From: a virus
Lineage: Duplodnaviria > Caudoviricetes
Virus record (IMG/VR): IMGVR_UViG_3300025128_008224
Span: 1 to 60,277 of that record
Length of the DNA stretch: 60,277 nt
Direction: 5' to 3' (one strand)
The notes beneath the pieces were generated by a model. It was not told where the DNA came from and ran no database searches. It saw only the letters and a program-made list of their open reading frames with translations. Of the stretch, positions 1-60,277 are shown one piece after another (within the stretch, counting starts at the first letter, position 1; each line of letters begins with the position of its first letter). The position numbers were made by a program, and so were the translations under genes.

Positions 1-3000
1 GGTAGAAGCTTCTTGACGCCCTTGCACCTAAGTGTAAGCCTCATTGGCTTACCTTTGCCGTTCTTCTCATGGTCCTCTTTGATCATTCCAAAGTATTTCA
101 TGAAATCAGTATGAGCGTAGGTTCTATAGAAAGACCCATTGATATCGCCAGATTCACTCTCAGCGCTGGCAGAAAGGGAGCCGCTGGCTCCTTCGAGAGT
201 TAGGAATTTGTTGTTTTTCGCGCTGAATCCATTAAGAACATAGTGATCCATGTGTTCCGAAATTCTAAATTCTGGAATGATGGAGTAGTCTTTTGCCATG
301 GCGCGAATGTCAATCGAATAGTCTTCGTAAGAATCATACCACGGGTTTTTGCCGGCTAGCAGGTTTGTGGTCCACTTCGGAACACAATGAGTAAGGATCT
401 CAGTAGAACCAGTCGCGGCCAATCCGAGGGATGCACCGAGGGCATGAATATAATTGCCGTATTCGTATTGCATGGAGGCTGTTGCCGGCTGTCCTCGTGA
501 GTATGCGCTCTTCACAATCATGGGATCAGACCAGTGACCCAGTTCTCCATTGAGAGCCGGGACTGGACAAGATTCCGAAGCTAGCCCACCGGTTACCGTT
601 GCAATGATTGATGCAGAGGGCGTCACAATGTAGTTAGCGAACCCAACCTCTGGCCAATAGTTGTTGCAATCCAGCGGCCAAACGCTCAATGCGGCGCTTC
701 CCGTGGTGTAACCTATCTCAGATGCTGATATTGCGTTGTTTCCAACATTCGCGGTGTAATCGCCAGTATTCTGCTGTTTGTGATATACATATCCAAACGA
801 GTTGATTCCGCCTGCGGCGGCGTCGGTGCTGCCGTGTCTCGATCTGTCAATCGGGTTATCTCTCCAGAAAGTCTTAAGCTGGTCAACCCTATCCTTAAGG
901 AGTGAATCCTCTGTATCTGCATAACTTTCCCTACCTCGAACCTTGCCCAGGAAAGTGTTTGAGCCCTTCGGGAACACCGTTTCCTTGTAATCCATGTAGT
1001 GCATTTTCTCAATTGGATTGGCCTCTGAAGAAGCTGGTCCAAACTTATCAAGAAGGTATATACCCTTGAGGTCGTTGTAGACCTGCTCATTGTGATCCTT
1101 TTCTGGGTATTGAACACCCAACTCTGTGTGAATTGCTCTATTTTGGCTTCCCTGCGATGCATCGTTAACGACATTGTAAGTGAATTTGGAAATATTGTTT
1201 CCATATGTGTGCACCATTGTAATCGTGTCTGACATTGGTACTTCGTCTTGATCATAGTTGAGCGGTTTGACATCCAGCTTGTGCACGAACGGCATATATT
1301 TTGAGGTTACTGCCGGCTCGGTAAAGTGTCGGATTTCTTTTCTAGTTGTTCCTTTGAAGCCGGCATTGCCGCCAACCAAATCATTAAACTCCTTTACATA
1401 GGAGATCATGTTGTTCTTTCTGTGGAATCTCGCAATAGGATGCTGCCAACCTCTAATCTGTTTCCAAGATGGATGTTGGTATGGGCCGTTTCTGTTAAGC
1501 AGTACTGCGTTTAATACGGGGACGTAGCCTCTTCCCAAATTGTCGCTTCCTGCGGGAGATGGGGGTGGATTGTTTCTGTTAGAATAAGAATCAATATGGT
1601 GATTGGCTCGATATACAAATCGGTCGCCATCGGGTTTAGAATACAACGGAGTTCCATCTGATTCATCAACATATCCCAAAATATTGGCACTAGCTGAAAT
1701 TGCGTCGACGACATTGCCGTTCATTCCAACAAAGTCAGTTGCTAAAAAATCACCCTTGTTGTTTGTTCTATCCGAGCCGAAAACTCTCTCGCCGGAAGCT
1801 ATGTAGCTACCTACGTGGCTGGAGCTTTCAAAAGTGATGTCCGATGAGGCTCCGCCGGCGTTGGAACTATCTGGCTCCGAGTAGCCGTACGGACCAGATT
1901 GAGCAGAGGCCGTAATCCACCTGTAGCTCAGTTCCTGCCTTGGAATGGCATGCTGTATGAACCAGTTGTCCTTTAAAGAGGAGGTTTCAGAATAGGGGGC
2001 GTGGCCCTGCTCGCTTCCCGGGCTATGGCCGTCATTGAACTTGTGCGGGTTGATTCTCTTCAGCGGGTTCTTGTTTATCTTGTGATACGAAGCGGATCTG
2101 TGCAAAATCAAGATTCCTTCAGAGGAAGTGATTTGCCCAGTGTGCTCGCTGTCTACGCCAAACTGCCCACAGTGCTTCGTTAACAATTCATCCAGTGGGG
2201 CGCGAATGGTTGCGTTTCTCCATGGAAGAGCGTTGTATAGTGAATATTCTTCCGCAGCGGCGTCTAAGAAGCCGCGGCTGTTGATCTCAGGGCCGCCTGG
2301 GGCAGAGAACCTGCTTACAATTACCGATTCGTGTCGCTGCCTTGTGGGAAGCTCAAAATCGATTGTCCCAGAGACCGCGAATGATTGGGAGTGAGAAGCA
2401 CTGAAGCCTCCGCTCAATACAAACTGTTTGTTTTGGGTTGATCTGCCGCCAGCAGTTTGTACAACTTGCCAGTTCTTTTCGTAGTTACCAATGGTGGTCA
2501 AACCCCTGGAGCCAGTAGACTGCTTGATGTTGCGAATGTTAACCGGCCGCTTTGCAATCTCGTCTCTATAATACTGCGCTCTTGGGTAGTGAACGTTGTT
2601 GGCCGAGGGGCTCTTAAGAGAAATCTGTGCGCTGATGGTCGAGTCAGTAGACCCAACATTGTCAAGAATCCATGCCTCGGGGCGGTTCAAACTGCTGTCG
2701 CTGCCGGTGTTGATTTCAACGTGTCTGTGTTGCGAACCTCCAACGTATTTCTCAGTAAACAATCCCTGCATCGGGACTCCAACATTGCCGGCGGATCCAT
2801 ATGAATCATCGTGGAAGTTGGTTATGATAAACTTGTAATTCGCGCTGGAAGTAATATCTGGGGCAGCAGAGGCACTATAAATGCTAAATGGCGTTACCAA
2901 ATCTCCGTGCGAAAAGTCTTTACTCAATGCACTGGAAGAAGCATGGAAGCCTATTCTTTCTTTTCTTTCGTTTTCTTTGGCATCCAGAGCATCAAACAGA

Positions 3001-6000
3001 TCATTTCTTTTAATGGTCTCAACATCAATTGTGAGAGATTCATCAGATCCAAATCTAATAATTGGCTTATAAGCGGCGACAGACTTGTTAACAAACTGAT
3101 TTGAGCCGCCGCGAAGTTCAAGGCTTTTTTGAACAGAGTAATTATATGGCTTTGCAACCCTTTTCGAGAAATAAGCGGAAGCAGTAAATGCTGTATTGTC
3201 CGACGCTCTTAGGTTAATCTTTTTACCCTTGGTTGTTCCTACGACAACTTGGCGAATCTTTTCTCTGTGCTCATTTGTAATTTCATGAATCGGGTCTGCA
3301 TGGCTTGAGCTAAGTGGGGAATCTGAGCGGATTGCCCTTTCTTTCCACCACAAACCATTTTCGCTCTGGTCCAAAGTGACTGGGGCGTGTCCTTGTTTCC
3401 AATTATATCCAGCATTTTGAATACTAGATGGATTGTTCGCTTGGCCAAATTGTGATTGTCCGAAACCAATATTGCCAGGAGTTTGGGCCGGGGACATCAA
3501 TGTGGCTTCCGGATCAATTGTCTCTTTTTTCCTCTCCATTGTAGGAACTTTGGTGTGATATTTGTTCCTTTCCAAAACATGACTTTCAATTACAGTCTGC
3601 ATTGTTTCTGAGAAATTAGCCGATGCAGGAATTAACTCTGCAATCATCTTTGTCAAAGACGAATCAAGCCATTTGTAAAAATCAATGTACCTATCCAAGT
3701 CCGGTGTGTTCTGAACCCGGTCGAAGAACATTTGTCTCAGCTTTGTAAGGTCTTTATATCCAGGTCGGTAACGGTTAACTGGTTCGCCGATGAGATTGTT
3801 GAAGTCCATGATTGTGGAAAAGATCTTTATCATTTCATCGGAAATAACCGAATACATGCTTTTTTCCACAGCAAAGTAATAATTTAAAGGCTCTGTGTCT
3901 CTTGTAAACACCTGGTCATCTGAGCTTTGAGATATAACCGTAACCATATCGGTGCTTGTTGCAATTTCAGGTTGTCGCTTTTTCGCAGTGTATACATATT
4001 CATTGGCAATTGACCCTGTGTTGTTGGCATCGAAATCATATCCGAGACCCGTGTACTGCCTGTTTAGTAAGTGAAGGCCGAGGACGCCATAATTGGGATT
4101 GATCCTTGTAGTGGCGCCGGCGCCGGTATTTCCAGAATACGAACCTGAAGATCTGTCTTGTACGACAAATTGGCCGCTACTGTCTGAACCAGTTAAAGTT
4201 TGAAAGTCCCAATCCCAAAGCAAAGTTTCTATTTGTGGGATGTGTTTTGCTTTTAAATACTGCGAAAGAGCAGTACCAGTTGGAGTTTTGTATGGACTAT
4301 ATACACCATGGTTTTCTACATCCGCTGCATGCGCTTTGATAACACTATTATCAATTTGACTAGCCCAGCCTCTGAACGAAGAAATCTTGATATCACTGCT
4401 AACCAGCGTTGATCCAGTGAATCCGGTCTTGTGCGCTCCAACATAAAATCTTTTTGGGTTCGCGAAGAAGTTGGCAGTTACATTTTGTTTTCCAATGGTG
4501 CCGGAAACATGGAACTCGTTCTGAGGATGATCCAATTCCATGTTGACGCCGTAAAACTCAACATTAATTGTGAAATCATCAGTACTTCCAGATACACCAC
4601 TATAAAGAGAACCAGAGCCCGGTATTACTCGCACTGCAAAATTCCACTTCTCATTCTCATACACGTTTCTGTATACAGAACTAGTAAGATTCGGGAACAG
4701 CCCACCAGTTGTTCCAGTTAGCTTGAAGTATGTGTTCTTCGAACCCTCTGAATCTCTGATTGCATACACCTGAAAGTTAAAGTCATCTCTTGTTTTGTTC
4801 CACTGAAAATCGTTTGGATCAGCTTGGGCAGAGTGGGCGCCGAATAATGAAGACGAAAGGTTGGTGAACTGACTTTGCTCTATCGTTCCTCCAGCAGTTG
4901 CTTGATGCGGGAATAATACTTCTGCTTCAAATGTGTAACCATCTGGCGCTACTCTGGAGTTTCCTCCAGAAAGATAAGACATAGAGGGTGTATCGACAGA
5001 TGAACTTCTCATGAACACGGTTGCGTCATGATTTCCGCTCAACTGGAAAGAGGCATACTTTTTCTTGACTGAAGTTGAACGATAGTTATCCTTAAGAGTA
5101 TATGTCGCCCCATCTGTATACATGTTGATGCGGATAAGTTCGTCATCAACACCAAAGCACCTCACCAAGTTTCTTATCGATTGCTCGGTACCCTTTGTTT
5201 TATAAATATGCGACAAGTTGTTGTAGATATTTTGGTAAATGAGGTTCTTAATGTCATGAAGTTCGTTTTCAAACTTCTTATCTGTTGATCTCGCTAAGAA
5301 TTTCTCAAGCACATCTGCATCGGCAAAAATATCTGGAGCGATGAACCCGCGGGATTCGATCATCTGCCTAACAAACGGAAGGGGCTTAAAGCTACTGCTT
5401 CCATACGAAATATCGCCAATTCGTGGGAGATACATTGTCTGCATGTGAAGCGTATCAAAGTAACTGGATATAATCTGTACCAGCTTCTTTAGGGTATCTC
5501 TCTCATTTTTCTCGTCGTCTTCTAGGATCCAGCCCGGGAGCGAATGGTAAATAGCGGCCGGGTTTCTTGAATCCCATTCTCTTCCTAAACGCTTCTTGGA
5601 GTCCATCAGGTTCGCCACATCTGCATGTGAAGAATAGATGATCGGATCCTTGAATTCTGCTGCCGACGCTGAAGATTCAATAATGGCAGACCCAGTGTTT
5701 CTAGAATCTGAACTGTAACCTATCCAACCACCATTTGAAACTCTTCCCGCATAGTCCAAAACCACTGAGTCAACAGAACTTGTGCCGATAATTCCTTCGT
5801 TGAATTTATAATAAACACCCAGTTGTGCGTTGGCCAAATCTGTATTTGTGCCTCCGCCGATTTGATCATTCCAGAATATACCAACATCTCTCGCGGATCT
5901 TGCCTTTTTCCAATAACGGAACTCATCCAGAGATCCAGACAACTTTCCGTATTTGAACAAGTCGGTCGTGCTTCCACCAGCAGAGTGGCCAGGGAAGCCA

Positions 6001-7016
6001 GAGCCAGACGGAGAGGTGATAAGACAGCCGATTGCCGCCTTCAAATTGCCGCTAACATAGTCGATGGTAGATCCGGTATGAATCGTCTGGTTGTGTTTAC
6101 CATCAATGTATAGGCTTGCTTCGATACTGCTTCCAGAGTTCTGGAATGTGAAGGCATAATGGTGCCACGCATCATCGGCAATTGAAGATGTCGTTAGGCT
6201 GGTTCCAATCGATTGAGAAGCAAAACCCTTGGTACCAGACATGTAGGTCACCAAGAAGGGGGATGCTCCATCAGTTGCAGTACCCGTCATTTCGACGGTT
6301 AAACGGCCGTAATCGGCGCTGGAAGACATTGTTCCTGTTGTCCAGACATCGACGATGACTTCTCTGTCGGTTAAGTTCAGGCCGGCGGTGTTCGTGGGAA
6401 TGTGAGTAAGGGCAGAAAGAAACTGTGATTTCTTTAGCCAAAACTCAACAGTGTTGCCATCTTCGCCGCCAATCTTTAAGTTGGACTCACGGTTGTTTAC
6501 TTGATCCCAAACGTTTGCCTTGGAACCAGTTGTCTTGAAGTTAACACCGCTTTCTACATGTGGACCACCAGAAGCCGTAATGTACTCGACGATACTTGGC
6601 AATCCATATTGGGCGTTGAGCGGAGCAAATGTGTGAGATGATTTTGTGGAAGTTCCCCAACCTGCGTCTTGGGGCGCGAATATAATGTACCCAGTGGTTC
6701 TGGGGTATAAGTTATCAAATACGTGCTTGTCTACATAAGAGGAGCTATTTTCCCAACTTACCTTTTCATACAGCGAACCGTCATACGGGTATGTCTTATA
6801 AATTCTCTTGATGGAATCTTCATAATACATCTCCGCAAGGCCGTAGCGTGCAAAGTTTTCGGGCTTTTCTAGATTGATATGAGGGATGAACCTCTGCATA
6901 TCGGAGAGCTTGGCGTCGACATACCGGTACGACTCAGCATCAGCAGAAGCATCGTTGATACTAGAACTATTTAGTGGACTGATTTTTGCATTATAAAAGT
7001 AATCTTTTATACCCAT
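1..7016 (-). CDS. Very large virion/baseplate protein with LamG (concanavalin A-like) domain(s); 3' end lies outside the window (>2338 aa)
   Basis: ATG at 7016 (MGIKDYFYNAK...), just after the stop of 7022..8620. The frame was open wherever I translated it, down to base 1 (...RLTLRCKGVKKLL); its absence from the ORF track fits having no stop in the window. LamG-type motifs TVEFWLKK, WHHYAFTF, LYIDG, LDEFRYW. Tail-I/wedge-like motif IYKTKGTEQSIRNLVRCFG. Confidence 0.85.
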   Translation of the reverse strand, partial: MGIKDYFYNAKISPLNSSSINDASADAESYRYVDAKLSDMQRFIPHINLEKPENFARYGLAEMYYEDSIKRIYKTYPYDGSLYEKVSWENSSSYVDKHVFDNLYPRTTGYIIFAPQDAGWGTSTKSSHTFAPLNAQYGLPSIVEYITASGGPHVESGVNFKTTGSKANVWDQVNNRESNLKIGGEDGNTVEFWLKKSQFLSALTHIPTNTAGLNLTDREVIVDVWTTGTMSSSADYGRLTVEMTGTATDGASPFLVTYMSGTKGFASQSIGTSLTTSSIADDAWHHYAFTFQNSGSSIEASLYIDGKHNQTIHTGSTIDYVSGNLKAAIGCLITSPSGSGFPGHSAGGSTTDLFKYGKLSGSLDEFRYWKKARSARDVGIFWNDQIGGGTNTDLANAQLGVYYKFNEGIIGTSSVDSVVLDYAGRVSNGGWIGYSSDSRNTGSAIIESSASAAEFKDPIIYSSHADVANLMDSKKRLGREWDSRNPAAIYHSLPGWILEDDEKNERDTLKKLVQIISSYFDTLHMQTMYLPRIGDISYGSSSFKPLPFVRQMIESRGFIAPDIFADADVLEKFLARSTDKKFENELHDIKNLIYQNIYNNLSHIYKTKGTEQSIRNLVRCFGVDDELIRINMYTDGATYTLKDNYRSTSVKKKYASFQLSGNHDATVFMRSSSVDTPSMSYLSGGNSRVAPDGYTFEAEVLFPHQATAGGTIEQSQFTNLSSSLFGAHSAQADPNDFQWNKTRDDFNFQVYAIRDSEGSKNTYFKLTGTTGGLFPNLTSSVYRNVYENEKWNFAVRVIPGSGSLYSGVSGSTDDFTINVEFYGVNMELDHPQNEFHVSGTIGKQNVTANFFANPKRFYVGAHKTGFTGSTLVSSDIKISSFRGWASQIDNSVIKAHAADVENHGVYSPYKTPTGTALSQYLKAKHIPQIETLLWDWDFQTLTGSDSSGQFVVQDRSSGSYSGNTGAGATTRINPNYGVLGLHLLNRQYTGLGYDFDANNTGSIANEYVYTAKKRQPEIATSTDMVTVISQSSDDQVFTRDTEPLNYYFAVEKSMYSVISDEMIKIFSTIMDFNNLIGEPVNRYRPGYKDLTKLRQMFFDRVQNTPDLDRYIDFYKWLDSSLTKMIAELIPASANFSETMQTVIESHVLERNKYHTKVPTMERKKETIDPEATLMSPAQTPGNIGFGQSQFGQANNPSSIQNAGYNWKQGHAPVTLDQSENGLWWKERAIRSDSPLSSSHADPIHEITNEHREKIRQVVVGTTKGKKINLRASDNTAFTASAYFSKRVAKPYNYSVQKSLELRGGSNQFVNKSVAAYKPIIRFGSDESLTIDVETIKRNDLFDALDAKENERKERIGFHASSSALSKDFSHGDLVTPFSIYSASAAPDITSSANYKFIITNFHDDSYGSAGNVGVPMQGLFTEKYVGGSQHRHVEINTGSDSSLNRPEAWILDNVGSTDSTISAQISLKSPSANNVHYPRAQYYRDEIAKRPVNIRNIKQSTGSRGLTTIGNYEKNWQVVQTAGGRSTQNKQFVLSGGFSASHSQSFAVSGTIDFELPTRQRHESVIVSRFSAPGGPEINSRGFLDAAAEEYSLYNALPWRNATIRAPLDELLTKHCGQFGVDSEHTGQITSSEGILILHRSASYHKINKNPLKRINPHKFNDGHSPGSEQGHAPYSETSSLKDNWFIQHAIPRQELSYRWITASAQSGPYGYSEPDSSNAGGASSDITFESSSHVGSYIASGERVFGSDRTNNKGDFLATDFVGMNGNVVDAISASANILGYVDESDGTPLYSKPDGDRFVYRANHHIDSYSNRNNPPPSPAGSDNLGRGYVPVLNAVLLNRNGPYQHPSWKQIRGWQHPIARFHRKNNMISYVKEFNDLVGGNAGFKGTTRKEIRHFTEPAVTSKYMPFVHKLDVKPLNYDQDEVPMSDTITMVHTYGNNISKFTYNVVNDASQGSQNRAIHTELGVQYPEKDHNEQVYNDLKGIYLLDKFGPASSEANPIEKMHYMDYKETVFPKGSNTFLGKVRGRESYADTEDSLLKDRVDQLKTFWRDNPIDRSRHGSTDAAAGGINSFGYVYHKQQNTGDYTANVGNNAISASEIGYTTGSAALSVWPLDCNNYWPEVGFANYIVTPSASIIATVTGGLASESCPVPALNGELGHWSDPMIVKSAYSRGQPATASMQYEYGNYIHALGASLGLAATGSTEILTHCVPKWTTNLLAGKNPWYDSYEDYSIDIRAMAKDYSIIPEFRISEHMDHYVLNGFSAKNNKFLTLEGASGSLSASAESESGDINGSFYRTYAHTDFMKYFGMIKEDHEKNGKGKPMRLTLRCKGVKKLL

Positions 7017-7021
7017 TATCG

Positions 7022-8620
7022 TTACTCTACTCTAAATTTGAATGATTCCGGCTGCTCGACCCACTTTCCATTGACGCGGTATACCAGCTTAATACCATAT
7101 GCATAATCTGGCTGCAGCATTGACATATCCAAATCAAAATAGCTACCAGACATATCATATGATAGTTGTGTGTGCATGTCGCTTCCGGTACCATATGGAA
7201 TAACATCCATATCATCAACGAGCCTATATACCTTAAAGGATGCGCTTTCCACCATGGTTGTCTCTATATCTGTAGAGGCGACGGTGTGCAAAGTCGGATT
7301 CCAATCTTTCGCCCTAGCATAGACTCTAAATCTCGCAGTTTCATTAGACACATATGTGTCTCTCAAGTTCTTAATATTTGTGTAGTAGGTTTGATCCGGG
7401 CTTTTATTAGATGCTTCAAAAGTCTTCGGAGTTATTGCTGCGCCTGTGTGATAAAATGTAGGGCTCGTTATATCATGTAATTGCGCTGCGGTGCCGCTCA
7501 ACCAAACATCATACAAATAAGTACTGCTGGCAACAGACGATGTTGTGGCAAACGAAGCCGAATATGTACCTGTGGCGACATAGCCGCCTGTAATGTATTG
7601 TGTTTGCTGGGTTGTTGTGCTATAAACCCCGCCGCCCTTGGGTAAGTGTAGTGCGTGACTGGTCGGACCACTTGTGCCGCTATGAATCTGAACATAAATC
7701 GGATCACCGTTATCAATATTTGGAATGTTTTTAAGCTCGCCTCGCACATAGTTGTACAAATACAGTGTATTCAAGTTGTCAACTGCAGGGGCCATTGCGG
7801 CACTCAAATAACAATTTGCCCGGTTGTCCTTTGTAGCAGAATCCCAACGGGCTTCAATTATAGGGCGTTTGAAGAAATACTCCGTTCCCCTGCCGAAAAA
7901 TAGCTTTGTGTAATAGGAAGATGTCAGCGTACCAACAGTGTTTTGGACCACTTCGTGGTCGGAAGCGCCTGCCCAATATGCCTCTTGGGCGCCCGTAAGG
8001 TGGATACCAATTCCATGATTTCTCTTTCCTGGCCAGGCGCTGCTATATGCTTCTCCAACAATCCATTCCTCTACCAAGTTTGTAATATCCAATTCCAAGT
8101 CTTCGTTGCCTTTTTCAAAGTAAAAACTGGAGGAGGGTAAGGTGTTGCTGGCCAAGTTGGTGTATGTTGCACTGTGATAGTCACCACCAGCACTGTCCCA
8201 TTTTTTCGCCGTGGAAGCCGAGAGCCAGCTTGCATACCCTTCGTCGGTATAACCTTCCATATCCAAGCCTGTTCCCTCGGACCATGAATTAGATACTGGC
8301 ATCACCATTAGCGTGTAAGTTGATGGCAGTGTTCTGCCGTGTGCAACATTGGACATTTTCAAGTAAAAAGATACGTTTCCACTAACAGGGAGATCTCCAT
8401 TGTACCTTGATGCAGAGATGTGGTTAACGGGGAACTTGAGCAAGATACGAGATAGTTCTTGAGAGGCTCCGGAGGTTCCAGACACCTGGCCATAAATGGA
8501 AAAAGTTTCCAATATATCAGAAGCTCCCATGTTTGAACCGGTGCCGCGAGTTGTCAAATCTTGCTTAAAGGCGTTTGTTATCGTTGTATCAAACGATGCT
8601 GTATATCTTTTAATACCCAT
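7022..8620 (-). CDS. Putative virion structural protein, DNRLRE/disaggregatase-like N-terminal domain
   Basis: 532 aa. Motifs SRILLKF, WSEGTG, WDSAGGDY, LELDITNLVEEW and NHGIGI resemble the DNRLRE-type domain. Lies inside the baseplate operon. Confidence 0.55.
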   Translation of the reverse strand: MGIKRYTASFDTTITNAFKQDLTTRGTGSNMGASDILETFSIYGQVSGTSGASQELSRILLKFPVNHISASRYNGDLPVSGNVSFYLKMSNVAHGRTLPSTYTLMVMPVSNSWSEGTGLDMEGYTDEGYASWLSASTAKKWDSAGGDYHSATYTNLASNTLPSSSFYFEKGNEDLELDITNLVEEWIVGEAYSSAWPGKRNHGIGIHLTGAQEAYWAGASDHEVVQNTVGTLTSSYYTKLFFGRGTEYFFKRPIIEARWDSATKDNRANCYLSAAMAPAVDNLNTLYLYNYVRGELKNIPNIDNGDPIYVQIHSGTSGPTSHALHLPKGGGVYSTTTQQTQYITGGYVATGTYSASFATTSSVASSTYLYDVWLSGTAAQLHDITSPTFYHTGAAITPKTFEASNKSPDQTYYTNIKNLRDTYVSNETARFRVYARAKDWNPTLHTVASTDIETTMVESASFKVYRLVDDMDVIPYGTGSDMHTQLSYDMSGSYFDLDMSMLQPDYAYGIKLVYRVNGKWVEQPESFKFRVE

Positions 8621-10425
8621 TATCTAATCGTCCCCACAATATCATTTCTCGGATACTTCACCTCAAGGATTACGCTTTCTGCAGAAGCCAAATATCTTCC
8701 ATCGGCAGACATGTTTTCTTTGATGTCATAAAAGGCATCAGAGTATACTCCCCCTGCTTTGTTGACAAATTTTACATCAATCGTGTCAACGACGCCTGGA
8801 ACAGCGTTTAATACCTGATATATATTTGTGACATGCATTGGTTCGCCAATATCTCTGGTAAATGTCAGGGCATCGGCAATTGCAGAATAACAACTGTTCA
8901 AAAGTTCATACTTATTATAGCCGACCTTGCCGACTGCTACAAAATTAACGCCTATGTTTATAATTGTTGCATCCAAAATATCAACCGTATCATTAATCAT
9001 CTTATGTTGATTGATCCAAGTTCTTAGGTTTTGTTTAATTGTGCCGTTTGTTGCAGTTAAAAGACCATCGGTGTCCTCGGAAACAACATATAAATTCAAG
9101 TTTCTCTTAAACGAATCTATATCTTGCAGCACATTGCATCTCTTAATCGCTCCAAATTGTTGCGGCATACGGTATACGAGGCCTACATAATCGTTTCTAG
9201 TTACGGCTCTTTGCTGGGATGCAAACTGGGATGTGATTCGGTGTTTGATTTCGTCCGGTGAGGGGATGGAAACATCTCCGACAATCGGTTCATCATTTGT
9301 ACATTCAAGGCTGCTTCTGACCGTTGCGATCTTGGAAGCGTCGGTTGCATCTGCGTCTAGAAAGTCAAAAAGGCTTTGAGCGGGGCGATTCACCGTCGCT
9401 ACGGCTGCGTTTACCTCGCTTGTCAAGTTGGACCTGTATTTGATGGTTAAAGTTGTATTAACCGGAGTGACTCCAAATTTGTCTGATTGGTTTAACACGG
9501 TTGGGTCAAATGATGTGTCGCTAATATAATCTCTCGCATGCTGTTTCATTATAACATCATTTGGGTTTGTAATAAACCTTTTACTTAATTGATCTTCTGA
9601 ACCATATCCGAACTGCAAGAACGTTGCATTGCCGAATCTTTCTATTGTAAATCTGCGAGGAACTGAAATTGTTTTTAGGATTCTAGGTGCCAAGTTTTTG
9701 TCGGCGCCGGTATTTTGCACCGGAATGTGGATGCTGTCTTGCGATAAGTGCTCCACCTCAAACCATTGGTTTCCGTTTGAGTCAAACACAGATACAACTT
9801 CAGATATGTTAGAGTTGGAGAGGGGCACCTTTCGAAACCTCTCATAGCTTCCAACTGATACATTCTCTTGGAAGTATTTTCCAGAAATAGCCTTTCCGTA
9901 GGCCTTATAGGCATAGGAGGTTGGTAAACCAGGGTCAGATGTACTAACCTCTCCGACCACAATCTCAACAGAGTTGGAAAAATCTACATCCTCAATCAGG
10001 GTATAAATATTGCCTGCATCGGAATTGAACTTGCTTCCCCTTTTTAATACGGGAACATACGCTGAATCAGGACCAACTTCGCCGTCCTTGGCTGGTACTA
10101 AAATATAAAAAGTGAGCAAGCCGCTAGCAGAAGGAGCCCATTGGAATTTATATCCCATTTGGCGACCCAACTTGATAACATTTGAAAATTCATTTGCGGT
10201 GGATAAAAAGCTCTCATTTGCCTGATAATCAACATAAAATGATAAGATATCACCGACATATGCAACGGTGTCAAGCATCAAGGAGCCGAATGATGGTGAA
10301 CTAAAATCCTTGAACGTGTCCGGATAATAAGTTTTTGCGTAAGTTACCAGATCTCCCTTGATAGTCTGGAAATCTCTGCTCGTGTATTTGATAGGTACGA
10401 TTTCTTTATCTTTGTTCGCCGGCAT
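8620..10425 (-). CDS. Baseplate wedge subunit, T4 gp6 / baseplate J-like
   Basis: 601 aa. N-terminal YTSRDFQTIK...FKDFS...LMLDTVAYVGDILSFYVDYQANESFLSTA and C-terminal QQRAVTRNDY match gp6-family hallmarks. Confidence 0.9.
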   Translation of the reverse strand: MPANKDKEIVPIKYTSRDFQTIKGDLVTYAKTYYPDTFKDFSSPSFGSLMLDTVAYVGDILSFYVDYQANESFLSTANEFSNVIKLGRQMGYKFQWAPSASGLLTFYILVPAKDGEVGPDSAYVPVLKRGSKFNSDAGNIYTLIEDVDFSNSVEIVVGEVSTSDPGLPTSYAYKAYGKAISGKYFQENVSVGSYERFRKVPLSNSNISEVVSVFDSNGNQWFEVEHLSQDSIHIPVQNTGADKNLAPRILKTISVPRRFTIERFGNATFLQFGYGSEDQLSKRFITNPNDVIMKQHARDYISDTSFDPTVLNQSDKFGVTPVNTTLTIKYRSNLTSEVNAAVATVNRPAQSLFDFLDADATDASKIATVRSSLECTNDEPIVGDVSIPSPDEIKHRITSQFASQQRAVTRNDYVGLVYRMPQQFGAIKRCNVLQDIDSFKRNLNLYVVSEDTDGLLTATNGTIKQNLRTWINQHKMINDTVDILDATIINIGVNFVAVGKVGYNKYELLNSCYSAIADALTFTRDIGEPMHVTNIYQVLNAVPGVVDTIDVKFVNKAGGVYSDAFYDIKENMSADGRYLASAESVILEVKYPRNDIVGTIR

Positions 10426-10475
10426 ATTTGCATTCCTACTTTAAATTAAGATAAACTTACAATTGTTCAAAATAA

Positions 10476-10850
10476 TTAGTTTGTATTTGCATTTATATCT
10501 AGAATGTCCTTTAAAGAAAGGGAGGGGATAGAATATTTTATGGAGATGTTTAGGGTCGATTCATCGTCCGAAGGATTCATGTCAATCTGTTCAATTTGAA
10601 CATGGGGCATATATTTTTTTGCCTGTCTCCTTATTCTTGTATTAATCGCTCCGTAAGTATCTTGAGCCGCGGGTTCAAACAAAAAAGTCCTTATACCAAC
10701 CCCAAAATTTGGATCCATTATTCTTTCACCAGGAGAGGTCAGCACCAACATTTTAAAGTTTTGCTTGATAACCTCTTTCATGGTTTGATTTAAAGAATAG
10801 CCATAACTAGCGTCAAGGCTTAAGGGAAGTTTTGGTGAGTATCCTGGCAT
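10476..10850 (-). CDS. Baseplate wedge / sheath initiator, T4 gp25-like (GPW_gp25)
   Basis: 124 aa. KQNFKMLVLTSPGERIMDPNFGVGIRTFLFEP is the gp25 signature. AGGAG RBS at 10858-10862. Confidence 0.92.
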   Translation of the reverse strand: MPGYSPKLPLSLDASYGYSLNQTMKEVIKQNFKMLVLTSPGERIMDPNFGVGIRTFLFEPAAQDTYGAINTRIRRQAKKYMPHVQIEQIDMNPSDDESTLNISIKYSIPSLSLKDILDINANTN

Positions 10851-10866
10851 TAAATGTCTCCTAGGT

Positions 10867-10875
10867 TATAAATAG
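10867..10875 (-). promoter_or_regulatory. Candidate phage late-promoter motif CTATTTATA
   Basis: Intergenic, 16 nt upstream of the gp25 start. The same or a near-identical motif precedes genes at 48574-48582, 48608-48615, 52277-52285 and 53093-53101. Confidence 0.5.
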
Positions 10876-10883
10876 AAATTAAC

Positions 10884-13800
10884 TTAATTATCTGCCGCGT
10901 ATTCAACTAAGTTGTTAATATATTGCGCAAGATCGCCGTGGGCCTTTTCAAGGAACTCAACATATGCCGCTTTTGCATCTTTGGGGAGGTCTTCGCCAAT
11001 GTCGGTAGTGAGGGCATGCATATAAAGCCAGTCTTTGAATTCCTGCATTGCGGAATTGTGGTTGGTGCCATCGTCGACGTATATTCCGATTGCGTCGAAT
11101 CCGGGGGGGCTTTTCAGATATGCTTCCATCGTGACGCTGGCGAAGTATAGGCTTGTGGCCCAAGATGGTGTCCATACGGGCATCCCAAACATCGCGGATC
11201 CCACGTAACGGCCTGGGCCTGGAGTGAACCCGGCCGGGGAATTGGTAACGAGCCACGGGGCGTCGGCGAAGGGATCGCTGGTATCAAGGGGGGCCCAAAG
11301 GTCTGGCGAATTCGAAGGGGCGGAGGTGCCACCCTCTGCTTCGAAGAACCACTTGGCCCAGTCTTTGTACGTTGAGGAGTTGTACCCCAACTGCACTGCT
11401 CTCATTTTTGCAGCTAGCTTGAGGTTTTGCCCTGACTCAGTTGGATGATTAACAAAGTCCATTACCATGGCTCCGTTTTCTTTGAAGTTCATTGACTGTG
11501 GGGCCTTTTGCACCTGGCCCTGGGTGATGCCATCATTGGCCATGGCGGCCGAGTTCCAGACCCAGAATTTATGGCCGCCATAAACAGCCTTACAGGTGTT
11601 TGACAAGCTTTCGACAAGGGCCGTGTCCCAGTTGCTAGTTTGTAAGGTGCCGAATACATCGTTGCTAGCTAGCATAGTCTGGTAGATGTCGTCTGCACTG
11701 TAACCCTCGCCTAGATCAAGATAGGTCTTGAATTCATCTCTTGCCTTCTCTGCAGAGGGGGCGTTGTAAATCAAGTGGGCCGAATCGTGAAGAAGATCTG
11801 TGCAACCTTTCTGTAGTGCCTTGGTCGTGAGCGCGGAGACAATCGTTACAAGCTGATCGTACGCTGTGGCTGTTCCGGAGCCATATGGAATCTCCTCTAG
11901 AGCCTCTTTGCCATCTTTGGCCGTGGCATTGTAAAAGGCCAGGAGCAGGAGGATCTCTTCACACCCATATTCTTCGGGGGGCCACGGGGCGCCATCTTTT
12001 TCAATCAAAAAGTCCGTTCCATCTGAATTTGCCGCGGTGCCGTCTCCGGTTAGCCATGGAAGGGCAGGGTCAATTCCATATTTGAACGTTGCATTAAATG
12101 GGTCCTCTTCGATATCAGCAAGAACCGAAGCTATGTCCAACTCGGATGGGCTCGAACCCCCCACTTCCTCGGGGAGTGCAAGAAGGTCGCTTGCGGCCGT
12201 GCCCCCAACTACGTTGTCAGGATTATCTTCACAAGCCTCGCTGCTCTTCTTGTCACTGTCGAACATTTTCTCCATGTCGTCATACCAAGAGAAGTCTAGG
12301 AAAACCAAAACCCAGCCCATTGGGGTATACGGGAACGCATATGGGTGCTTGCCGAACGGTGTGAAGTTGAAATCGCTTCCGTTATCCTTATACTTCTTGT
12401 AACCCGGATCTATCAGTGCGACGATACCTGCAATCATCTTAAGTGGCGTTGAATAGAAAAGTGCCATGAGATTGAAAGGAAAGCCACTCAGCGCTGTCGC
12501 TGGGAATGGCGGAACTCCTTGTGCGCATGCTGTTTCGTAAGGATCCTCTGCTGTAAAATCTGCGTTGTCTCGCAAAGCTGTAAAGAATAACATAACTAGC
12601 GCCTCTTTCGTTGCATCAAACAACGTGCCGAGCGCTGGAATATTATTCATTGACGTCGATGTGTATAACGACAACAGGGAGGCAACCCTGTTGGCATTGA
12701 ATATGGCGTTTTGTGGATCCTGGCCAACCAGCTTCATGTACCTTGGGTCCAGTCTCATGAGCTTCTTTAGTCCATTGGGGCCATCGGGGCCGGTACCGGA
12801 CGACCATGAAGGTGTGTTGCTCATAGACCAGGCTGGAAAGTTGTCCCGAGCTTGTTCAATAGTCATGCTGGGGAGCAGATCTGCCTCTTTCTCAACATCT
12901 ATCAAGGGCAAGACATAATAAGTTCTTTTCAAGGTTTCTTTCTCGCCGATTTGAACCATCGTCGGGTTGTTCGGATTGGCAGTCGCGCCGAGGACCACTT
13001 GCCGCTCTGTAAGTTTGTATGCCTTGCTAAGGAAGGCGGCTCTTTCTGCTGAATCGCGAGTTGCCGAATTGGCTCCCTGGATATCCAAATCCGCAGGGGT
13101 GAGTGCAGAAAGCCCGGGGTCGCCGGTTAAAAGAGCGTCCAGATTCTTTTGCGCCTGTTCAAAGGCGGGAGATGCCGTATTTTCCAAAGAAGGCAATACA
13201 TACGAAAGCCTGTATCCAAATTTTATTGGTCCGAAGCCCAGAGCGCTGAATTCCATGTTTGGTGGAAATGATCCGTTTTCCAAAATCTTTCCTAGGAACT
13301 CTTCCATTCTTTCTCTGACCTTGTAGTCATTGCATTTTCCCACAAGAGAAGCTTTCCCCCAGCCGACGAGTGGATATTCTTCACCGAGAACAACAGAGGA
13401 CTCATTGTCATCATCGAACCCAAAGAGGGCTCCGGCGTTCACAGGAATCAGCGCTGCAGGCTCGGGGGCCCACTTTTCTGTATCTCCATAGATGGATGAG
13501 TTAACCAATTTTCCATTTTCTTCGCCGTCAACACCTTCTGGGTCGATGTAGATATATTTCTCCAATATAAAGCCGCCATGGTTGGCACGCTCCATTTCCA
13601 AGTAACCGAGATCGTTGTCATTTTCAAGTGCTTCGGGATCGGTAAAGTACTGGCGTCCAAGTTCTGTTAGTCTGTTGTTAAAGGTTCCGCCGGCTTCCTT
13701 GTCCAAAGCATAGGGTTGGTAAAACCGGTTTTCTGTTATGTATGTTCCACCGGTATCGACGTCTCCATCCACAATTCGGGCTATTTGAACGACCGGGATA

Positions 13801-16800
13801 GCATTCATGAAATCTTTTTCAATATTGTTTTGGGAAAAGGTGTAGCCCCCCAGAGATGTGCTAATCACTTCCTTCAAAGTGTCCGACATTGAAGGGATCT
13901 GTTCAGCCATCAAGTAGGCCAGCTTCTGCTTTTCTGTCTTAACAACTATCGGCTCTTTTGTAAGCGGATGAAGAAGGGGCTGGCCTTTTGGGATGGTGGC
14001 CTCCAGGTCCTTGAACATTCGATTAACTTCATCCAAGAACAGTCTTAAAAACTGAGGATATTTGGAATTCCATCTAGTCTGATTGTAAAAATCTTTGATG
14101 ATTGCGTTGGCGAAATATTTTAGCACCACATTGTTCTTGAACACCTCATCCATGGGGTATTTTGCCAGCATGAACACGTTTCTCAAAGCATATTCACAAG
14201 CGATAGTGCGAAAGAAACACCTAATGACTCCGTTAATAAGCGCTCTTTTAACTGGGGGCACTCCCGAGGAATCTGGAATGCATGCCATTTTTTCATAATC
14301 TTCCATGCTCTGTTCGATGATCTTATCGATGCCAAGAAGGCTTCTAGGGGCGCTAGCTTTTGGATTGCAAACCTGTTCTGCTGATATGTTTGGTACCAGG
14401 GCTTTGTCGAGCTTTCGAAGAGTTGGGGAGTGAAAGAAGCTCTTTTTATAGCCGGCGCCGGTCTCACCATAACTCATATTGTCAAGCTCATCAAAGGTGA
14501 TATATTTCAAATGATCTGTGTTTACATCCTCTGAGAAGTCGTATTGAATTTCATCATTCGCGGTAGTTCCTTCTGGGATGTAATTCGCAGCGGAGAGCAG
14601 CATTGAGGCTGGCTTTGTGCTCTTGCCTCCCGCGGTTTCGTCGGCGGTCCACAGGTGGTAACCGTAATTCTCTGAATATCCTCTTTGGGTAATCCTTGCG
14701 GCGAACTCTCTTATTAGCTTTTCGTGTGCTAAATTGAATAGAGTGCCGGCGAAGAACGTTTTGAGTTCTTCCTGCCAGAAAGGGTTTGTTATATCTGGTG
14801 CGTTAATGTCCTCCTGCCATGCCGATATAGCCAGTTCTGCGAACCTTTCGGCTTGGTGCGAATCGTAATATGACTCCCCAGGAGTGTTTTGAGCCGAAGC
14901 ATTGTTGACGAATTCGCCAAGATCCTCTACAAAATCAGAATATACATCGCCAGATGGCAAAGTTATGTGGCCGGTCATCAAACTATTGTTGCCATCTCCG
15001 GCATCTATGTAAACCAACTTATTGGCATCTGTAACATATATTATGTATGGATCTCCAGAGGATCCTTCTTTCAACTTGTTTCTAGGTAGAATGTAGTTGA
15101 TTTTGGGCGCGCCGCCATATCCAGGATACAATAGTACAAAATGACTGGCTGGGTTGGTAGCTGTCACGCCTGCAGCCTGCAATAAGTCTGAAATTGCAGG
15201 AATCTTTGAGGAGGCTACATTCGGCATCCATTTAAAATTCCCAGGATCCATCAGGGCCAATCTCAAAGCTTTCGCTGCTCCGGCTTGCTGGGCTTCGAGG
15301 GATCCCTGGACACCGCTCAGGTCATCGCCTGCGTCTTCATTTGGTGCCGCCTTAAGCACCCTGTTCATCGCCTTGTCGCCCGGCATTGCAGTGTTTTGTA
15401 CAGCACCCTGTATACTCGACAAGCTGTTAATAGCTGGTACAAATTGTTTAATGTCTGTGTTGAAGCACATGATGACATTTGTAAAAGCCTGCTCCATCAC
15501 CTTTCTATGCATGTGAGAATATACAGGGATGTCCGACATCTTAAGTTGAGGAATGGATGGTGTCTTTCTAGAGGCCATTTCTTCTGGTGTCGTGCCTACC
15601 GGCGCGATGCCACAGATAGGAGAAGGCATCTTCGTGTTTGCATCGGAGGCCAGCAGATCAGCCAACTGATTAAGCGTGTTGATTCTGTCTTCTTTTGCTC
15701 GATCAAGTTGCGCCTGCAAATCCTCTTCAAATCTTTCGGGTGGACAAAGCTCGCTGAACGGGGTTGCATCACAGGGTTTGGCTGCGACTGCTTCGCAAAT
15801 ATCAAGGGGAATAAGTTTGCCAAGCGTCTTAAACAAGTCACTAATATCCGATGGAGATGAGAAGCAGTCAGACAACTGCGGGTATTTGGTGTCAACAATG
15901 CGTTTAAGCATGGGGAGAAGCTCGGGAAAATCTTTTCTTGCATCTCCGCGGAGGAGAGCGCACAACTCTCTATTGGTCAGCACCAGCGAAAGGTCGTCCA
16001 TCAGCCTTCTCATCAAATCAGAGAATTCTGCTTGCGTAAGATTTCCACAGCTATCTTCTAAAATGCTCGGAGCTAAAGGACTTGAGTTAATCAAGTCGTT
16101 TAGATCAAAGTTTCCGAAGTCTTCGGCTGCCTCCTTATCTCCCATACAACGTTTGAGAAGCTCTTTAAAGATGAACTTTACAAGTTGTGAAAGAAGTATT
16201 CCGATGGCGTCTTTTAGCGTCTTGTAAAGCAGAGACTTCACTGCTGCAAGAAGATCTATTGTTGGCAACTTGGGCCACTCAAATGTGTATTCTTCCGGAA
16301 GTCTCTTTATGCCATCGGGAATGAATGCCTCAACGAGGCCTTCTCGCGCATTGATAACATCGTCCAATGTTTTCAGCAGATCTGCAGAAGTTCCAATTAG
16401 GTCTCGGCAAATCAAAGTTTCGCCATTTTTGATGGCCCATAAGATTTTGTCTTTGACCAATCCAACATATGAGCCGGGGCCGGCCAATGGAGCAGTGCCT
16501 AGGATCTGGGCTGTCTTGGCATAATCACTCCCATAAGAAAAATGATCGACGTTCAGCTCTTGCAATTGCGTCAAAGAAGTGTTCCGGGCTTCGGACTTCG
16601 TGCACAGGTCTACCAAGTTGGCTTTCGTTGGATTAACTTTATAATATGTTTGAGCTTGCTTGAGAGCCTTTTCTTTGGCCATCAAATCAAATTTTGCTTC
16701 TTTTGCTTCTATACTCAAGTCTATGTTTGTATCAAGAGCGGCATTGGATTCTGCGCTAATGTAGTCTATGTATGCCAAAAGAGGAACCCAAGTTTCCTGG

Positions 16801-19661
16801 TCTTCGCCAGGCATGTTGGATTTTGCCGGAGGCGGTTTCTTCTGGTATGCTGGGGAAGATGCTAGCAAAGTCTGTGCTTCGGATTCTGATAGGCCCAGTT
16901 GCGTGGCTGGTAAGAAGATACTATCAGCATATTTCATTATTATGTCAGAGATCTTATCTAAACCCTGTGGGTCGTCTAATAACTTTTCGAAAGCTGTGCG
17001 ACAAAGAGATTCCATGATCTCGTTCAGGGACATGTCGATGCTCAGGCAGCGTGCGATTTCAAGAGCCACAGTCTTGGGGTCTGCCCTCACAAGGAACTCT
17101 CTGTAAAGTTGGCTGATTCCCAAGATGTCGATCTTTTCCAACTTCGGGGGCAGTTGTCGCATGAACACATCACCAATGAAGTCCTGGCCTCGCATATCCT
17201 TGTATTGCATCATGATATCTGCAGTATCTCTTAGGATTGTGGACTCTTGCTTTTGTTTTTTTGTCATCGCGCCGGAAGGTTTATCTTGTGATTTGCCAGC
17301 TTTGGCTTTTTGTTCAACCTTCTTTGCAGACTCTTTTGACTTGTGTTGTTCGACAAACTTATCATATGAAGATTTCTCTGCTTTTGCCTGAGCCTTGTCT
17401 GCGTAGTGAGATTCAGGAGTAGTCGTCGCAGGGGGGACAGGGTAAAAATAGGGCACCGGGAAGGTGTAGGCGGCGGCCCATTCCAACCAAGAGTCGTTGG
17501 CAACTGCTGGCTCGCTCTTCAGCATGTTTGGAATGTGAAACAAAAATGAATTGGTAGTCGGACTATCAAAATATAATTCTTTGTAACACTCAAATCCAAT
17601 ATACAAGACTTTTGCACCCTCGCACACAGCGATGCTTTTAGAGGACTCTGCCGTTGCATTCTTAAGTTTCTCGTGTGAGTCTTTGCTTACTATGACTGCA
17701 TGAGTTAGCTTGTATTCATTCGTGAATCCAAGTTCAATGATGTAGTCCTTTGTATTGGTGCCAGTAGAAAATATGTCTGCCCCATATCCGTTTGCTTTGA
17801 CCAACATCTTAAGACCGTCAAATGTATCAACAACCCCCTCGTATTCAGCGCGATAATTTACTGGTCGTGATGCGATTGAGCCGGGAGGTGCCCACAGGGC
17901 TGTGAAGTTCTTTGAATTCTCGGCATCAGTTTGCTGGAATTCGAAGGGCACAAGCGCAAGATCGACTTGCTCCTGGAAATCCTTTGCCTCAAAAACCAAA
18001 ATCTTTGTGGCTGTAGTTTCAACACCTCCTTCTTCATTAACATAAATGTCGCACGGCGTCGTGTTGTCTACGGTAGAGGCATTCGGAAGAGAATCAAATA
18101 TCCTAGCTGGGACGCGGACGAGGACAAGCAGGTTGCCGCCCTCTCCCACTCCGTCTTCGGTCTCAACAGAAGGTCGGGGTTCTTGATACCAAGAACACCA
18201 CTTCAAGTTGCCCATGGAGATCGGGCCTTTGCCCACAGCGATAGATTGTTTAGAATCGTTGCTGGCTACCTTGACATTTTCCCATATTAAGGTCTTACCA
18301 TCAACACTTGGCTGAATTGCTATAAGTTTATGGCTAATCAGATATGAAGCTATGAGTTTCCTCTTTTCGTTCTTTGTTAACGTGCCGGCGTTGATCAAAA
18401 TATCTTTTAATGTCTTGTCTGTATAGCTCTTGTTATAATACTTCAACAAGTTGGCTACGCCGTCAACAGTAGCCTCCATTATTTGAGCTTCCAGAGACAC
18501 TTCACCAGCGGCAGGATTTAAAGGCGCCGCCTTGCTCCATTTTGTTCGAACGGTGGTCCAATATTCTGGGCCCGAATTGAAGCTGTTGTTTGCATATCCC
18601 AAACACGCCTTTCGGGTTCGCCAATCTTCAAAAGGTGTGACCTGGGGCGTGGTGTCGGATGTTACATCCGGGGCTGGAGCCCAACTAATAGAGTCGGCGA
18701 AGATGGGCGCCTTGAGGTTGGCCGCGGCGAGGCCTGCGTTGGCCTTGCTGTCAGCTTGATTTGCTGTTGCGTATTTTTCCTCAATAGGAGTTATGCTGTC
18801 TGCCGGGACGAGCCACCCGGGGAAGTTTGCATCGAAAGGGTTGATTGTTTTCGAATGAAGGGTAGCTTTTGTCGCGATTGCGTTCATTCCCGGGATTTCA
18901 ACTATATCGACATAACTGTATTTTTTAGAAAGGGCTATATCTGATTCGTGGCTTACGACCCAATAGTCAGCGCGGAGGAGTTTAAACGTTGTACCGGGTG
19001 GTAAAGGTTCATCGATTTTTGCCTTGTCCAATATACCAGCAAGGGCCGTGGGGGGGCCGGAAAACACTTGTGGCATTCGCGAAGGGTCATATAAAGTTAT
19101 GTTTGGGTGAGTTGCTGTACCCTTGTGCACATGTGTGCCAATTAAAATTTCTTCTCCAAGCTGCTGAGTGGCTGCGATTGTTTCCGAAGTTTCTGGTATC
19201 AAACCAATTTCTGCCATGACTGCTCGGAAGGCATCGATATCAACCATGAAATTGGCTTGAAACTTTGTTTTGTATACTTTTGTTGAAGTCACTTCGCCGG
19301 CGATGTTGGAGGTGTCCACGGTGGTGTAAAAATGCAAATAATCGTAACCCCAATCGCTGTTTCCAGTGCCTTCAGGGGTACAAGACCCAAACTCTTCTCT
19401 TTTGACAATAAGCTTTACTTGGTACTCCGGCTGCAAAAATGCGGGGGTTCCATCGGTGTGCAACTGCATGAACGACTTAGGTATTTCATCCCCCTGCATA
19501 ACAGCCGGATCTTTAACAAGTGTGCTGATGGCGACACCCCAGGCGGAGGCGAACGCCTCTTGTCTGTACGGCTGGAGATCATTTCCTTCGGGTTGATTAT
19601 CGGCAGGGTAGTATTTTTTTGAGTGCCCGGTGATTTCTTGTTGCCAAATGTTGTCAGCCAT
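10884..19661 (-). CDS. Giant hypothetical protein (2925 aa), probably virion/baseplate associated
   Basis: Uninterrupted 8.8-kb ORF between the spike-like genes and gp25. No catalytic motif recognised; the structural role is inferred from position only. Confidence 0.7.
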   Translation of the reverse strand: MADNIWQQEITGHSKKYYPADNQPEGNDLQPYRQEAFASAWGVAISTLVKDPAVMQGDEIPKSFMQLHTDGTPAFLQPEYQVKLIVKREEFGSCTPEGTGNSDWGYDYLHFYTTVDTSNIAGEVTSTKVYKTKFQANFMVDIDAFRAVMAEIGLIPETSETIAATQQLGEEILIGTHVHKGTATHPNITLYDPSRMPQVFSGPPTALAGILDKAKIDEPLPPGTTFKLLRADYWVVSHESDIALSKKYSYVDIVEIPGMNAIATKATLHSKTINPFDANFPGWLVPADSITPIEEKYATANQADSKANAGLAAANLKAPIFADSISWAPAPDVTSDTTPQVTPFEDWRTRKACLGYANNSFNSGPEYWTTVRTKWSKAAPLNPAAGEVSLEAQIMEATVDGVANLLKYYNKSYTDKTLKDILINAGTLTKNEKRKLIASYLISHKLIAIQPSVDGKTLIWENVKVASNDSKQSIAVGKGPISMGNLKWCSWYQEPRPSVETEDGVGEGGNLLVLVRVPARIFDSLPNASTVDNTTPCDIYVNEEGGVETTATKILVFEAKDFQEQVDLALVPFEFQQTDAENSKNFTALWAPPGSIASRPVNYRAEYEGVVDTFDGLKMLVKANGYGADIFSTGTNTKDYIIELGFTNEYKLTHAVIVSKDSHEKLKNATAESSKSIAVCEGAKVLYIGFECYKELYFDSPTTNSFLFHIPNMLKSEPAVANDSWLEWAAAYTFPVPYFYPVPPATTTPESHYADKAQAKAEKSSYDKFVEQHKSKESAKKVEQKAKAGKSQDKPSGAMTKKQKQESTILRDTADIMMQYKDMRGQDFIGDVFMRQLPPKLEKIDILGISQLYREFLVRADPKTVALEIARCLSIDMSLNEIMESLCRTAFEKLLDDPQGLDKISDIIMKYADSIFLPATQLGLSESEAQTLLASSPAYQKKPPPAKSNMPGEDQETWVPLLAYIDYISAESNAALDTNIDLSIEAKEAKFDLMAKEKALKQAQTYYKVNPTKANLVDLCTKSEARNTSLTQLQELNVDHFSYGSDYAKTAQILGTAPLAGPGSYVGLVKDKILWAIKNGETLICRDLIGTSADLLKTLDDVINAREGLVEAFIPDGIKRLPEEYTFEWPKLPTIDLLAAVKSLLYKTLKDAIGILLSQLVKFIFKELLKRCMGDKEAAEDFGNFDLNDLINSSPLAPSILEDSCGNLTQAEFSDLMRRLMDDLSLVLTNRELCALLRGDARKDFPELLPMLKRIVDTKYPQLSDCFSSPSDISDLFKTLGKLIPLDICEAVAAKPCDATPFSELCPPERFEEDLQAQLDRAKEDRINTLNQLADLLASDANTKMPSPICGIAPVGTTPEEMASRKTPSIPQLKMSDIPVYSHMHRKVMEQAFTNVIMCFNTDIKQFVPAINSLSSIQGAVQNTAMPGDKAMNRVLKAAPNEDAGDDLSGVQGSLEAQQAGAAKALRLALMDPGNFKWMPNVASSKIPAISDLLQAAGVTATNPASHFVLLYPGYGGAPKINYILPRNKLKEGSSGDPYIIYVTDANKLVYIDAGDGNNSLMTGHITLPSGDVYSDFVEDLGEFVNNASAQNTPGESYYDSHQAERFAELAISAWQEDINAPDITNPFWQEELKTFFAGTLFNLAHEKLIREFAARITQRGYSENYGYHLWTADETAGGKSTKPASMLLSAANYIPEGTTANDEIQYDFSEDVNTDHLKYITFDELDNMSYGETGAGYKKSFFHSPTLRKLDKALVPNISAEQVCNPKASAPRSLLGIDKIIEQSMEDYEKMACIPDSSGVPPVKRALINGVIRCFFRTIACEYALRNVFMLAKYPMDEVFKNNVVLKYFANAIIKDFYNQTRWNSKYPQFLRLFLDEVNRMFKDLEATIPKGQPLLHPLTKEPIVVKTEKQKLAYLMAEQIPSMSDTLKEVISTSLGGYTFSQNNIEKDFMNAIPVVQIARIVDGDVDTGGTYITENRFYQPYALDKEAGGTFNNRLTELGRQYFTDPEALENDNDLGYLEMERANHGGFILEKYIYIDPEGVDGEENGKLVNSSIYGDTEKWAPEPAALIPVNAGALFGFDDDNESSVVLGEEYPLVGWGKASLVGKCNDYKVRERMEEFLGKILENGSFPPNMEFSALGFGPIKFGYRLSYVLPSLENTASPAFEQAQKNLDALLTGDPGLSALTPADLDIQGANSATRDSAERAAFLSKAYKLTERQVVLGATANPNNPTMVQIGEKETLKRTYYVLPLIDVEKEADLLPSMTIEQARDNFPAWSMSNTPSWSSGTGPDGPNGLKKLMRLDPRYMKLVGQDPQNAIFNANRVASLLSLYTSTSMNNIPALGTLFDATKEALVMLFFTALRDNADFTAEDPYETACAQGVPPFPATALSGFPFNLMALFYSTPLKMIAGIVALIDPGYKKYKDNGSDFNFTPFGKHPYAFPYTPMGWVLVFLDFSWYDDMEKMFDSDKKSSEACEDNPDNVVGGTAASDLLALPEEVGGSSPSELDIASVLADIEEDPFNATFKYGIDPALPWLTGDGTAANSDGTDFLIEKDGAPWPPEEYGCEEILLLLAFYNATAKDGKEALEEIPYGSGTATAYDQLVTIVSALTTKALQKGCTDLLHDSAHLIYNAPSAEKARDEFKTYLDLGEGYSADDIYQTMLASNDVFGTLQTSNWDTALVESLSNTCKAVYGGHKFWVWNSAAMANDGITQGQVQKAPQSMNFKENGAMVMDFVNHPTESGQNLKLAAKMRAVQLGYNSSTYKDWAKWFFEAEGGTSAPSNSPDLWAPLDTSDPFADAPWLVTNSPAGFTPGPGRYVGSAMFGMPVWTPSWATSLYFASVTMEAYLKSPPGFDAIGIYVDDGTNHNSAMQEFKDWLYMHALTTDIGEDLPKDAKAAYVEFLEKAHGDLAQYINNLVEYAADN

Positions 19662-19669
19662 TTAAATAC

Positions 19670-20719
19670 CTAGTTAACGTTGTTATATTTGCTGTTGATA
19701 TACTTGGGTCCGTAATCTTCCAAGTAATTACTCTGGAAAGCGCCTAAGTTGTTTTTATTTTTTACCAAATCAGATAAAGTTACAGAAAGATGTTCAAACC
19801 CACAAGCCGTACCAGCCGGGACGACCGTTGGTGATGGCGTAGTGGGAATGCCGAAAAAGGGAGAGTGGTGAAAATGGGCGGTTAGCGCGATGTTTAACTT
19901 CATCTGATTGACCAAAAGCGTGCCAACAATCCCACTCAGTTCATCAACCAGCCCCATCAACTCTTCGAGAGCATGGCGGAGGTTGTGTCCCTTTGGGATA
20001 GGTTGCAGATTGCTTGGGTCGTTGCCTGCCACCAAATCAATACCATGAGGGGTAAAAACATCCATTCCTCCGCGGGAGTTCTTGACCTCTGGTACACCAG
20101 TTACTATTTTAACCCCTCCGGTTCTCGCCATGATTCTAACTGCGTCTGCCTTAAGACCAATTGCAGGCATTGCCTCCATGTTCGGGATCCCGGCTGAAAC
20201 AGAATCGTTTCCCTTTTCGTTGCTTCTTATCTGAAAGTTGTTGTCTATGTCTGTTTTTTGACTGATGTAGATTCTAGCCGGGTCTCTTCCGAAATTAGGC
20301 TCTTGTGTTAATTTTTCGCCATTTTCATCGATCTCTCTTGGCCAGGAATCTTCTGGTCGAAGACCACCTCCGACGACCAAATCAATTGCTGCTGCTTGAG
20401 ATTGCCCCAGAGGGCCGTATCCCAACATCAATCCGGTTTCAGGATTGACGCCGGTGCGGTCGCGAGTTAAAACTATCCTTGCATTGTTTTCGTTTGCAAG
20501 TACTTTATCCCCCTCCATTGGTTCGAAGTGGGGAACGGCTTCGATCTTTTTCTTGCCTCCGGCTCCGGTGAGCAACCTTAGAGTATTGGCGCGTTCATTG
20601 CGGGAAGCGGAGCGCCAATTAGTTAGAAGCTTGATAAGTTCTTTTTGTTTTGTGGCGCTTAAACCAGCGTTTTCAAGGTCACTTTCGACCATTTTTGGAG
20701 TATAATTTCTGCCTACCAT
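19670..20719 (-). CDS. Putative baseplate central spike / puncturing protein
   Basis: 349 aa. Beta-rich repeats (ARIYISQKTDID, AIGLKADAVRIMAR, GVKIVTG, GIDLVAG), then a helical segment and HFHH followed by PTTPSP, like the metal-binding HxH tip of P2 gpV / phi92 gp138-type spikes. Confidence 0.55.
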   Translation of the reverse strand: MVGRNYTPKMVESDLENAGLSATKQKELIKLLTNWRSASRNERANTLRLLTGAGGKKKIEAVPHFEPMEGDKVLANENNARIVLTRDRTGVNPETGLMLGYGPLGQSQAAAIDLVVGGGLRPEDSWPREIDENGEKLTQEPNFGRDPARIYISQKTDIDNNFQIRSNEKGNDSVSAGIPNMEAMPAIGLKADAVRIMARTGGVKIVTGVPEVKNSRGGMDVFTPHGIDLVAGNDPSNLQPIPKGHNLRHALEELMGLVDELSGIVGTLLVNQMKLNIALTAHFHHSPFFGIPTTPSPTVVPAGTACGFEHLSVTLSDLVKNKNNLGAFQSNYLEDYGPKYINSKYNNVN

Positions 20720-20722
20720 CTT

Positions 20723-23700
20723 CTAACCTTTACTCTTTATCCACTCACAACTCAAGACCTGTTCTATGTTGGGTACCTCTCCGGTGACGATGGCAGCCAA
20801 TGAAGAGGCGCCCTTGCCGTGATGAAGCAGAAATCGATTTCTCCAATAACTTGTGGCTCCTGGGTCAAAACTTTTTGGAGCATAATGTCGACCCAGTTTG
20901 CCGCCAATGGCAGGGAAGTATTCTCCAAGGATCTCATGCCACTCCGGATAGTTATCTCGTATGTACTTGGCTGTTTTACTACCTTCGGTTTTGCCGTCGC
21001 CGTTCACATCAATCCAAACCCACCTAGCTTTTGTGCTACCGTTTTCTTTGTTGAAACCCCCTGTTCCTCGCCAATCGTAGTGCACGTTGCTTCCAGATGC
21101 TCCTGGGGCGCGCCATTTATGTGAGGAGGGGGCCGTGATCGCGAGGAGATCTCCTGCAGAGTTTCGCTTTCCATTCAAATATATTCCCGAGCCGCCGAAA
21201 GGGAGGCGGCCGGTTTCGACCAAAAGTTGAATACCAAAGAACGTTTCCCAAGCTCCCAAGTATACACCCTGGCGTGCGGGAGATTCCTTTTCGCTATACA
21301 TGGGGACAAAACTTGCAGCGTCTTTGCCCGAAAGTTCAATGAGAAAATCAAAAGCACAGCAGTTAGTATGGTTTCCACTGGACCCTCCGTGTGATCTGTG
21401 AGTGCTGGTGAACTTTATTTTTGCTGTCGGATAAATTGTTTTCCAAAACTCTTCAATAACAACTGCGGCTGCCATCGTTCTTGTAATATTTTGCCTGTAT
21501 GTTCCCATAGTGCCAGGGGTCTTTTTGTCAAGGTTAGCCGGGCCGGGGATTTTCATGTGAGCTAGTTTCATATAATTCTCTAACCGCAAGCCGGCTGGCA
21601 GACGTGGACTGATTTTCTCACCTGGCTTAATGTCAGGAGGAGTCTTAGAAAACACAGTAGTTGGTCTTCCAAAGAATTTGTTTTTTCCTTCTGGAGAATC
21701 GTCGGTCAAACACGTCACTCCCGAGCAGCCAAGCTTTGGCGCTGGTGGGCCGCCGGGGGAGGATGGAGGGGTAGCTCGTGATGGCGTCGGTGTTTGTGAC
21801 CCTCCTTGCGTGCCAGAGGGGTCGCCGGTGCCGGCTTGAAGATGTTGTATTTCCTTGTTGAGGGTTGCCTGAACTTTTTCGAGCCTTTGTTCCTCTTGTG
21901 TGTAGTGTGCGTCCAATTGTTCGGACGTAAGATTATCCCCAGTGGCCGGATTGATTTCGGTCGGAAGTAAAATCGAGAGTGCCATGTCAGAGTGCTTGGC
22001 CGGATTGGCGAGGTCGTTACGGACACCGGGGGTTCTCAGAGCGTTAAGGGCCTGATTCACGCGGAAAAGAACTTGTTCTTTTAGCAAAAGCTTTGCCTTC
22101 TGTTCTTCGCTCATTTTATAAGGAGCAGGGGCCTCATTTCCTGCGGTGAAGGGGGTATAGGCCCGCGGGGAGCCGGGGAGCGTGTTTACCTTCTTTGGAC
22201 GAGGATTCTTCTTTTTGTTTTCAGACTTCTTTGTCTTCTCTGGATTGGCCCAAGTAATGGCTCGGGTGACCCAGTGGGCGAAATCGGACTTGTTTTGTGG
22301 ATCTGTTTCTACTTTAAAGCAGTCCCCGAGGCCGAGAAGAGGAGGGTCTCCTGCAGGGTGAAATTGTTTTTGCGAATCAGAATCCAGAACAACAAAGTCT
22401 TCTGCGTTTTTGAATGCACAATTGCCGCTTTTTCCAAAATTAGAATTCAAATACTTTTCCAGATCTTCTTTGTCCGGGATTGCTGCGATGAAAGTACATT
22501 TCCCGGGGGTATTGGCAAGTACAGTTAATTTATTAGCAGTATTGGCCAATACTGTTGCTCCTCCGGGGCCTACACCAATAAAAGAATGATTGAAATCTTT
22601 TATACTTTTCTTTGTGTAGTCACCTCCATTATCAGCCCAAGTTTTTAAAATCGCATAATCAACATTATTGTAGAAAGTGTTAAAATCAGAATCAGTTATC
22701 TCGCCCAGTCCAGCCCACATTAGATTTTCTTTTACCTTACCCTGGTTTGATGCGCGCCTTTCCGAGGGCTTAATGCTAGCAGAGTTAGGAAGCGTTTCAT
22801 CGACTGGTGGACTTGAATATGGCATTTCTGGATAAACGAATATGAAGTTTTCTTCATTCTCTTCTAACTTCTTTAATGCTTTGGTTATGTTGTTAAACTC
22901 AAGCTTGTTATAGCTAGCCCCGGATTCATCTGTGTGGAAATAGAAAATGATTCGTGGACTCTTGTTCAGATTAGTATATTGTGAAAAGTAAACAATTGTT
23001 TCCCTTCCAACAACATTTCTTTGAAAGCCATCGTTATCTCCATTTCCTGATATTCTCTCAACGTAGGTGCCGCCTCCAAGTTGTGACTGATTACAGGACT
23101 TTACCCAATCAGCGACAATTCTAGTATTTGATGTGCGGCCGCCGTATATTACAAACTTGCCCATTGGCGAACAGTCTGCCATGGCTGGTCTTTCTTTTCC
23201 AACAAAGTTGATCGATGCATTTTTTCCTTCGAAAAGGTCGCCGGGGGAAGGGCCGCAGCCTATGTCTGAGCAGATTTTCATATGCTTTTCAATCGGATCA
23301 CATTTTGCCGGTAGGATGGGACCGGTGCCTAATTTCCCCAGGTATACGCCATCCTCTTTTAGCTGAATATTGCCGCGGTAACCAACCCAAACCAACTCTC
23401 CAGGCTTTGGCAGTGGTGGAAGGGTGCCTTGCTCGTCTGGCCAGGCTGTAAACTCGCCTCCAGCTTGAGATATCATACTGATGATTCCCTGATGGAAACC
23501 AACCTCTTTGTCGCCCAAAAGACATGGGGTGGGAAGTTCTGGGAATAGGATTGGTGCCCATGCTACAATCTTGTGTACGCTAAGCGAGTTTTGACTTAAA
23601 TTATTCCCTCCTGTTGCGGTCATTTCCGGCCCGTGGGGCACGCCCGTGCCTGCGTGGGTTCCGTGTCCATTCAAATCGACTCGAAGGCAAATGGCTAAGA

Positions 23701-23950
23701 CCTTGTGACCCTTACCTTCTAGAACATTGTTGCTATCGAAACCTTCGAAATAACCCCGGGTGAGTGCTCCAAGAACGGCCATTCCGCTGCCCGGGACGGA
23801 GTGTTTGTTGGGGTCGTAATGCTTCTCAAACGGATTCTTTCCGATTTTGTTTAAGGTGCCTACTGGATATAATTTATCTAGAAGCGGGGCTCCATCGTCG
23901 CAACAATCGATTGATGTGTGAAGAATATTATCGGGTTTGTTGGTTGCCAT
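20723..23950 (-). CDS. gp5-like baseplate protein with C-terminal peptidase M15 (Zn D-Ala-D-Ala peptidase-like) domain
   Basis: 1075 aa. OB-fold-like PLPKPGELVWVGY near the N-terminus. C-terminal FTSTHRS...NHTNCCAFD (H-x6-D) and NVHYDWRG match LAS/M15 zinc-binding motifs. Confidence 0.6.
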   Translation of the reverse strand: MATNKPDNILHTSIDCCDDGAPLLDKLYPVGTLNKIGKNPFEKHYDPNKHSVPGSGMAVLGALTRGYFEGFDSNNVLEGKGHKVLAICLRVDLNGHGTHAGTGVPHGPEMTATGGNNLSQNSLSVHKIVAWAPILFPELPTPCLLGDKEVGFHQGIISMISQAGGEFTAWPDEQGTLPPLPKPGELVWVGYRGNIQLKEDGVYLGKLGTGPILPAKCDPIEKHMKICSDIGCGPSPGDLFEGKNASINFVGKERPAMADCSPMGKFVIYGGRTSNTRIVADWVKSCNQSQLGGGTYVERISGNGDNDGFQRNVVGRETIVYFSQYTNLNKSPRIIFYFHTDESGASYNKLEFNNITKALKKLEENEENFIFVYPEMPYSSPPVDETLPNSASIKPSERRASNQGKVKENLMWAGLGEITDSDFNTFYNNVDYAILKTWADNGGDYTKKSIKDFNHSFIGVGPGGATVLANTANKLTVLANTPGKCTFIAAIPDKEDLEKYLNSNFGKSGNCAFKNAEDFVVLDSDSQKQFHPAGDPPLLGLGDCFKVETDPQNKSDFAHWVTRAITWANPEKTKKSENKKKNPRPKKVNTLPGSPRAYTPFTAGNEAPAPYKMSEEQKAKLLLKEQVLFRVNQALNALRTPGVRNDLANPAKHSDMALSILLPTEINPATGDNLTSEQLDAHYTQEEQRLEKVQATLNKEIQHLQAGTGDPSGTQGGSQTPTPSRATPPSSPGGPPAPKLGCSGVTCLTDDSPEGKNKFFGRPTTVFSKTPPDIKPGEKISPRLPAGLRLENYMKLAHMKIPGPANLDKKTPGTMGTYRQNITRTMAAAVVIEEFWKTIYPTAKIKFTSTHRSHGGSSGNHTNCCAFDFLIELSGKDAASFVPMYSEKESPARQGVYLGAWETFFGIQLLVETGRLPFGGSGIYLNGKRNSAGDLLAITAPSSHKWRAPGASGSNVHYDWRGTGGFNKENGSTKARWVWIDVNGDGKTEGSKTAKYIRDNYPEWHEILGEYFPAIGGKLGRHYAPKSFDPGATSYWRNRFLLHHGKGASSLAAIVTGEVPNIEQVLSCEWIKSKG

Positions 23951-24256
23951 TTATCCTGTATTCTCCTTGATGAGATCAAATAACTCTTCTCTATCTTTTT
24001 CGGTCAAGCTCTCGTCGCCGTCGACCTTTTTACTCAAAATGGCAGTTATTTTTACTAGTTGTTCGTTGGATCTTTGAAGGGTCTCAACGTATTTGGCGGC
24101 GATGGGGCCGACATCCCTATGTTGATCACCTGACTTCTGTAGCATAACCAGGATGTCGGTTAAAAGTGTTTTGGTTATTGCCCGATCATGTCTTATGTTT
24201 TTGATGGCTTCATCTAAAAAATCATCTAGTTCATCTACTTTATTTCTTCGTCCCAT
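23951..24256 (-). CDS. Hypothetical helical protein (101 aa)
   Basis: Tightly coupled ORF in the minus-strand run; no motif recognised. Confidence 0.7.
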   Translation of the reverse strand: MGRRNKVDELDDFLDEAIKNIRHDRAITKTLLTDILVMLQKSGDQHRDVGPIAAKYVETLQRSNEQLVKITAILSKKVDGDESLTEKDREELFDLIKENTG

Positions 24257-24915
24257 TTTTTCTTAAAACTCCTGTACTTAAAACGCATCTTGTTTAGATT
24301 GTTGACGACCTGCTTGGTGTTTAGGCCGGTCATCTCTCTTATGTACAGGTAAATAGCTTTTTTATTAAAAATTTCGATATTGTCGGCCTGAGAAAGTAAC
24401 TCTTTTACTGCTTCTAGTACTTTCTTTTCGTTTGGCTTTAGCTTTTCACTATCCCAAGTGTCAATTTCCTTCCAAAGATACATCCAGAACTCTTTTTGCT
24501 CCCGCAAAGTGTCGTATTTGTTGCTGATTGAAAGTTGTTCTTGTTCTATACTCTTGGGAAGGTGGTCGTATTGAAGTTCTCTTCTAGTTTTTTGCGAGTT
24601 TTTCTTAACCTTGTGGATAAACCAATTCTTTGTGATGACGCTAAAATATGAAAATGCCTTTGATCCTTTGCTGGCATCATATTTATCAAGGACTGTCGTG
24701 AGCCAGATTTTGCACTCGTCTCTCAATGAATCGATATTCGGCAAGGAAGTGAACTTATAAGTATAAGTTATTTTGTCAACCATCTCATCTAAGGCCGGGC
24801 CGATGAGTTCAACATATAGGATTGTTCGTTCTTTCTGATCTTCAGATGCGACATATTGAATAATTGCATCTTCGTGTACTTTTGTAAAATAGTAGTTCTT
24901 TTTACGTCGGGCCAT
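24235..24915 (-). CDS. Phage RNA polymerase sigma factor, T4 gp55-like (late sigma)
   Basis: Likely start MARRKKNYYFT at 24915; the track start at 24951 overlaps the upstream gene further. YFTKVHEDAIIQY and LDKYDASKGSKAFSYFSVITKNWF correspond to sigma region 2. Confidence 0.75.
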   Translation of the reverse strand: MARRKKNYYFTKVHEDAIIQYVASEDQKERTILYVELIGPALDEMVDKITYTYKFTSLPNIDSLRDECKIWLTTVLDKYDASKGSKAFSYFSVITKNWFIHKVKKNSQKTRRELQYDHLPKSIEQEQLSISNKYDTLREQKEFWMYLWKEIDTWDSEKLKPNEKKVLEAVKELLSQADNIEIFNKKAIYLYIREMTGLNTKQVVNNLNKMRFKYRSFKKKWDEEIK

Positions 24916-25252
24916 CGTCTTCGAACTCCTCATCTTCAGGCTCATTCTCATCTTCTGTCAACTCCTCTTCATCGTTCGCGAATGGGATAAGATTATAGAC
25001 ATCCTCGTATTCCTCTAGTTCTTGCGAAAGGTGGTTTGTGTGAGCTAATAGATTCTTTAAAGTCTCGTCGCCATAATACATCTCCAGGCCGTAGACCTTT
25101 TCCAGATGCTGTCTATAGATTTCCACGGCGTCGACTAGGTTTTCGACACTCTCAGAAATAAATAAAAGGCGGGAAAGTATGTTTCTGCAATACCATGCTG
25201 CAAAAATATTAATGGCTATCGACACAACCAGTATTATTGATAAAGTTATCAT
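24902..25252 (-). CDS. Hypothetical membrane-anchored protein with acidic tail
   Basis: N-terminal hydrophobic helix (ITLSIILVVSIAINIFAAWY), helical body, D/E-rich C-terminus. Confidence 0.65.
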   Translation of the reverse strand: MITLSIILVVSIAINIFAAWYCRNILSRLLFISESVENLVDAVEIYRQHLEKVYGLEMYYGDETLKNLLAHTNHLSQELEEYEDVYNLIPFANDEEELTEDENEPEDEEFEDDGPT

Positions 25253-25512
25253 TCCTCATATTCCTTGTTCTTAATCTTTTCCTTTTCCACCTTCAACTCC
25301 TCTTTCGATTCATTTATAAAATTTTCCACAAGCGACCCCACTTTTGCTTTTTTTGGGGCTTCTTTTTTATTAAATGAAAGAAAACTATACGGAACCCTTC
25401 TCAAGGTGCCCTTCTTATCACACGCCTCACAATCTGTTTTCTTTTCGCTGATTGAGTGAATTGTTTCAAAAGATTCCTCACAGCCGTCACAGACGTAATA
25501 GTATTTTGGCAT
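25249..25512 (-). CDS. FmdB-family zinc-ribbon regulatory protein
   Basis: MPKYYYVCDGC...FE...CEAC...LRRV matches the MPxYxYxCxxC...CxxC FmdB pattern. Confidence 0.85.
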   Translation of the reverse strand: MPKYYYVCDGCEESFETIHSISEKKTDCEACDKKGTLRRVPYSFLSFNKKEAPKKAKVGSLVENFINESKEELKVEKEKIKNKEYEE

Positions 25513-25524
25513 GATTCTTGCACC

Positions 25525-25755
25525 CTACTCTTTGGCTTCAGCCTCAATTTCTTTCCTGTGTCGCTCTTCTTCGCGGGCGGCAAGTTCTGCATCCTTGTAA
25601 AGAATTGGTGGGTTCCTCACAAATAGTTCGCCCTGGTTGGGGGCCTCAGTGTAAAGCTCAAATCCCTTTAGGAATTCCGTTACATCCACCATATCCATAA
25701 TACTTCTTTGCACTGCCAACATAATTGAAGCCACTGCTTGATCAGACAATTTCAT
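25525..25755 (-). CDS. Hypothetical protein (76 aa)
   Basis: Overlaps the gmd stop; GGAGG RBS upstream. Confidence 0.65.
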   Translation of the reverse strand: MKLSDQAVASIMLAVQRSIMDMVDVTEFLKGFELYTEAPNQGELFVRNPPILYKDAELAAREEERHRKEIEAEAKE

Positions 25756-26761
25756 TTCTATCCTCCATGTTTCTGTATCTATTGGGGTTCTTCCCTCGTT
25801 TTATAGTTCTGTGATCATGATCATACATCATCTTTGCCAACTCTTCAAAAGAGGTCTTGGGCTTCCAGCCCAATTCTTTTTTTGCTTTTGAGCTATCTCC
25901 AAGCAGGAGCGGCACCTCATGTGGTCTATAATATTTTGGGTCGATTTTTATATGCTGCTCATAGTTTCTTATTCCAGCGTGTTTAAAGACAACCTCTAAA
26001 AATTCTCGCACAGAATGTGTCTCTCCGGTTGAGATCACATAATCATCCGGATTGTCCTGCTGCATCATCAACCACATTGCCTCAACATAATCACCTGCGA
26101 AACCCCAATCTCTTTTTGCGTCCAAGTTGCCCAAAGACAAGGTATCTTGCAGCCCTAGCTTAATTTTGGCGGCCGCCATGGTGATCTTTCTTGTAACAAA
26201 GGTCTCCCCTCGAAGTGGAGACTCATGGTTAAATAGAATTCCACCGCATGCATAAAGCCCATAAGCCTGCCTGTAGTTTCTTATAAGATTGTGGGCAAAT
26301 ACTTTCGCGCATGCATATGGGGATGCTGGTTGAAACACCGACTCTTCATTAAATGGGTAATTCGTGTTGTCTCCAAACATTTCCGATGAAGACGCTTGGT
26401 AGAACCTTGTTTTAGGGGACACTTCTTTGATGACATTCAGGAATCTCATCGTTCCCATGGCAATACCATCCACCGTGTGCTCGGGGATCTCAAAAGAAAC
26501 TTTAACATGAGATTGAGCTGCCAAATTATAAACTTCATCAGGCTTGTGCTTGACAATCTTACTAAGCATACAACTAGTGTCATTTAGGTCAAAATATTCA
26601 ACACTAAACCTGGGATGCACGAAATAACTATCAATTCGATCTGTGCAAATAATAGATGTGCGGCGTTTGAGGCCAACAACCTTGTAGCCTTTTTGTAAAA
26701 GAAGGCCAGTCAAATAAGCACCGTCTTGGCCAGTAATTCCGGTTATCAATGCAGTTTTCAA
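25742..26761 (-). CDS. gmd: GDP-mannose 4,6-dehydratase
   Basis: ALITGITGQDGAYL, YNLAAQSHVKVSF, FYQASSSEMFG, SPYACAK, GILFNHESPLRGETFVTRKIT, LGNLDAKRDWG. Confidence 0.97.
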   Translation of the reverse strand: MKTALITGITGQDGAYLTGLLLQKGYKVVGLKRRTSIICTDRIDSYFVHPRFSVEYFDLNDTSCMLSKIVKHKPDEVYNLAAQSHVKVSFEIPEHTVDGIAMGTMRFLNVIKEVSPKTRFYQASSSEMFGDNTNYPFNEESVFQPASPYACAKVFAHNLIRNYRQAYGLYACGGILFNHESPLRGETFVTRKITMAAAKIKLGLQDTLSLGNLDAKRDWGFAGDYVEAMWLMMQQDNPDDYVISTGETHSVREFLEVVFKHAGIRNYEQHIKIDPKYYRPHEVPLLLGDSSKAKKELGWKPKTSFEELAKMMYDHDHRTIKRGKNPNRYRNMEDRNEIV

Positions 26762-26763
26762 GT

Positions 26764-27702
26764 TTATTCCCTTATTCCTTTTATATCCGGATAATTCATT
26801 TTATACCAATTACAAGTTTTTTTTAATGATTCTTTGATATTAGAATAATTCTCTTGGCGCCAGCCAAGTTGTATAAACTTTGAATTATCAGACGGCTTTC
26901 TATGTTGTCCAGACGGCTTTTCTGTATCCCATATTATACCACCATCATAGTCCATTAGTGAAGATATTATTTCAGCTAGCTCTTTTATACTAGTCTCGTT
27001 TGTATTCCCAACGTTCAACGGGCCGACTCCTTCATAGTGCTGCAGTAAAAATAAAATAACATCAGCCACGTCTTCCGAAAAAGTAAACTCTCTCAGCGCT
27101 GTTCCATCGCCCCACAGTGTTACATCTCTACCCGTCATTCTACATTCGTGTATCTTTCTTATTAGCGCTGGGATAACGTGAGAACTGTTTAAGTCAAAAT
27201 TATCATAAGGTCCAAATGTGTTGCTTGGAATCGCTGTTATAAAATTACAGCCATGCTGTTGTCTATAGGCCCTAGATTGTATATCCAACATTCTCTTAGC
27301 ATATGAATAACCAAAGCTCGTTTTATGTGGTTCGCCATTATGTATTTGGTCTTCCGTCAATGGAAAGGTGCTATTTTCTGGATATACACAAGTACTTAGG
27401 AGCGACACCAGCTTCTTTGTTTTGAAGCGACGGGCTGCTTCTAGTACGTTAGTGTTGATAAGAATGTTATCTGTGTAAAACTCAGCGATGTGTTTTGTGT
27501 TAGATGCAACACCTCCAACCCTTGCAGCGAGGTGAATCACATACTCCGGTTCATAATAGGTAAATAAACTTTCCACCTCTTTCATATTTCTCAAATCACA
27601 TTGTCGAGAAGGTAGAAACACTGCTTCAGGGATTATCTTTTGGAGAGCGTGACCGATCATTCCAGAACCACCAGTCACCAACACATTACTTTCAAATATC
27701 AA
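26764..27702 (-). CDS. fcl: GDP-L-fucose synthase (GDP-4-keto-6-deoxymannose epimerase/reductase)
   Basis: VTGGSGMIG, IHLAARVGG, LSTCVYP, YSYAKR, SHVIPALIRK, WGDGTALREF; adjacent to gmd. Confidence 0.92.
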   Translation of the reverse strand: MIFESNVLVTGGSGMIGHALQKIIPEAVFLPSRQCDLRNMKEVESLFTYYEPEYVIHLAARVGGVASNTKHIAEFYTDNILINTNVLEAARRFKTKKLVSLLSTCVYPENSTFPLTEDQIHNGEPHKTSFGYSYAKRMLDIQSRAYRQQHGCNFITAIPSNTFGPYDNFDLNSSHVIPALIRKIHECRMTGRDVTLWGDGTALREFTFSEDVADVILFLLQHYEGVGPLNVGNTNETSIKELAEIISSLMDYDGGIIWDTEKPSGQHRKPSDNSKFIQLGWRQENYSNIKESLKKTCNWYKMNYPDIKGIRE

Positions 27703-28817
27703 TTATAATACTCCCAAATGCAACGACAAATGTATTCAATTTGATCGTCTTGCAGAGATGGGTAAGTGGGCAAGCAGATCCCCCCCTCATATGCATATAC
27801 AGAGTTGGGGTATTGCTCATCGCTCAAATCGTATCTATCTTTGAGGTAACTAAAACAAGGTTGTTTGTGCATTGGGTAAAAAAAGGTTCTAGGTTCGACA
27901 CCCTTTCTGCTTAGATACTCCTCCAAATCTGCCTTTCTAGAAGACGGAATTATTGCAAACCTGAATGGAACAAAGGTTGAATCGGATTGCGGCTTGATTA
28001 TTTTAATCTTATCTTCCCCAATTCCATACTTATCTCGCAAACAATTTTCATATAAATCAAAGATCTTTTGTTTTCTATCAATGATTTGCGGGAGCTTTTT
28101 CAATTGTTCCAAGCCAATGGCTGAGTGGATATCTGTTAGTCTAAAGTTCCATCCCATTTGCGGATGGACGAATGAACCACTCTTTACTCTTCCATGGTTT
28201 CTCAAATGAAGCAGATCACTATAAATCTTCTTGCTATTAGTTACAATGAGGCCACCCTCAACTGTTGTGATTGTTTTATCAGCAAAGAAAGAGAAAGACC
28301 CTATATCCCCAAAGGTGCCGCAATGCTTGCCCTTCCAATAAACGCCAATCGCCTGGGCAGCGTCTTCGATGATTTTAATCTTGTGCTTCTTGGCGAACTT
28401 TACAATCTTTGTCATATCACATGACATACCATACATGTGGGCAGGCATAATTGCCTTTGTGTTCTTGGTAATCTTGTCATCGCAATTGTCCACATTCATT
28501 TGCAGCGTTTCTTTGTCACAATCCACAAACACAGGGGTTGCTCCAACCATATGAACAGACGTAGCAGAAGCAATGAAAGTAAAGTCTGGTACCAATACTT
28601 CGTCTCCTGGGCCGATTCCCATTGCCTTTAATCCAAGATAGAGTGATAAAGTTCCGTTGGGTACCAGGACACCGTATTTTGCACCCGTGTAATCCAGAAG
28701 CTTTTGTACAAACTCTTTTGACTTTGGCCCTTCTGTAAACCAATTTGTGTCAAAACAGTCTTTAATTGATTCATATTCCCTGTCGTCAAGGAATGGTACG
28801 AACTGAGGTACTTTCAT
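27699..28817 (-). CDS. DegT/DnrJ/EryC1/StrS PLP aminotransferase, perosamine synthase-like
   Basis: NGTLSL, GPGDEVLVPDFTFIAS, IIEDAAQA, SFFADKTITTVEGG (catalytic Lys), GWNFRLT. Next to gmd, so GDP-perosamine is the plausible product. Confidence 0.88.
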   Translation of the reverse strand: MKVPQFVPFLDDREYESIKDCFDTNWFTEGPKSKEFVQKLLDYTGAKYGVLVPNGTLSLYLGLKAMGIGPGDEVLVPDFTFIASATSVHMVGATPVFVDCDKETLQMNVDNCDDKITKNTKAIMPAHMYGMSCDMTKIVKFAKKHKIKIIEDAAQAIGVYWKGKHCGTFGDIGSFSFFADKTITTVEGGLIVTNSKKIYSDLLHLRNHGRVKSGSFVHPQMGWNFRLTDIHSAIGLEQLKKLPQIIDRKQKIFDLYENCLRDKYGIGEDKIKIIKPQSDSTFVPFRFAIIPSSRKADLEEYLSRKGVEPRTFFYPMHKQPCFSYLKDRYDLSDEQYPNSVYAYEGGICLPTYPSLQDDQIEYICRCIWEYYN

Positions 28818-30805
28818 TATACTCCACCAATGCCAACTGACTTATTATATTCTTCTTCACTTGAGTCGACTGTTTCTTTCTTCTCGGTTGTGCGAAGGTG
28901 CTCCGGGTAGAATTTGTATTTCTTTGAGCCGCGGCCCCACCATGCGCATTTCCAACCCCACAGAACTTTATCTTTTTCTATGACCAAGTTGTCATAGTAA
29001 TATTTCTTGTCAAATTTTTCGATGTTTTCGTTTTTTCCAACGAGATACCCCTTCCAATCATATTTAAAGTGGCGTGATTTAATTTCGTCTTGATGATCTC
29101 TCGTTGTAATAAGGAAGGTTTGAAAGCTGATTAGATCCCTCAACATATCTTTGGACGTGTTGAATCCATTTTTATTTTCCAAAAAGTTTAAAAACTTCTC
29201 AGTCTCAGCAAACAATCTTTTTTCATCTGATGCAAAACGAATCCATGTTGCCTCTTCCATTGGCCAATAAATGTCACCCAGATCTTCATCGTAATGGTTC
29301 CATCCCTTACCGTCATACCCTTTCTCAATGTAATTAACAACCATGTTGTACTCTTTCGAAAAGAAGGAATCCTCTGCTTTACAATACTCTATGAACTCGC
29401 CATAGAAATCAACGAATTTCATTCCAAGTGTCTGATTGTAATATTTGGAAACGTATTCGAAGATTCCCAAGCTGTGGAATGTCTGAATCATCCAGCCGTA
29501 CAGATACTTGATTTTCAAGTCATCCTTTGAGAATGTCTCTGCGCTGATCACGATATCTTCATACTCCTTCATTCCCCTATCATGAATTGATGAATGAGCT
29601 AGGAAGATGGGAGATTGAATTTTCTCTATCTTGTGCTCTGCAACATATTCGGGAACGTTCATTGGAGCATTGGGAAAGACACCACAATTGTAGATATAGA
29701 TAACTGGGCGCGGGTACAAGGTGGCCAACTCTTCCAGGCCGCGCTTGTAGCTACTCAAAGTTTCGCCTGGGAGGCCTAGAATAATCTCAGTATAGGTTGG
29801 AATCTTGTTATCCCTAAATGTCTTTGTCAGGTCAGAGAATCTATCGAACTTTATATTTTTTCTTTTAATCGTCTTCAACGTATGATCATCCAGGGACTGC
29901 ACAGCCAACGTGACAGCACGGAGGAGGTCTACTGATTGCAACTCTTTTGCAATAGGAATGATCTTTTCCGAAGATGCCTTTGCCCAGGCTGGTCGGATCC
30001 GTTCCGGGTAATTCTTTTTAATCTTCTCTTCTTTCAACTTCTGAGCCAATCGGAAATCTCTATCAGCAAATATACCAAAGTTGGCGTCACAGCAGTCAAC
30101 GTATGGAATCTTGTTGTCTGCAAACCACTCAATCTCTTTAAACAAACGCTCTTCTGGGTTCTTTCTTACTTTTGTTTTTGTTGCACTTCCCCAGTCGCAG
30201 AATGTACATTGAAATGGGCAGCCCCTGTTTGTTTCCCAAGATGCAATATATTTGACGCCTTCGACCGGCTCTACCAAATCCCAAACCAAGTTGGACAAAT
30301 ATGGGGAAGGAATAGATTCCAGATCGCGGATTCGCTCCTCAGAAGGCGTCCTAAATGTGGGAACCTCAATACCGTTGATGCTGCTGTAATCCTTGTTTCC
30401 AAGATATTCTTTCAAAACATTGGAAATGACCCTTTCGCCTTCGCCGTGGACAAGCATATCTACAAATGGATAGGAATCAAAAAAGCCTTCAGAATAATTT
30501 GGAACTTGGGGGCCGCCGAAAATGATGAAGCAGTTGGGGTTAATTTGCCTTACTTTTTTCGCCAACGAAGTTGTAACTTCCCAGTTCCAAACATAGCAGG
30601 AACAAAGCAGAACGTCAATATCCTTACACCTATCCGCATATTCATCAAGCTTATCTCTAAACACGAAGGTTTTCTGAAATTCGAAAGAGTCGGTTAATTC
30701 CGGCTGATCTTGAATGTAAGAAACAAGCATAGCAATGCTGTATGGGAAATGAATTTGATCCCCATATTGATAATTAAATTGTGAACTAGCTACTTTTATC
30801 TTCAT
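28817..30805 (-). CDS. Cobalamin-binding radical SAM enzyme
   Basis: B12-binding N-terminus (SCYVWN...IIFGGPQ...GEGE) and ETNRGCPFQCTFCDW (CxxxCxxC). ATG at 30805; alternative TTG at 30811. Confidence 0.9.
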   Translation of the reverse strand: MKIKVASSQFNYQYGDQIHFPYSIAMLVSYIQDQPELTDSFEFQKTFVFRDKLDEYADRCKDIDVLLCSCYVWNWEVTTSLAKKVRQINPNCFIIFGGPQVPNYSEGFFDSYPFVDMLVHGEGERVISNVLKEYLGNKDYSSINGIEVPTFRTPSEERIRDLESIPSPYLSNLVWDLVEPVEGVKYIASWETNRGCPFQCTFCDWGSATKTKVRKNPEERLFKEIEWFADNKIPYVDCCDANFGIFADRDFRLAQKLKEEKIKKNYPERIRPAWAKASSEKIIPIAKELQSVDLLRAVTLAVQSLDDHTLKTIKRKNIKFDRFSDLTKTFRDNKIPTYTEIILGLPGETLSSYKRGLEELATLYPRPVIYIYNCGVFPNAPMNVPEYVAEHKIEKIQSPIFLAHSSIHDRGMKEYEDIVISAETFSKDDLKIKYLYGWMIQTFHSLGIFEYVSKYYNQTLGMKFVDFYGEFIEYCKAEDSFFSKEYNMVVNYIEKGYDGKGWNHYDEDLGDIYWPMEEATWIRFASDEKRLFAETEKFLNFLENKNGFNTSKDMLRDLISFQTFLITTRDHQDEIKSRHFKYDWKGYLVGKNENIEKFDKKYYYDNLVIEKDKVLWGWKCAWWGRGSKKYKFYPEHLRTTEKKETVDSSEEEYNKSVGIGGV

Positions 30806-31166
30806 TGTCAATTATATTGTCGTCGACCCGGGGCAAATACTCGCTTCTATATTTGTCAAAGTCATTAAAAAAATCAGTCGTATTTATGTTTCTATCATCG
30901 ATAAATATATCATATAGGGGCTTCTTGAGAATAAGTTTGTGATATTTAACGCCCCAGTCTTCAAACTGCTTTTCCGTTACTTCTCTCCAGTCCATGCCGG
31001 TACCAGAGCCGCGGGCTGTCCAATAAACAATTTTGTGACCATCGTCATATAAACGATTAACCTTGTCAATGTTTTCCTGCCATGGTTCGGCGCCGGTGTA
31101 GTCCGAATAGTCGGGGCCGGCGTCGACTTCACAGATTGTGTGGTCTATATCAACATAAATAATCAT
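30786..31166 (-). CDS. Small capless HAD-superfamily phosphatase (capsule-biosynthesis-phosphatase-like)
   Basis: Likely start MIIYVDIDHTIC (DxD motif I) at 31166; WTARG (motif II); KKPLYDIFIDDR (motifs III/IV). Confidence 0.85.
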   Translation of the reverse strand: MIIYVDIDHTICEVDAGPDYSDYTGAEPWQENIDKVNRLYDDGHKIVYWTARGSGTGMDWREVTEKQFEDWGVKYHKLILKKPLYDIFIDDRNINTTDFFNDFDKYRSEYLPRVDDNIIDNEDKSS

Positions 31167-31167
31167 C

Positions 31168-31509
31168 TTACTCTCTCTTGTAATCATCCTCAAGTCGCAC
31201 GATATCGTCTTCTCCAAAATAAGTTCCGTGCTGCACTTCAATGAAAATCAACTCTTCATCTGAGTCATTTCCGATTCTGTGTTTGCCGCCTGCAGGAATC
31301 ATAATAACTGTTCCTGGTCGGACTTCTTTTTCCTCGTCGTCCAGGACAGCCTTTCCAGATCCCTTTACAACGGACCAAACTTCATTTCTGTTCTCATGGT
31401 ATTGGTAACTCAACCTGTGGCCCGGATTGACAAAGATCCTCTTTACCTTGCAGTAATCTTCATCGACCAGTACCTCGTATCTTCCCCACGGTCTTTCGTT
31501 CTCGCTCAT
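31168..31509 (-). CDS. Stand-alone mannose-6-phosphate isomerase type II cupin
   Basis: ERPWGRY, VKRIFVNPGHRLSYQYH, HRIGN, FIEVQHGTYFGEDDIVRLEDDY. Confidence 0.88.
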   Translation of the reverse strand: MSENERPWGRYEVLVDEDYCKVKRIFVNPGHRLSYQYHENRNEVWSVVKGSGKAVLDDEEKEVRPGTVIMIPAGGKHRIGNDSDEELIFIEVQHGTYFGEDDIVRLEDDYKRE

Positions 31510-32351
31510 TTCTTCTCCTGAGTGCCTCGCAGTGAGACTAACTTATCCCACTCTCCGCCGCCGATAGAGCGGGGGCCGCCGTCGCCCATCGATCTCTCAA
31601 TGTCGCGGATTCCTTTTACCAACTTGATGAGACCCTGGGGCTCAACAGAAGCCATCTGATCGCTGCCCCACATTGTTCTATCCAAGGTGATGTGTCGTTC
31701 AATCCAAGTGGCTCCCATGGGAATCGTAGCAAAGGTCGTCACGAGTCCAAACTCGTGGCCGCTGTATCCAACTTCGGTGTCTGGGTACTTTTCCTTGAGG
31801 TGGTTGATGTAGTTAAGATTCAATTCATTGATCTTCGAAGGGTAAGACGAGTTCGTGTGAAAAATGACATCAGGTTTCCCAATCCTTACTGCTTCTTCAA
31901 TATCCTTTTCGGTGCTCATTCCAGTCGAGATGAGTAGAAAATCAAACTTGTCTCTCGCATATTCCAGAAGCGGGAGATTCGTGATCAGAGCAGAGGGGAT
32001 CTTTCCAATCCTATTGTATTTTGTCATGAAGTCAACAGAGGGGATATCCCAAACAGAGGCAAACCAGCCGATGCCCACGCTGTTACAGTAATCCTCAATT
32101 GCAGAGTATTCATCTTCCCAGAACTCTGTTCTCTCTTTGTATTCAATATAAGTCATGTCTCCCCACGGAGTTGACTTGTTTTTGTTCTTCTGCGCTTCAG
32201 GAACACAAATGGCCGGCGTTCTCTTCTGAAACTTTACGTAATTGCACCCCGCGACCTTTGCAACATCAATCAAATCCTTGGCAGTCTGTAAGCTGCCATT
32301 GTGATTGATGCCTATTTCTGCAATTACCTTAGTTGTCTTTTTGCCCGTCAT
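31506..32351 (-). CDS. N-acetylneuraminate-synthase family (NeuB/SpsE-like) ulosonate synthase, no C-terminal SAF domain
   Basis: IAEIGINHNG, VKFQKR, GYSGHE, IERHITLDRTMWGSDQ. Only 281 aa, ending just after the TIM barrel. Confidence 0.9.
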   Translation of the reverse strand: MTGKKTTKVIAEIGINHNGSLQTAKDLIDVAKVAGCNYVKFQKRTPAICVPEAQKNKNKSTPWGDMTYIEYKERTEFWEDEYSAIEDYCNSVGIGWFASVWDIPSVDFMTKYNRIGKIPSALITNLPLLEYARDKFDFLLISTGMSTEKDIEEAVRIGKPDVIFHTNSSYPSKINELNLNYINHLKEKYPDTEVGYSGHEFGLVTTFATIPMGATWIERHITLDRTMWGSDQMASVEPQGLIKLVKGIRDIERSMGDGGPRSIGGGEWDKLVSLRGTQEKK

Positions 32352-32988
32352 TTTCTAGAAACCTCTCAAAATCCTTTTTTGTATCCACATCAATTATATC
32401 ATCAATCGGATGAAACATTGTATTCTTATTATACAACTGATTGTTTAGTTTTTTTACCTCTGATGCTTTAAATATGCAAATAAAGTGACTTAATTCAAAA
32501 CATTCTGGGTATTCTTGGCGGCGATATAACTCATGCTCCACCACCTGCTTTCCTTTGCCCCCTTCTTTTTTATAGAGAGTCATATAAGGATGAGTCTTTG
32601 GCCTCTTGCTGCACAAAAGAGAGTTTGCTCTTGAATTTGCAAACAAGGAATAAATAAATGTAATGTTGTCATAAGTTCTTTCTGGATAAGTCATATAAAG
32701 TACCACCACTGTGTCGTCTTTACCTATCTTCTTTTCCTTGATTACATTTTGTACCACGTCTTTCATTGAGGTTTCGTCTTGAGATAATTCCTCTGAACGT
32801 TTTAATATGTTCATTTTGTGTTTCTTGGCCTCGCCTAGGATAAAATCATCATTGGTTGTCACGATAACTTTTGACGCAAAATACCAAGGAATTTGTTCGA
32901 ACGCATAACTGCACAACTTCCTGTTCTTGCGAGGGAACCCTCTAGAATCTTTCCTAGCTGGAATTATAAACCAAGTATTATCAAACAC
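32329..32988 (-). CDS. Acylneuraminate cytidylyltransferase (NeuA/CMP-ulosonate synthetase family)
   Basis: IIPARKDSRGFPRKN, RSEELSQD, TYPER, RRQEYP, IDVDTKKDF. Confidence 0.88.
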   Translation of the reverse strand: MFDNTWFIIPARKDSRGFPRKNRKLCSYAFEQIPWYFASKVIVTTNDDFILGEAKKHKMNILKRSEELSQDETSMKDVVQNVIKEKKIGKDDTVVVLYMTYPERTYDNITFIYSLFANSRANSLLCSKRPKTHPYMTLYKKEGGKGKQVVEHELYRRQEYPECFELSHFICIFKASEVKKLNNQLYNKNTMFHPIDDIIDVDTKKDFERFLENDGQKDN

Positions 32989-32990
32989 TT

Positions 32991-34709
32991 TTACATCTCC
33001 AAAATGTTTTCTAACTGATCAGCATCAATATGTTCTCTCGCCTTAAGAAAGGTATCCATGGGCATGGCTCCAAAGTTCAGCGGAACACCATCTTCGTTGT
33101 GAAGCACCTTTGTGGCATCATCTAATTCCAAAACATAGGTGTGAAATGCATCGTCGATCAGAGGATCTCCGTTCGGATCAAACGAGATTCCAAAGTTATC
33201 TGTCAGCAGCTTTCTAACGCGGCGGTCTTTAAACATTGCAGTTCCAGGATATGCTGTCGCTGTAAACATCTTTCTGTTTACAGAGTCGAACATTATATTA
33301 TACTCATCTGAGCCCGGTGTCAACCCTTTTGTCATATATTGCTGTTGCCATGTAATAAATGCGACACTGGTCTTAAGGTGTTCTAGGGCTTCACCAGGAT
33401 ATGCCATGATCCAAGTACAGTTCGCATGGATGTTTGCTGCGTTACAATTCTTGACTGCATTGACCATTGTCGTGGGGAATTGATAAGTCTTTCCATTTAC
33501 TTTTGTCGGAGTCATTCCGTTCTTTAGAATAAACCCACCCTTCTTCATTTCCGTTAACGTGTGTTCAGATGCGGATTCAGCCCCAAAACCAATATATACA
33601 CAGCCGGCTTCGGCCATCTTGAACGCCCTCTCGTCTGCCTCATCCATTCTGGTGTGAGTACCCCACGTAATGTCTAGGCCGTAATCCTTGAACACTTTCG
33701 GTAGAAGATCGATTCTCCTCTTGTCAACTGCGAAATTATCGTCAACAAAACCAAGAAAATCAATATTGTATTTATCAACATACTCTCTGGCTTGTGTGGC
33801 CACATGTTCTGCAGACCTCATCCCATAGTTTCTCTCACCTTGGGCACCTCTGTAGCAAAAGGCGCATGCATAGGGGCAGCCTCGACTGCTCACGGTCGAC
33901 AAGCTTCTGTCCATTGTAAACGGAGTGGCCGAACTATTGTTGGCCGCTGTGCCCCAGATTGGTACATTGATATACCATTCCAAAAGGTTGTTTCCATATG
34001 GATCATTTTCAAGCAGGTCCCATGCCGCGAACGGGAGGCTGTCTAAATACTTTGGTCTATTGCCGCCGTACACAAATCTGTGTCGGCCGTCAAGCTCACC
34101 TTTATAATAGGGCGTAAGTGAATCTGTGTCAATCGCTCTTTGGAGTCCCTTCTCTTTGATTACCTTACCGTCCTTGCAGATGGCCAGGATTACGTCGTCG
34201 CCTTCTGAATGAGCAACGGCATCCAACTCTGGGATCCACTTGAACAAACCTTCTTTGATTTCTGTGGCTAGGCCGTTTCCCGATACCAAAAGACAATTTG
34301 GAAGATGTTTCTTTACAATCTTGGCCATCTGTTCTTGCCAGCGCAAGGTTGTGATGATACCAGAGAAGGCAACGACGTCAACTTCACCAACTTGTTCCAA
34401 GTGAGTTAGAAACAAATCTTCTACCTCTTTGTAAGACATGTGCCTGCCGTTGGACAGCTTTTGTTTTATAGATCTACCATCTACAATTCTATATGCATTC
34501 AAATCCAGAATATAAGGATCTGCGCCATAGTCCCTTACAATGGAAGCCAGGATGCCGGGGCCTTCGGGGGCAACATTGGGCTTTGCGTTTTCACGGAGAG
34601 GCATGTTAATAAACGTTACCTTGAGCCCCTTGAGAGAGTTGGAGCCCATGTCCGAAACAACATCTGCCGGATGTGAAACTTTGTTACCAATAATTGGAAT
34701 ACTAGACAC
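32991..34709 (-). CDS. Cobalamin-binding radical SAM enzyme (class B methyltransferase-like)
   Basis: B12-binding N-terminal domain (PEGPGILAS, SEGD); SSRGCPYACAFC; FVDDNF; GAESAS. Confidence 0.88.
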   Translation of the reverse strand: MSSIPIIGNKVSHPADVVSDMGSNSLKGLKVTFINMPLRENAKPNVAPEGPGILASIVRDYGADPYILDLNAYRIVDGRSIKQKLSNGRHMSYKEVEDLFLTHLEQVGEVDVVAFSGIITTLRWQEQMAKIVKKHLPNCLLVSGNGLATEIKEGLFKWIPELDAVAHSEGDDVILAICKDGKVIKEKGLQRAIDTDSLTPYYKGELDGRHRFVYGGNRPKYLDSLPFAAWDLLENDPYGNNLLEWYINVPIWGTAANNSSATPFTMDRSLSTVSSRGCPYACAFCYRGAQGERNYGMRSAEHVATQAREYVDKYNIDFLGFVDDNFAVDKRRIDLLPKVFKDYGLDITWGTHTRMDEADERAFKMAEAGCVYIGFGAESASEHTLTEMKKGGFILKNGMTPTKVNGKTYQFPTTMVNAVKNCNAANIHANCTWIMAYPGEALEHLKTSVAFITWQQQYMTKGLTPGSDEYNIMFDSVNRKMFTATAYPGTAMFKDRRVRKLLTDNFGISFDPNGDPLIDDAFHTYVLELDDATKVLHNEDGVPLNFGAMPMDTFLKAREHIDADQLENILEM

Positions 34710-35583
34710 TTTCTATTTCTCCGATCTCGAAGATATTATACCATGAATCTTTGTTTAGGTTTATGATTTTAATATTTTTCTTCTTGGCGCTTTCGGCAAT
34801 TATACGCAGATCGTTTAAAAGATTTTCGCGGACTCCATCCAACTTGAAACCAAGAGAGGGGACGTGTCTCGATTCATCTGCATATCCTTTATGATAGTCC
34901 AGGTCGGCGCCGGTTACATAAATGGGATTACACCCCATTATAATAGCAAACGAAAGCATGTGGAACAATACTGTGTCACCAGTGCTGTAATGTTCTTCGT
35001 GGTCTGTGTACTTTTGTAGTTCTTCTTGGATTGTTAATCTGTTTTTGGAAGCCCTCTTACAGCAGTTTCCTTGGCGGCCAATGCCATGGCTTAGAATACC
35101 AGAAAACCCTGCGCCATCTTTGTAGCGAGGGGAAGCCCACATGGTCTTGTTATTTCCGTATGCGTCGAAATCAAAGTTCTTATTCTCCATTACATGATTT
35201 CTAAAGGCGGTAACAATATCTTTACAGGCATGCCCATTGAAGTGTCTTTGGTCATATCCATGGTATTCGCACTTTATGTTCTTCTTGATAAATGAATAAT
35301 CTGTGAGATCTACTGAATCGGCAAAAAGAACTGGGACATTGAAGCGGTTGATGTGCTCTTCCATGCTACGCATTGTTCTCTCTGTGTTTGCCAGGATCCA
35401 ATAGTCTGGAGCATTATCGAAGATACCAAGCCAGTCATTGGGAGAAAATCTAAGAAGTTTATTCTCGGCTTGAAGATTTAGTATTTGTTCTTTAACTGGA
35501 TTTAAGCTTGGGCCATGGCAGGCGATGACTGCTGGCTTATCTTTCTCTCTATCAATGAGGTTATCAATCTTGATCTCGGGCAT
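34702..35583 (-). CDS. Maf / DUF115 (MptE-like fold) putative nonulosonate glycosyltransferase
   Basis: PAVIACHGPSL and TVLFHMLSFAIIMGCNPIYVTGADL motifs; sits beside NeuA/NeuB. Confidence 0.7.
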   Translation of the reverse strand: MPEIKIDNLIDREKDKPAVIACHGPSLNPVKEQILNLQAENKLLRFSPNDWLGIFDNAPDYWILANTERTMRSMEEHINRFNVPVLFADSVDLTDYSFIKKNIKCEYHGYDQRHFNGHACKDIVTAFRNHVMENKNFDFDAYGNNKTMWASPRYKDGAGFSGILSHGIGRQGNCCKRASKNRLTIQEELQKYTDHEEHYSTGDTVLFHMLSFAIIMGCNPIYVTGADLDYHKGYADESRHVPSLGFKLDGVRENLLNDLRIIAESAKKKNIKIINLNKDSWYNIFEIGEIESV

Positions 35584-35584
35584 T

Positions 35585-36550
35585 CTACCACCTGAAGTTA
35601 TACCACTTTTTACAATGCTCTACAATCTTTTGGACCTCTTCATCGAAGTTCTTTTCAGGCTTCCACCCCAAGCTTCTAAGTTTTGAGTCGTCCAAAGAAT
35701 ATCTTACATCCTGGCCTTTTCTGGAATATGTAAAGTCAACGTAATCTTTCCAATCGGACTCAAGCATTGGTCCGTAATAAGATTTGATGATCTTCTCTAC
35801 TGTGTCGCGGTTACTTTGCTCAAAGCCGCCGGCCACATTATAAATCTCGTTGACGTTGCCGGAGTCGATAATGGAAAGAACCGCTTCGGCTGTGTCAGAT
35901 GCATGTAGCCAGTTTCTAATTGGATCACCATTGTCATGCAGGCGAATCTTCTTTCCTCTCTGTAGAAGCTTTACAGAAAGAGGTACCAGCTTCTCGGGAT
36001 ACTGGCCAATACCATAGTTGTTTGTTGGCCGCAGGATAATGTATTCCAGATCATAAGTTCTTGCCCAAGCAAACACCAACATGTCAGCGGCCGCTTTGGC
36101 GGCTGAGTACGGATTGCTGGGCTCTAGAAGGTCTTTCTCGGTGTGTGCCCCTTCTGTAATGTCTCCATATACCTCGTCTGTGCTGAAGTGAAAGAAGATT
36201 GGGCGCTTGGAACAGTTTGCCTGCTTGAATCTAATCAGATCCAGGAGATTCTTTGTGCCAACAATATTGCTGTCGATAAAAGAATCGCTATTGACAATAC
36301 TGTTCCCCACATGAGACTCGGCGGCGGTGTTGATTACATAATCACAATCATACAAGTGATCCAAGTCTTTGATGTCACATTCCTTGAATGCAAAGTTGCG
36401 ATGCTTCTTAAGTTCATCAAGCATTTCCATGTTGGCGGCATATGTGCATTTATCAATACCATACACCTTCCAACCTCTTTTCAAGCACTTCTTGGCCACG
36501 TATGATCCAATGAAGCCCAAACATCCAGTAACATATACAATCTTGTTCAT
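35585..36550 (-). CDS. rfbB: dTDP-glucose 4,6-dehydratase-like (RmlB)
   Basis: VTGCLGFIGS, DKCTYAAN, AAESHV, FSTDEVYG, PSNPYSAAKA, NNYGIGQYPEK. Confidence 0.85.
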   Translation of the reverse strand: MNKIVYVTGCLGFIGSYVAKKCLKRGWKVYGIDKCTYAANMEMLDELKKHRNFAFKECDIKDLDHLYDCDYVINTAAESHVGNSIVNSDSFIDSNIVGTKNLLDLIRFKQANCSKRPIFFHFSTDEVYGDITEGAHTEKDLLEPSNPYSAAKAAADMLVFAWARTYDLEYIILRPTNNYGIGQYPEKLVPLSVKLLQRGKKIRLHDNGDPIRNWLHASDTAEAVLSIIDSGNVNEIYNVAGGFEQSNRDTVEKIIKSYYGPMLESDWKDYVDFTYSRKGQDVRYSLDDSKLRSLGWKPEKNFDEEVQKIVEHCKKWYNFRW

Positions 36551-37893
36551 CTAACCTTTTCCTCAAAGAAGACGTCTACAACCTTCTTGATGTAGTCAAG
36601 CTTTTCGTCTGTTATGCCGGCAAAAGTTCCCAAGAAGAAAGAATTGGTGGTTACCAAGTGGGCAACCGGGAATGTTTTATCAAGGCTTCCATATGGGCCA
36701 CGAAGGGCGTGATATCCAGGGTGGTACAGAATGTTTCCAGAAAAGTATGACCGCGTTTGAATCTTGCAGTCTTCCAAGAAGGAAACAATATCCTGTCGGC
36801 TGAACGGCGCGTCTTCTTTGATTGTCAGCAAGAATGCAAACCAATTCGGATCTGACTTATCATTTGCCTTTGGAAGATGGAAGTTTTCGTTGTATGGTTC
36901 GAATATGGCCGAGAGCTTTGCAAAGTTGTCTCGCCTTGCTTGATCAAGCTCAGGGAGCTTTTTGATTTGTTCTAAACCCATGGCAGCCTGAAGCTCTAGG
37001 GGCTTGAGGTTGAATCCGATTTCATCAAAGACATAGCGATGGTCGTATGTGAAATCAGGAAGGTCGGGGAGCCATGCTTGGAATCTGTTTCCACAAGCAG
37101 AGGCAGCCGTAACGTTGCCTGGCCTTCCTGTGTTGCAATAGCATGCACGACCCCAGTCTCTAAAACTAGCAATTGCTTTTCTAACCTTTGGGTCATCTGT
37201 TGCAATGAAACCGCCCTCGCCCAAGGTCATGTGGTGGGCAGGGAAGAAAGAGCAAGTGGAAATGTGCCCAAATGAACCAAGCGGTTTGCCATCGTATTCT
37301 GATCCGAGGCCATCGCAAGTATCCTCAATGAAAATGAGATCATGGTCTTTTACAATTTGCATTACACGATCCATGTCAGGTGGATTACCCAGAACGTGTG
37401 CAAAAACAATTCCTCTGATCGAAGGATCCTTCTTAAGTACAGCCTCAACCTGATCCAAATCCAAGTTTAGATCTGGCAAAGTCACGTCGACGAATACTGG
37501 TTCAAAGCCGTTTTGAATTAGCGGATTGACCGTGGTCGGGAAGCACACGACCGGAGTGATGAACTTCGCTCCAGGCTGGAGGTCATAAAGGTATCGTGAT
37601 TTCAAAGCAGAAATGGCCAAAAGATTAGCCGAGCTACCTGAGTTTGTTAGTGAGCCGAATCTCTTACCCATGAGGTGGGGGAATTCCATCTCAAACTCTC
37701 TTGCCTTCTTTCCGAAGATCAACCACTCATCAAGCAGATTATCAATGGCGGCCACATATTCGTCACCATCGAAGACAGGGCCGGAATAAGCTAGCCAATC
37801 TTCTCCAGCTTTCCAGCTTGAAGCGTCTCTCTTTTCTGTAACGTACTCTCTTACGAGATTCAAAATTTGTTGTTTCTTTTCTTCAATTGACAT
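36547..37893 (-). CDS. rfbH: CDP-4-keto-6-deoxy-D-glucose 3-dehydrase (RfbH/DdhC, E1)
   Basis: NSGSSANLLA; FFPAHHMTLGEGG (His in place of the aminotransferase Lys); RDWGRACYC...C cluster; YDHRY. Confidence 0.9.
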   Translation of the reverse strand: MSIEEKKQQILNLVREYVTEKRDASSWKAGEDWLAYSGPVFDGDEYVAAIDNLLDEWLIFGKKAREFEMEFPHLMGKRFGSLTNSGSSANLLAISALKSRYLYDLQPGAKFITPVVCFPTTVNPLIQNGFEPVFVDVTLPDLNLDLDQVEAVLKKDPSIRGIVFAHVLGNPPDMDRVMQIVKDHDLIFIEDTCDGLGSEYDGKPLGSFGHISTCSFFPAHHMTLGEGGFIATDDPKVRKAIASFRDWGRACYCNTGRPGNVTAASACGNRFQAWLPDLPDFTYDHRYVFDEIGFNLKPLELQAAMGLEQIKKLPELDQARRDNFAKLSAIFEPYNENFHLPKANDKSDPNWFAFLLTIKEDAPFSRQDIVSFLEDCKIQTRSYFSGNILYHPGYHALRGPYGSLDKTFPVAHLVTTNSFFLGTFAGITDEKLDYIKKVVDVFFEEKVR

Positions 37894-38737
37894 TTTGTGC
37901 CTCTACGATACTATCATACACTTCTTTTATGCCTTTTTTTAGTCCAATTAATTCTAAATCAAGTGCTTCAAGCTTTTTGCCGCATCCAGTATACGAAGAA
38001 GCTTTTTCCTTATCATTAACGGTTATTTTTATATGGTTGTCACCAACTCTATCGATTGTGTTTGCCACATCCATTAAGCTGTACTTACGACTATAACATA
38101 GATTTAGATCCTTCGGAAGGTTTTTACCTAGGTTTTCAATATAGTGGGTAACAACTTTATACAGATCCTTGACATAAAAGAAGTCCATTTCTCTATCCTG
38201 GTGGATTTCTATTGGTTTTCCGTCCAAAGCCTTAAGAATAGAGGCCTTGATCATTCTATCACTGTCTTCCTTAGCGCCGAAGCAGCCAAAAAGCCTAAAG
38301 TTTATAATGTTTGTATACATTTCCGCGATTTGTTTCGCTATAATACTTTTCGACAAACCATAATAGTCCTTGGGATATCTTTCATGTATTTGCTCCTCTG
38401 TCATGTTTGATATGTCCTGAGTTCTATCAAACTCTGCCCCGGATCCGAAGTTAATCATTAACTTATATTTGCTGCAGTTTTTTCTAAGGTTTTCAAACAT
38501 GGTTATGTTTTTGAACATGTTGATATGAGTATCCGGCTGGTTGCGCCTTCCGCCCTTTACGGCTGTGTGGATAACAACATCGACATCGCGATCATTTAGG
38601 AATGAAGCTACCTGTTCAGGATCCATTACATCCAGATTATCTCTGTTCGTCGCAATTACATTATAACCATCGCTCTCAAAGAGAGGGATCAACTCTCTTC
38701 CTAGAAAACCATTGCATCCAGTGATTAATATATTCAT
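37883..38737 (-). CDS. NAD-dependent sugar epimerase/reductase (extended SDR)
   Basis: Likely start MNILITGCNGFLG at 38737; FGSGAE; YGLSK (YxxxK). Confidence 0.88.
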   Translation of the reverse strand: MNILITGCNGFLGRELIPLFESDGYNVIATNRDNLDVMDPEQVASFLNDRDVDVVIHTAVKGGRRNQPDTHINMFKNITMFENLRKNCSKYKLMINFGSGAEFDRTQDISNMTEEQIHERYPKDYYGLSKSIIAKQIAEMYTNIINFRLFGCFGAKEDSDRMIKASILKALDGKPIEIHQDREMDFFYVKDLYKVVTHYIENLGKNLPKDLNLCYSRKYSLMDVANTIDRVGDNHIKITVNDKEKASSYTGCGKKLEALDLELIGLKKGIKEVYDSIVEAQNVN

Positions 38738-39210
38738 CTTTTCAAGTTCAAATAACAAGGAGAGTCACCATATAAAAACTCAGGCAACAAATCCTTTAGC
38801 TCCTCTTCGGTTTCCGGATGATATGTTGTTATGTTATCAAAACAAGACATGATTTTCTTATCATCCTCGGCCCAGTGGGAGAAGCCAAGATATCCATAAT
38901 CTTGGTCTCTTCCGCCACCTACTAACTTAACAGGGATCTTTTCATGGTTCAAGTAATTTCTAATCAACTCAAACGGACGGTAAAGTAAAAACGGAGTAAT
39001 TGAGTAAACCACGGGGATCTTGTTTTCCATCGCTAATCCAACTGACGTTCCAATCATCAACTGTTCAGCAGAGCCAACATTGTGGTAGCGATCCTGATAT
39101 CTTCCTCTTATTTTGTCCCAGAGACCATAGCCTAAGTCGCCGGTGAGCAGATAGATATCCTGGTTTTTAGACATCTCCTCATGCAGAAGTTTAGCGAATG
39201 ACTTTCTCAT
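38734..39210 (-). CDS. Transketolase-like pyrimidine-binding subunit
   Basis: Likely start MRKSFAK at 39210; LTGDLG, NVGSAEQLMIG, YSITPFL, GFSHWA. Lacks the usual third (C-terminal) transketolase domain. Confidence 0.85.
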   Translation of the reverse strand: MRKSFAKLLHEEMSKNQDIYLLTGDLGYGLWDKIRGRYQDRYHNVGSAEQLMIGTSVGLAMENKIPVVYSITPFLLYRPFELIRNYLNHEKIPVKLVGGGRDQDYGYLGFSHWAEDDKKIMSCFDNITTYHPETEEELKDLLPEFLYGDSPCYLNLKR

Positions 39211-39859
39211 CGAACTCCCGGTATCTTTTGAGGCCTGCTTTTGCCAAGTTGTAATCCTCTTCACTCATTATGTGATAATGTGCGTTCAACCCTCTCAAAA
39301 ACGGAAACTGCTCTACGGAAGTGTATCTCAGATTAATCTTGGGATGAAATGCCTTCAATCTTTTTGTCAAGTACTTTACATCAACTTCATCATAAGCCGC
39401 GTACCCATTTATATTAACATAAACTTTTAGATTTGTCAATTTATTTTCTTCAATAAATCTCAACGCTTCCCAGATTGAACCCTCTGCGCTTTCGCCATCA
39501 CTTATCAGGCAGTAAACATCTCTGTCGGGGTTGGCCAATGCTCTACCGACAGCTACCGTTAATCCCATTCCCAGGCTTCCAGTGGAGCAATAAAGTTTGT
39601 TTTCCTCGTCGCGATGCGGATGGCCGCCGTGCTTTTTAAAGAGTTTTTCTGCGTCTATCCCATGATATTTTTCAACCACAACGTAAAGAGCTAGAGCAGC
39701 GTGGCCTGAAGATAGAATGAATATGTCGTCTTCTTTCATGTTTGAATACATTTCATCTATTATTTCCAACGCTGAAAAGTAGCTTCCCAAGTGGGATAAA
39801 CGGTTGGAGTGCGCTATGTCTAAAACTCTTTCTTTTAAAGATTCCACTTTTCTCTCCAA
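39191..39859 (-). CDS. Transketolase-like thiamine-diphosphate-binding subunit
   Basis: SHLGS, FILSSGHA, GHP, STGSLGMG, and ThDP motif SDGESAEG...NINGY. The real start may be the GTG at 39847. Confidence 0.87.
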   Translation of the reverse strand: MERKVESLKERVLDIAHSNRLSHLGSYFSALEIIDEMYSNMKEDDIFILSSGHAALALYVVVEKYHGIDAEKLFKKHGGHPHRDEENKLYCSTGSLGMGLTVAVGRALANPDRDVYCLISDGESAEGSIWEALRFIEENKLTNLKVYVNINGYAAYDEVDVKYLTKRLKAFHPKINLRYTSVEQFPFLRGLNAHYHIMSEEDYNLAKAGLKRYREFDEKVIR

Positions 39860-40569
39860 TAATCTTGAATCATCTTATCATAGTTTGTGGGTTCTTTTAT
39901 AACATTCCATGTAGCCTGACCTTCGTGCCATCGATAGTAATAGCCAGTCCAGCGATTGCCTGGCCAAATAAACACCTCTTTGTCAGCCAATCTACAATAT
40001 AGGTCGTAGTCTGCGGCGCCTCCGTATTTTTCAGGGTGAGTTACCAGGAGGCCATCGTCGAACAGTTTTCTGTTGAAAACCACGGTGGGACTATTGGCCG
40101 GGCACTTCTCCATTGTTGCTGATTTAAACTCAGCGAGGGAGGAATAAGAGTGAGACATGTCTGCCATGCTTTGTAGGGTGGCGCCAAGGTCGTTAATGTT
40201 TCTAATTGGACTTTGGAACGCAAAGATCTTATCTGGTGCACTCATTATAAACTTTAAACAGTCACTCACATAATCTTTGTCCAAAACATCATCTGCCGCC
40301 AAAGTGAACAAATACTGCCCCGTGGACAACTCAAACCCCTTGCCGCGTGCCTCATCCCAACAGTTTGGGTAAATATTGGGAGCGGAGTCCAGCTTGAGAT
40401 TGGGATGTATCTTTTGTAACTCTTCTAACATGGCGACGGTCGAGTCCGTACTCTCATTATCAACTGCGATTACCTCCACGTCTTCGTGGGTCTGATTTAG
40501 GGCAGACATAACACATTCGTTAATCCATTTTTCCGCGTTATAACAAGGTATGATTATGCTAGCTTTCAA
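39835..40569 (-). CDS. GT2-family glycosyltransferase
   Basis: SIIIPCYNAEKWI, VDNESTD, LAADD, DYDLYCR. Confidence 0.92.
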   Translation of the reverse strand: MKASIIIPCYNAEKWINECVMSALNQTHEDVEVIAVDNESTDSTVAMLEELQKIHPNLKLDSAPNIYPNCWDEARGKGFELSTGQYLFTLAADDVLDKDYVSDCLKFIMSAPDKIFAFQSPIRNINDLGATLQSMADMSHSYSSLAEFKSATMEKCPANSPTVVFNRKLFDDGLLVTHPEKYGGAADYDLYCRLADKEVFIWPGNRWTGYYYRWHEGQATWNVIKEPTNYDKMIQDYWREKWNL

Positions 40570-41480
40570 GACTTCAACTCCAACAATTCTTTTACTCGAT
40601 TAATGTATGTGTGGTTTTCCAATATATTTGTTTTATTTGCTTCTTTAATAGAATCTAGATCAAAGTCCATGTACTTCGTAATCAACTCTGCCATTTCTAT
40701 TGGGTTTTCGGCCATGGGTACTTCTGGGAATTCTTCTACCAAGATGTTTGTTCTATCGCTAACAACAAAACCATTCAATCCTAAAGTCTTGTATGTTCGC
40801 TCATTATGTTCCAAGCCGAGGATTCTCTGATAATTGTCGTGAAGGTTGATAGGCAGTTTTGAATTGAATATCATCTTTGCCTCGTCCTCGATGGAGAGGG
40901 AATCCACCCCTTTGTGAATAAAGATTCCGCATTTTAAGTTCAGCTTCTTGATTTCAGAGAAGTGATCGATCATGATCTTTCTCTTTTCATTGAAGCCGTT
41001 GTTGGCCCAGCTACCAATGTAGCAAATATCAAAAGCATACTTCGAATCTTCAACTGGCTTGTAGCTAAAATGATCGAATGCCATCGACACCCTGTTAACC
41101 TTCTTCCATTTGTTCCAATAGTCTGTCCTGTCGGCATTAATAAAAGCCCACAGATAAACATTGTCCATTTGATTTATTTTCTCGATTACACCATCTGGTT
41201 GTGGCGTGAGCCAGTTTGGATGTGAACCCCATGGTTGTACAAAGTGGTTCGGCGATACAAACATATATGCACGGCGGGCCTTTGACAGAATATCCAAGTG
41301 TTCTTCTTTTTGCACCTCGATATCATAAGTCATCACATCAAACTCTGCACTGGTATCAATATCATCCAGAGTGTCGTAAAACTCCGTCTCATACCCTTCG
41401 TGCCTCCACGCCTCATCATACCCTTTATAGATCCAATACCACGCTCCGTAGATTTTAGAATTCTTAATGTATACCTTCAT
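40566..41480 (-). CDS. GT-B glycosyltransferase, CgeB/Glyco_trans_1_2-like
   Basis: Likely start MKVYIK at 41480; DICYIG, SKLPINLH, NERTYK, ILENHTYINRV. Confidence 0.75.
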   Translation of the reverse strand: MKVYIKNSKIYGAWYWIYKGYDEAWRHEGYETEFYDTLDDIDTSAEFDVMTYDIEVQKEEHLDILSKARRAYMFVSPNHFVQPWGSHPNWLTPQPDGVIEKINQMDNVYLWAFINADRTDYWNKWKKVNRVSMAFDHFSYKPVEDSKYAFDICYIGSWANNGFNEKRKIMIDHFSEIKKLNLKCGIFIHKGVDSLSIEDEAKMIFNSKLPINLHDNYQRILGLEHNERTYKTLGLNGFVVSDRTNILVEEFPEVPMAENPIEMAELITKYMDFDLDSIKEANKTNILENHTYINRVKELLELKS

Positions 41481-41481
41481 A

Positions 41482-42330
41482 TCAACTGCCTTGGAAAAAA
41501 TCAAACACCATGTTGGGGATGTCTATTCTCTTCTGTTTCATTACCTTGATGAGGTCGTCGCCCTTCTTCTCGAACCATGGCTCCTGAGAGGCTCCAACCT
41601 TGTCGTTGGTTATAACCTTCATTCCCATCATTCTGGCCTCAACAACCACTCGGGAAAGAGTTTCTGGAGTTTGTGGGAAAAAGACGAATTTATCATTTGC
41701 ACCAAGAAGCTCCAAAAACTTTAAATATGAATCCTCCTGGATTAGATCATAATCCCACTTTTTATAATCGCAGAAACGAACTGCGTCAATTGTATTCTTG
41801 TGGGGAATATTGGATTGCATAACAGAACACTTGTCCTGCTTTGACTTGTTACACATCTCCTGCAACTTTTTCAAGCTTTCGGTTGACCATAGATTGCCGC
41901 CGACACTGTGGATATTTGTTATATCTAAGTTGGCACGAGCGATATTTGCGTGAAACGTGGATTGACACAAGACTGCTTTTGCGTTCTTGTAAAAATCATA
42001 ATTTATAATACGATCTTTTGGTGCTCTATAATTTGGATATTTGGCTGGATCTCTTAAGGGGAGGTATTTATGGTCGTGCTCATAAATAATGTAATTTGCA
42101 TTATCGGCGAGTTGGGCCTTTGTCTCTTCATTCAACTGAACAAAGTTGGCTACAATGAACTTGGCATCCTTGTTTTCAAGGATCATTCTAGGTGTAACGT
42201 GTCTTGAATTGATCTTTGTGACGTCATGGCCAGCAGAATCAGCTATGCGGATAAACTCTTCGTTATTGAGTTCTCCTCCCCCCAGTATACCGTCTTCTAC
42301 AAATAGGTCTGCTATAAATATGATTTTCAT
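41482..42330 (-). CDS. GT-B (GT4-like) glycosyltransferase
   Basis: GGGE N-terminal loop; ETLSRVVVEARMMG (E-x7-E). Confidence 0.75.
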   Translation of the reverse strand: MKIIFIADLFVEDGILGGGELNNEEFIRIADSAGHDVTKINSRHVTPRMILENKDAKFIVANFVQLNEETKAQLADNANYIIYEHDHKYLPLRDPAKYPNYRAPKDRIINYDFYKNAKAVLCQSTFHANIARANLDITNIHSVGGNLWSTESLKKLQEMCNKSKQDKCSVMQSNIPHKNTIDAVRFCDYKKWDYDLIQEDSYLKFLELLGANDKFVFFPQTPETLSRVVVEARMMGMKVITNDKVGASQEPWFEKKGDDLIKVMKQKRIDIPNMVFDFFQGS

Positions 42331-43613
42331 TATGCATGAACTTGCGGATCCAAGTTTGATAGCCAGTCTTCTATCTCTTGCTCCTCTTCCTTGTATACGG
42401 CGTCTGCGAATTTAGCATACATATCTTCTTCTTTAAAGTTATTCAAGATATACTTTTTAAGCGACACAGCGGTTTCCAAGTACTGATCATGATTTTTATA
42501 GACATCACGCAGGCGCATTTTGTAACTTCCCTGGTCTGGGTAAGCCCACATGGACTCTTGCATCAAAACGCCATCCCAGACTGCTTCCGGCTGAATAGGT
42601 TGGAGGGTGAATTCCACCTTTGCGAAATGAGCCTTCATAACAGTGGTTGTCTTTTTACCCTTGCCCTTCTTTCTCTCCTTGACGGGAGCAAACAAGAAGT
42701 CGCACTGGCCGCTCCAGCCGGCCGTGATCACTGGGAGACCGTTGTATGCCGCTTCGAACATTGGTAGTCCGTAGCCCTCGCCGTGGGACAGCGAAACTAG
42801 AGCCTTGATACGCTTGTCTCTGTAAAGTGATGTCATCTCACCATCTGACATGTCTCCATGGACAAGATAGATCTTGCACTTTCTCTGAGGATAATCCTTT
42901 AACAAATTACCCAACCTTCTCTCTGTGTGCATCCTATCAATGATGGCGTCGCATGCGATGGAAGTCTTCACAATTAACCCGACCTCAACGTCAATGAATT
43001 CTTCGACAAACCAGCGGATTGTATTCTCCAGGTTCTTCCTGGGGCCCCACTGCATTACTGTCAAAAAGTTGAAATCAGTAGAGAGATCCAACTCGATCTT
43101 CTCTGGCTTTGGGTTTCGTACTGGATAATTTACAACCTCAATTGGCGTGGTGCACCGGAAGTTGTCAATCATTTTGCCGGTTTTGTTGTCTTGCGCTTGA
43201 TAAACGGTTTCCTCAAAGATGTTCTTTGCATGGTTCGACACAACTACAATCTGATTCATTAATTTTGACTTCTCAATCCAAGCAGGGGCTACCGCAGTTG
43301 TTTCGATTCCTGCTGTGTATCCGATATTTATCGGAGCCATCGGCTCCCATTCGTTAGGAATAGTAACCTGCAATGAAATATCATATTGGCCGCCGGCTTG
43401 CTGATGTTCAACGGTCTTTGTCACCAATTCATCAATCCAGCGGCGCTCCTCTGTGTCTTCATGGATCCAACTAGATTGACCCCAACCAACCGGGTGGATG
43501 TAAATATCAAACCTATCTTCGTGTGCTCTCAGTGAGCGTAGCGCAAAGCGAGCTTGCTCACCATAACCGGACCTTGAAAGAAGCGGTCCACGAACTAATA
43601 TTCTCTTCTTCAT
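42330..43613 (-). CDS. GT4-family glycosyltransferase
   Basis: Likely start MKKRIL at 43613 (ATGA overlap); SRSGYG, RKN, SHGEGYGLPMFEAA. Confidence 0.88.
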   Translation of the reverse strand: MKKRILVRGPLLSRSGYGEQARFALRSLRAHEDRFDIYIHPVGWGQSSWIHEDTEERRWIDELVTKTVEHQQAGGQYDISLQVTIPNEWEPMAPINIGYTAGIETTAVAPAWIEKSKLMNQIVVVSNHAKNIFEETVYQAQDNKTGKMIDNFRCTTPIEVVNYPVRNPKPEKIELDLSTDFNFLTVMQWGPRKNLENTIRWFVEEFIDVEVGLIVKTSIACDAIIDRMHTERRLGNLLKDYPQRKCKIYLVHGDMSDGEMTSLYRDKRIKALVSLSHGEGYGLPMFEAAYNGLPVITAGWSGQCDFLFAPVKERKKGKGKKTTTVMKAHFAKVEFTLQPIQPEAVWDGVLMQESMWAYPDQGSYKMRLRDVYKNHDQYLETAVSLKKYILNNFKEEDMYAKFADAVYKEEEQEIEDWLSNLDPQVHA

Positions 43614-44890
43614 TTTATCTCCGTCAGGGCCCAAGACTTGTAGTTCTTTCTTGTATCCCAGGAACCTTGGTTTTCAATAATATCGGTAAAAATCCTATCC
43701 CACGAATCAACAAACTTGTCCATGGAGTAATTGTTCAGAACATGTTGTCTGCCAAGTTTGCCCATATTCTGTCTCTCTTCCTTCGGAAGGTGGTAAAACT
43801 TTTCCATTGTATCGAGAAATTGTTCCTTTCCAACCCTATCTTCATAAATCCAGGGGATTTCCTGGGAACCAATAATAGCTTTTGAATCCGGATCCAGACC
43901 AAAGCCAAACCAATTCTCACCGTCGGTCACTTGTTCTTGAAGTCCGCCGGTCATATTAACGATAATTGGAGTCTCGCAAGATAGCGATTCGAACGTGGCC
44001 AATCCGAAACCCTCTGCATCAGAAATGTTGATTGTGCAATCCACCATATTGTAGAGCATCGCAATGCTTTCTGGGGGGAGCTTATCCTTGGAAATAACAA
44101 CTTCTCTGTTATCCAAACCCAAGTGGTTGATAACTTGATATAAGTCCTGCCCATGTACATCGTGGGGATCTGTGTGCATAACAAGTGTTGCTTTGTCCCT
44201 ACCAATACGATTTAAGAACTCGTCAAACCAGAAAATCAAAGTACCGCTTTGCTTTCTTCTTGCGTTTCTGTTGTTCCAGAAGAAGATCATCTTTTCATTT
44301 CCATCATTGTCGACTTCAGGGAAGTGATCCTTCTTGAATTTCTCTACGACAGGGTTATCATAGCGTGTGAACATCTCTGTATTGACAGCGTGAGGCAAGT
44401 ATTCCGATTGTACATCGGGGACAACCTCTTTGATAATCCTGTCTGTTACTTTCGAAATACAGGCAATGAAATCATTTGACTGGTACCACGGACGGTTGAA
44501 CGTCGGGGCGGGAAAGTTATCCCAAACATGGTAGTAGACCATTGGAACTAGAGGTCGGATTTCATTTTCCATCTGCCACAACCAGGCCCAGAAGCGGGGG
44601 TCTGTCATAAACCAAAGAATGTCGGGCTTTTCTGTTCGAAGAAGAGAGCGAATCATATCTGGATTACCGTATCCATCAACTGGGTGCATAACCCAATCCT
44701 CTCCCCACTCCTCAGTCTTCACAGGGTTGTAGTCTTGATGTTTGATTGCTCCGCAGAGACAGATGAAGCTGTATTTGCCAGTCTTCAGCATCCCCTCAAT
44801 CATGTATCGTGTTTGAATCCCTACACCAGAAGGGTGTAAGGGGTGATCGCTCAAAACGAGGATCTTAGTCTTTTTATCTTTATCTACCAC
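43610..44890 (-). CDS. GT4-family glycosyltransferase
   Basis: SDHPLHPSGVG, NRNARRKQ, SDAEGFGLATFESLSC. Confidence 0.88.
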   Translation of the reverse strand: MVDKDKKTKILVLSDHPLHPSGVGIQTRYMIEGMLKTGKYSFICLCGAIKHQDYNPVKTEEWGEDWVMHPVDGYGNPDMIRSLLRTEKPDILWFMTDPRFWAWLWQMENEIRPLVPMVYYHVWDNFPAPTFNRPWYQSNDFIACISKVTDRIIKEVVPDVQSEYLPHAVNTEMFTRYDNPVVEKFKKDHFPEVDNDGNEKMIFFWNNRNARRKQSGTLIFWFDEFLNRIGRDKATLVMHTDPHDVHGQDLYQVINHLGLDNREVVISKDKLPPESIAMLYNMVDCTINISDAEGFGLATFESLSCETPIIVNMTGGLQEQVTDGENWFGFGLDPDSKAIIGSQEIPWIYEDRVGKEQFLDTMEKFYHLPKEERQNMGKLGRQHVLNNYSMDKFVDSWDRIFTDIIENQGSWDTRKNYKSWALTEIK

Positions 44891-45696
44891 GTTTTACCTC
44901 TCGGGCATTCATCTGTTTGATAAAATTCGCATCGTTGACAAGAAGTTTTCTTCTTCAAGTAGTTCTGTTTATCAATATTATACAACCCTGTCTTCAATAA
45001 GTTAACCGCATTCTGCATTTTTCTGCTGCCGTTTCTAACTTTAACCATTTCAATCTTATTTTTCTTCGCTGTTCTTTTTAACAATGCGAAATAAGTTTCA
45101 ATCTTATCGGGTTTGATGTTGTGTTTTATTGCAAAATAATGCTTATACAGCGTTAATTGATAAGTAGTCATTGTATCGGCCTTTCTTCTGGCATCCCAAC
45201 CCCAAGAACATGACTTCCAATCAATGATGTGATACTTGCCGTCTTTGGTCTTGAGAACTAGATCAATATAACCTTTAAAATTATACTCGCCCTTTGTATA
45301 TTCTTTGATTGGGACATAGAGCATTTCTTCTGCTGATATAAAATCATACTCCTTGAAGTACTTTGACAGTTTTGAATAAACAAGAGAAGCTAACTCCTTG
45401 CCTTGCTCCTTCATATCTTCAACCATCTTCTTGTTGACCTTGATATCTTTTAGATCTGCGACCTCATCTTCAAAGTAGATCTCAAAAAGTTTCTTTTCAT
45501 CAACATTATGATTATTGTTCTTTTTCTTTTCTACCAGAAGCTTCTCACATGTGTTGTGGATTGCAGTGCCGAAAGCAGTATATTCATTTCCGCGGAAATG
45601 TTTCATACCGTCAACATACATTAGCTTGTGTGAGAATGGGCATTTTTCCCACTCCTTCAACTCAGAAAATGAGATGTGTTTTTTTTCTTCTGTCAT
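44884..45696 (-). CDS. PD-(D/E)XK nuclease, RecB/Cas4-like with Fe-S cysteines
   Basis: ISFSEL..WEKCP, FGTAIH, KGYIDLV, IIDWKS, YQLTLY, C-terminal CQRCEFYQTDECP. Confidence 0.9.
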   Translation of the reverse strand: MTEEKKHISFSELKEWEKCPFSHKLMYVDGMKHFRGNEYTAFGTAIHNTCEKLLVEKKKNNNHNVDEKKLFEIYFEDEVADLKDIKVNKKMVEDMKEQGKELASLVYSKLSKYFKEYDFISAEEMLYVPIKEYTKGEYNFKGYIDLVLKTKDGKYHIIDWKSCSWGWDARRKADTMTTYQLTLYKHYFAIKHNIKPDKIETYFALLKRTAKKNKIEMVKVRNGSRKMQNAVNLLKTGLYNIDKQNYLKKKTSCQRCEFYQTDECPRGKTW

Positions 45697-45705
45697 GGTA
45701 ATGCT

Positions 45706-46458
45706 CTATTCGCGACCTTGGTTTTTGTAAGTTATTTCTTCTAATTTATTATAAAGCATTGGGCTGATATTTTTGAGGTAATTTTTGTCCCCCAAGAAAT
45801 ATTCTTCAAATCCGTTTGCGTAGTATTCTCTTAAACTTGTCGCGCCATATGGAGAAACAAAAAGCCCCATTGTCAAAGTTGTTAAAACTGGATACCCTAC
45901 TGTTTCATATAGGAACTCATCGATATCAGCGGAGTATTCTGGGGATTCTGTTGGATGTGAAAATTCCTCTGGGACATTATATCCATTGCCCGATAAAATT
46001 GAATGTAGCCTTGTTCTCTTTCCAACAAACTCTTCTTCTATAGAACCATCAACGTAAATGTCCATTCCGTAAGTTTGTTCAGCGACATGTGCGACTTCGT
46101 GTACGAGATCGTCGATCATGTCTTCTTCGTTGAATTGATCGTTTGTAACATAAATGGCGCCGTCTTGATAAAAAGCATTGGTATCTGTTTCTTCAAAGAA
46201 ATCAAACTGACCAACCATAACTGAATCGAGGCCATGGGCAAACTTGGCCGGCACTGTCGACTCAATGGCGCTGATAACGTTTATTATATTAACGGAATCC
46301 GGCAAAGGATCTTTGATATAAACCAATATATTGCCAAACAAGTGATGTTCTTTGCTTTGTTGTTTCACTGTCCCATCAGAGCTTTTAACGTACTCAGATA
46401 TATTAGATGTCGTTTCCGTCTTCTTCAACGTCAGAATCCTCTGTTGCTTCCTCTTCAT
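45706..46458 (-). CDS. HEXXH zincin-like putative metallopeptidase
   Basis: LVHEVAHV and downstream YGATSLREYYANGFE (possible third ligand). Start codon uncertain. Confidence 0.6.
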   Translation of the reverse strand: MKRKQQRILTLKKTETTSNISEYVKSSDGTVKQQSKEHHLFGNILVYIKDPLPDSVNIINVISAIESTVPAKFAHGLDSVMVGQFDFFEETDTNAFYQDGAIYVTNDQFNEEDMIDDLVHEVAHVAEQTYGMDIYVDGSIEEEFVGKRTRLHSILSGNGYNVPEEFSHPTESPEYSADIDEFLYETVGYPVLTTLTMGLFVSPYGATSLREYYANGFEEYFLGDKNYLKNISPMLYNKLEEITYKNQGRE

Positions 46459-46735
46459 CTTCGATTTCGCTGTCAGTTTCTAGCTCGTTGGAAATCTTCT
46501 GCCCCTCATCAACATCGGCGAGAGCCTGGTGGTAACCTCTGATCCAATTTTCTTCAGCCACAACCATCAAGAAGTCTGGAAACTCGTTGGCGACGACATC
46601 AACAATCATTTCGACTGTGATCTTTTCGTCCTCTGGTTGTTTCTTTTCCCCAACATAGTTTACAAGCCATTCCTTCAACTCGGAATCCGGGTCGACTTCC
46701 TTTTCAAGTAGTGGGTTTGTTGTTTCAATTGTCAT
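46403..46735 (-). CDS. Acidic hypothetical protein (110 aa)
   Basis: AAGGAG RBS upstream; D/E-rich C-terminus. Confidence 0.7.
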   Translation of the reverse strand: MTIETTNPLLEKEVDPDSELKEWLVNYVGEKKQPEDEKITVEMIVDVVANEFPDFLMVVAEENWIRGYHQALADVDEGQKISNELETDSEIEDEEEATEDSDVEEDGNDI

Positions 46736-46755
46736 GATATATCTCCTTTATCATT

Positions 46756-46832
46756 TGGTTGGCAGTACGGGAGTTGAACCCGCCTCCAGGATGCTTATAA
46801 GACACCCTATGACTACCGGCCATCCACTGCCA
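46756..46832 (-). tRNA. tRNA-Ile (anticodon TAT), atypical D-arm
   Basis: Minus strand TGGCAGT/ACTGCCA acceptor plus A-CCA; anticodon loop CT-TAT-AA; T-arm GCGGG-TTCAACT-CCCGT. G at positions 8-9 and a short D-loop. Confidence 0.8.
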
Positions 46833-46838
46833 GTCTTT

Positions 46839-46867
46839 AATATACTAGAAGTGCTTCCGATTGTCAA
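46839..46867 (-). promoter_or_regulatory. Sigma70-type promoter for tRNA-Ile and downstream genes
   Basis: TTGACA (46862-46867), 17-bp spacer, TATATT (46839-46844). The predicted start falls at about the tRNA 5' end. Confidence 0.8.
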
Positions 46868-46875
46868 CTCTTTTT

Positions 46876-48198
46876 TTATAATATTTTGGCTGCCAGGGTG
46901 GCCACTTTGCTTCGTTCGCCTTTTTGCAATGTAATGTGTCCCGCGAGGCCATATTCTTTAAATTTCTCTACTGCGTATGTAAGGCCGTTGGTTGTTTCAT
47001 CAATGTAGACATTATCAATTTGTTCCACATCTCCGGTTAAAACAATCTTTGTTCCTTCACCTACTCTAGTAATGATAGTCTTTAATTCGTGACTTGTTAA
47101 GTTTTGTGCTTCATCGATGATAATAAAAGCGTTGGAAATTGATCTACCTCTAATATATGTTAACGCCTCAATTTCAATTGTACCATCTTCTACGTACATG
47201 TCAAGCGTTGTTTTGTCGTTACCCATCAAAAACTTCAGGTTATCTTCCATTGGAGCCAACCATGGTGTCATCTTTTCTTCCATGGTTCCCGGGAGGAAGC
47301 CAATATCTTTACCCATTGGTTGAATTGGTCTAGATACCAACAATTGCTTATATTTATTATCGTGTGCGCCTTCTCCCAGAACTTGTTCTAAGCCGGCTGC
47401 GAGAGCCATTAGAGTTTTTCCTGATCCAGCTTTGCCAACCAATGTAACAATTGGTATATCTTGATTCATCAATAGGCTAAGTGCAAACGTTTGTTCTTTG
47501 TTTCTAGGGCGAACTCCCCATATTCCGTTCTTATATTCGCCTATCCTTTGAAGCGGGGTGTTATAAGCAACGAACCGGCTCAAAGCGGTCTTCTTTTCAT
47601 TTGAATTAGATACAAGCATCACAAATTGATTTGGTTGTACTTTGACCTCATCCGGGTCGAGAAACACATCGTTTTTCTCATAAAACCTATCTATCACCTC
47701 GTCATCTATCAAATGAGTTATAAATCCTGTGTAGATCGACTGAGAATCGTCTACTATTTGGCCGGCTATATAGTCCTCAGAAAGCAAGCCGAGGGAATCA
47801 CATATTACGCGCATGTTGATGTCGCGGGAGACCACTATAACTTTTCTTTTGGGATTGGCTTCTTTTTCTGCTAGCGCAGTGCCTATGATTTGATTATCTG
47901 GTGTTGTTGCGTCTAGAGACTTGGGCAGTAAAGAACTGTCAAATGGTTTAACAGATAATATCCCCTTTCCTCTGCCTATTCGCACACCCTTGCTCAAACT
48001 TCCTTTGGCTCTGAGCAGATCAAGATAGCGGATAACATTTCTAGCGTTTAGACCTACGCCATCCTGTCTTTTTTTGTGATTGTCTATTTCTTCGAGTACT
48101 TTTAGCGGTAACACTATATCGTTGTTTTTGAATGATTTTATAGATGTGGCATCCGTTAGGCAGACGCTGGTATCTACAACATAGATTTTTTTAGTCAT
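46876..48198 (-). CDS. phoH: PIN-PhoH (PhoH2/YlaK-like) ATPase
   Basis: N-terminal PIN domain (YVVDTSV, VLEEID, PDNQI, SRDINMR); Walker A GKAGSGKT; GFLPG; YIRGRS; IIDEAQN; GDVEQID. Confidence 0.93.
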   Translation of the reverse strand: MTKKIYVVDTSVCLTDATSIKSFKNNDIVLPLKVLEEIDNHKKRQDGVGLNARNVIRYLDLLRAKGSLSKGVRIGRGKGILSVKPFDSSLLPKSLDATTPDNQIIGTALAEKEANPKRKVIVVSRDINMRVICDSLGLLSEDYIAGQIVDDSQSIYTGFITHLIDDEVIDRFYEKNDVFLDPDEVKVQPNQFVMLVSNSNEKKTALSRFVAYNTPLQRIGEYKNGIWGVRPRNKEQTFALSLLMNQDIPIVTLVGKAGSGKTLMALAAGLEQVLGEGAHDNKYKQLLVSRPIQPMGKDIGFLPGTMEEKMTPWLAPMEDNLKFLMGNDKTTLDMYVEDGTIEIEALTYIRGRSISNAFIIIDEAQNLTSHELKTIITRVGEGTKIVLTGDVEQIDNVYIDETTNGLTYAVEKFKEYGLAGHITLQKGERSKVATLAAKIL

Positions 48199-48217
48199 TC
48201 TCTATCCGATAATGTAA

Positions 48218-48517
48218 TTATGGTTTTTCTTCTTTTTTGTCAGAGCTATTCTCTTTCTTCGTGCTGTTATCGCCCCTCTCAATGACCTCAACTTCACCTG
48301 TCGGGATCCAATAGTAGCACGGCGCCGATGAGGTTTCGTGGTTGCGGAAGAAAGGGATTTCTTTTTCTGCATCGGGTGATGTTAAATATTGAGACTCTGG
48401 AGTTTGTTGTACACTTGTTGTTTCTACATCAATGACTTCGTGATTTAGCCCTGAAGTTACGCTAGCACAGCTCATGGATAGCAACAAAACAAATGTTAAC
48501 ATGGCAAAATATTTCAT
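48218..48517 (-). CDS. Hypothetical lipoprotein-like protein
   Basis: MK, hydrophobic stretch, then SMSC lipobox-like motif; AAGGA RBS. Confidence 0.6.
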   Translation of the reverse strand: MKYFAMLTFVLLLSMSCASVTSGLNHEVIDVETTSVQQTPESQYLTSPDAEKEIPFFRNHETSSAPCYYWIPTGEVEVIERGDNSTKKENSSDKKEEKP

Positions 48518-48573
48518 TTTTTTTCCTTAAATAAGACTTGGGTTAAATGTCCTTTCGGTTCGAATTTCTTACT

Positions 48574-48615
48574 TATAAATAGAGTTTCTTTTTGAAACTG
48601 ACCTAGTTATTTATA
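48574..48615. promoter_or_regulatory. Back-to-back TATTTATA motifs between divergent genes
   Basis: Minus-strand CTATTTATA (48574-48582) faces 48517 and plus-strand TATTTATA (48608-48615) faces 48643. Short inverted repeat GTTTC/GAAAC lies between them. Confidence 0.5.
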
Positions 48616-48642
48616 GATAATCAATATATATGAGGGCTTTAA

Positions 48643-49434
48643 GTGTTTAAAAAGTTATTTTTTGTTGCCTTTTTGTTGGTTTTTGCAGTATTAACCAACT
48701 CATGTGCAACGTCGCATAGAAACAGTCAACAAAAAATACTGCCTAGAGAATCCTTTGTAAAAATCCACAAACTATTAACAGTGTATATTTGTTCAGAAGA
48801 GGACAAAACATGCCAGAAAGGATCATTTGTTTCTTCGGCGTCCGGTGCTGTGACAACCAATGGAGTCGATGGATCCTACGTTTTGACCGCAGAACATGTT
48901 TGTGATGAATCTTACTTGAAACAATTCGCCGAAGAGGTCAATGCAACAAAATATGAATTAGAGTTCAAAGTCATTGATATTGATGGTAATAGATATGATA
49001 TAGAAATTGTGGCAGAAGATGCCGGTAGCGATATATGTCTGCTTTGGGTTCAAGACCTACACAAAAAATCAATACAGTTTTCCCCAAAAGAGCCAACGCC
49101 GGGGGATCGTCTCTATAATGTTGCAGCACCTCTTGGCATTTTTGCACCAAATATGATTCCTATACAAGAAGGTTTTTACAACGGCTATCATAAAGATATG
49201 GCGTTTTATTCAATTCCTGCTGCTGGGGGTAGTTCCGGGAGTCCGGTTCTCAACCACAAGGGAGAACTAGTGGGGATGATTCACTCAACGTACACAAGAT
49301 TCCACCATGTGTCTCTTGGCCCTACTTATGATAATCTTAAGAAATTTCTACAAAAAGAGACCAAGAGACACTCTGCGCAACATGCGATTGATGTTTACAT
49401 CAGAGTCTTGGTGGGAATGCGGGATAGCAAGTAA
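48643..49434 (+). CDS. Trypsin-like (S1) serine protease, lipoprotein-type signal peptide
   Basis: Catalytic triad LTAEHVC / DICLL / GGSSGSP; signal ...AVLTNSC; GAGG RBS. The only convincing plus-strand gene in the window. Confidence 0.9.
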   Translation: MFKKLFFVAFLLVFAVLTNSCATSHRNSQQKILPRESFVKIHKLLTVYICSEEDKTCQKGSFVSSASGAVTTNGVDGSYVLTAEHVCDESYLKQFAEEVNATKYELEFKVIDIDGNRYDIEIVAEDAGSDICLLWVQDLHKKSIQFSPKEPTPGDRLYNVAAPLGIFAPNMIPIQEGFYNGYHKDMAFYSIPAAGGSSGSPVLNHKGELVGMIHSTYTRFHHVSLGPTYDNLKKFLQKETKRHSAQHAIDVYIRVLVGMRDSK

Positions 49435-49436
49435 TC

Positions 49437-49898
49437 CTATTCGTGGTACTCGTCAATCGAATTAAACACAAACGGCCAATTCACAACACAAGTCCCTGGT
49501 GTCGAAGGTGCCTCAAACCCAATATTTTGAAGCGTGCGAACAACACATTGCTCGACCGCGGTATTGTTCAAGGTTGAACCAGTGACCTTAGCGGATGAAA
49601 CCTTTCCACCAGTTGAAATGGTGAACTGTGTGTCAATTCGACCTGCAAGATTCGGATTTTCAACTAGCTGCTTCTCATAGCAGACCTGAAGCTCCAAGCT
49701 AACAGAATTCACCTTGGAACGAATGTCGCTCTGTGAACAACGAAGGGGTGATAAGGTGGCATCTGCATCCGGAGTAACAGACGTGGTTGTCTTTGTGTTA
49801 TCAGCAGTTGCTGACGAATCCGTGGTGTTTGATGCCGTGCTATTACAGCCCATGGCAATAAGTGAAATAATAAAAATATTTGCAATAATGTTCTTCAT
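49437..49898 (-). CDS. Lipoprotein with AgmX/PglI-type (TonB-C-like) C-terminal domain
   Basis: Lipobox LIAMGC, T/S-rich linker, then LQVCYEKQLVENPNLAGRIDTQFTISTGGKV...STLNNTAVEQCV...F..P...VNWPFVF. Confidence 0.8.
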   Translation of the reverse strand: MKNIIANIFIISLIAMGCNSTASNTTDSSATADNTKTTTSVTPDADATLSPLRCSQSDIRSKVNSVSLELQVCYEKQLVENPNLAGRIDTQFTISTGGKVSSAKVTGSTLNNTAVEQCVVRTLQNIGFEAPSTPGTCVVNWPFVFNSIDEYHE

Positions 49899-49997
49899 TT
49901 TCTTCTCCTTTCTTTGTTTTGTTTTGATAAAAAACGATGCAATTTGTAAACAACTAATCTATTATATAAACCCTCCAATGTTAAGCTTTATTTTTAG

Positions 49998-50080
49998 TGC
50001 CTCCTCCCGGAGTCGAACCGGGATGCCTGGAAGGCAACAGATTTTAAGTCTGTCGTGTCTACCTATTCCACCAAGGAGGC
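49998..50080 (-). tRNA. tRNA-Leu (anticodon TAA)
   Basis: GCCTCCT/AGGAGGC acceptor; loop CT-TAA-AA; long variable arm; T-loop TTCGACT. CCA not encoded (CTA follows). Confidence 0.95.
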
Positions 50081-50083
50081 TAA

Positions 50084-50461
50084 TTAGACGTTGAGATTGT
50101 ATGGGTTGGCGTCTCTTCTTCTCCATATGATTAATCCAAGTATCGTCTCCACTCTAGATAAGTAATCCGAACAACGAGCTACTGTGTTATCTGAGCTTCT
50201 ATTACCATTATGAATCAAATCGTTGCAAAAGTCAACAACTTTTTTCCTTATTTCTGCATTTGTTAGTTCTGTTTTTCTTGTGGAGGGATATGTGCTTCTT
50301 TTAACTCTAACAATTCCTTCTTCCTTTGTTAGCAGCTTTATGAACAGAGTTCTGTCGGTGTTATTATAATCAACATGAATAACCATCCAGTTAGGATCAC
50401 ATATGAATCTCATCGGGAAACGTCTTTGCTTCGTTTTTCCTCTTCCTCGATAAGATGGCAT
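50084..50461 (-). CDS. Hypothetical basic protein (125 aa)
   Basis: AGGAG RBS upstream; lies between two tRNAs. Confidence 0.6.
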   Translation of the reverse strand: MPSYRGRGKTKQRRFPMRFICDPNWMVIHVDYNNTDRTLFIKLLTKEEGIVRVKRSTYPSTRKTELTNAEIRKKVVDFCNDLIHNGNRSSDNTVARCSDYLSRVETILGLIIWRRRDANPYNLNV

Positions 50462-50529
50462 GCATTGGGTCTCCTATATTATAATTAATTTCTCACTAGC
50501 TATTTTTCAAAAGAAAAAGAAAAAAGATA

Positions 50530-50606
<77 letters not shown>

Positions 50607-50611
50607 GTTTT

Positions 50612-50812
50612 TTAAAGATATTGCCATCTAGAGATCTTGCCCAATTCTTTGATGGCATGAACTCTGTATTTACCGGGGTTTGATTTATTCTGTACAACGT
50701 AGGCATGGGATGCCGCTTCGGCAAAGCTAAGTTTGAAGACACTTACTGTTTTCAGATCTCCAGTATCATTATTTACTAGGTCGATTTGATATCTACGAGA
50801 GTTACTGTTCAT
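50612..50812 (-). CDS. Hypothetical protein (66 aa)
   Basis: Overlap-coupled to the upstream ORF. Confidence 0.55.
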   Translation of the reverse strand: MNSNSRRYQIDLVNNDTGDLKTVSVFKLSFAEAASHAYVVQNKSNPGKYRVHAIKELGKISRWQYL

Positions 50813-51062
50813 TCTTCTTACCTTTCTTTTTACCTTTCTTCGCCTTCGGGGGGGCTAAGGCGGGGTTGGGGCGACCCTTTACTGCGAAGCAATCTGAATA
50901 ACAGCGCACTTTAACTTGCTTATCGGGGTTTTCAGAAATGTGATTGTTACGAAATTGATCTGCCTCTTCAAACGAAGCAAACTTTTTGATGATCTTCCAA
51001 GGGGGGCCTGCGGGGATGACCACTTTCTCTTCATTATTTTGATTTTCCAACTTATCCTCCAA
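50802..51062 (-). CDS. Hypothetical protein with lysine-rich tail (86 aa)
   Basis: ORF between the tubulin gene and 50612..50812; start uncertain. Confidence 0.55.
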   Translation of the reverse strand: MEDKLENQNNEEKVVIPAGPPWKIIKKFASFEEADQFRNNHISENPDKQVKVRCYSDCFAVKGRPNPALAPPKAKKGKKKGKKNEQ

Positions 51063-51089
51063 TGAATATAGTAATACTATACATTCATT

Positions 51090-52244
51090 TTAGCGGATAG
51101 TCAAGAACTTTTTCAACTCTTCTAGTCTTTTCTGAGGAGGTTCGAGACCTCCGACAACTGTGTAAGCTACGAGTTTGTCTTTACCTGAGTCTTCGTAAAT
51201 TCCTCTATGGATGATTGCACCACCTGTCAAGGCAGCGAGGGTATCAAATCCATACTCAATGGAGTCCATGAGGCCGGGGATCTCTTCGTACTGCTTTGTT
51301 CCGCCGACAACGATGCTGGCAGCACCAGTAGCTGTAGTTAGATCAAAGCCACTAGCCAAAAGAGTCTTTCCTAGGTTTCTCTTGAGCGCAGATGAAATTG
51401 AAGTTTCGTCTTCGATGTTCTTTACAGATGTAGCTCCGAAGATCATACACCCCTTTGATTTCATTATAGTATTATAATCGGCTGGATCGAAGGCAGTGTA
51501 GTTTGAGTTCTTTGTCGATAAAAGATTGAAGACGTGAAAGAGGCCGGCGACTGTGCTGTTCAGAGTGGGCCAAAACTGCTTGACAGTAAGCTGTGGATAT
51601 AGCTTTCTGATTTTGTCGTTATCGACGATGATGAGGGGGGCATAATCCCCATTCTCAGCAGCTACACATAATTCTGTGATTCTATTATAGGCATTTTTGG
51701 CGACAACCGGAGATGCGACTTCGCCAGTTGTGGGAAGTGAAGCAACAACGCCCACTCGCTCGCTAGCGTCATCTTTACCAACATAAGTGAAATAGCGCTT
51801 TGCTGTGTCAATTAACGTCTGTACAGAGCCGCCTCCGGTTCCGCCGGCTACTCCAACACAAACAAGGATTCTATCAATGTTCTCTCCAAAGATTTGACGC
51901 ATCTTGTTGAATATTTCAGGATTCTGTGCTTCATATGCTTGTCTAGCTCTCTCTTGATTTTTGCCTGCTCCATCCTCGCCAAAGTGATTTACGAAGAACT
52001 TATGTTCTTCTGGCAATTCAAGTAGAGCCAAATCGGACTTTGCTGTGTTAAATGCAATTGTTTTCTTATATCCCAAGTCGTAGAAGGCCTTTGCAATTCT
52101 ACCTCCGCCCTGGCCTGAACCGATAATGGCATAAGTAAGTGCTCCACCGCTTTCATCCTCAACGGAATCCTTCTTTTCGTTATCAATGGCATCCGGATCG
52201 AAATCCTCAATATCCAAAGTTGGTATGTTTAGGTCAATTGACAT
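51090..52244 (-). CDS. Tubulin/FtsZ-family GTPase (PhuZ/TubZ-like)
   Basis: IIGSGQGGGRIA (T1), FNTA..DL, GAGKN (T3), VAGGTGGG (T4 signature variant), VDND, FDPADY (T7-like). AGGAG RBS. Confidence 0.9.
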   Translation of the reverse strand: MSIDLNIPTLDIEDFDPDAIDNEKKDSVEDESGGALTYAIIGSGQGGGRIAKAFYDLGYKKTIAFNTAKSDLALLELPEEHKFFVNHFGEDGAGKNQERARQAYEAQNPEIFNKMRQIFGENIDRILVCVGVAGGTGGGSVQTLIDTAKRYFTYVGKDDASERVGVVASLPTTGEVASPVVAKNAYNRITELCVAAENGDYAPLIIVDNDKIRKLYPQLTVKQFWPTLNSTVAGLFHVFNLLSTKNSNYTAFDPADYNTIMKSKGCMIFGATSVKNIEDETSISSALKRNLGKTLLASGFDLTTATGAASIVVGGTKQYEEIPGLMDSIEYGFDTLAALTGGAIIHRGIYEDSGKDKLVAYTVVGGLEPPQKRLEELKKFLTIR

Positions 52245-52276
52245 CTTATTCTCCTGTTTTATGCGTTAAAAGTCAC

Positions 52277-52285
52277 TATAAGTAG
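52277..52285 (-). promoter_or_regulatory. Candidate late-promoter motif CTACTTATA upstream of the tubulin gene
   Basis: One-mismatch copy of CTATTTATA in the intergenic gap. Confidence 0.4.
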
Positions 52286-52296
52286 TATGTTTTCAA

Positions 52297-52608
52297 TCAT
52301 TCGTCATCGTCGTCATCATTTTCGCCGGTATACCATGCACACTGTTCTGGGCGTTCGACGAGTAATCCAAGATTCCAACGTGGGTTAACTTCTTTTTGAA
52401 TTCTTTTGGCAATATGCTTCACAATCTCGTGTGTAACTCTAACTTTTGTATTTCTATTTTCTTTAAGGAATATAGTTTTAACATCTGGGGAATAGTGGTG
52501 GTATTGTACGTCGATATCCTCTTCCATATAAAGTTTGTCGCACTCTTCCTTACAAATCTTTTTTACCTTTTTTAACATTTGCTTAATCTCGGTTTTCTTA
52601 TTAGCCAT
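52297..52608 (-). CDS. Hypothetical protein (103 aa)
   Basis: Intact ORF in the minus-strand run. Confidence 0.6.
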   Translation of the reverse strand: MANKKTEIKQMLKKVKKICKEECDKLYMEEDIDVQYHHYSPDVKTIFLKENRNTKVRVTHEIVKHIAKRIQKEVNPRWNLGLLVERPEQCAWYTGENDDDDDE

Positions 52609-52617
52609 CGTTTTCCA

Positions 52618-53088
52618 TCACTTTGAGTGTTTATCAGCAATTGATGCTGCGGCGAAAGCGTATGGTTTTATCTTACATTCGAAGCCCGAGCCTTTTATAT
52701 ACCCAACCAACATTTTAGCCAAATGACTGGTTCCTTCTTCTTTTTCTGTGTTACTTATGTCCAAATGTAGTTCCAACTTTGCCCAGGAGCATTTGTCGAC
52801 AACCTTACGAGCTATGCCTATGGTTATCTCGGCTTCCTTTAACATTCTAACAGAAAGGCTGGGGAATTGTTTCTTGGAAATTTTGATTTTTTTAAAGAAA
52901 TACCTGCCGCCGGGCTGGTTATCTGCTCCATACAGACATATGGCCGTGGAGAGTACACAATCTTGTTTTTTAAAAAAGGAATCGCTGCCAATATATACCG
53001 TGCCGTTGATGAAGGAGTGTTCTTTAATTTGGTATATAATATCATCAAATTCTACTTCATCGCCGGCGCCGGTAAACCATTGAACCAT
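52618..53088 (-). CDS. RNase H-like YkuK (DUF458) family protein
   Basis: VYIGSDS, RMLKEA, LELHLDI, IKPYAFAAASIADKHSK. Confidence 0.85.
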   Translation of the reverse strand: MVQWFTGAGDEVEFDDIIYQIKEHSFINGTVYIGSDSFFKKQDCVLSTAICLYGADNQPGGRYFFKKIKISKKQFPSLSVRMLKEAEITIGIARKVVDKCSWAKLELHLDISNTEKEEGTSHLAKMLVGYIKGSGFECKIKPYAFAAASIADKHSK

Positions 53089-53092
53089 ACAG

Positions 53093-53101
53093 TATAAATA
53101 G
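53093..53101 (-). promoter_or_regulatory. Candidate late-promoter motif CTATTTATA, 4 nt before the YkuK-like start
   Basis: Exact copy of the motif. There is no room for an RBS, so a transcript from it would be leaderless. Confidence 0.45.
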
Positions 53102-53107
53102 TTTCAA

Positions 53108-53743
53108 CTAGTAAATGATTTCATCAACGAGACCATATTTAAGGCAAGTTTCTGCATCCCACCATAGGTCGTGTTTTAGAATCTCATTGAGTTTTTTAGC
53201 CGGGATTTTTGTACGCTCTTCGTAGATTTCTCTAATGCGCTTCATTAGAATCTCGCTATTCTTCATATCATCTTTTAACTCTTCGTATTTCCCCCACATA
53301 CCAGAAGAAAGCTGGTGGATTAACATATAAGCGTTTTTATTGATTTTTCTGTGGGCGCCCACGACGCTCATGATTGTCGCAGCAGAAGCAGCACAGCCAT
53401 CGATGATCGTGGTGATTGGAACCTTTGACTGAAGAATATAATCAACAGAAGAAAACCCTGCGAAAACGCTCCCCCCATATGAATTGATATGAAGGTTGAT
53501 CGGAATGCAGGGTTCAATGTTTAACGAATTTGAAATATTTGAATATTTGTTGGCAGCTTCTATAATCTTCTTGTTCAGAGTAAGATTGTTGGTCCTCTTG
53601 ACTTCTGCATAAAAGTAGATATCGTTGTTATAAACTTCTATTCTATCCTTTGAGTCGCTCCCTGCGTTGGCTTCATAATCATCATCGTCTTTCTTTTTAT
53701 CTTTTTTCTTGGCTTTCGAATACCAGATATCTATATCACTCAT
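53108..53743 (-). CDS. clpP: ClpP-like (S14) protease
   Basis: LHINSYGGSV, AASAAT (Ser), MLIHQ (His), HDLWW (Asp), YGLVDEI. Confidence 0.88.
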   Translation of the reverse strand: MSDIDIWYSKAKKKDKKKDDDDYEANAGSDSKDRIEVYNNDIYFYAEVKRTNNLTLNKKIIEAANKYSNISNSLNIEPCIPINLHINSYGGSVFAGFSSVDYILQSKVPITTIIDGCAASAATIMSVVGAHRKINKNAYMLIHQLSSGMWGKYEELKDDMKNSEILMKRIREIYEERTKIPAKKLNEILKHDLWWDAETCLKYGLVDEIIY

Positions 53744-54179
53744 CTATACTTCCTCGACTATCTTCCACTAATGTGCTGGAACTCTGGATTTTGATTCCTC
53801 CAACGCCCCAGACCAATTCAATATTTGTTTCTTCGGCTGTATATAATTCTGGTATATTATCCAGATTACGATCACCTCCGTTTCCAAATGCTATCTTTTC
53901 ATTTGGCCATTCGCTTCGGGCCCAATTCAAAAGTCCGCATGCGCTTCCGTCGCTATCATCAAAGTCAGTAGCTATGGATACCCCAGCTAACGACTCAACC
54001 ATTTCTTTGCGCTCTTCAAATGGCATGAAAATATAACCTTTCTTTCTCATCAGCCAGGCATCAGAATTGACGCCAATTACCAGCTTTTTCCCCAGGGTTG
54101 CCCCGTTGCGTATCATTCTAGCATGACCCACATGAAGAGGGTCGAATCCTCCACTTAAAAGCACTATATCATAAGACAT
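53736..54179 (-). CDS. Cytidylyltransferase-like nucleotidyltransferase (TagD/RfaE-II/RibL family)
   Basis: SGGFDPLHVGH (HxGH), GVNSD, RKKG, NGGDR, KIQSSS. Confidence 0.88.
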   Translation of the reverse strand: MSYDIVLLSGGFDPLHVGHARMIRNGATLGKKLVIGVNSDAWLMRKKGYIFMPFEERKEMVESLAGVSIATDFDDSDGSACGLLNWARSEWPNEKIAFGNGGDRNLDNIPELYTAEETNIELVWGVGGIKIQSSSTLVEDSRGSIDE

Positions 54180-54188
54180 GACTTACCC

Positions 54189-54314
54189 CTACAACCATGG
54201 AAGAAACCAGTCTGCTACGGAATAAATTGTAATATACAGCACTGTTTCTTTTCTAGTTGAACTTTGATTCCATTCGTAATTTGTTAACTTGTTCCAAGTA
54301 TCTTTTAATGACAT
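54189..54314 (-). CDS. Small hypothetical protein (41 aa), not in the ORF track
   Basis: MSLKDTWNKLTNYEWNQSSTRKETVLYITIYSVADWFLPWL with a GAGG RBS; fills the gap before the cytidylyltransferase. Confidence 0.5.
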   Translation of the reverse strand: MSLKDTWNKLTNYEWNQSSTRKETVLYITIYSVADWFLPWL

Positions 54315-54375
54315 TTTATCCTCATCTCTCTATAGACTATAGTCTACGGAGGTGAAACTTTTAAGCTTTATTTTA

Positions 54376-54582
54376 TCATTGATTGGTTTCTAATTTTTTG
54401 ATTCTTTTCGCCAAGTTCTGGATTTTCTTTTTCAATTGGTTAACCGGCTCGGAAGAATTACACTGAGCTATTTCTGACTCAAGAGAATCCAGTCTCAACT
54501 GAGTTGTGTAGTAAAAACCGCCTAGAGTTGTGGCGAATATTAAAAGCGTGATAAGCAACTTTATGTCTATTTTGAAATCCAT
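54376..54582 (-). CDS. Small membrane-anchored coiled-coil protein (68 aa)
   Basis: Hydrophobic LLITLLIFATTLGGFYY followed by a heptad-like segment. Confidence 0.65.
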   Translation of the reverse strand: MDFKIDIKLLITLLIFATTLGGFYYTTQLRLDSLESEIAQCNSSEPVNQLKKKIQNLAKRIKKLETNQ

Positions 54583-54592
54583 AATATATCTC

Positions 54593-55948
54593 TTAGTTTA
54601 TAAACTGAGCCCATCTCCTGTATGTTTCATTCAGGGCGGGTTCGGTGGGTATTGGAAGCTTTTCAAGCTCTCTTGCCTTTTGTAATTCTTGGTATGCTTT
54701 CTGATGTTCTCGTCCAAACTTATAATCTGTACCATGACTTGGAAGCATTGCAGCCGCTCCGCCCTGGTCGGCAAACTGCACGTCAAGATCGCCATAGAAC
54801 TTATCAAAGTCAAAATCAGGTAGCTCTTCTATGTCATGTACAAACCTTCCGGATCTGGTTTTGATCGGTGCAGGTGTCGGGAGAGGCTCCTCTGGTCTCT
54901 CAAAGCGTGGGGAGGCGATCTCTGGTTCGCTCGGCCTTCGCGTTGCTATCTCAGGCCTGTTGCTGGGCTCAGGCGGAGCTTGTGGTGGCGCCGGCTTTGG
55001 CAACTCTATTTCCGGCTTTGGTGCGGTAGCCACAGGAGAGGGTGTGTCCGTAGTAGGCGGAGTGGGCGCAGGGGGTTTATCTGGTACTTTTGTTTGCAAA
55101 GGTGTTTGAAATTGTTCCGGCTTAATATTGTCCTTGATGGCGCCCAGGGTCAAATCTTGTATTTTTGATCTCATTTTGCCGAGATCTCTGTCGGACTGGT
55201 CGGTATACAGTGACAAAACATATTTGTCGTTGATTACAACAGAATAGTTCAAAGTGCCTTTGTAATAGCCACCCTTACCATACATTGATTTAATAGAATC
55301 TTTACCATATCCTGCTTTTTCCAACTGCTTATTCAAGCGATCTTTCAACCCTTTAGCGCCGGTTCCACCTTGCCTCTTCTGGATATAAGACAAGACTTCA
55401 CTGGCCTCGTTGTGATATTCTGAATCTGGATCATTCTTCATGTTGACAAGAAGCGACATGAACTTGTTATAACCTTGTGGAGTTTGCTGATTGTATCTAC
55501 TTCCCCAGTGCACCCCTCCGATGGAATCTCCTAAGCCAAGCTTATTTAACACTTCTTTTGCCTGGTCTCTGCTAACTCCATATTGCTTGCTGTATTTTTT
55601 GTAATATCCTTGATTTTTGGGGTCTTTTCCTGGAACACTGGACATATCGCTCAAGGCTCTATTAACCCTGTTCGAACTTGAGGAGCCTCCGGCATAGCTT
55701 ATAAGCTTATCCAACTCTTCCGGGGACAGTCGACGAATCTTTTCACCTGTTCTATTGTGAAGGGCGCCTTCTTTTGCTAGTACAAGATTGATGAAAGCCA
55801 GAACCGGCTTGTTCATCGATGCGCCGTACATGGATTTGTTCTGGTCGATGCCAGCGATTGGATCTTTACCAATCTCTCCAATAGAATAGCCATGCTTAAG
55901 CTTGGCTTCGTTTAAAAACTCTTCCCAATTTTCTAATAACAGTTTCAT
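54593..55948 (-). CDS. MKL-leader protein with serine beta-lactamase/PBP-like domain and Pro-rich linker
   Basis: Likely start MKLLLENWEEFLNE at 55948 (ATGA overlap). Motifs ASMNK (SxxK), SSN (SxN) and GKGG (KTG-like) in the correct order. P/T/E-rich segment; C-terminal LNETYRRWAQFIN. Confidence 0.65.
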   Translation of the reverse strand: MKLLLENWEEFLNEAKLKHGYSIGEIGKDPIAGIDQNKSMYGASMNKPVLAFINLVLAKEGALHNRTGEKIRRLSPEELDKLISYAGGSSSSNRVNRALSDMSSVPGKDPKNQGYYKKYSKQYGVSRDQAKEVLNKLGLGDSIGGVHWGSRYNQQTPQGYNKFMSLLVNMKNDPDSEYHNEASEVLSYIQKRQGGTGAKGLKDRLNKQLEKAGYGKDSIKSMYGKGGYYKGTLNYSVVINDKYVLSLYTDQSDRDLGKMRSKIQDLTLGAIKDNIKPEQFQTPLQTKVPDKPPAPTPPTTDTPSPVATAPKPEIELPKPAPPQAPPEPSNRPEIATRRPSEPEIASPRFERPEEPLPTPAPIKTRSGRFVHDIEELPDFDFDKFYGDLDVQFADQGGAAAMLPSHGTDYKFGREHQKAYQELQKARELEKLPIPTEPALNETYRRWAQFIN

Positions 55949-57621
55949 TTTATAAGTTGAGCCCATCTTTTATACGATTCTTGTAAAGCCAATTCGCCTT
56001 GTTTTTCGATTTCTTCTGGATCTTGCCAATATTTAGCCTCGTGACCTTCCTGTGCTACCAAACCAACATCTATTAGAGCCTTTGATATTGCAGAATATCC
56101 TTTGGTACCGAAACTTTCATCAATACGAAGCATTTCATTGAGAAATACTCTAAGCTCATCTAGATCTTCAATATGGCTATAATCAACAACACCCTTGAAA
56201 TAGGGGCCTCCGCCGCGAACATCGTCAGGAACAGACTCTAGATCATATATATTCATTCCGGTGGGGGCGATTGCGTCTCGAATGATGGCGTTGATTTGTT
56301 TGAGTGTTTCCGGTTCTTCCCATGGCACAGTCCATTCCATGGTTTTTCTATGTCTTGCAAGGATTATGGGCAAATTAATCCAAATATAAGAGTTGAGTTC
56401 GATGTGACTTTCACCAGTTTCGTCGGGAAACTTCAATTCGAATTCCAAGTGTTCTACCTGATCTTGATAGCGCTCCATCATTTCTATGTAAGGTTCTTTG
56501 CCAATTGAAGGGTTTTCTTGTGCATCTTCTTGCGCTACGTCGATTATATACCTTAATGTACTCATGGCCCTTGTTTCGATGGCCTCTACACTTTCTTCAC
56601 GCTGTTGGTCAATTGTATCGTAATCTTCTGGTTCTGAGTTTATTTCAATGTCGGTATTATAATCAGCACCCAACTCTTTTACGGCTGCAGCGAATTCCAT
56701 TACGTCTTCTTTTGAAACGTCTTCACGACTTACCATATGGCCGCCCGTAATATGCTGATACCAAAGGAGGGCACCTTGAGTTACTTTTTGATTGAGAAGG
56801 TTCTGTACTATTGCTTGAGTTGTTTCATCAAAATCCATCGGCTCATCCCAAGCATTCCATGCGCGATTGAATGCTCCACCTGGCTCCATTTCAAGGGCAA
56901 TCTTCTTATATTTGTTATCATTGGAAAGGTTGGCTAGAAACACAAAATAGAACGTTTTGCCTTCTGCAGAGTACTCATCAAAATAGTTTGAAGATTCAGA
57001 TGCTGAGATACACCATTTTGTTCCTTTGCCATAATAACAAGAAGCTTCAGTGGTCTCTGGTCTGATCATAATATAGTCATCGTTTTCGTCGACTATTCTG
57101 GAACCTTCTTTTGCTTTTATTTTCTCTTGTTGTTTTCTGTCCTTCGCTGACTCAACAGATGCCTGCTTTGTAACTGCTGCGTTGACAGTTGAATTTAGTT
57201 CACCAAAATCTTTAATTCTATTAATGTCTCGTTGTTCTGGTTCAACATACTTCTGGAGAAGATGAAATGTTTCCAACTGTCCTGCAATATTGCTGGCGAT
57301 GCCCCAAGGAGATATGAGCTTGTCTATTTTTTCTGGCTCAATCTCTTCATCTTCTGGCCACTGCTTTCCCCAAAAAGGTTCTTTGCCTCTTTTAATGTGA
57401 CCATCAATAGTATTTTTCAAAATCCTAGCTGCGCCCATGAGATATTTTTGGTTTTCAGAAGGATCTCTTTGAACAAGAACATCAAGAAGACTTTCGCCAT
57501 CCAATTCTTCTCTTTTCTTAGCTAATTCAGGGAACTTTCTTTCAGCGTCTTGAATGCGGCCTTCAATGAGAAGTTGAGATTCTGTTAAGTATTTCCGCCA
57601 ATTTTCAAGTATGAGTTTCAT
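55945..57621 (-). CDS. MKL-leader hypothetical protein (558 aa)
   Basis: MKLILENWRKYLTE; central ASCYYGKGTKWCIS motif; C-terminal LQESYKRWAQLIK. Confidence 0.75.
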   Translation of the reverse strand: MKLILENWRKYLTESQLLIEGRIQDAERKFPELAKKREELDGESLLDVLVQRDPSENQKYLMGAARILKNTIDGHIKRGKEPFWGKQWPEDEEIEPEKIDKLISPWGIASNIAGQLETFHLLQKYVEPEQRDINRIKDFGELNSTVNAAVTKQASVESAKDRKQQEKIKAKEGSRIVDENDDYIMIRPETTEASCYYGKGTKWCISASESSNYFDEYSAEGKTFYFVFLANLSNDNKYKKIALEMEPGGAFNRAWNAWDEPMDFDETTQAIVQNLLNQKVTQGALLWYQHITGGHMVSREDVSKEDVMEFAAAVKELGADYNTDIEINSEPEDYDTIDQQREESVEAIETRAMSTLRYIIDVAQEDAQENPSIGKEPYIEMMERYQDQVEHLEFELKFPDETGESHIELNSYIWINLPIILARHRKTMEWTVPWEEPETLKQINAIIRDAIAPTGMNIYDLESVPDDVRGGGPYFKGVVDYSHIEDLDELRVFLNEMLRIDESFGTKGYSAISKALIDVGLVAQEGHEAKYWQDPEEIEKQGELALQESYKRWAQLIK

Positions 57622-57642
57622 TCTGTTCCTCTGCTATGGATT

Positions 57643-58860
57643 CTAGGATTCAAGTGACCAATCTCCCTGAGAGTTTGTGATCATCCAGAACCCAGACCCG
57701 GACCCAACGATGGTGATAAAGTGTCCAATGTCCGAACTTGTTCCAAGAATTAAGTCTTTGTCTACTCTCCCCACACCATTGCTCCCCAGAACTACCGTGC
57801 TTCCATCTTTGTCAAGCAGATTGCCCATGAACTTTTCGCCGGATGCTGGGTTAATTTGGAACCCCTGACCGGGTGTCCCTGCATACCAGAACGTATACGT
57901 TATGCCTGGTGCAGTGGAGGGCAGATTCACAACATGGTTAGATGGAGTAGCATTACCGGACTGGGGGATTAATATACCTGACTGTGATGTTGTAAGGGTT
58001 GCCCCGTTTGAAAGCGCGCTCCCGACGTACTGCTTGTGCCCGAGCATTCCGGTTGCCATGAGGCCTCCAGATGGGGTGATGGTCAGATAACCATTGTCAT
58101 CAACAGCAAAGGTCGCGGCGTCGGATCCGTTGTAGGACAATTTTAATTGGGTTCCGGCATTAAATACCTCCAATTGCGTATCCGGATCGCCAACGCCGAT
58201 TCCAACGTTGCCGTCCTGCTCTATGACCATCCTTATATCACTATTGGTTTTGAATGTGAGGTTGTCGTTAGTATAATTATTGTATGCAATCCACTTTCTT
58301 GTGCCGTTCTCGTAAAGTTCAAGACCGGGGTGGCTGTCCACGTCGCCGTCAATTTTAATTCTGGGGTCATTTCCAACAAGCTTGATATCGCCATCAACAT
58401 GTAGCTCTACATCGGGAGATCCTACGCCGTTGATCCCCACCCTGCCTGTGGATGCGTCTACCTTAAATGCGGGGTTGCCTTCGTTGGAACCGTTACCCTT
58501 AACAATAAAGTCAATATTGTTCGAACCATCGTTAAAAGTAAGCTCATGTGGAGCGGAGTTTTTTTTGTCTAAGTTAATGAATGATAGGTTGCCTGCCTTT
58601 AAAGTTACCGCATTGTCTCCGAACCTCATCCACGTATCGGCATCACCGTTGTGATAGATGTATTGATCGACCCCTATGTCTCCGGCTACGTCGAGAGTAT
58701 AATCTGGGCTCGTGGTGCCAATGCCCACCTTGTTTTGGTCTGCATCAACAAACAAGGTGTTGCTATCTAGATTGACGTCATCATCGCCGCTGCCTAAATC
58801 AATACTCCCGTCCACGTTTAGCGAACCCGTGATGCTAGCATTGCTTCCATATTCAGACAT
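57643..58860 (-). CDS. Fibre/spike-like protein with VGIG beta-repeats
   Basis: Three repeats KVGIGTTSPDYTLDVAG / RVGINGVGSPDVELHVDG / NVGIGVGDPDTQLEV, typical of trimeric phage fibres. GGAG lies 10 nt before the ATG at 58860. Confidence 0.7.
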   Translation of the reverse strand: MSEYGSNASITGSLNVDGSIDLGSGDDDVNLDSNTLFVDADQNKVGIGTTSPDYTLDVAGDIGVDQYIYHNGDADTWMRFGDNAVTLKAGNLSFINLDKKNSAPHELTFNDGSNNIDFIVKGNGSNEGNPAFKVDASTGRVGINGVGSPDVELHVDGDIKLVGNDPRIKIDGDVDSHPGLELYENGTRKWIAYNNYTNDNLTFKTNSDIRMVIEQDGNVGIGVGDPDTQLEVFNAGTQLKLSYNGSDAATFAVDDNGYLTITPSGGLMATGMLGHKQYVGSALSNGATLTTSQSGILIPQSGNATPSNHVVNLPSTAPGITYTFWYAGTPGQGFQINPASGEKFMGNLLDKDGSTVVLGSNGVGRVDKDLILGTSSDIGHFITIVGSGSGFWMITNSQGDWSLES

Positions 58861-58930
58861 TATTACCATTCTCCGCGGGGAAAGAATATTCTTTCATATA
58901 CTCTCGCCAATTTTCAAGTAGGAGTTTCAT
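58853..58930 (-). CDS. 25-aa leader-only micro-ORF MKLLLENWREYMKEYSFPAENGNNV (possibly a remnant)
   Basis: Its ATG overlaps the TGA of 58927..59298 and its end overlaps the fibre start. The first 14 residues are identical to the upstream gene. Confidence 0.45.
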   Translation of the reverse strand: MKLLLENWREYMKEYSFPAENGNNV

Positions 58931-59300
58931 ATTAATTCTTGTGCCTTTTCTTCTGCATACTCAAATTCCTCATCGCTGTATGTGCCAAATACCTTTTCTA
59001 CTTCTTCTGGAGATGTTTCACGATAGGTGTTGCTTTCACCACTTATATTGTCAAGCACGTTTTCCAATGGCATCCTGCCGCGGCAGTCAATCGCTTCTTT
59101 TGTTTGAGAATCATAAGCAAAAACATGATGCATGTCTCCTCGTTCATCAACGATGCCATACATGGGAAAATCAGAAATTCCACTAATGGCTTGTGCTAGC
59201 AACGAGCAGTCGCGCCTCATAAAATTAATATATTCGGAGGGATGGTGTTCCTCTTCCTCTTTCATATACTCTCGCCAATTTTCAAGTAGGAGTTTCATAT
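58890..59300. repeat. Exact 43-bp direct repeat (58890-58932 and 59258-59300)
   Basis: Both copies read tctttcatatactctcgccaattttcaagtaggagtttcatat on the plus strand. A 26-bp one-mismatch copy is at 57596-57621 and a more diverged copy ends at 55948. Confidence 0.95.
58927..59298 (-). CDS. MKL-leader protein with putative Cys-His-Asp (papain/transglutaminase-like) domain, 123 aa
   Basis: True start MKLLLENWREYMKE at 59298; the track extension to 59442 runs into the tmRNA. Motifs DCSLLAQA, HHVFAY, IDCRG. Confidence 0.6.
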   Translation of the reverse strand: MKLLLENWREYMKEEEEHHPSEYINFMRRDCSLLAQAISGISDFPMYGIVDERGDMHHVFAYDSQTKEAIDCRGRMPLENVLDNISGESNTYRETSPEEVEKVFGTYSDEEFEYAEEKAQELI

Positions 59301-59337
59301 ATGGTAAGTAGTCTAAAAGAAAGGATAAGAAAAAAAA

Positions 59338-59683
59338 TGGTGGAGGCGTCGGGAGTCGAACCCGAGTCCTAAATGCTTCCAAAAATTCGTCATTCACAAG
59401 GTTAGGTTGTTGTATATTGAAATCTGGCCACAACCAGTCCAAATTCCTGGCTAGTACTTATAGCACTAGGCCCAGCCACCACTCACCTTATTAAGGTAGT
59501 GAGAAACCTAAAAATGCCATTTTGGTTAACAAGGGATGGCTCCCCCGGATTACGCAGCTAGTGCGTATTCAGAAAAAGTGTCAGTATTGGCACTTATCAA
59601 GTTCAGCGTTTTTACAGAGACCGTCGCTGCCCTCTGCCCTGCACGAATAATCTTCGACACCCAGTCGATACCAATTCGCCCCC
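59338..59683 (-). ncRNA. ssrA: tmRNA (one-piece), tag peptide ANTDTFSEYALAA
   Basis: 5' GGGGGCG pairs with 3' CGCCTCC-A-CCA (G3-U alanine identity); T-arm CTCGGG-TTCGACT-CCCGA; resume codon GCC after ATAAGT; tag ORF at 59550-59591 ends YALAA-stop. Confidence 0.97.
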
Positions 59684-59711
59684 ATATTTTAAAAGATCAA
59701 AAGAAAATGAA

Positions 59712-59864
59712 GGCAGGGGTTGGACGAGTTTCTCGATCATCGTCATACTAGCCTCTCTTCCACTGCTTACGTAGTAAGCCCTTCGTTAGAGGCATAGAAG
59801 GTTTCGCGCAACTCTTATTGGCTACACTTCCTGGCCGTTGTTAAATATCTTTGCAACCCCTGCC
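59712..59864 (-). ncRNA. Candidate structured non-coding RNA of unknown class (~153 nt)
   Basis: Perfect 11-bp closing stem GGCAGGGGTTG/CAACCCCTGCC. Inner helices GCCTCT/AGAGGC, GCTTAC/GTAAGC and GACGA/TCGTC. Lies between a strong promoter and the tmRNA. Confidence 0.5.
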
Positions 59865-59934
59865 ATTGTTATGTATTAAATCTGTCACGAATACATAGGA
59901 TGCCTCCGTTGTTAATTTTACCTCACTTAATATA

Positions 59935-59963
59935 ACTATATCGCTGCAGCTTCAAAATGTCAA
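59935..59963 (-). promoter_or_regulatory. Sigma70-type promoter driving the structured element and tmRNA
   Basis: TTGACA (59958-59963), 17-bp spacer, TATAGT (59935-59940). Confidence 0.85.
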
Positions 59964-60277
59964 GTTTTATCTTCGAAATAAGTGTCGGTGCCGTATTTTT
60001 TTTCTAATGCATGTAATCTAGGCCGGTCAAGACCTAAAAACCTGGCAGCTTCACCTTTTGTTCTGGTTATGGAAAGGGCTGTTTTGAGAAGAGCCTCTTT
60101 AACAATATTGTTGATTCCTTTCCACAGAGGAAATCCATATAGCTTATTGTTAATGGACTTGGCGGCTAACTCTAATTTAAGCGCAATTATCTCCTCTAGG
60201 GAAAGTGAGTTAAGAAGAACTTCAAATTCTTCTGTAATATCTTTATCATTTCTTAATTTTTTTGATATACTGTAGTT
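59960..60277 (-). CDS. Fis-like helix-turn-helix protein, 5' end outside the window
   Basis: Open frame from the right edge: ...IVKEALLKTALSITRTKGEAARFLGLDRPRLHALEKKYG...DKT-stop, resembling the Fis/NtrC HTH. Not in the ORF track. Confidence 0.7.
   Translation of the reverse strand, partial: NYSISKKLRNDKDITEEFEVLLNSLSLEEIIALKLELAAKSINNKLYGFPLWKGINNIVKEALLKTALSITRTKGEAARFLGLDRPRLHALEKKYGTDTYFEDKT

Follow-up and report, generated by a model that had tools for sequence, protein, structure and literature searches.

How does a small gene come to lie between two identical stretches of coding DNA, each of which carries a start codon and the first codons of a protein? The question arises in a 60,277-nt viral stretch (the window, meaning the whole of the DNA analyzed), which represents about one third of a T4-like marine phage genome (estimated 33% complete) and is syntenic with two complete leader-bearing genomes at 45-70% amino-acid identity. 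An earlier note had described a 123-aa gene bracketed by identical 43-bp sequences covering the ATG and leader codons, and a repeat search of the window bore this out: two direct copies, 100% identical and 368 nt apart from start to start, belong to a repeat family with two further, diverged copies at 57581-57623 (77%) and 55908-55950 (74%). Within the first of these, a single base separates the 26-nt core at 57596-57621 from its exact counterparts, matching the note. Read on the minus strand, each exact copy consists of AT, ATG, 13 codons and 2 nt, and encodes the leader MKLLLENWREYMKE. The 14-residue leader stands on four starts within the window, and a degenerate leader pattern gave four matches there versus none in 100 dinucleotide shuffles.

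The note had seen a start codon and leader codons in both exact copies, but only the upstream one heads a gene, that of 123 aa; the reading frame that begins in the downstream one has only 25 codons (MKLLLENWREYMKEYSFPAENGNNV), an orphan stub whose nature had been overlooked. The stop TGA of the 123-aa gene overlaps the ATG that follows it (ATGA), and the stub in turn ends in a stop that overlaps the probable start of the next, 405/408-aa gene (ATG 58860, ATGTCTGA), which is read in a different frame. This probable start (MSEYGSNASITG) comes from comparison with contig L285, while the ORF listing gives 58869. We consider it probable that the leader serves twice, its DNA as a crossover site and its peptide as a tag like the capsid-targeting sequence (CTS) of phage T4, and this is the explanation that best accounts for the locus.

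Evolutionarily, the match between the two exact copies takes in codons 9-14, where leaders otherwise vary freely, and this identity points to recent copying or conversion between them in this lineage; the event may have been an insertion, an unequal crossover or a conversion alike. One crossover with an unrelated resident leader would leave codons 9-14 non-identical, so that an extra step (conversion or internal duplication) would be needed. Among the matches listed, 102 within-contig leader pairs share exact runs with a median of 11 nt; in eight of them the run is at least 30 nt long, and the 43 nt seen here are the maximum. Between contigs, a run of 40 nt or more occurs in 35 of 16,734 pairs.

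Table 1. Features of the leader gene array and its surroundings in the window, from upstream to downstream.
Feature	Position	Strand	Remarks
Phage-encoded tmRNA	59338..59683	-	3' end 59338; conserved landmark directly upstream of the array
CTACTTA, variant of CTA[AT]TTA	59305..59311	-	Candidate late promoter (inferred); 6 nt ahead of the copy A start codon
Leader copy A, exact 43-bp repeat	59258..59300	-	Start of the 123-aa gene; ATG at 59298
123-aa cargo gene, body of the mobile cassette	58927..59298	-	Leader MKLLLENWREYMKE; ATG 59298, stop TGA 58927-58929
Leader copy B, second exact 43-bp repeat	58890..58932	-	Opens the orphan stub
Orphan leader stub, 25 codons and stop	58853..58930	-	MKLLLENWREYMKEYSFPAENGNNV; stop 58853-58855
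Tail-fibre-like gene without leader, 405/408 aa	57643..58860	-	Match to phrog_9942, tail fiber
558-aa leader gene	55945..57621	-	MKLILENWRKYLTE; distant relatives in jumbo phages
451-aa leader gene	54593..55948	-	MKLLLENWEEFLNE; start at 55948

A leader shared by many unrelated proteins

Judged by sequence comparison, the leader is placed on many unrelated accessory proteins by an uncultured lineage of marine T4-like myoviruses. In IMG/VR contigs it stands at no fewer than 163 distinct gene starts, with the consensus M-K-L-[LI]-[LF]-E-N-W-R-x-[YF]-[LIVM]-x-E. The search pattern left positions 9-14 free, and among the matches listed these positions are conserved as R9 (132/166), [YF]11 (147/166), [LIVM]12 (152/166) and E14 (130/166), with conservation collapsing beyond position 14. 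The extended motif is present in 117 of the 163 viral copies among the matches listed; in 596 Gb of cellular genomes the pattern matched 97 times, and 7 of these matches have the extended motif. A second leader type differs in sequence, is of the same length and also ends in I12-x-E14 ([LI]-x-E), and the two types coexist in one genome. Orphan stubs directly before leaderless genes recur at four other loci (L024, L050, L091 and L118), and some of the cargo consists of nucleotide-metabolism-type enzymes (NUDIX, HAD, kinase). The leader pattern was found in none of the four cultured T4-like aquatic phages tested, and a literature search returned no paper describing this leader.

Putative function of the leader peptide

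Functionally, we infer by analogy that the leader most likely works like the T4 CTS, given its [LIVM]-x-E end and the gp21-type protease found in relatives. In T4, a 10-residue N-terminal CTS loads internal proteins, and gp21 is described as cutting after L/I-X-E (PMC9026906). Peptidase_S77 (gp21-type) was detected in all five complete leader-bearing genomes; leader-bearing genes flank gp21, inside the head gene cluster, in two of them, and a conserved protein of ~147 aa encoded after gp21 has a type-2-like N-terminus in all five. The proteins flanking gp21 received no Pfam or PHROGs assignment. As a predicted amphipathic helix, the leader peptide would take its cargo into the prohead core, where a gp21-type prohead protease would cut it after Glu-14, and with the leader cut off there the cargo would be delivered with the DNA.

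Three observations count against the CTS part of this reading: the enzyme cargo (NUDIX, HAD, kinase) is unlike classic internal proteins, the amphipathicity of the leader exceeds that of shuffles by only a small margin, and the gp21 gene is absent from the window fragment, with no Peptidase_S77 in its 48 ORFs at an estimated completeness of 33%. The same kind of metabolic-type cargo would suit an address tag for a target other than the capsid, such as another phage assembly, a membrane, or the ClpP-like protease that is encoded nearby in the window and also in genome G005. A TubZ-type tubulin encoded in the window and the predicted amphipathic helix itself could likewise be accommodated by such a tag, which we regard as unlikely though not negligible. 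Against it stand the fit of the [LIVM]-x-E end to gp21 specificity, the occurrence of gp21 in every complete leader-bearing genome, the position of leader genes within the head gene cluster together with the type-2-like N-terminus after gp21, and the candidate late-promoter motif (CTA[AT]TTA, enriched upstream of genes in this phage group), which structural genes share.

Exchange at the leader DNA

From a genomic perspective, comparison of sequences supports exchange at the DNA level. The 123-aa gene was found in three unrelated contexts, with homology that runs from the leader ATG to ~25 nt into the next leader. Its nucleotide identity is 96.5% in L174 and 93.2% in L175, with unrelated flanks on both sides, whereas for PhoH the figures in these genomes are 66.4% and 62.5%, respectively (62-73% at the amino-acid level). 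Cassettes are also gained and lost between near-identical contigs: L025 and L040 have one leader, L071 carries one cassette more and L048 three more, and L045 and L124 differ by a 395-bp cassette. These leader-bounded indel alleles come from two independent contig sets, have flanks of ~0.3 to 2 kb that are 91-99% identical, and show flanking alignments that overlap by 28-49 nt inside the leader. Among the matches listed, internal homology ends fall within -15 to +60 of a leader ATG in 141 of 230 cases, versus 4.6% of positions, and a homology breakpoint lies at 51 of 213 leader starts versus 11 of 370 other ORF starts, an enrichment of ~8x.

The relatives thus show gain, loss and swap at the leader, so that the recombination reading of the earlier note is supported by comparison. 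The check that it had named, variable gene content between leader copies in relatives, returned 0, 1 or 3 extra cassettes besides the 395-bp indel, and its proposal that leader DNA acts as a crossover for whole tagged genes, in frame, draws support from the three-context cassette, the leader-bounded indels and the breakpoints. That the exchange is integrase-free also agrees with the data: the tyrosine integrase domain PF00589 was found in none of five records (all 14 control genomes matched), no integrase domain was detected in the 48 window ORFs, and a RecA/UvsX-type recombinase is encoded in all four complete relatives. The tmRNA neighborhood, which the note had included in its picture, looks incidental, as there is no tmRNA sequence in the repeat and none of the other cassette copies lies beside a tmRNA.

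An empty site was sought via relatives of the tail-fibre-like gene (38% identity in viral contigs, mostly 65-77% in metagenome contigs), and none of them has the same junction; L288 holds a 155-residue partial match at 92% without the upstream flank, and the sequence upstream of the gene start in L285 is not homologous to the stub. It could be argued that the event was purely local, with the stub a remnant of a duplication or cargo deletion that plays no part in exchange, and with the similarity elsewhere due to common descent. The identity of stub codons 9-14 to the leader of the 123-aa gene itself fits such an internal copy, and a moving intermediate was not seen in the short contigs, but common descent accords poorly with a cassette 93-96% identical between unrelated flanks while PhoH is 62-66% identical, with leader-bounded indels in two independent sets of near-identical contigs, and with breakpoints enriched at leaders, which together make a purely local origin improbable.

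Assembly support

Read-level material was available as short Logan contigs from 24 public runs, four of which were compared with the window; these contigs break at the leader. Three contigs of run X1 reproduce the junctions 58519-58919, 58906-59022 and 59271-60202 with 0 mismatches. The assembly check proposed in the earlier note came out in part: the three junctions are reproduced, but no contig bridges a whole repeat copy, so that the linkage between the copies depends on the original assembly. Neither a joint skipping 368 bp nor a circle joint was present among the contigs of the four runs, which are too short to bridge the repeat, and joints that skip 322-344 or go back 410 are ambiguous, with sides that cover 24-35 nt of shared leader sequence. 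All comparators are metagenome assemblies, and some joins at shared leader sequence could therefore be chimeric.

These properties invite the suspicion that the arrangement is an assembly artefact, in which k-mers of the shared leader led to the 123-aa gene of a co-occurring phage being placed wrongly between tmRNA and tail-fibre gene; the perfect match of the two copies would then reflect a single collapsed graph node. Leader DNA is common to very many genomes in the same samples, and the leader bins reach depths of ~70-130 (X1, X2) and 1,300-7,300 (X3, X5), versus roughly 0-55 in most neighboring bins. The contigs break at the leader, with none of those listed bridging a whole copy, and a variant allele of the 123-aa gene, commoner than that of the window, is present in the same runs. 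The zero-mismatch X1 contigs nevertheless cover both sides of the downstream copy, 58519-58919 spanning the stub-to-tail-fibre junction including the variable codons 9-14 and 58906-59022 spanning the passage from the 3' end of the cargo to the leader, at depths of 7.9 and 5.2 that are similar to the flanks (6-9). Moreover, the 43-bp repeat is shorter than the usual read length, and the leader-cargo-leader layout recurs in complete genomes with terminal repeats and in L174 and L175. We consequently regard an artefact as quite improbable, whether for the splice itself or for the identity of the copies.

Codon use and expression

Leader codons are more uniform than the protein demands, with CGA making up 55% of Arg codons in the leader versus 13% in cargo, and CTA plus CTC 46% of Leu codons versus 19%. 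That selection on expression, acting on a translation-initiation region or a regulator site, keeps leader DNA identical, with recombination as a by-product and a peptide without a targeting role, would suit this uniformity, the unstructured RNA of the leader regions (z-scores -0.98, 0.32, 2.29 and 0.02, as in efficient start regions) and the stubs that end at or overlap the next start codon (an overlap that suggests translational coupling), but is very unlikely given residues that stay fixed despite synonymous variation (six codons for Leu3; L/I/V/M at position 12 through many codons), the sharp end of conservation at Glu-14, the second leader with a different sequence and the same length and [LI]-x-E, and the lack of any Rfam family over the leader copies in the region searched (54000-60277). 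In that region Rfam returned tmRNA models only, one of them a weak hit below threshold (E 0.083) that extends from the tmRNA 3' end to 59196.

Proposed mechanism and implications

In the preferred reading, that of leader DNA as a crossover site for tagged genes, a leader core of ~25 nt acts, as sequence comparison shows, as a portable homology patch, within which the general recombination system of the phage crosses over without a site-specific recombinase. Through crossovers within this core, units of leader plus cargo are gained, lost or exchanged in frame, inside one array as well as from one diverged phage to another. The 123-aa gene is such a cassette, with its own leader upstream and, downstream, an orphan leader stub abutting the leaderless tail-fibre-like gene. 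A wider proposal, which taken as a whole we hold tentatively and as somewhat short of probable, is that the leader is of dual use throughout, with a peptide that serves as a capsid address and is clipped, and with DNA that serves as the crossover of an 'integron without an integrase', giving diverged T4-like phages access to a very large, ocean-wide pool of in-frame cargo; the end stubs would act both as docking sites and as coupled mini-ORFs that drive untagged genes.

If the preferred reading is right, the sequence coding for the tag doubles as a recombination site, and any gene landing behind the tag would thereby be at once expressed, addressed and portable. Abundant marine phages would thus have a simple route for trading a fast-changing, probably injected protein kit, and the ideas developed for T4 internal proteins and for promoter-early stem-loop (PeSL) cassettes would extend to uncultured phages of one lineage, whose cargo pool is much larger. 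The leader would also provide a rule by which candidate effectors delivered by virions could be recognized from sequence in metagenomes, as well as a natural design, tag and homology in one, by which proteins could be loaded into T4-type capsids.

Comparison with known systems

Leader-bounded cassette exchange is a variation on a scheme already described for internal-protein (IP) genes in phage T4. The IP genes of T-even phages cluster in highly variable loci of T4-type genomes (PMC9026906, PMC3012670, PMC2839356), conserved repeats at their boundaries have been proposed to shuffle genes (PMC2839356, citing Repoila 1994), and T4-type recombination is described as needing patches of <50 bp (PMC2839356). 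As in the T-even IP/CTS system so described, small proteins unrelated to one another carry a short N-terminal leader, which closes with the L/I-x-E motif cut by gp21. The leader here has 14 residues versus 10 in the T4 CTS described, is unrelated-looking in sequence and belongs to an uncultured marine lineage. Its cargo pool is far larger than that of the T-even IPs (at least 163 distinct starts) and includes enzymes, the crossover zone is a coding leader core rather than the early-promoter and stem-loop elements described for T-even phages (PMC2839356), and packaging and cleavage are predicted.

Promoter-repeat cassettes with mini-circles are also known in T4-type phages (PMC2839356). Like the PeSL cassettes of RB49 and phi1 as described there, the units here are single ORFs flanked by a conserved repeat that are inserted, deleted and replaced between close relatives, with no integrase and with short homology and phage recombination thought sufficient (PMC2839356). 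In contrast to the intergenic promoter and stem-loop of the PeSLs, the repeat here is coding and in frame, covering the first 14 codons, and no RNA structure stands out at the leader by the folding z-scores given above. Mini-circles have been shown for PeSLs (PMC2839356), whereas the cassettes here are known from assembled contigs.

The arrays resemble integron cassettes as well, in being composed of single promoterless genes exchanged as units at a repeated boundary, although the boundary here is part of a protein. An integron was rejected on the results for PF00589 (0/5 records) and on RNA folding, which revealed no attC-like structured site. Variable genes directly downstream of a tmRNA gene recall the islands at ssrA (the tmRNA 3' end), except that the tmRNA here belongs to the phage itself. 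As an explanation of the locus, a tmRNA-targeted island was set aside: the repeat begins 38 nt past the 3' end of the tmRNA (59338) and codes for the leader rather than duplicating that end, and an integrase was not found.

Proteins encoded in the array

The 123-aa protein had no match in Pfam or PHROGs, and neither it nor a HAD-like cargo had a tblastn match in cultured phages. A Foldseek search of its predicted fold against the PDB gave no match at E <= 0.001; in a wide search with VIA the best hit reached Z 4.6, no more than a lead, and resemblance of the modeled fold to papain-like Cys-His-Asp enzymes is a weak lead. In the AF2 model, residues 2-12 of the leader form a helix of their own, of low confidence, which a linker follows and which lies outside the predicted fold. 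The 451-aa and 558-aa proteins share a C-terminal motif, for which a search elsewhere gave no further occurrence, and a distant PA5oct relative of the 558-aa protein carries a structural-protein annotation, the one hint that leader cargo may be packaged in the head.

Exact leader repeats around the 123-aa gene

All window genes lie on the minus strand, and a repeat search returned two copies of 43 nt (copies A and B), 100% identical and spaced 368 nt apart, together with two diverged copies of the leader, the 14-residue N-terminal tag. Each exact copy, read on the minus strand, comprises AT, an ATG and 13 more codons, translating to MKLLLENWREYMKE; repeat search and reading thus agree with the earlier note that the 123-aa gene sits between identical copies holding start and leader codons. 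The frame of copy B is +1 with respect to the 408-aa ORF that follows, and this ORF has a match in a PHROGs tail-fibre family. Because the relative of this ORF in the comparison locus L285 begins MSEYGD..., the window tail-fibre-like gene most likely starts downstream of copy B without a leader, its probable start overlapped by the stop of the copy B stub (ATGTCTGA). The diverged copies stand at the starts of the 558-aa and 451-aa genes, and a degenerate leader pattern has four matches in the window versus none in 100 shuffles. The products of these two genes have not only the leader but also a C-terminal motif in common, ..E[ST]Y[KR]RWAQ[LF]I[KN]-stop, with no other occurrence among the fetched loci; a distant relative of the 558-aa protein in PA5oct is annotated as a structural protein.

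That the repeat is an assembly artefact, a reading favoured by Logan contigs that end inside the leader, is very improbable, as run X1 yielded contigs with zero mismatches from stub to tail-fibre gene (58519-58919), from cargo end to leader (58906-59022) and from leader to tmRNA (59271-60202), at depths of 5-9, similar to those of the flanks. Summed depth at the leader is ~70-130 in runs X1 and X2 and up to thousands in X3 and X5, and both this rise and the contig breaks arise because many genomes share the leader. Runs X2 and X3 (the runs with window sequence come from marine metagenomes) also contain variant alleles of the 123-aa gene flanked by leader sequence on either side, the X3 variant contig carrying 349 further nt unlike the window. 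Run X1 could be the sample from which the window came. In these contigs, too broken at the leader to reveal one, no 368-bp deletion joint occurred.

Coordinates of features in the window, relative genomes (G) and comparison loci (L)
Feature	Record	Position	Strand	Remark
Leader copy A	window	59258-59300	-	ATG 59298; start of 123-aa gene, whose stop overlaps the copy B ATG as ATGA
Leader copy B	window	58890-58932	-	ATG 58930; ORF of 25 codons only
Tail-fibre-like gene	window	ATG 58860		most likely start
Diverged leader copies	window	57581-57623; 55908-55950		
123-aa gene, alignment to L174	window	59298 to 58904		96%
123-aa gene, alignment to L175	window	59302 to 58905		93%
Own tmRNA of T4-like phages	window	59338-59683		
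	G005	100984-101366		
	G004	63661-64094		
C-terminal motif	window	54593-54628; 55945-55980		451-aa and 558-aa proteins
TubZ-type tubulin, ClpP-type protease	window	51090-52244; 53108-53743		
Giant ORFs	window	1-7016; 10884-19661		
PhoH in two frames	G006	6569-7896		
Orphan stubs of 10-14 codons	L024	4238		
	L050	2001		
	L091	301	-	
	L118	301		
Cut leader-NUDIX gene	L124	~300-400	-	
Two-form cargo family	L048	2796-3143		compared with L134, L142
Second-leader loci	L283	482-2315		
	L284	505-1836		
	L292	1-1308; 2554-3099		
	G005	123298; 142927-144047		
	G004	64816-65053; 91336-94518		
gp21-adjacent leader genes	L147	808-1419	-	
	L148	533-1081	+	
CTA[AT]TTA sites	window	59305-59311		copy A, as CTACTTA
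	window	upstream of 10850 and 53088		
	G005, G004			many

Evidence for cassette exchange at the leader DNA

The 123-aa gene is present in two further viral contigs, L174 and L175, with homology running from the ATG to ~25 nt inside the next leader and flanks unalignable on both sides. Its context is tmRNA, gene, stub plus tail-fibre gene in the window; thioredoxin-like gene, gene, 246-aa leader gene in L174; and 302-aa leader gene, gene, 238-aa leader kinase in L175. Nucleotide identity of the coding sequence to L174 and L175 is 96.5% and 93.2%, respectively, compared with 66.4% and 62.5% for PhoH of the same genomes (62-73% amino acid), and because it is far more alike than the conserved PhoH, this small accessory gene has moved recently.

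Cassettes (leader plus cargo gene) also differ among near-identical contigs: L025 and L040 have a single leader ahead of a HAD-like gene, L071 has one additional cassette (its two leaders 424 nt apart), L048 has three (1,142 nt from leader 1 to leader 4), and L142 has yet another arrangement, with flanks 91-99% identical over ~2 kb, or over ~0.3-0.7 kb where the short L142 locus was compared. The two flanking alignments overlap inside the leader by 28-45 nt in this set. In L040, the single leader is preceded by sequence matching the upstream flank of leader 1 and followed by sequence matching that after the last leader, the two meeting within a 26-nt core that they share. A 395-bp cassette indel of like kind separates L045 from L124, with ~0.33-kb flanks 98-99% identical. 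In L124, an A-run shorter by 1 nt cuts a leader-NUDIX gene to 32 codons, a likely frameshift.

Alignments between loci of different contigs (length ≥150 nt, identity ≥80%) had 230 internal ends, of which 141 fell within -15 to +60 of a leader ATG, a zone holding 4.6% of positions, with peaks right at the ATG and between +25 and +34; breakpoints were borne by 51 of 213 leader starts versus 11 of 370 starts of other ORFs from these loci, counts that include redundant contigs and overlapping loci and whose events are not independent. Neither the window nor any of four complete relatives has a PF00589 integrase, no integrase was found by Pfam or PHROGs among 48 window ORFs, and all four relatives encode a RecA/UvsX-type gene. 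Two points of the earlier note, that recombination between leader copies would insert or excise whole cargo genes and that the array is integrase-free, are supported by these comparisons.

Short leader ORFs ending at or overlapping the start of a leaderless gene recur in L024 (array as in L067), L050, L091 and L118, and 8 of 163 leader copies among the matches listed are shorter than 40 codons. Such orphan stubs may be array ends or scars; they would also supply downstream homology for more exchange, and could perhaps act by translational coupling as well. In the window, stub codons 9-14 are those of the 123-aa gene's own leader and belong to that gene family, and the downstream leader in both L174 and L175 diverges from +25 onward, which argues that copies A and B were probably copied or converted one from the other in this lineage, consistent with the recent event that had been proposed from their identity. 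They could have arisen by integration of a circle into an identical leader, by unequal crossover or by conversion.

The Discussion of PMC2839356 describes patches of <50 bp as needed for recombination in T4-type phages, insertion and excision of their promoter-early stem-loop (PeSL) promoter-repeat cassettes without integrase, and PeSL-analogous repeats on both sides of variable internal-protein loci in T-even phages. A leader on variable cargo and repeat-mediated, integrase-free shuffling are already known in T4-type phages; the variant here has the coding tag itself as its crossover zone and occurs in an uncultured marine lineage with a very large pool of cargo, two leader types side by side and orphan stubs. 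No description of the leader turned up in the open-access main texts searched.

Genomic setting

Pfam and PHROGs searches of 48 window ORFs identified gp6- and gp25-type baseplate proteins, a gp55-like late sigma factor, PIN-PhoH, sugar-modification genes, a TubZ-type tubulin and a ClpP-type protease. The window is the whole 'genome' record, a single contig of 33% estimated completeness, and its baseplate-to-PhoH genes are syntenic with two IMG/VR genomes (186-191 kb, rated 100% complete) at 45-70% amino-acid identity. These two are among the five complete leader-carrying genomes, all of which encode a T4 gp21-type prohead protease (nearest cultured gp21, 53% identity); since the relative G005 has a ClpP-like gene in addition to gp21, ClpP is an accessory gene and not the head protease. 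The leader array starts 38 nt past the 3' end of the tmRNA; this tmRNA encodes the tag ANTDTFSEYALAA, and that of G005 encodes ANDNVEFDYAMAA. The tmRNA and its preceding gene are kept in G004 and G005, the tmRNA-to-PhoH stretch of both is wholly different from that of the window, and the window array genes have no homologue in either at E ≤ 1e-5; this region is hyperplastic, with the tmRNA as a landmark rather than a site of recombination. The tubulin and ClpP-type genes lie within the variable stretch between PhoH and the leader array. Giant ORFs flank the gp25/gp6 baseplate genes on both sides: one, of >2,338 aa, runs off the contig end and carries a Laminin_G_3 domain; the other, of 2,925 aa, has no family and matches G005 only over a short, weakly similar stretch. 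In G006, PhoH lies in two frames, likely because of a frameshift.

Conservation and cargo of the leader

A pattern scan of IMG/VR found at least 146 stretches with the leader. Several positions left free in the search pattern are conserved among the 166 distinct copies formed by the matches listed plus the window (R9 in 132, [YF]11 in 147, [LIVM]12 in 152, E14 in 130), and past position 14 conservation disappears. Under one fixed criterion, this extended motif was present in 117 of 163 viral copies among the matches listed and in 7 of 97 pattern matches in cellular genomes, most others there being short or internal frames, and the leader pattern occurred in none of four cultured T4-like aquatic phages. 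Judged from these sequences, the leader is a widespread phage-specific tag. In cellular-genome bins, the full leader occurs in MAG contigs only, L252 (NHHP01000006.1, 116 kb), L202/L203, L245/L250 and L271, with the labels Pelagibacter sp., Woesearchaeota and Isosphaeraceae; these are probably phage contigs binned with cells, and as a pointer to the host the Pelagibacter label is weak.

As further evidence for exchange at the DNA level, codon choice in the leader is narrower than the peptide calls for: CGA accounts for 55% of Arg codons in the leader versus 13% in cargo. Exact runs of at least 30 nt occur in 8 of 102 within-contig leader pairs versus 2.1% between contigs, the longest seen being the window's 43 nt. 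Leader genes are clustered in complete genomes, a relaxed motif finding eight in G005 (six in 113.4-118.7 kb) and five in G004. The cargo is varied. Of 94 complete ORFs that have a leader and reach 70 aa, 79 remained after 15 near-duplicates were removed by eye, and one from L174 brought the set to 80 proteins; 11 had Pfam matches at E ≤ 1e-4 (NUDIX, three; HAD_SAK_1, two; DUF7178, two; PGDYG; RNase_T; weak Pkinase; Zeta_toxin/AAA_33), and 69 had none at that threshold. One cargo family occurs in two forms, MKLLLENWR-DTSWE.. and MKLLLENWRKYITEDWRDTSWE..., which differ by 8 codons, in frame, between two WR motifs, suggesting slippage or recombination inside the leader.

Possible leader function and a second leader type

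Functionally, the nearest known system is the T4 capsid targeting sequence (CTS). PMC9026906 and PMC10229621 describe it as 10 N-terminal residues that load internal proteins into the scaffolding core and are removed by gp21 after L/I-X-E, residues near the N-terminus directing targeting and positions 8 and 10 processing; T4 internal proteins are presented in PMC3012670 as a diverse set with the CTS as sole common part. The present leader follows the same logic but has 14 residues instead of 10, and, like the T4 cut motif, has [LIVM]12-x-E14, where conservation ends sharply. For the 123-aa protein, AF2 (mean pLDDT 84.5) places residues 2-12 in a separate low-confidence helix, with pLDDT <50 at residues 12-14 and a confident fold from near residue 30; the amphipathic moment of the leader is modestly higher than in shuffles. 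By analogy, we infer that the leader would work like the T4 CTS, in capsid loading with a putative gp21 cut. Further hints are a second leader type, the gene neighbourhood of gp21 and a candidate promoter motif (below), and the structural annotation of the PA5oct relative of the 558-aa protein.

A second leader type, MKLTKSKLKQIIKEEL-like and also with I12-x-E14 ([LI]12-x-E14), heads arrays of 5-6 small genes; these arrays often stand immediately before relatives of the tail-fibre-like gene. Single genomes carry it together with the ENWR-type (type 1) leader, with four genes of the second type in G005, seven in G004 and none in the window. Leader-bearing genes adjoin gp21 in two of five genomes, a type-2 gene after it in G005 and a type-1 variant before it in G001, and a conserved ~147-aa protein after gp21 (L147-L151) has the type-2-like N-terminus MKKxELKxxLKPxIKECIKE in all five; neither the leader-bearing gp21 neighbours nor the ~147-aa protein matched a Pfam or PHROG family. 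The motif CTA[AT]TTA (often ACTA[AT]TTA) is enriched 12-15-fold within 45 nt upstream of ORFs, among them baseplate genes, others that look structural and those that open leader arrays, and makes a candidate late promoter for these phages.

The 123-aa cargo protein

A wide structural search with the model of the 123-aa protein returned mostly papain-like or transglutaminase-like cysteine hydrolases, but with Z ≤ 4.6, and its Atlas match was to YunG-like phage proteins; we treat both likenesses as leads only. The family comprises 25 metagenome clusters. In a 24-row alignment omitting P0003 and P0006, 18 N-termini are the leader or a close variant, three start at Met-12, one starts within the leader and two are of another kind. 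The invariant residues include C31 at a helix start, D71 and, on a strand, H58, next to the nearly invariant H57.

Follow-up and report, generated by a model that had tools for sequence, protein, structure and literature searches.

The stretch of DNA analysed here, hereafter the window, is the whole 60,277-nt IMG/VR virus record IMGVR_UViG_3300025128_008224, which is assigned to the Caudoviricetes, is estimated to be 33% complete, and carries genes for a T4-type baseplate, PhoH and sugar modification. The nearest cultured relatives were reached through a baseplate protein, at only 30-32% identity, and in cultured phages no match was found to the region 59300-60000 by blastn, nor to the HTH protein described below by tblastn. 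At gathering thresholds, the Rfam families recognized in the window are one tmRNA and two tRNAs, and nothing else.

The tmRNA belongs to a compact array of features close to the right end of the window, all of them on the minus strand. An HTH-type gene, truncated by the end of the window so that its 3' part remains (59960..60277), is succeeded by a sigma-70-type promoter, TTGACA-17-TATAGT (59935..59963), that agrees with the consensus at 11 of 12 positions, and by a leader with a GGAGG Shine-Dalgarno-like box and a 3-codon mini-ORF encoding MYS (59885..59907). Next come the element that is the subject of this analysis (59712-59864), a U-rich spacer of 28 nt with no promoter-like site (59684..59711), and a one-piece tmRNA, encoding the tag ANTDTFSEYALAA (59338..59683), which was called by ARAGORN and scores 120.8 bits with RF00023. 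An earlier note, made from the letters of the window, had placed a promoter upstream of an unexplained structured RNA and a tmRNA 28 nt past its end, and both are indeed there. Contigs from RNA runs (X1-X4) match parts of the tmRNA at 88-99% likeness and end near 59671-59679; none of them falls within 59684-60000, which has no bearing on the element either way.

Farther into the window, a large cluster on the minus strand (25742-44890) includes nucleotide-sugar epimerase, aminotransferase and glycosyltransferase genes, and a PhoH-like gene occupies 46876-48198. Several neighbouring, otherwise different ORFs share the N-terminal words MKL(I/L)LENWR(K/E)Y, both in the window (55945-57621, 58927-59298 and 58853-58930, all on the minus strand) and in L003, a contig with a divergent copy of the element (ORFs starting at 2094, 3001 and 3369). 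One of these ORFs is only 25 aa long and sits just upstream of a tail-fibre-like gene; the words may reflect either an N-terminal module common to these ORFs or a scar left by recombination.

The element as a single sequence

At its two ends, the element has GGCAGGGGTTG (59712-59722) and the exact reverse complement of this 11-mer (59854-59864), the inverted repeat behind the perfect 11-bp terminal stem that had been described at the outset. The minus strand folds at -52.2 kcal/mol, a value that none of 200 shuffles reached (-37.3 +/- 3.8; z -3.96), but the plus strand folds equally well (z -4.49), so that thermodynamics cannot name the strand. The 11-mer, with up to one mismatch allowed, has 2 matches in the window against 0.59 expected, and 12 of 100 shuffles gave at least 2. 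With both strands folding and the repeat within the range of chance, the single sequence cannot show an RNA. The minimum free energy structure holds a hairpin, AACGAAGG / AGUGGAAG, around GCUUAC-UAC-GUAAGC. ORFs that overlap the element encode only 25-71 aa, and their frame is not conserved but shifts between homologues, which argues that the element is not coding and agrees with the original view that there is no credible ORF.

Homologues in marine viral and metagenome contigs

Neither a 30-mer taken verbatim from the window nor its gapped pair of P1 arms has a match in viral contigs, P1 not being conserved in sequence, and the element used as a query against loci gathered by protein anchors (2 + 7 + 28) returned nothing by either blastn or nhmmer. 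The first homologue, L035, came from a weak 17-nt blastn match between spacers, and inspection of this locus revealed the whole architecture. A pattern built on the shared motifs then yielded 5 true elements among 20 matches in viral contigs and 26 among 30 in metagenome contigs, the remaining matches being dismissed as unrelated on inspection of the coding context in which they lie. With the window added, the true elements make up type A, with 23 distinct sequences in 32 copies from marine viral and metagenome contigs, and three divergent forms were found beyond it. The single match of the pattern in the genome collection, in a Clostridiales MAG, is a chance occurrence that scores at most 6.7 bits with the covariance model described next.

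This covariance model, R1, was built from 12 L035-type sequences with the window excluded, and it matches the window over the full length at 38.0 bits (E 5e-8). All type-A loci searched were recovered by R1. When its filters are turned off, the window copy scores 30.1 bits and the next-best match in the window 12.6, which implies a single copy in the 60 kb. Of the divergent copies, L003 reaches 31.8 bits; L033 reaches 16 bits (E 0.027) with filters off and is missed by the default filters; L029 is not found by R1 even with filters off. L029/L040 and L033 represent two further sequence types, located in the usual position of the element, in which all of its parts can be seen on inspection. Both have the junction UGGCAU and the P4 loop GAGCGAGGAG, and the junction in L003 is UAGCAA. 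A type-B pattern gave 6 matches, comprising 3 known contigs and 3 chance matches in coding sequence. Given that the type-A search pattern fixed AGGCUAGUAUG and CGAGA, the invariance of both in type A is partly imposed; types B and C differ, and the true junction is therefore U-R-G-Y-A-W.

The element is by no means universal among the relatives of these phages, many of which have a tmRNA without it. In 35 HTH-anchored loci, 17 of them with a tmRNA, R1 finds only L035, and L029, L033 and L040 were recognized by eye or at 16 bits.

Covariation and the pseudoknotted consensus

Covariation was assessed on a model-based alignment of 24 distinct rows, which was fitted to the nested helices and hence favours them when 95.4% of the cells form standard pairs compared to 75.8% in shuffles. 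Changes on both sides were observed in 22 of the 31 pairs, and the covariation score is 0.500 against 0.187 for the shuffled alignments, with 0 of 500 shuffles as good and slid controls at 0.07-0.10. The pseudoknot stem S1 was absent from the model, yet its pairs 75/94 (CG 13, UA 5) and 76/93 (CG 13, UA 9) covary; a proposed fifth pair of S1 is unsupported, with 13 of 16 cells unpaired. Read by eye and in an anchored parse, which demanded partial pairing so that its perfect scores are partly a matter of construction, the variants of S1 include CCUC/GAGG, UUUC/GAAA, CCUUC/GAAGG (the window), GGUUC/GAACC and GCGCUC/GAGCGC (L003), and those of the second pseudoknot stem, S2, range from GUCUAC/GUAGGC to GUUCGU/ACGAAC (L033) and GUCUGC/GCAGAC (L003). 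Paired cells make up 99.3% in S2, where AU/CG and UA/CG covary, and 100% in the P4 hairpin, where 4 of 5 pairs show double changes. At the second position of S2, 20 of the 24 rows have a U.G pair, which would be a C.A mismatch on the opposite strand, so that the RNA strand is that of the tmRNA. In thermodynamic terms, nine homologues are ordinary (z from -0.39 to -3.47, with P1 predicted in 8 of 9), and the case accordingly rests on covariation rather than on stability.

Taken together, comparison of the homologues makes it nearly certain that the element is a conserved structured RNA. The earlier note had proposed a structured non-coding RNA on the strand of the tmRNA, and the proposal is now upheld by what it had named as the means of checking, homologues upstream of phage ssrA genes and the covariation among them. 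The predicted consensus is P1 enclosing a variable region, an H-type pseudoknot, a junction, and a hairpin, P4, stacked on the 3' strand of P1. P1 is formed by GGCAGGGGUUG (59854..59864) and CAACCCCUGCC (59712..59722); it is GC-rich in the window, measures 8-15 bp in well-parsed members, and changes on both sides in 10 of 10 pairs across the homologues. The variable joining region (59802..59853) spans 14-52 nt in most members and 118 nt in the doubtful parse of L078; its hairpin, P2, is lineage-specific and missing from part of the family, about half of the alignment rows being gapped there.

The strands of the pseudoknot follow in the order S1 5', a 3-nt loop, S2 5', AAC, S1 3', loop L3, S2 3'. 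In the window, the S1 5' strand CCUUC (59797..59801), which pairs with GAAGG (59780-59784), is separated by loop L1, UAU (59794-59796), from the S2 5' strand GCCUCU (59788..59793). Loop L2, AAC (59785..59787), is AAC in 23 of the 24 parsed sequences and UAC in one, and reads by eye as UAU in L029 and CAU in L003. The S1 3' strand GAAGG (59780..59784) leads into L3 (59757..59779), which in the window consists of the hairpin GCUUAC-UAC-GUAAGC and AGUGGAAG, and then the S2 3' strand AGAGGC (59751..59756) closes the fold. L3 is 7-8 nt long in L035-type members and 18-52 nt elsewhere, and (A)GUGGAAG is its conserved 3' end; as judged from this alignment, the inner hairpin is a lineage-specific insertion in L3. 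The 8x8 purine-rich internal loop that had first attracted attention thus fares differently in its parts: the hairpin that contains it does occur in the minimum free energy structure, but the loop is not the key feature, for GAAGG pairs with CCUUC in the pseudoknot and the inner hairpin is inserted. Past S2 come the junction UAGUAU (59745..59750), invariant in type A, in part because the search pattern imposed it, and P4, GACGA-UGAUCGAGAAAC-UCGUC (59723..59744), which abuts the P1 3' strand and has a loop of 11-13 nt with a GCGAGRAG core. The window copy combines all the features by which the family can be recognized, namely, P1, the S1/S2 pseudoknot with AAC, the URGYAW junction, and a GCGAGRAG-type P4 loop that abuts P1.

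Genomic contexts of the element

Upstream of the element, the context is consistent. In 30 of the 32 loci, tblastn with the HTH protein finds matches upstream of the element, and the other 2 loci are cut; full-length homologues of this protein match no Pfam family. Promoters with 10-11 of 12 consensus positions were identified between the HTH gene and the element in all 4 loci scanned (the window, and L055, L052 and L069 at 10 of 12). In L033 and L071, the element begins about 20-24 nt past the HTH stop with no clear promoter between them, which suggests that in these two loci it is a 3' UTR rather than a separate gene. The leader usually has a strong Shine-Dalgarno box and a mini-ORF, whereas L071 appears to lack the leader. 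The encoded peptides, each followed directly by a stop, are not conserved (MYS in the window; MLLNNGFM, MI, MF, MN and MM), and the distance from the mini-ORF stop to P1 varies from 8 to about 70 nt. Minigenes of the form AUG-NNN-stop, with 2-3 codons and a good Shine-Dalgarno sequence, sit right after the early promoter in the window (59885-59896, minus strand) and in the leaders of L052, L055, L065, L074 and L090; they are reminiscent of the bar minigenes of lambda.

Downstream, the 23 distinct type-A sequences divide into 12 with a full tmRNA, 4 with a mini-tmRNA, 3 with neither and 4 that are cut too early. A tmRNA or mini-tmRNA thus follows in 16 of 19 informative type-A loci, a count that does not amount to 16 independent associations because the loci come from related phages with conserved gene order. 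Of the full tmRNAs, 11 begin at a distance of 13-42 nt from P1, each in a distinct locus, and the twelfth (L074) is cut by the contig end. The element has been kept without a tmRNA in L055, L065 and L090, and the L003 copy, whose P1 is followed by U7, is flanked by the genes for an AAA_5 ATPase and a zinc-knuckle protein; neither the CCHC protein nor the AAA protein that flank this copy has a homologue in the window or in the other loci. The tmRNA-less loci and the placement in L003 indicate that the element is a self-contained module, strongly but not obligatorily linked to tmRNA. A strict dependence on tmRNA, which the earlier note could be taken to imply, does not hold, given that 3 of 19 informative type-A loci lack a tmRNA and that L003 has the element in an unrelated place.

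What separates the HTH gene from the tmRNA is a hot spot for insertions: the spacer measures 0 to 755 nt in the anchored loci and contains small ORFs in some of them. In the spacers of L012/L013 and L026/L027, small ORFs with Flp-pilin-like words (..GATTIEYG.., ..GATAIEYG..) stand where the window has the element. The spacers that follow the element in L052 and L072 are similar to the AU-rich spacer of the window. A U-rich tract after P1 is seen in the window (7 of the first 10 nt), in L072 (9 of 10) and, as U7, in L003, and is absent in L055, L090 and L073; L078 has, by eye, a canonical GC hairpin with a U run between the element and the mini-tmRNA.

The mini-tmRNAs are themselves unusual, consisting in 78-81 nt of the tRNA-like domain only, without a tag reading frame or pseudoknots. 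They directly follow the element in four distinct loci, which represent two sequence types (L095 414-494, minus strand; L078 2540-2621, plus strand; L082 and L096, about 35-115 nt past the element). A 'TLD only' phage tmRNA is on record in mycobacteriophage DS6A, according to a passage in PMC4131195, where such molecules are also said to inhibit tmRNA, perhaps by titrating SmpB. A second conserved leader occurs about 60-160 nt past the element or the tmRNA in L052, L055, L063/L065 and L090, ahead of a tubulin/FtsZ-like gene (Pfam PF00091, 30.5 bits; cut-off 33), and displays, by eye, a hairpin that has a loop of 10 nt and U5 behind it and was not flagged by the terminator scan.

Possible functions of the element

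The account that we tentatively prefer, with a confidence that stops somewhat short of even, is that the element is a stable early RNA in its own right and heads a stable-RNA operon as its first cistron. Arguing for it are the promoter, the helix that pairs the two ends, the retention of the element after loss of the tmRNA, the GC hairpin and U run in some members, and the promoterless spacer. Host RNA polymerase would transcribe the element early from the upstream sigma-70-type promoter, the second cistron being, putatively, the phage tmRNA or a mini-tmRNA reduced to the tRNA-like domain. As to the co-transcription with ssrA that was proposed originally, the promoter is in place upstream and there is no credible one in the 28-nt spacer, so that with the element between promoter and ssrA, co-transcription, which itself we infer, is the simplest reading. 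Release of the element could occur by the RNase P cut at the 5' end of the tmRNA, or else by termination or RNase E cleavage in the U-rich spacer, and P1 would protect both ends of the RNA; a long P1 is typical of stable RNAs with paired ends. The element might then act in trans, its invariant loops most likely serving to bind a protein of the host or the phage, and because of its neighbours, translation or ribosome rescue would be the likeliest field of action. This stand-alone, trans-acting mechanism is a best guess only.

The main rival is that the element acts in cis, as a leader that gates the expression of the tmRNA and early genes, in the form of either a riboswitch-like sensor, in which P1 and the U tract make up a conditional terminator, or an antitermination RNA that modifies the polymerase. 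We consider this unlikely but to be taken seriously. The element lies in a leader just past a strong early promoter, its conserved junction and loop nucleotides and its pseudoknot are aptamer-like, and a precedent exists in the marine myophage Melnitz, where, as a passage in PMC9004378 has it, ssrA is located behind an early promoter together with a glutamine riboswitch. The U-rich tracts after P1 in the window, L072 and L003, and the terminator-like hairpins downstream of the element in L078 and, by eye, before the tubulin-like gene, fit a terminator as well. However, the U tract is not universal, being missing from L055, L090 and L073, and P1, which has 8-15 bp in well-parsed members and is rich in GC in the window, would be expected to form even with no ligand present. 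As regards a riboswitch in general, a U-rich tract lies past P1 in some members only, and what follows is a tmRNA, a mini-tmRNA or nothing. Downstream of the element there is an RNA gene, nothing, or unrelated genes, but no coherent set of regulated proteins. The terminator scan flagged nothing in the downstream stretches scanned and nothing at the element itself, where it is blank because P1 closes a 131-nt interior, and no alternative antiterminator pairing was found; with the stop of the mini-ORF anywhere from 8 to about 70 nt from P1, ribosome-coupled attenuation is not a common feature of the family.

Several other explanations appear less probable. A module for the processing or stability of the tmRNA precursor, which would keep the leader and the tRNA-like domain from mispairing or direct RNase P or RNase E, is improbable, for all that the element precedes the tmRNA by 13-42 nt in 11 distinct loci and a mini-tmRNA in 4, and that the AU-rich spacer is alike in the window, L052 and L072: the element was kept after loss of the tmRNA (L055, L065, L090), L003 has it far from any tmRNA, many related tmRNAs with spacers of 0-37 nt have no element, and the pseudoknot and invariant loops exceed the needs of such a role. 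We deem it very improbable that the element is a new self-cleaving ribozyme that cuts a polycistronic stable-RNA transcript; neither the window (at E <= 10) nor the other loci scanned (at E <= 5) match any ribozyme family of Rfam, the strand order is unlike that of the HDV-type double pseudoknot, and no conserved candidate cleavage site is seen, as against the compact pseudoknotted core, the invariant unpaired nucleotides and the location among phage RNA genes. Still less credence is due to a feature of the DNA itself, such as a palindromic MITE, a recombination site or an elaborate terminator. The perfect 11-bp terminal inverted repeats, the equally good folding of both window strands, and the insertion hot spot between the HTH gene and the tmRNA would all suit it, but the U.G pairs are strand-specific, no target-site duplication flanks the element, and the element is present in the window in a single copy with a terminal helix whose sequence varies among homologues while the pairing is kept, which speaks against a mobile element. 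The least probable of all is a small peptide translated from the AUG within UAGUAUG, even with AGG 5 nt before this AUG and ORFs of 10-14 codons (M-V/A-x-E-R-E/D...) starting from it in several members: a 1-nt deletion in the P4 loop of the window shifts the frame and keeps the RNA motif, the lengths and stops of the ORFs vary, with that of the window running into the tmRNA, substitutions track base pairing and not codon position, and L003 has no AUG.

A more ambitious possibility links the element to its neighbours: it could be a new class of RNA by which marine myophages take over ribosome rescue, either as a sensor of a metabolite or of translational state that gates the transcription of the tmRNA or TLD-only decoy, or by itself binding SmpB, the ribosome or a ribonuclease, as a cofactor or decoy that works with the downstream tmRNA-type RNA. 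We regard this as doubtful. Phage tmRNAs are known, but the reason why phages carry them is unsettled, and here a complex RNA supported by covariation is tied to full tmRNAs and tag-less mini-tmRNAs across widespread uncultured marine myophages. If the element acts on translation or ribosome rescue, phages would be seen to manipulate their hosts in a new way; should it be a mere orphan stable RNA, it would still be a well-defined addition to the few phage non-coding RNAs with a covariation-based fold. In either case, the element is a concrete, synthesizable object of 105-153 nt, with the L095 form at 105 nt.

Comparison with known RNAs

The supposed novelty of the element with respect to Rfam has stood up: in Rfam 15 (4227 models), no family matches the element in the window (E <= 10) or in 10 further loci (E <= 5), apart from spill-over of the permuted tmRNA family RF04321. 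In the window, RF04321 scores 43 bits across 59550-59776, under its gathering score of 47, and was rejected; it likewise reaches 45.7 bits in L033 (3259-3437) and 42.4 bits in L029 (3350-3529), where no element abuts the tmRNA, so it is the genuine 5' half of the tmRNA that drives these matches. Scores of 42-46 bits for RF04321 over the 5' halves of one-piece phage tmRNAs and the sequence upstream of them are a recurrent near-threshold artefact. The element does resemble tmRNA and permuted tmRNA (RF00023, RF04321) in that it adjoins a tmRNA and has a pseudoknot, and its P4 adjoins the 3' strand of the terminal helix in the manner of the T arm of a tRNA-like domain. A tRNA-like domain was nevertheless discarded, the P4 loop being 11-13 nt and not 7, P1 in the window being followed by UUCA and not CCA, and ARAGORN calling nothing. 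Suspected likenesses to motifs of 5S/16S rRNA and to tmRNA pseudoknots were dropped in the light of the Rfam scans, which yielded no rRNA and no second tmRNA match.

A 6S-like polymerase decoy, one of the roles suggested in the earlier note, has to be given up: the fold supported by covariation is branched and pseudoknotted, not a rod with a central bubble, and RF00013 has no match at E <= 10. The glutamine riboswitches RF01739 and RF01704 likewise have 0 matches in the window at E <= 10. The riboswitch of Melnitz is similar to the element in general terms, as a pseudoknotted RNA within the transcription unit of a phage tmRNA, behind an early promoter in a marine myophage, to go by the passage in PMC9004378; the element, however, is twice as long as a glutamine riboswitch and is closed by a long P1, and the glutamine-II sequence printed in PMC6698751 contains none of its conserved motifs. 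Full-text searches of the literature, covering the sources in part, returned no description of the motif. Fremin and Bhatt (2023) listed 8,495 unnamed structured-RNA candidates of 29-151 nt from IMG/VR, and the main text, as far as it was consulted, makes no mention of a tmRNA-associated motif (PMC10690425); the element may be among these candidates.

Two kinds of phage and bacterial RNA provide models for the alternative modes of action. The put RNAs of HK022 and the EAR element of Bacillus modify the transcribing polymerase so that it passes downstream terminators, and the element is like them in being a structured RNA just past an early promoter and before terminators; it differs in that no Rfam family of any kind matches it. 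The T4 RNAs rnaC and rnaD (species 1 and 2 of the tRNA cluster) are 119-139 nt long, are encoded in a T4-type myovirus beside tRNA genes, and are annotated as small stable RNAs. They are co-transcribed with tRNAs, and neither is known to have a function. Homology was rejected, as the best R1 score is 9.7 bits across the T4 region and 4.7 bits within rnaC, and the structures differ as well, rnaC having a tRNA-like T arm where the element has a pseudoknot and an 11-13-nt P4 loop. The element is, then, a previously undescribed RNA family of a known general kind, that of the phage stable and leader RNAs beside tRNA and tmRNA genes, and by analogy, rnaC and rnaD of T4 may offer the best parallel for the way in which it could work.
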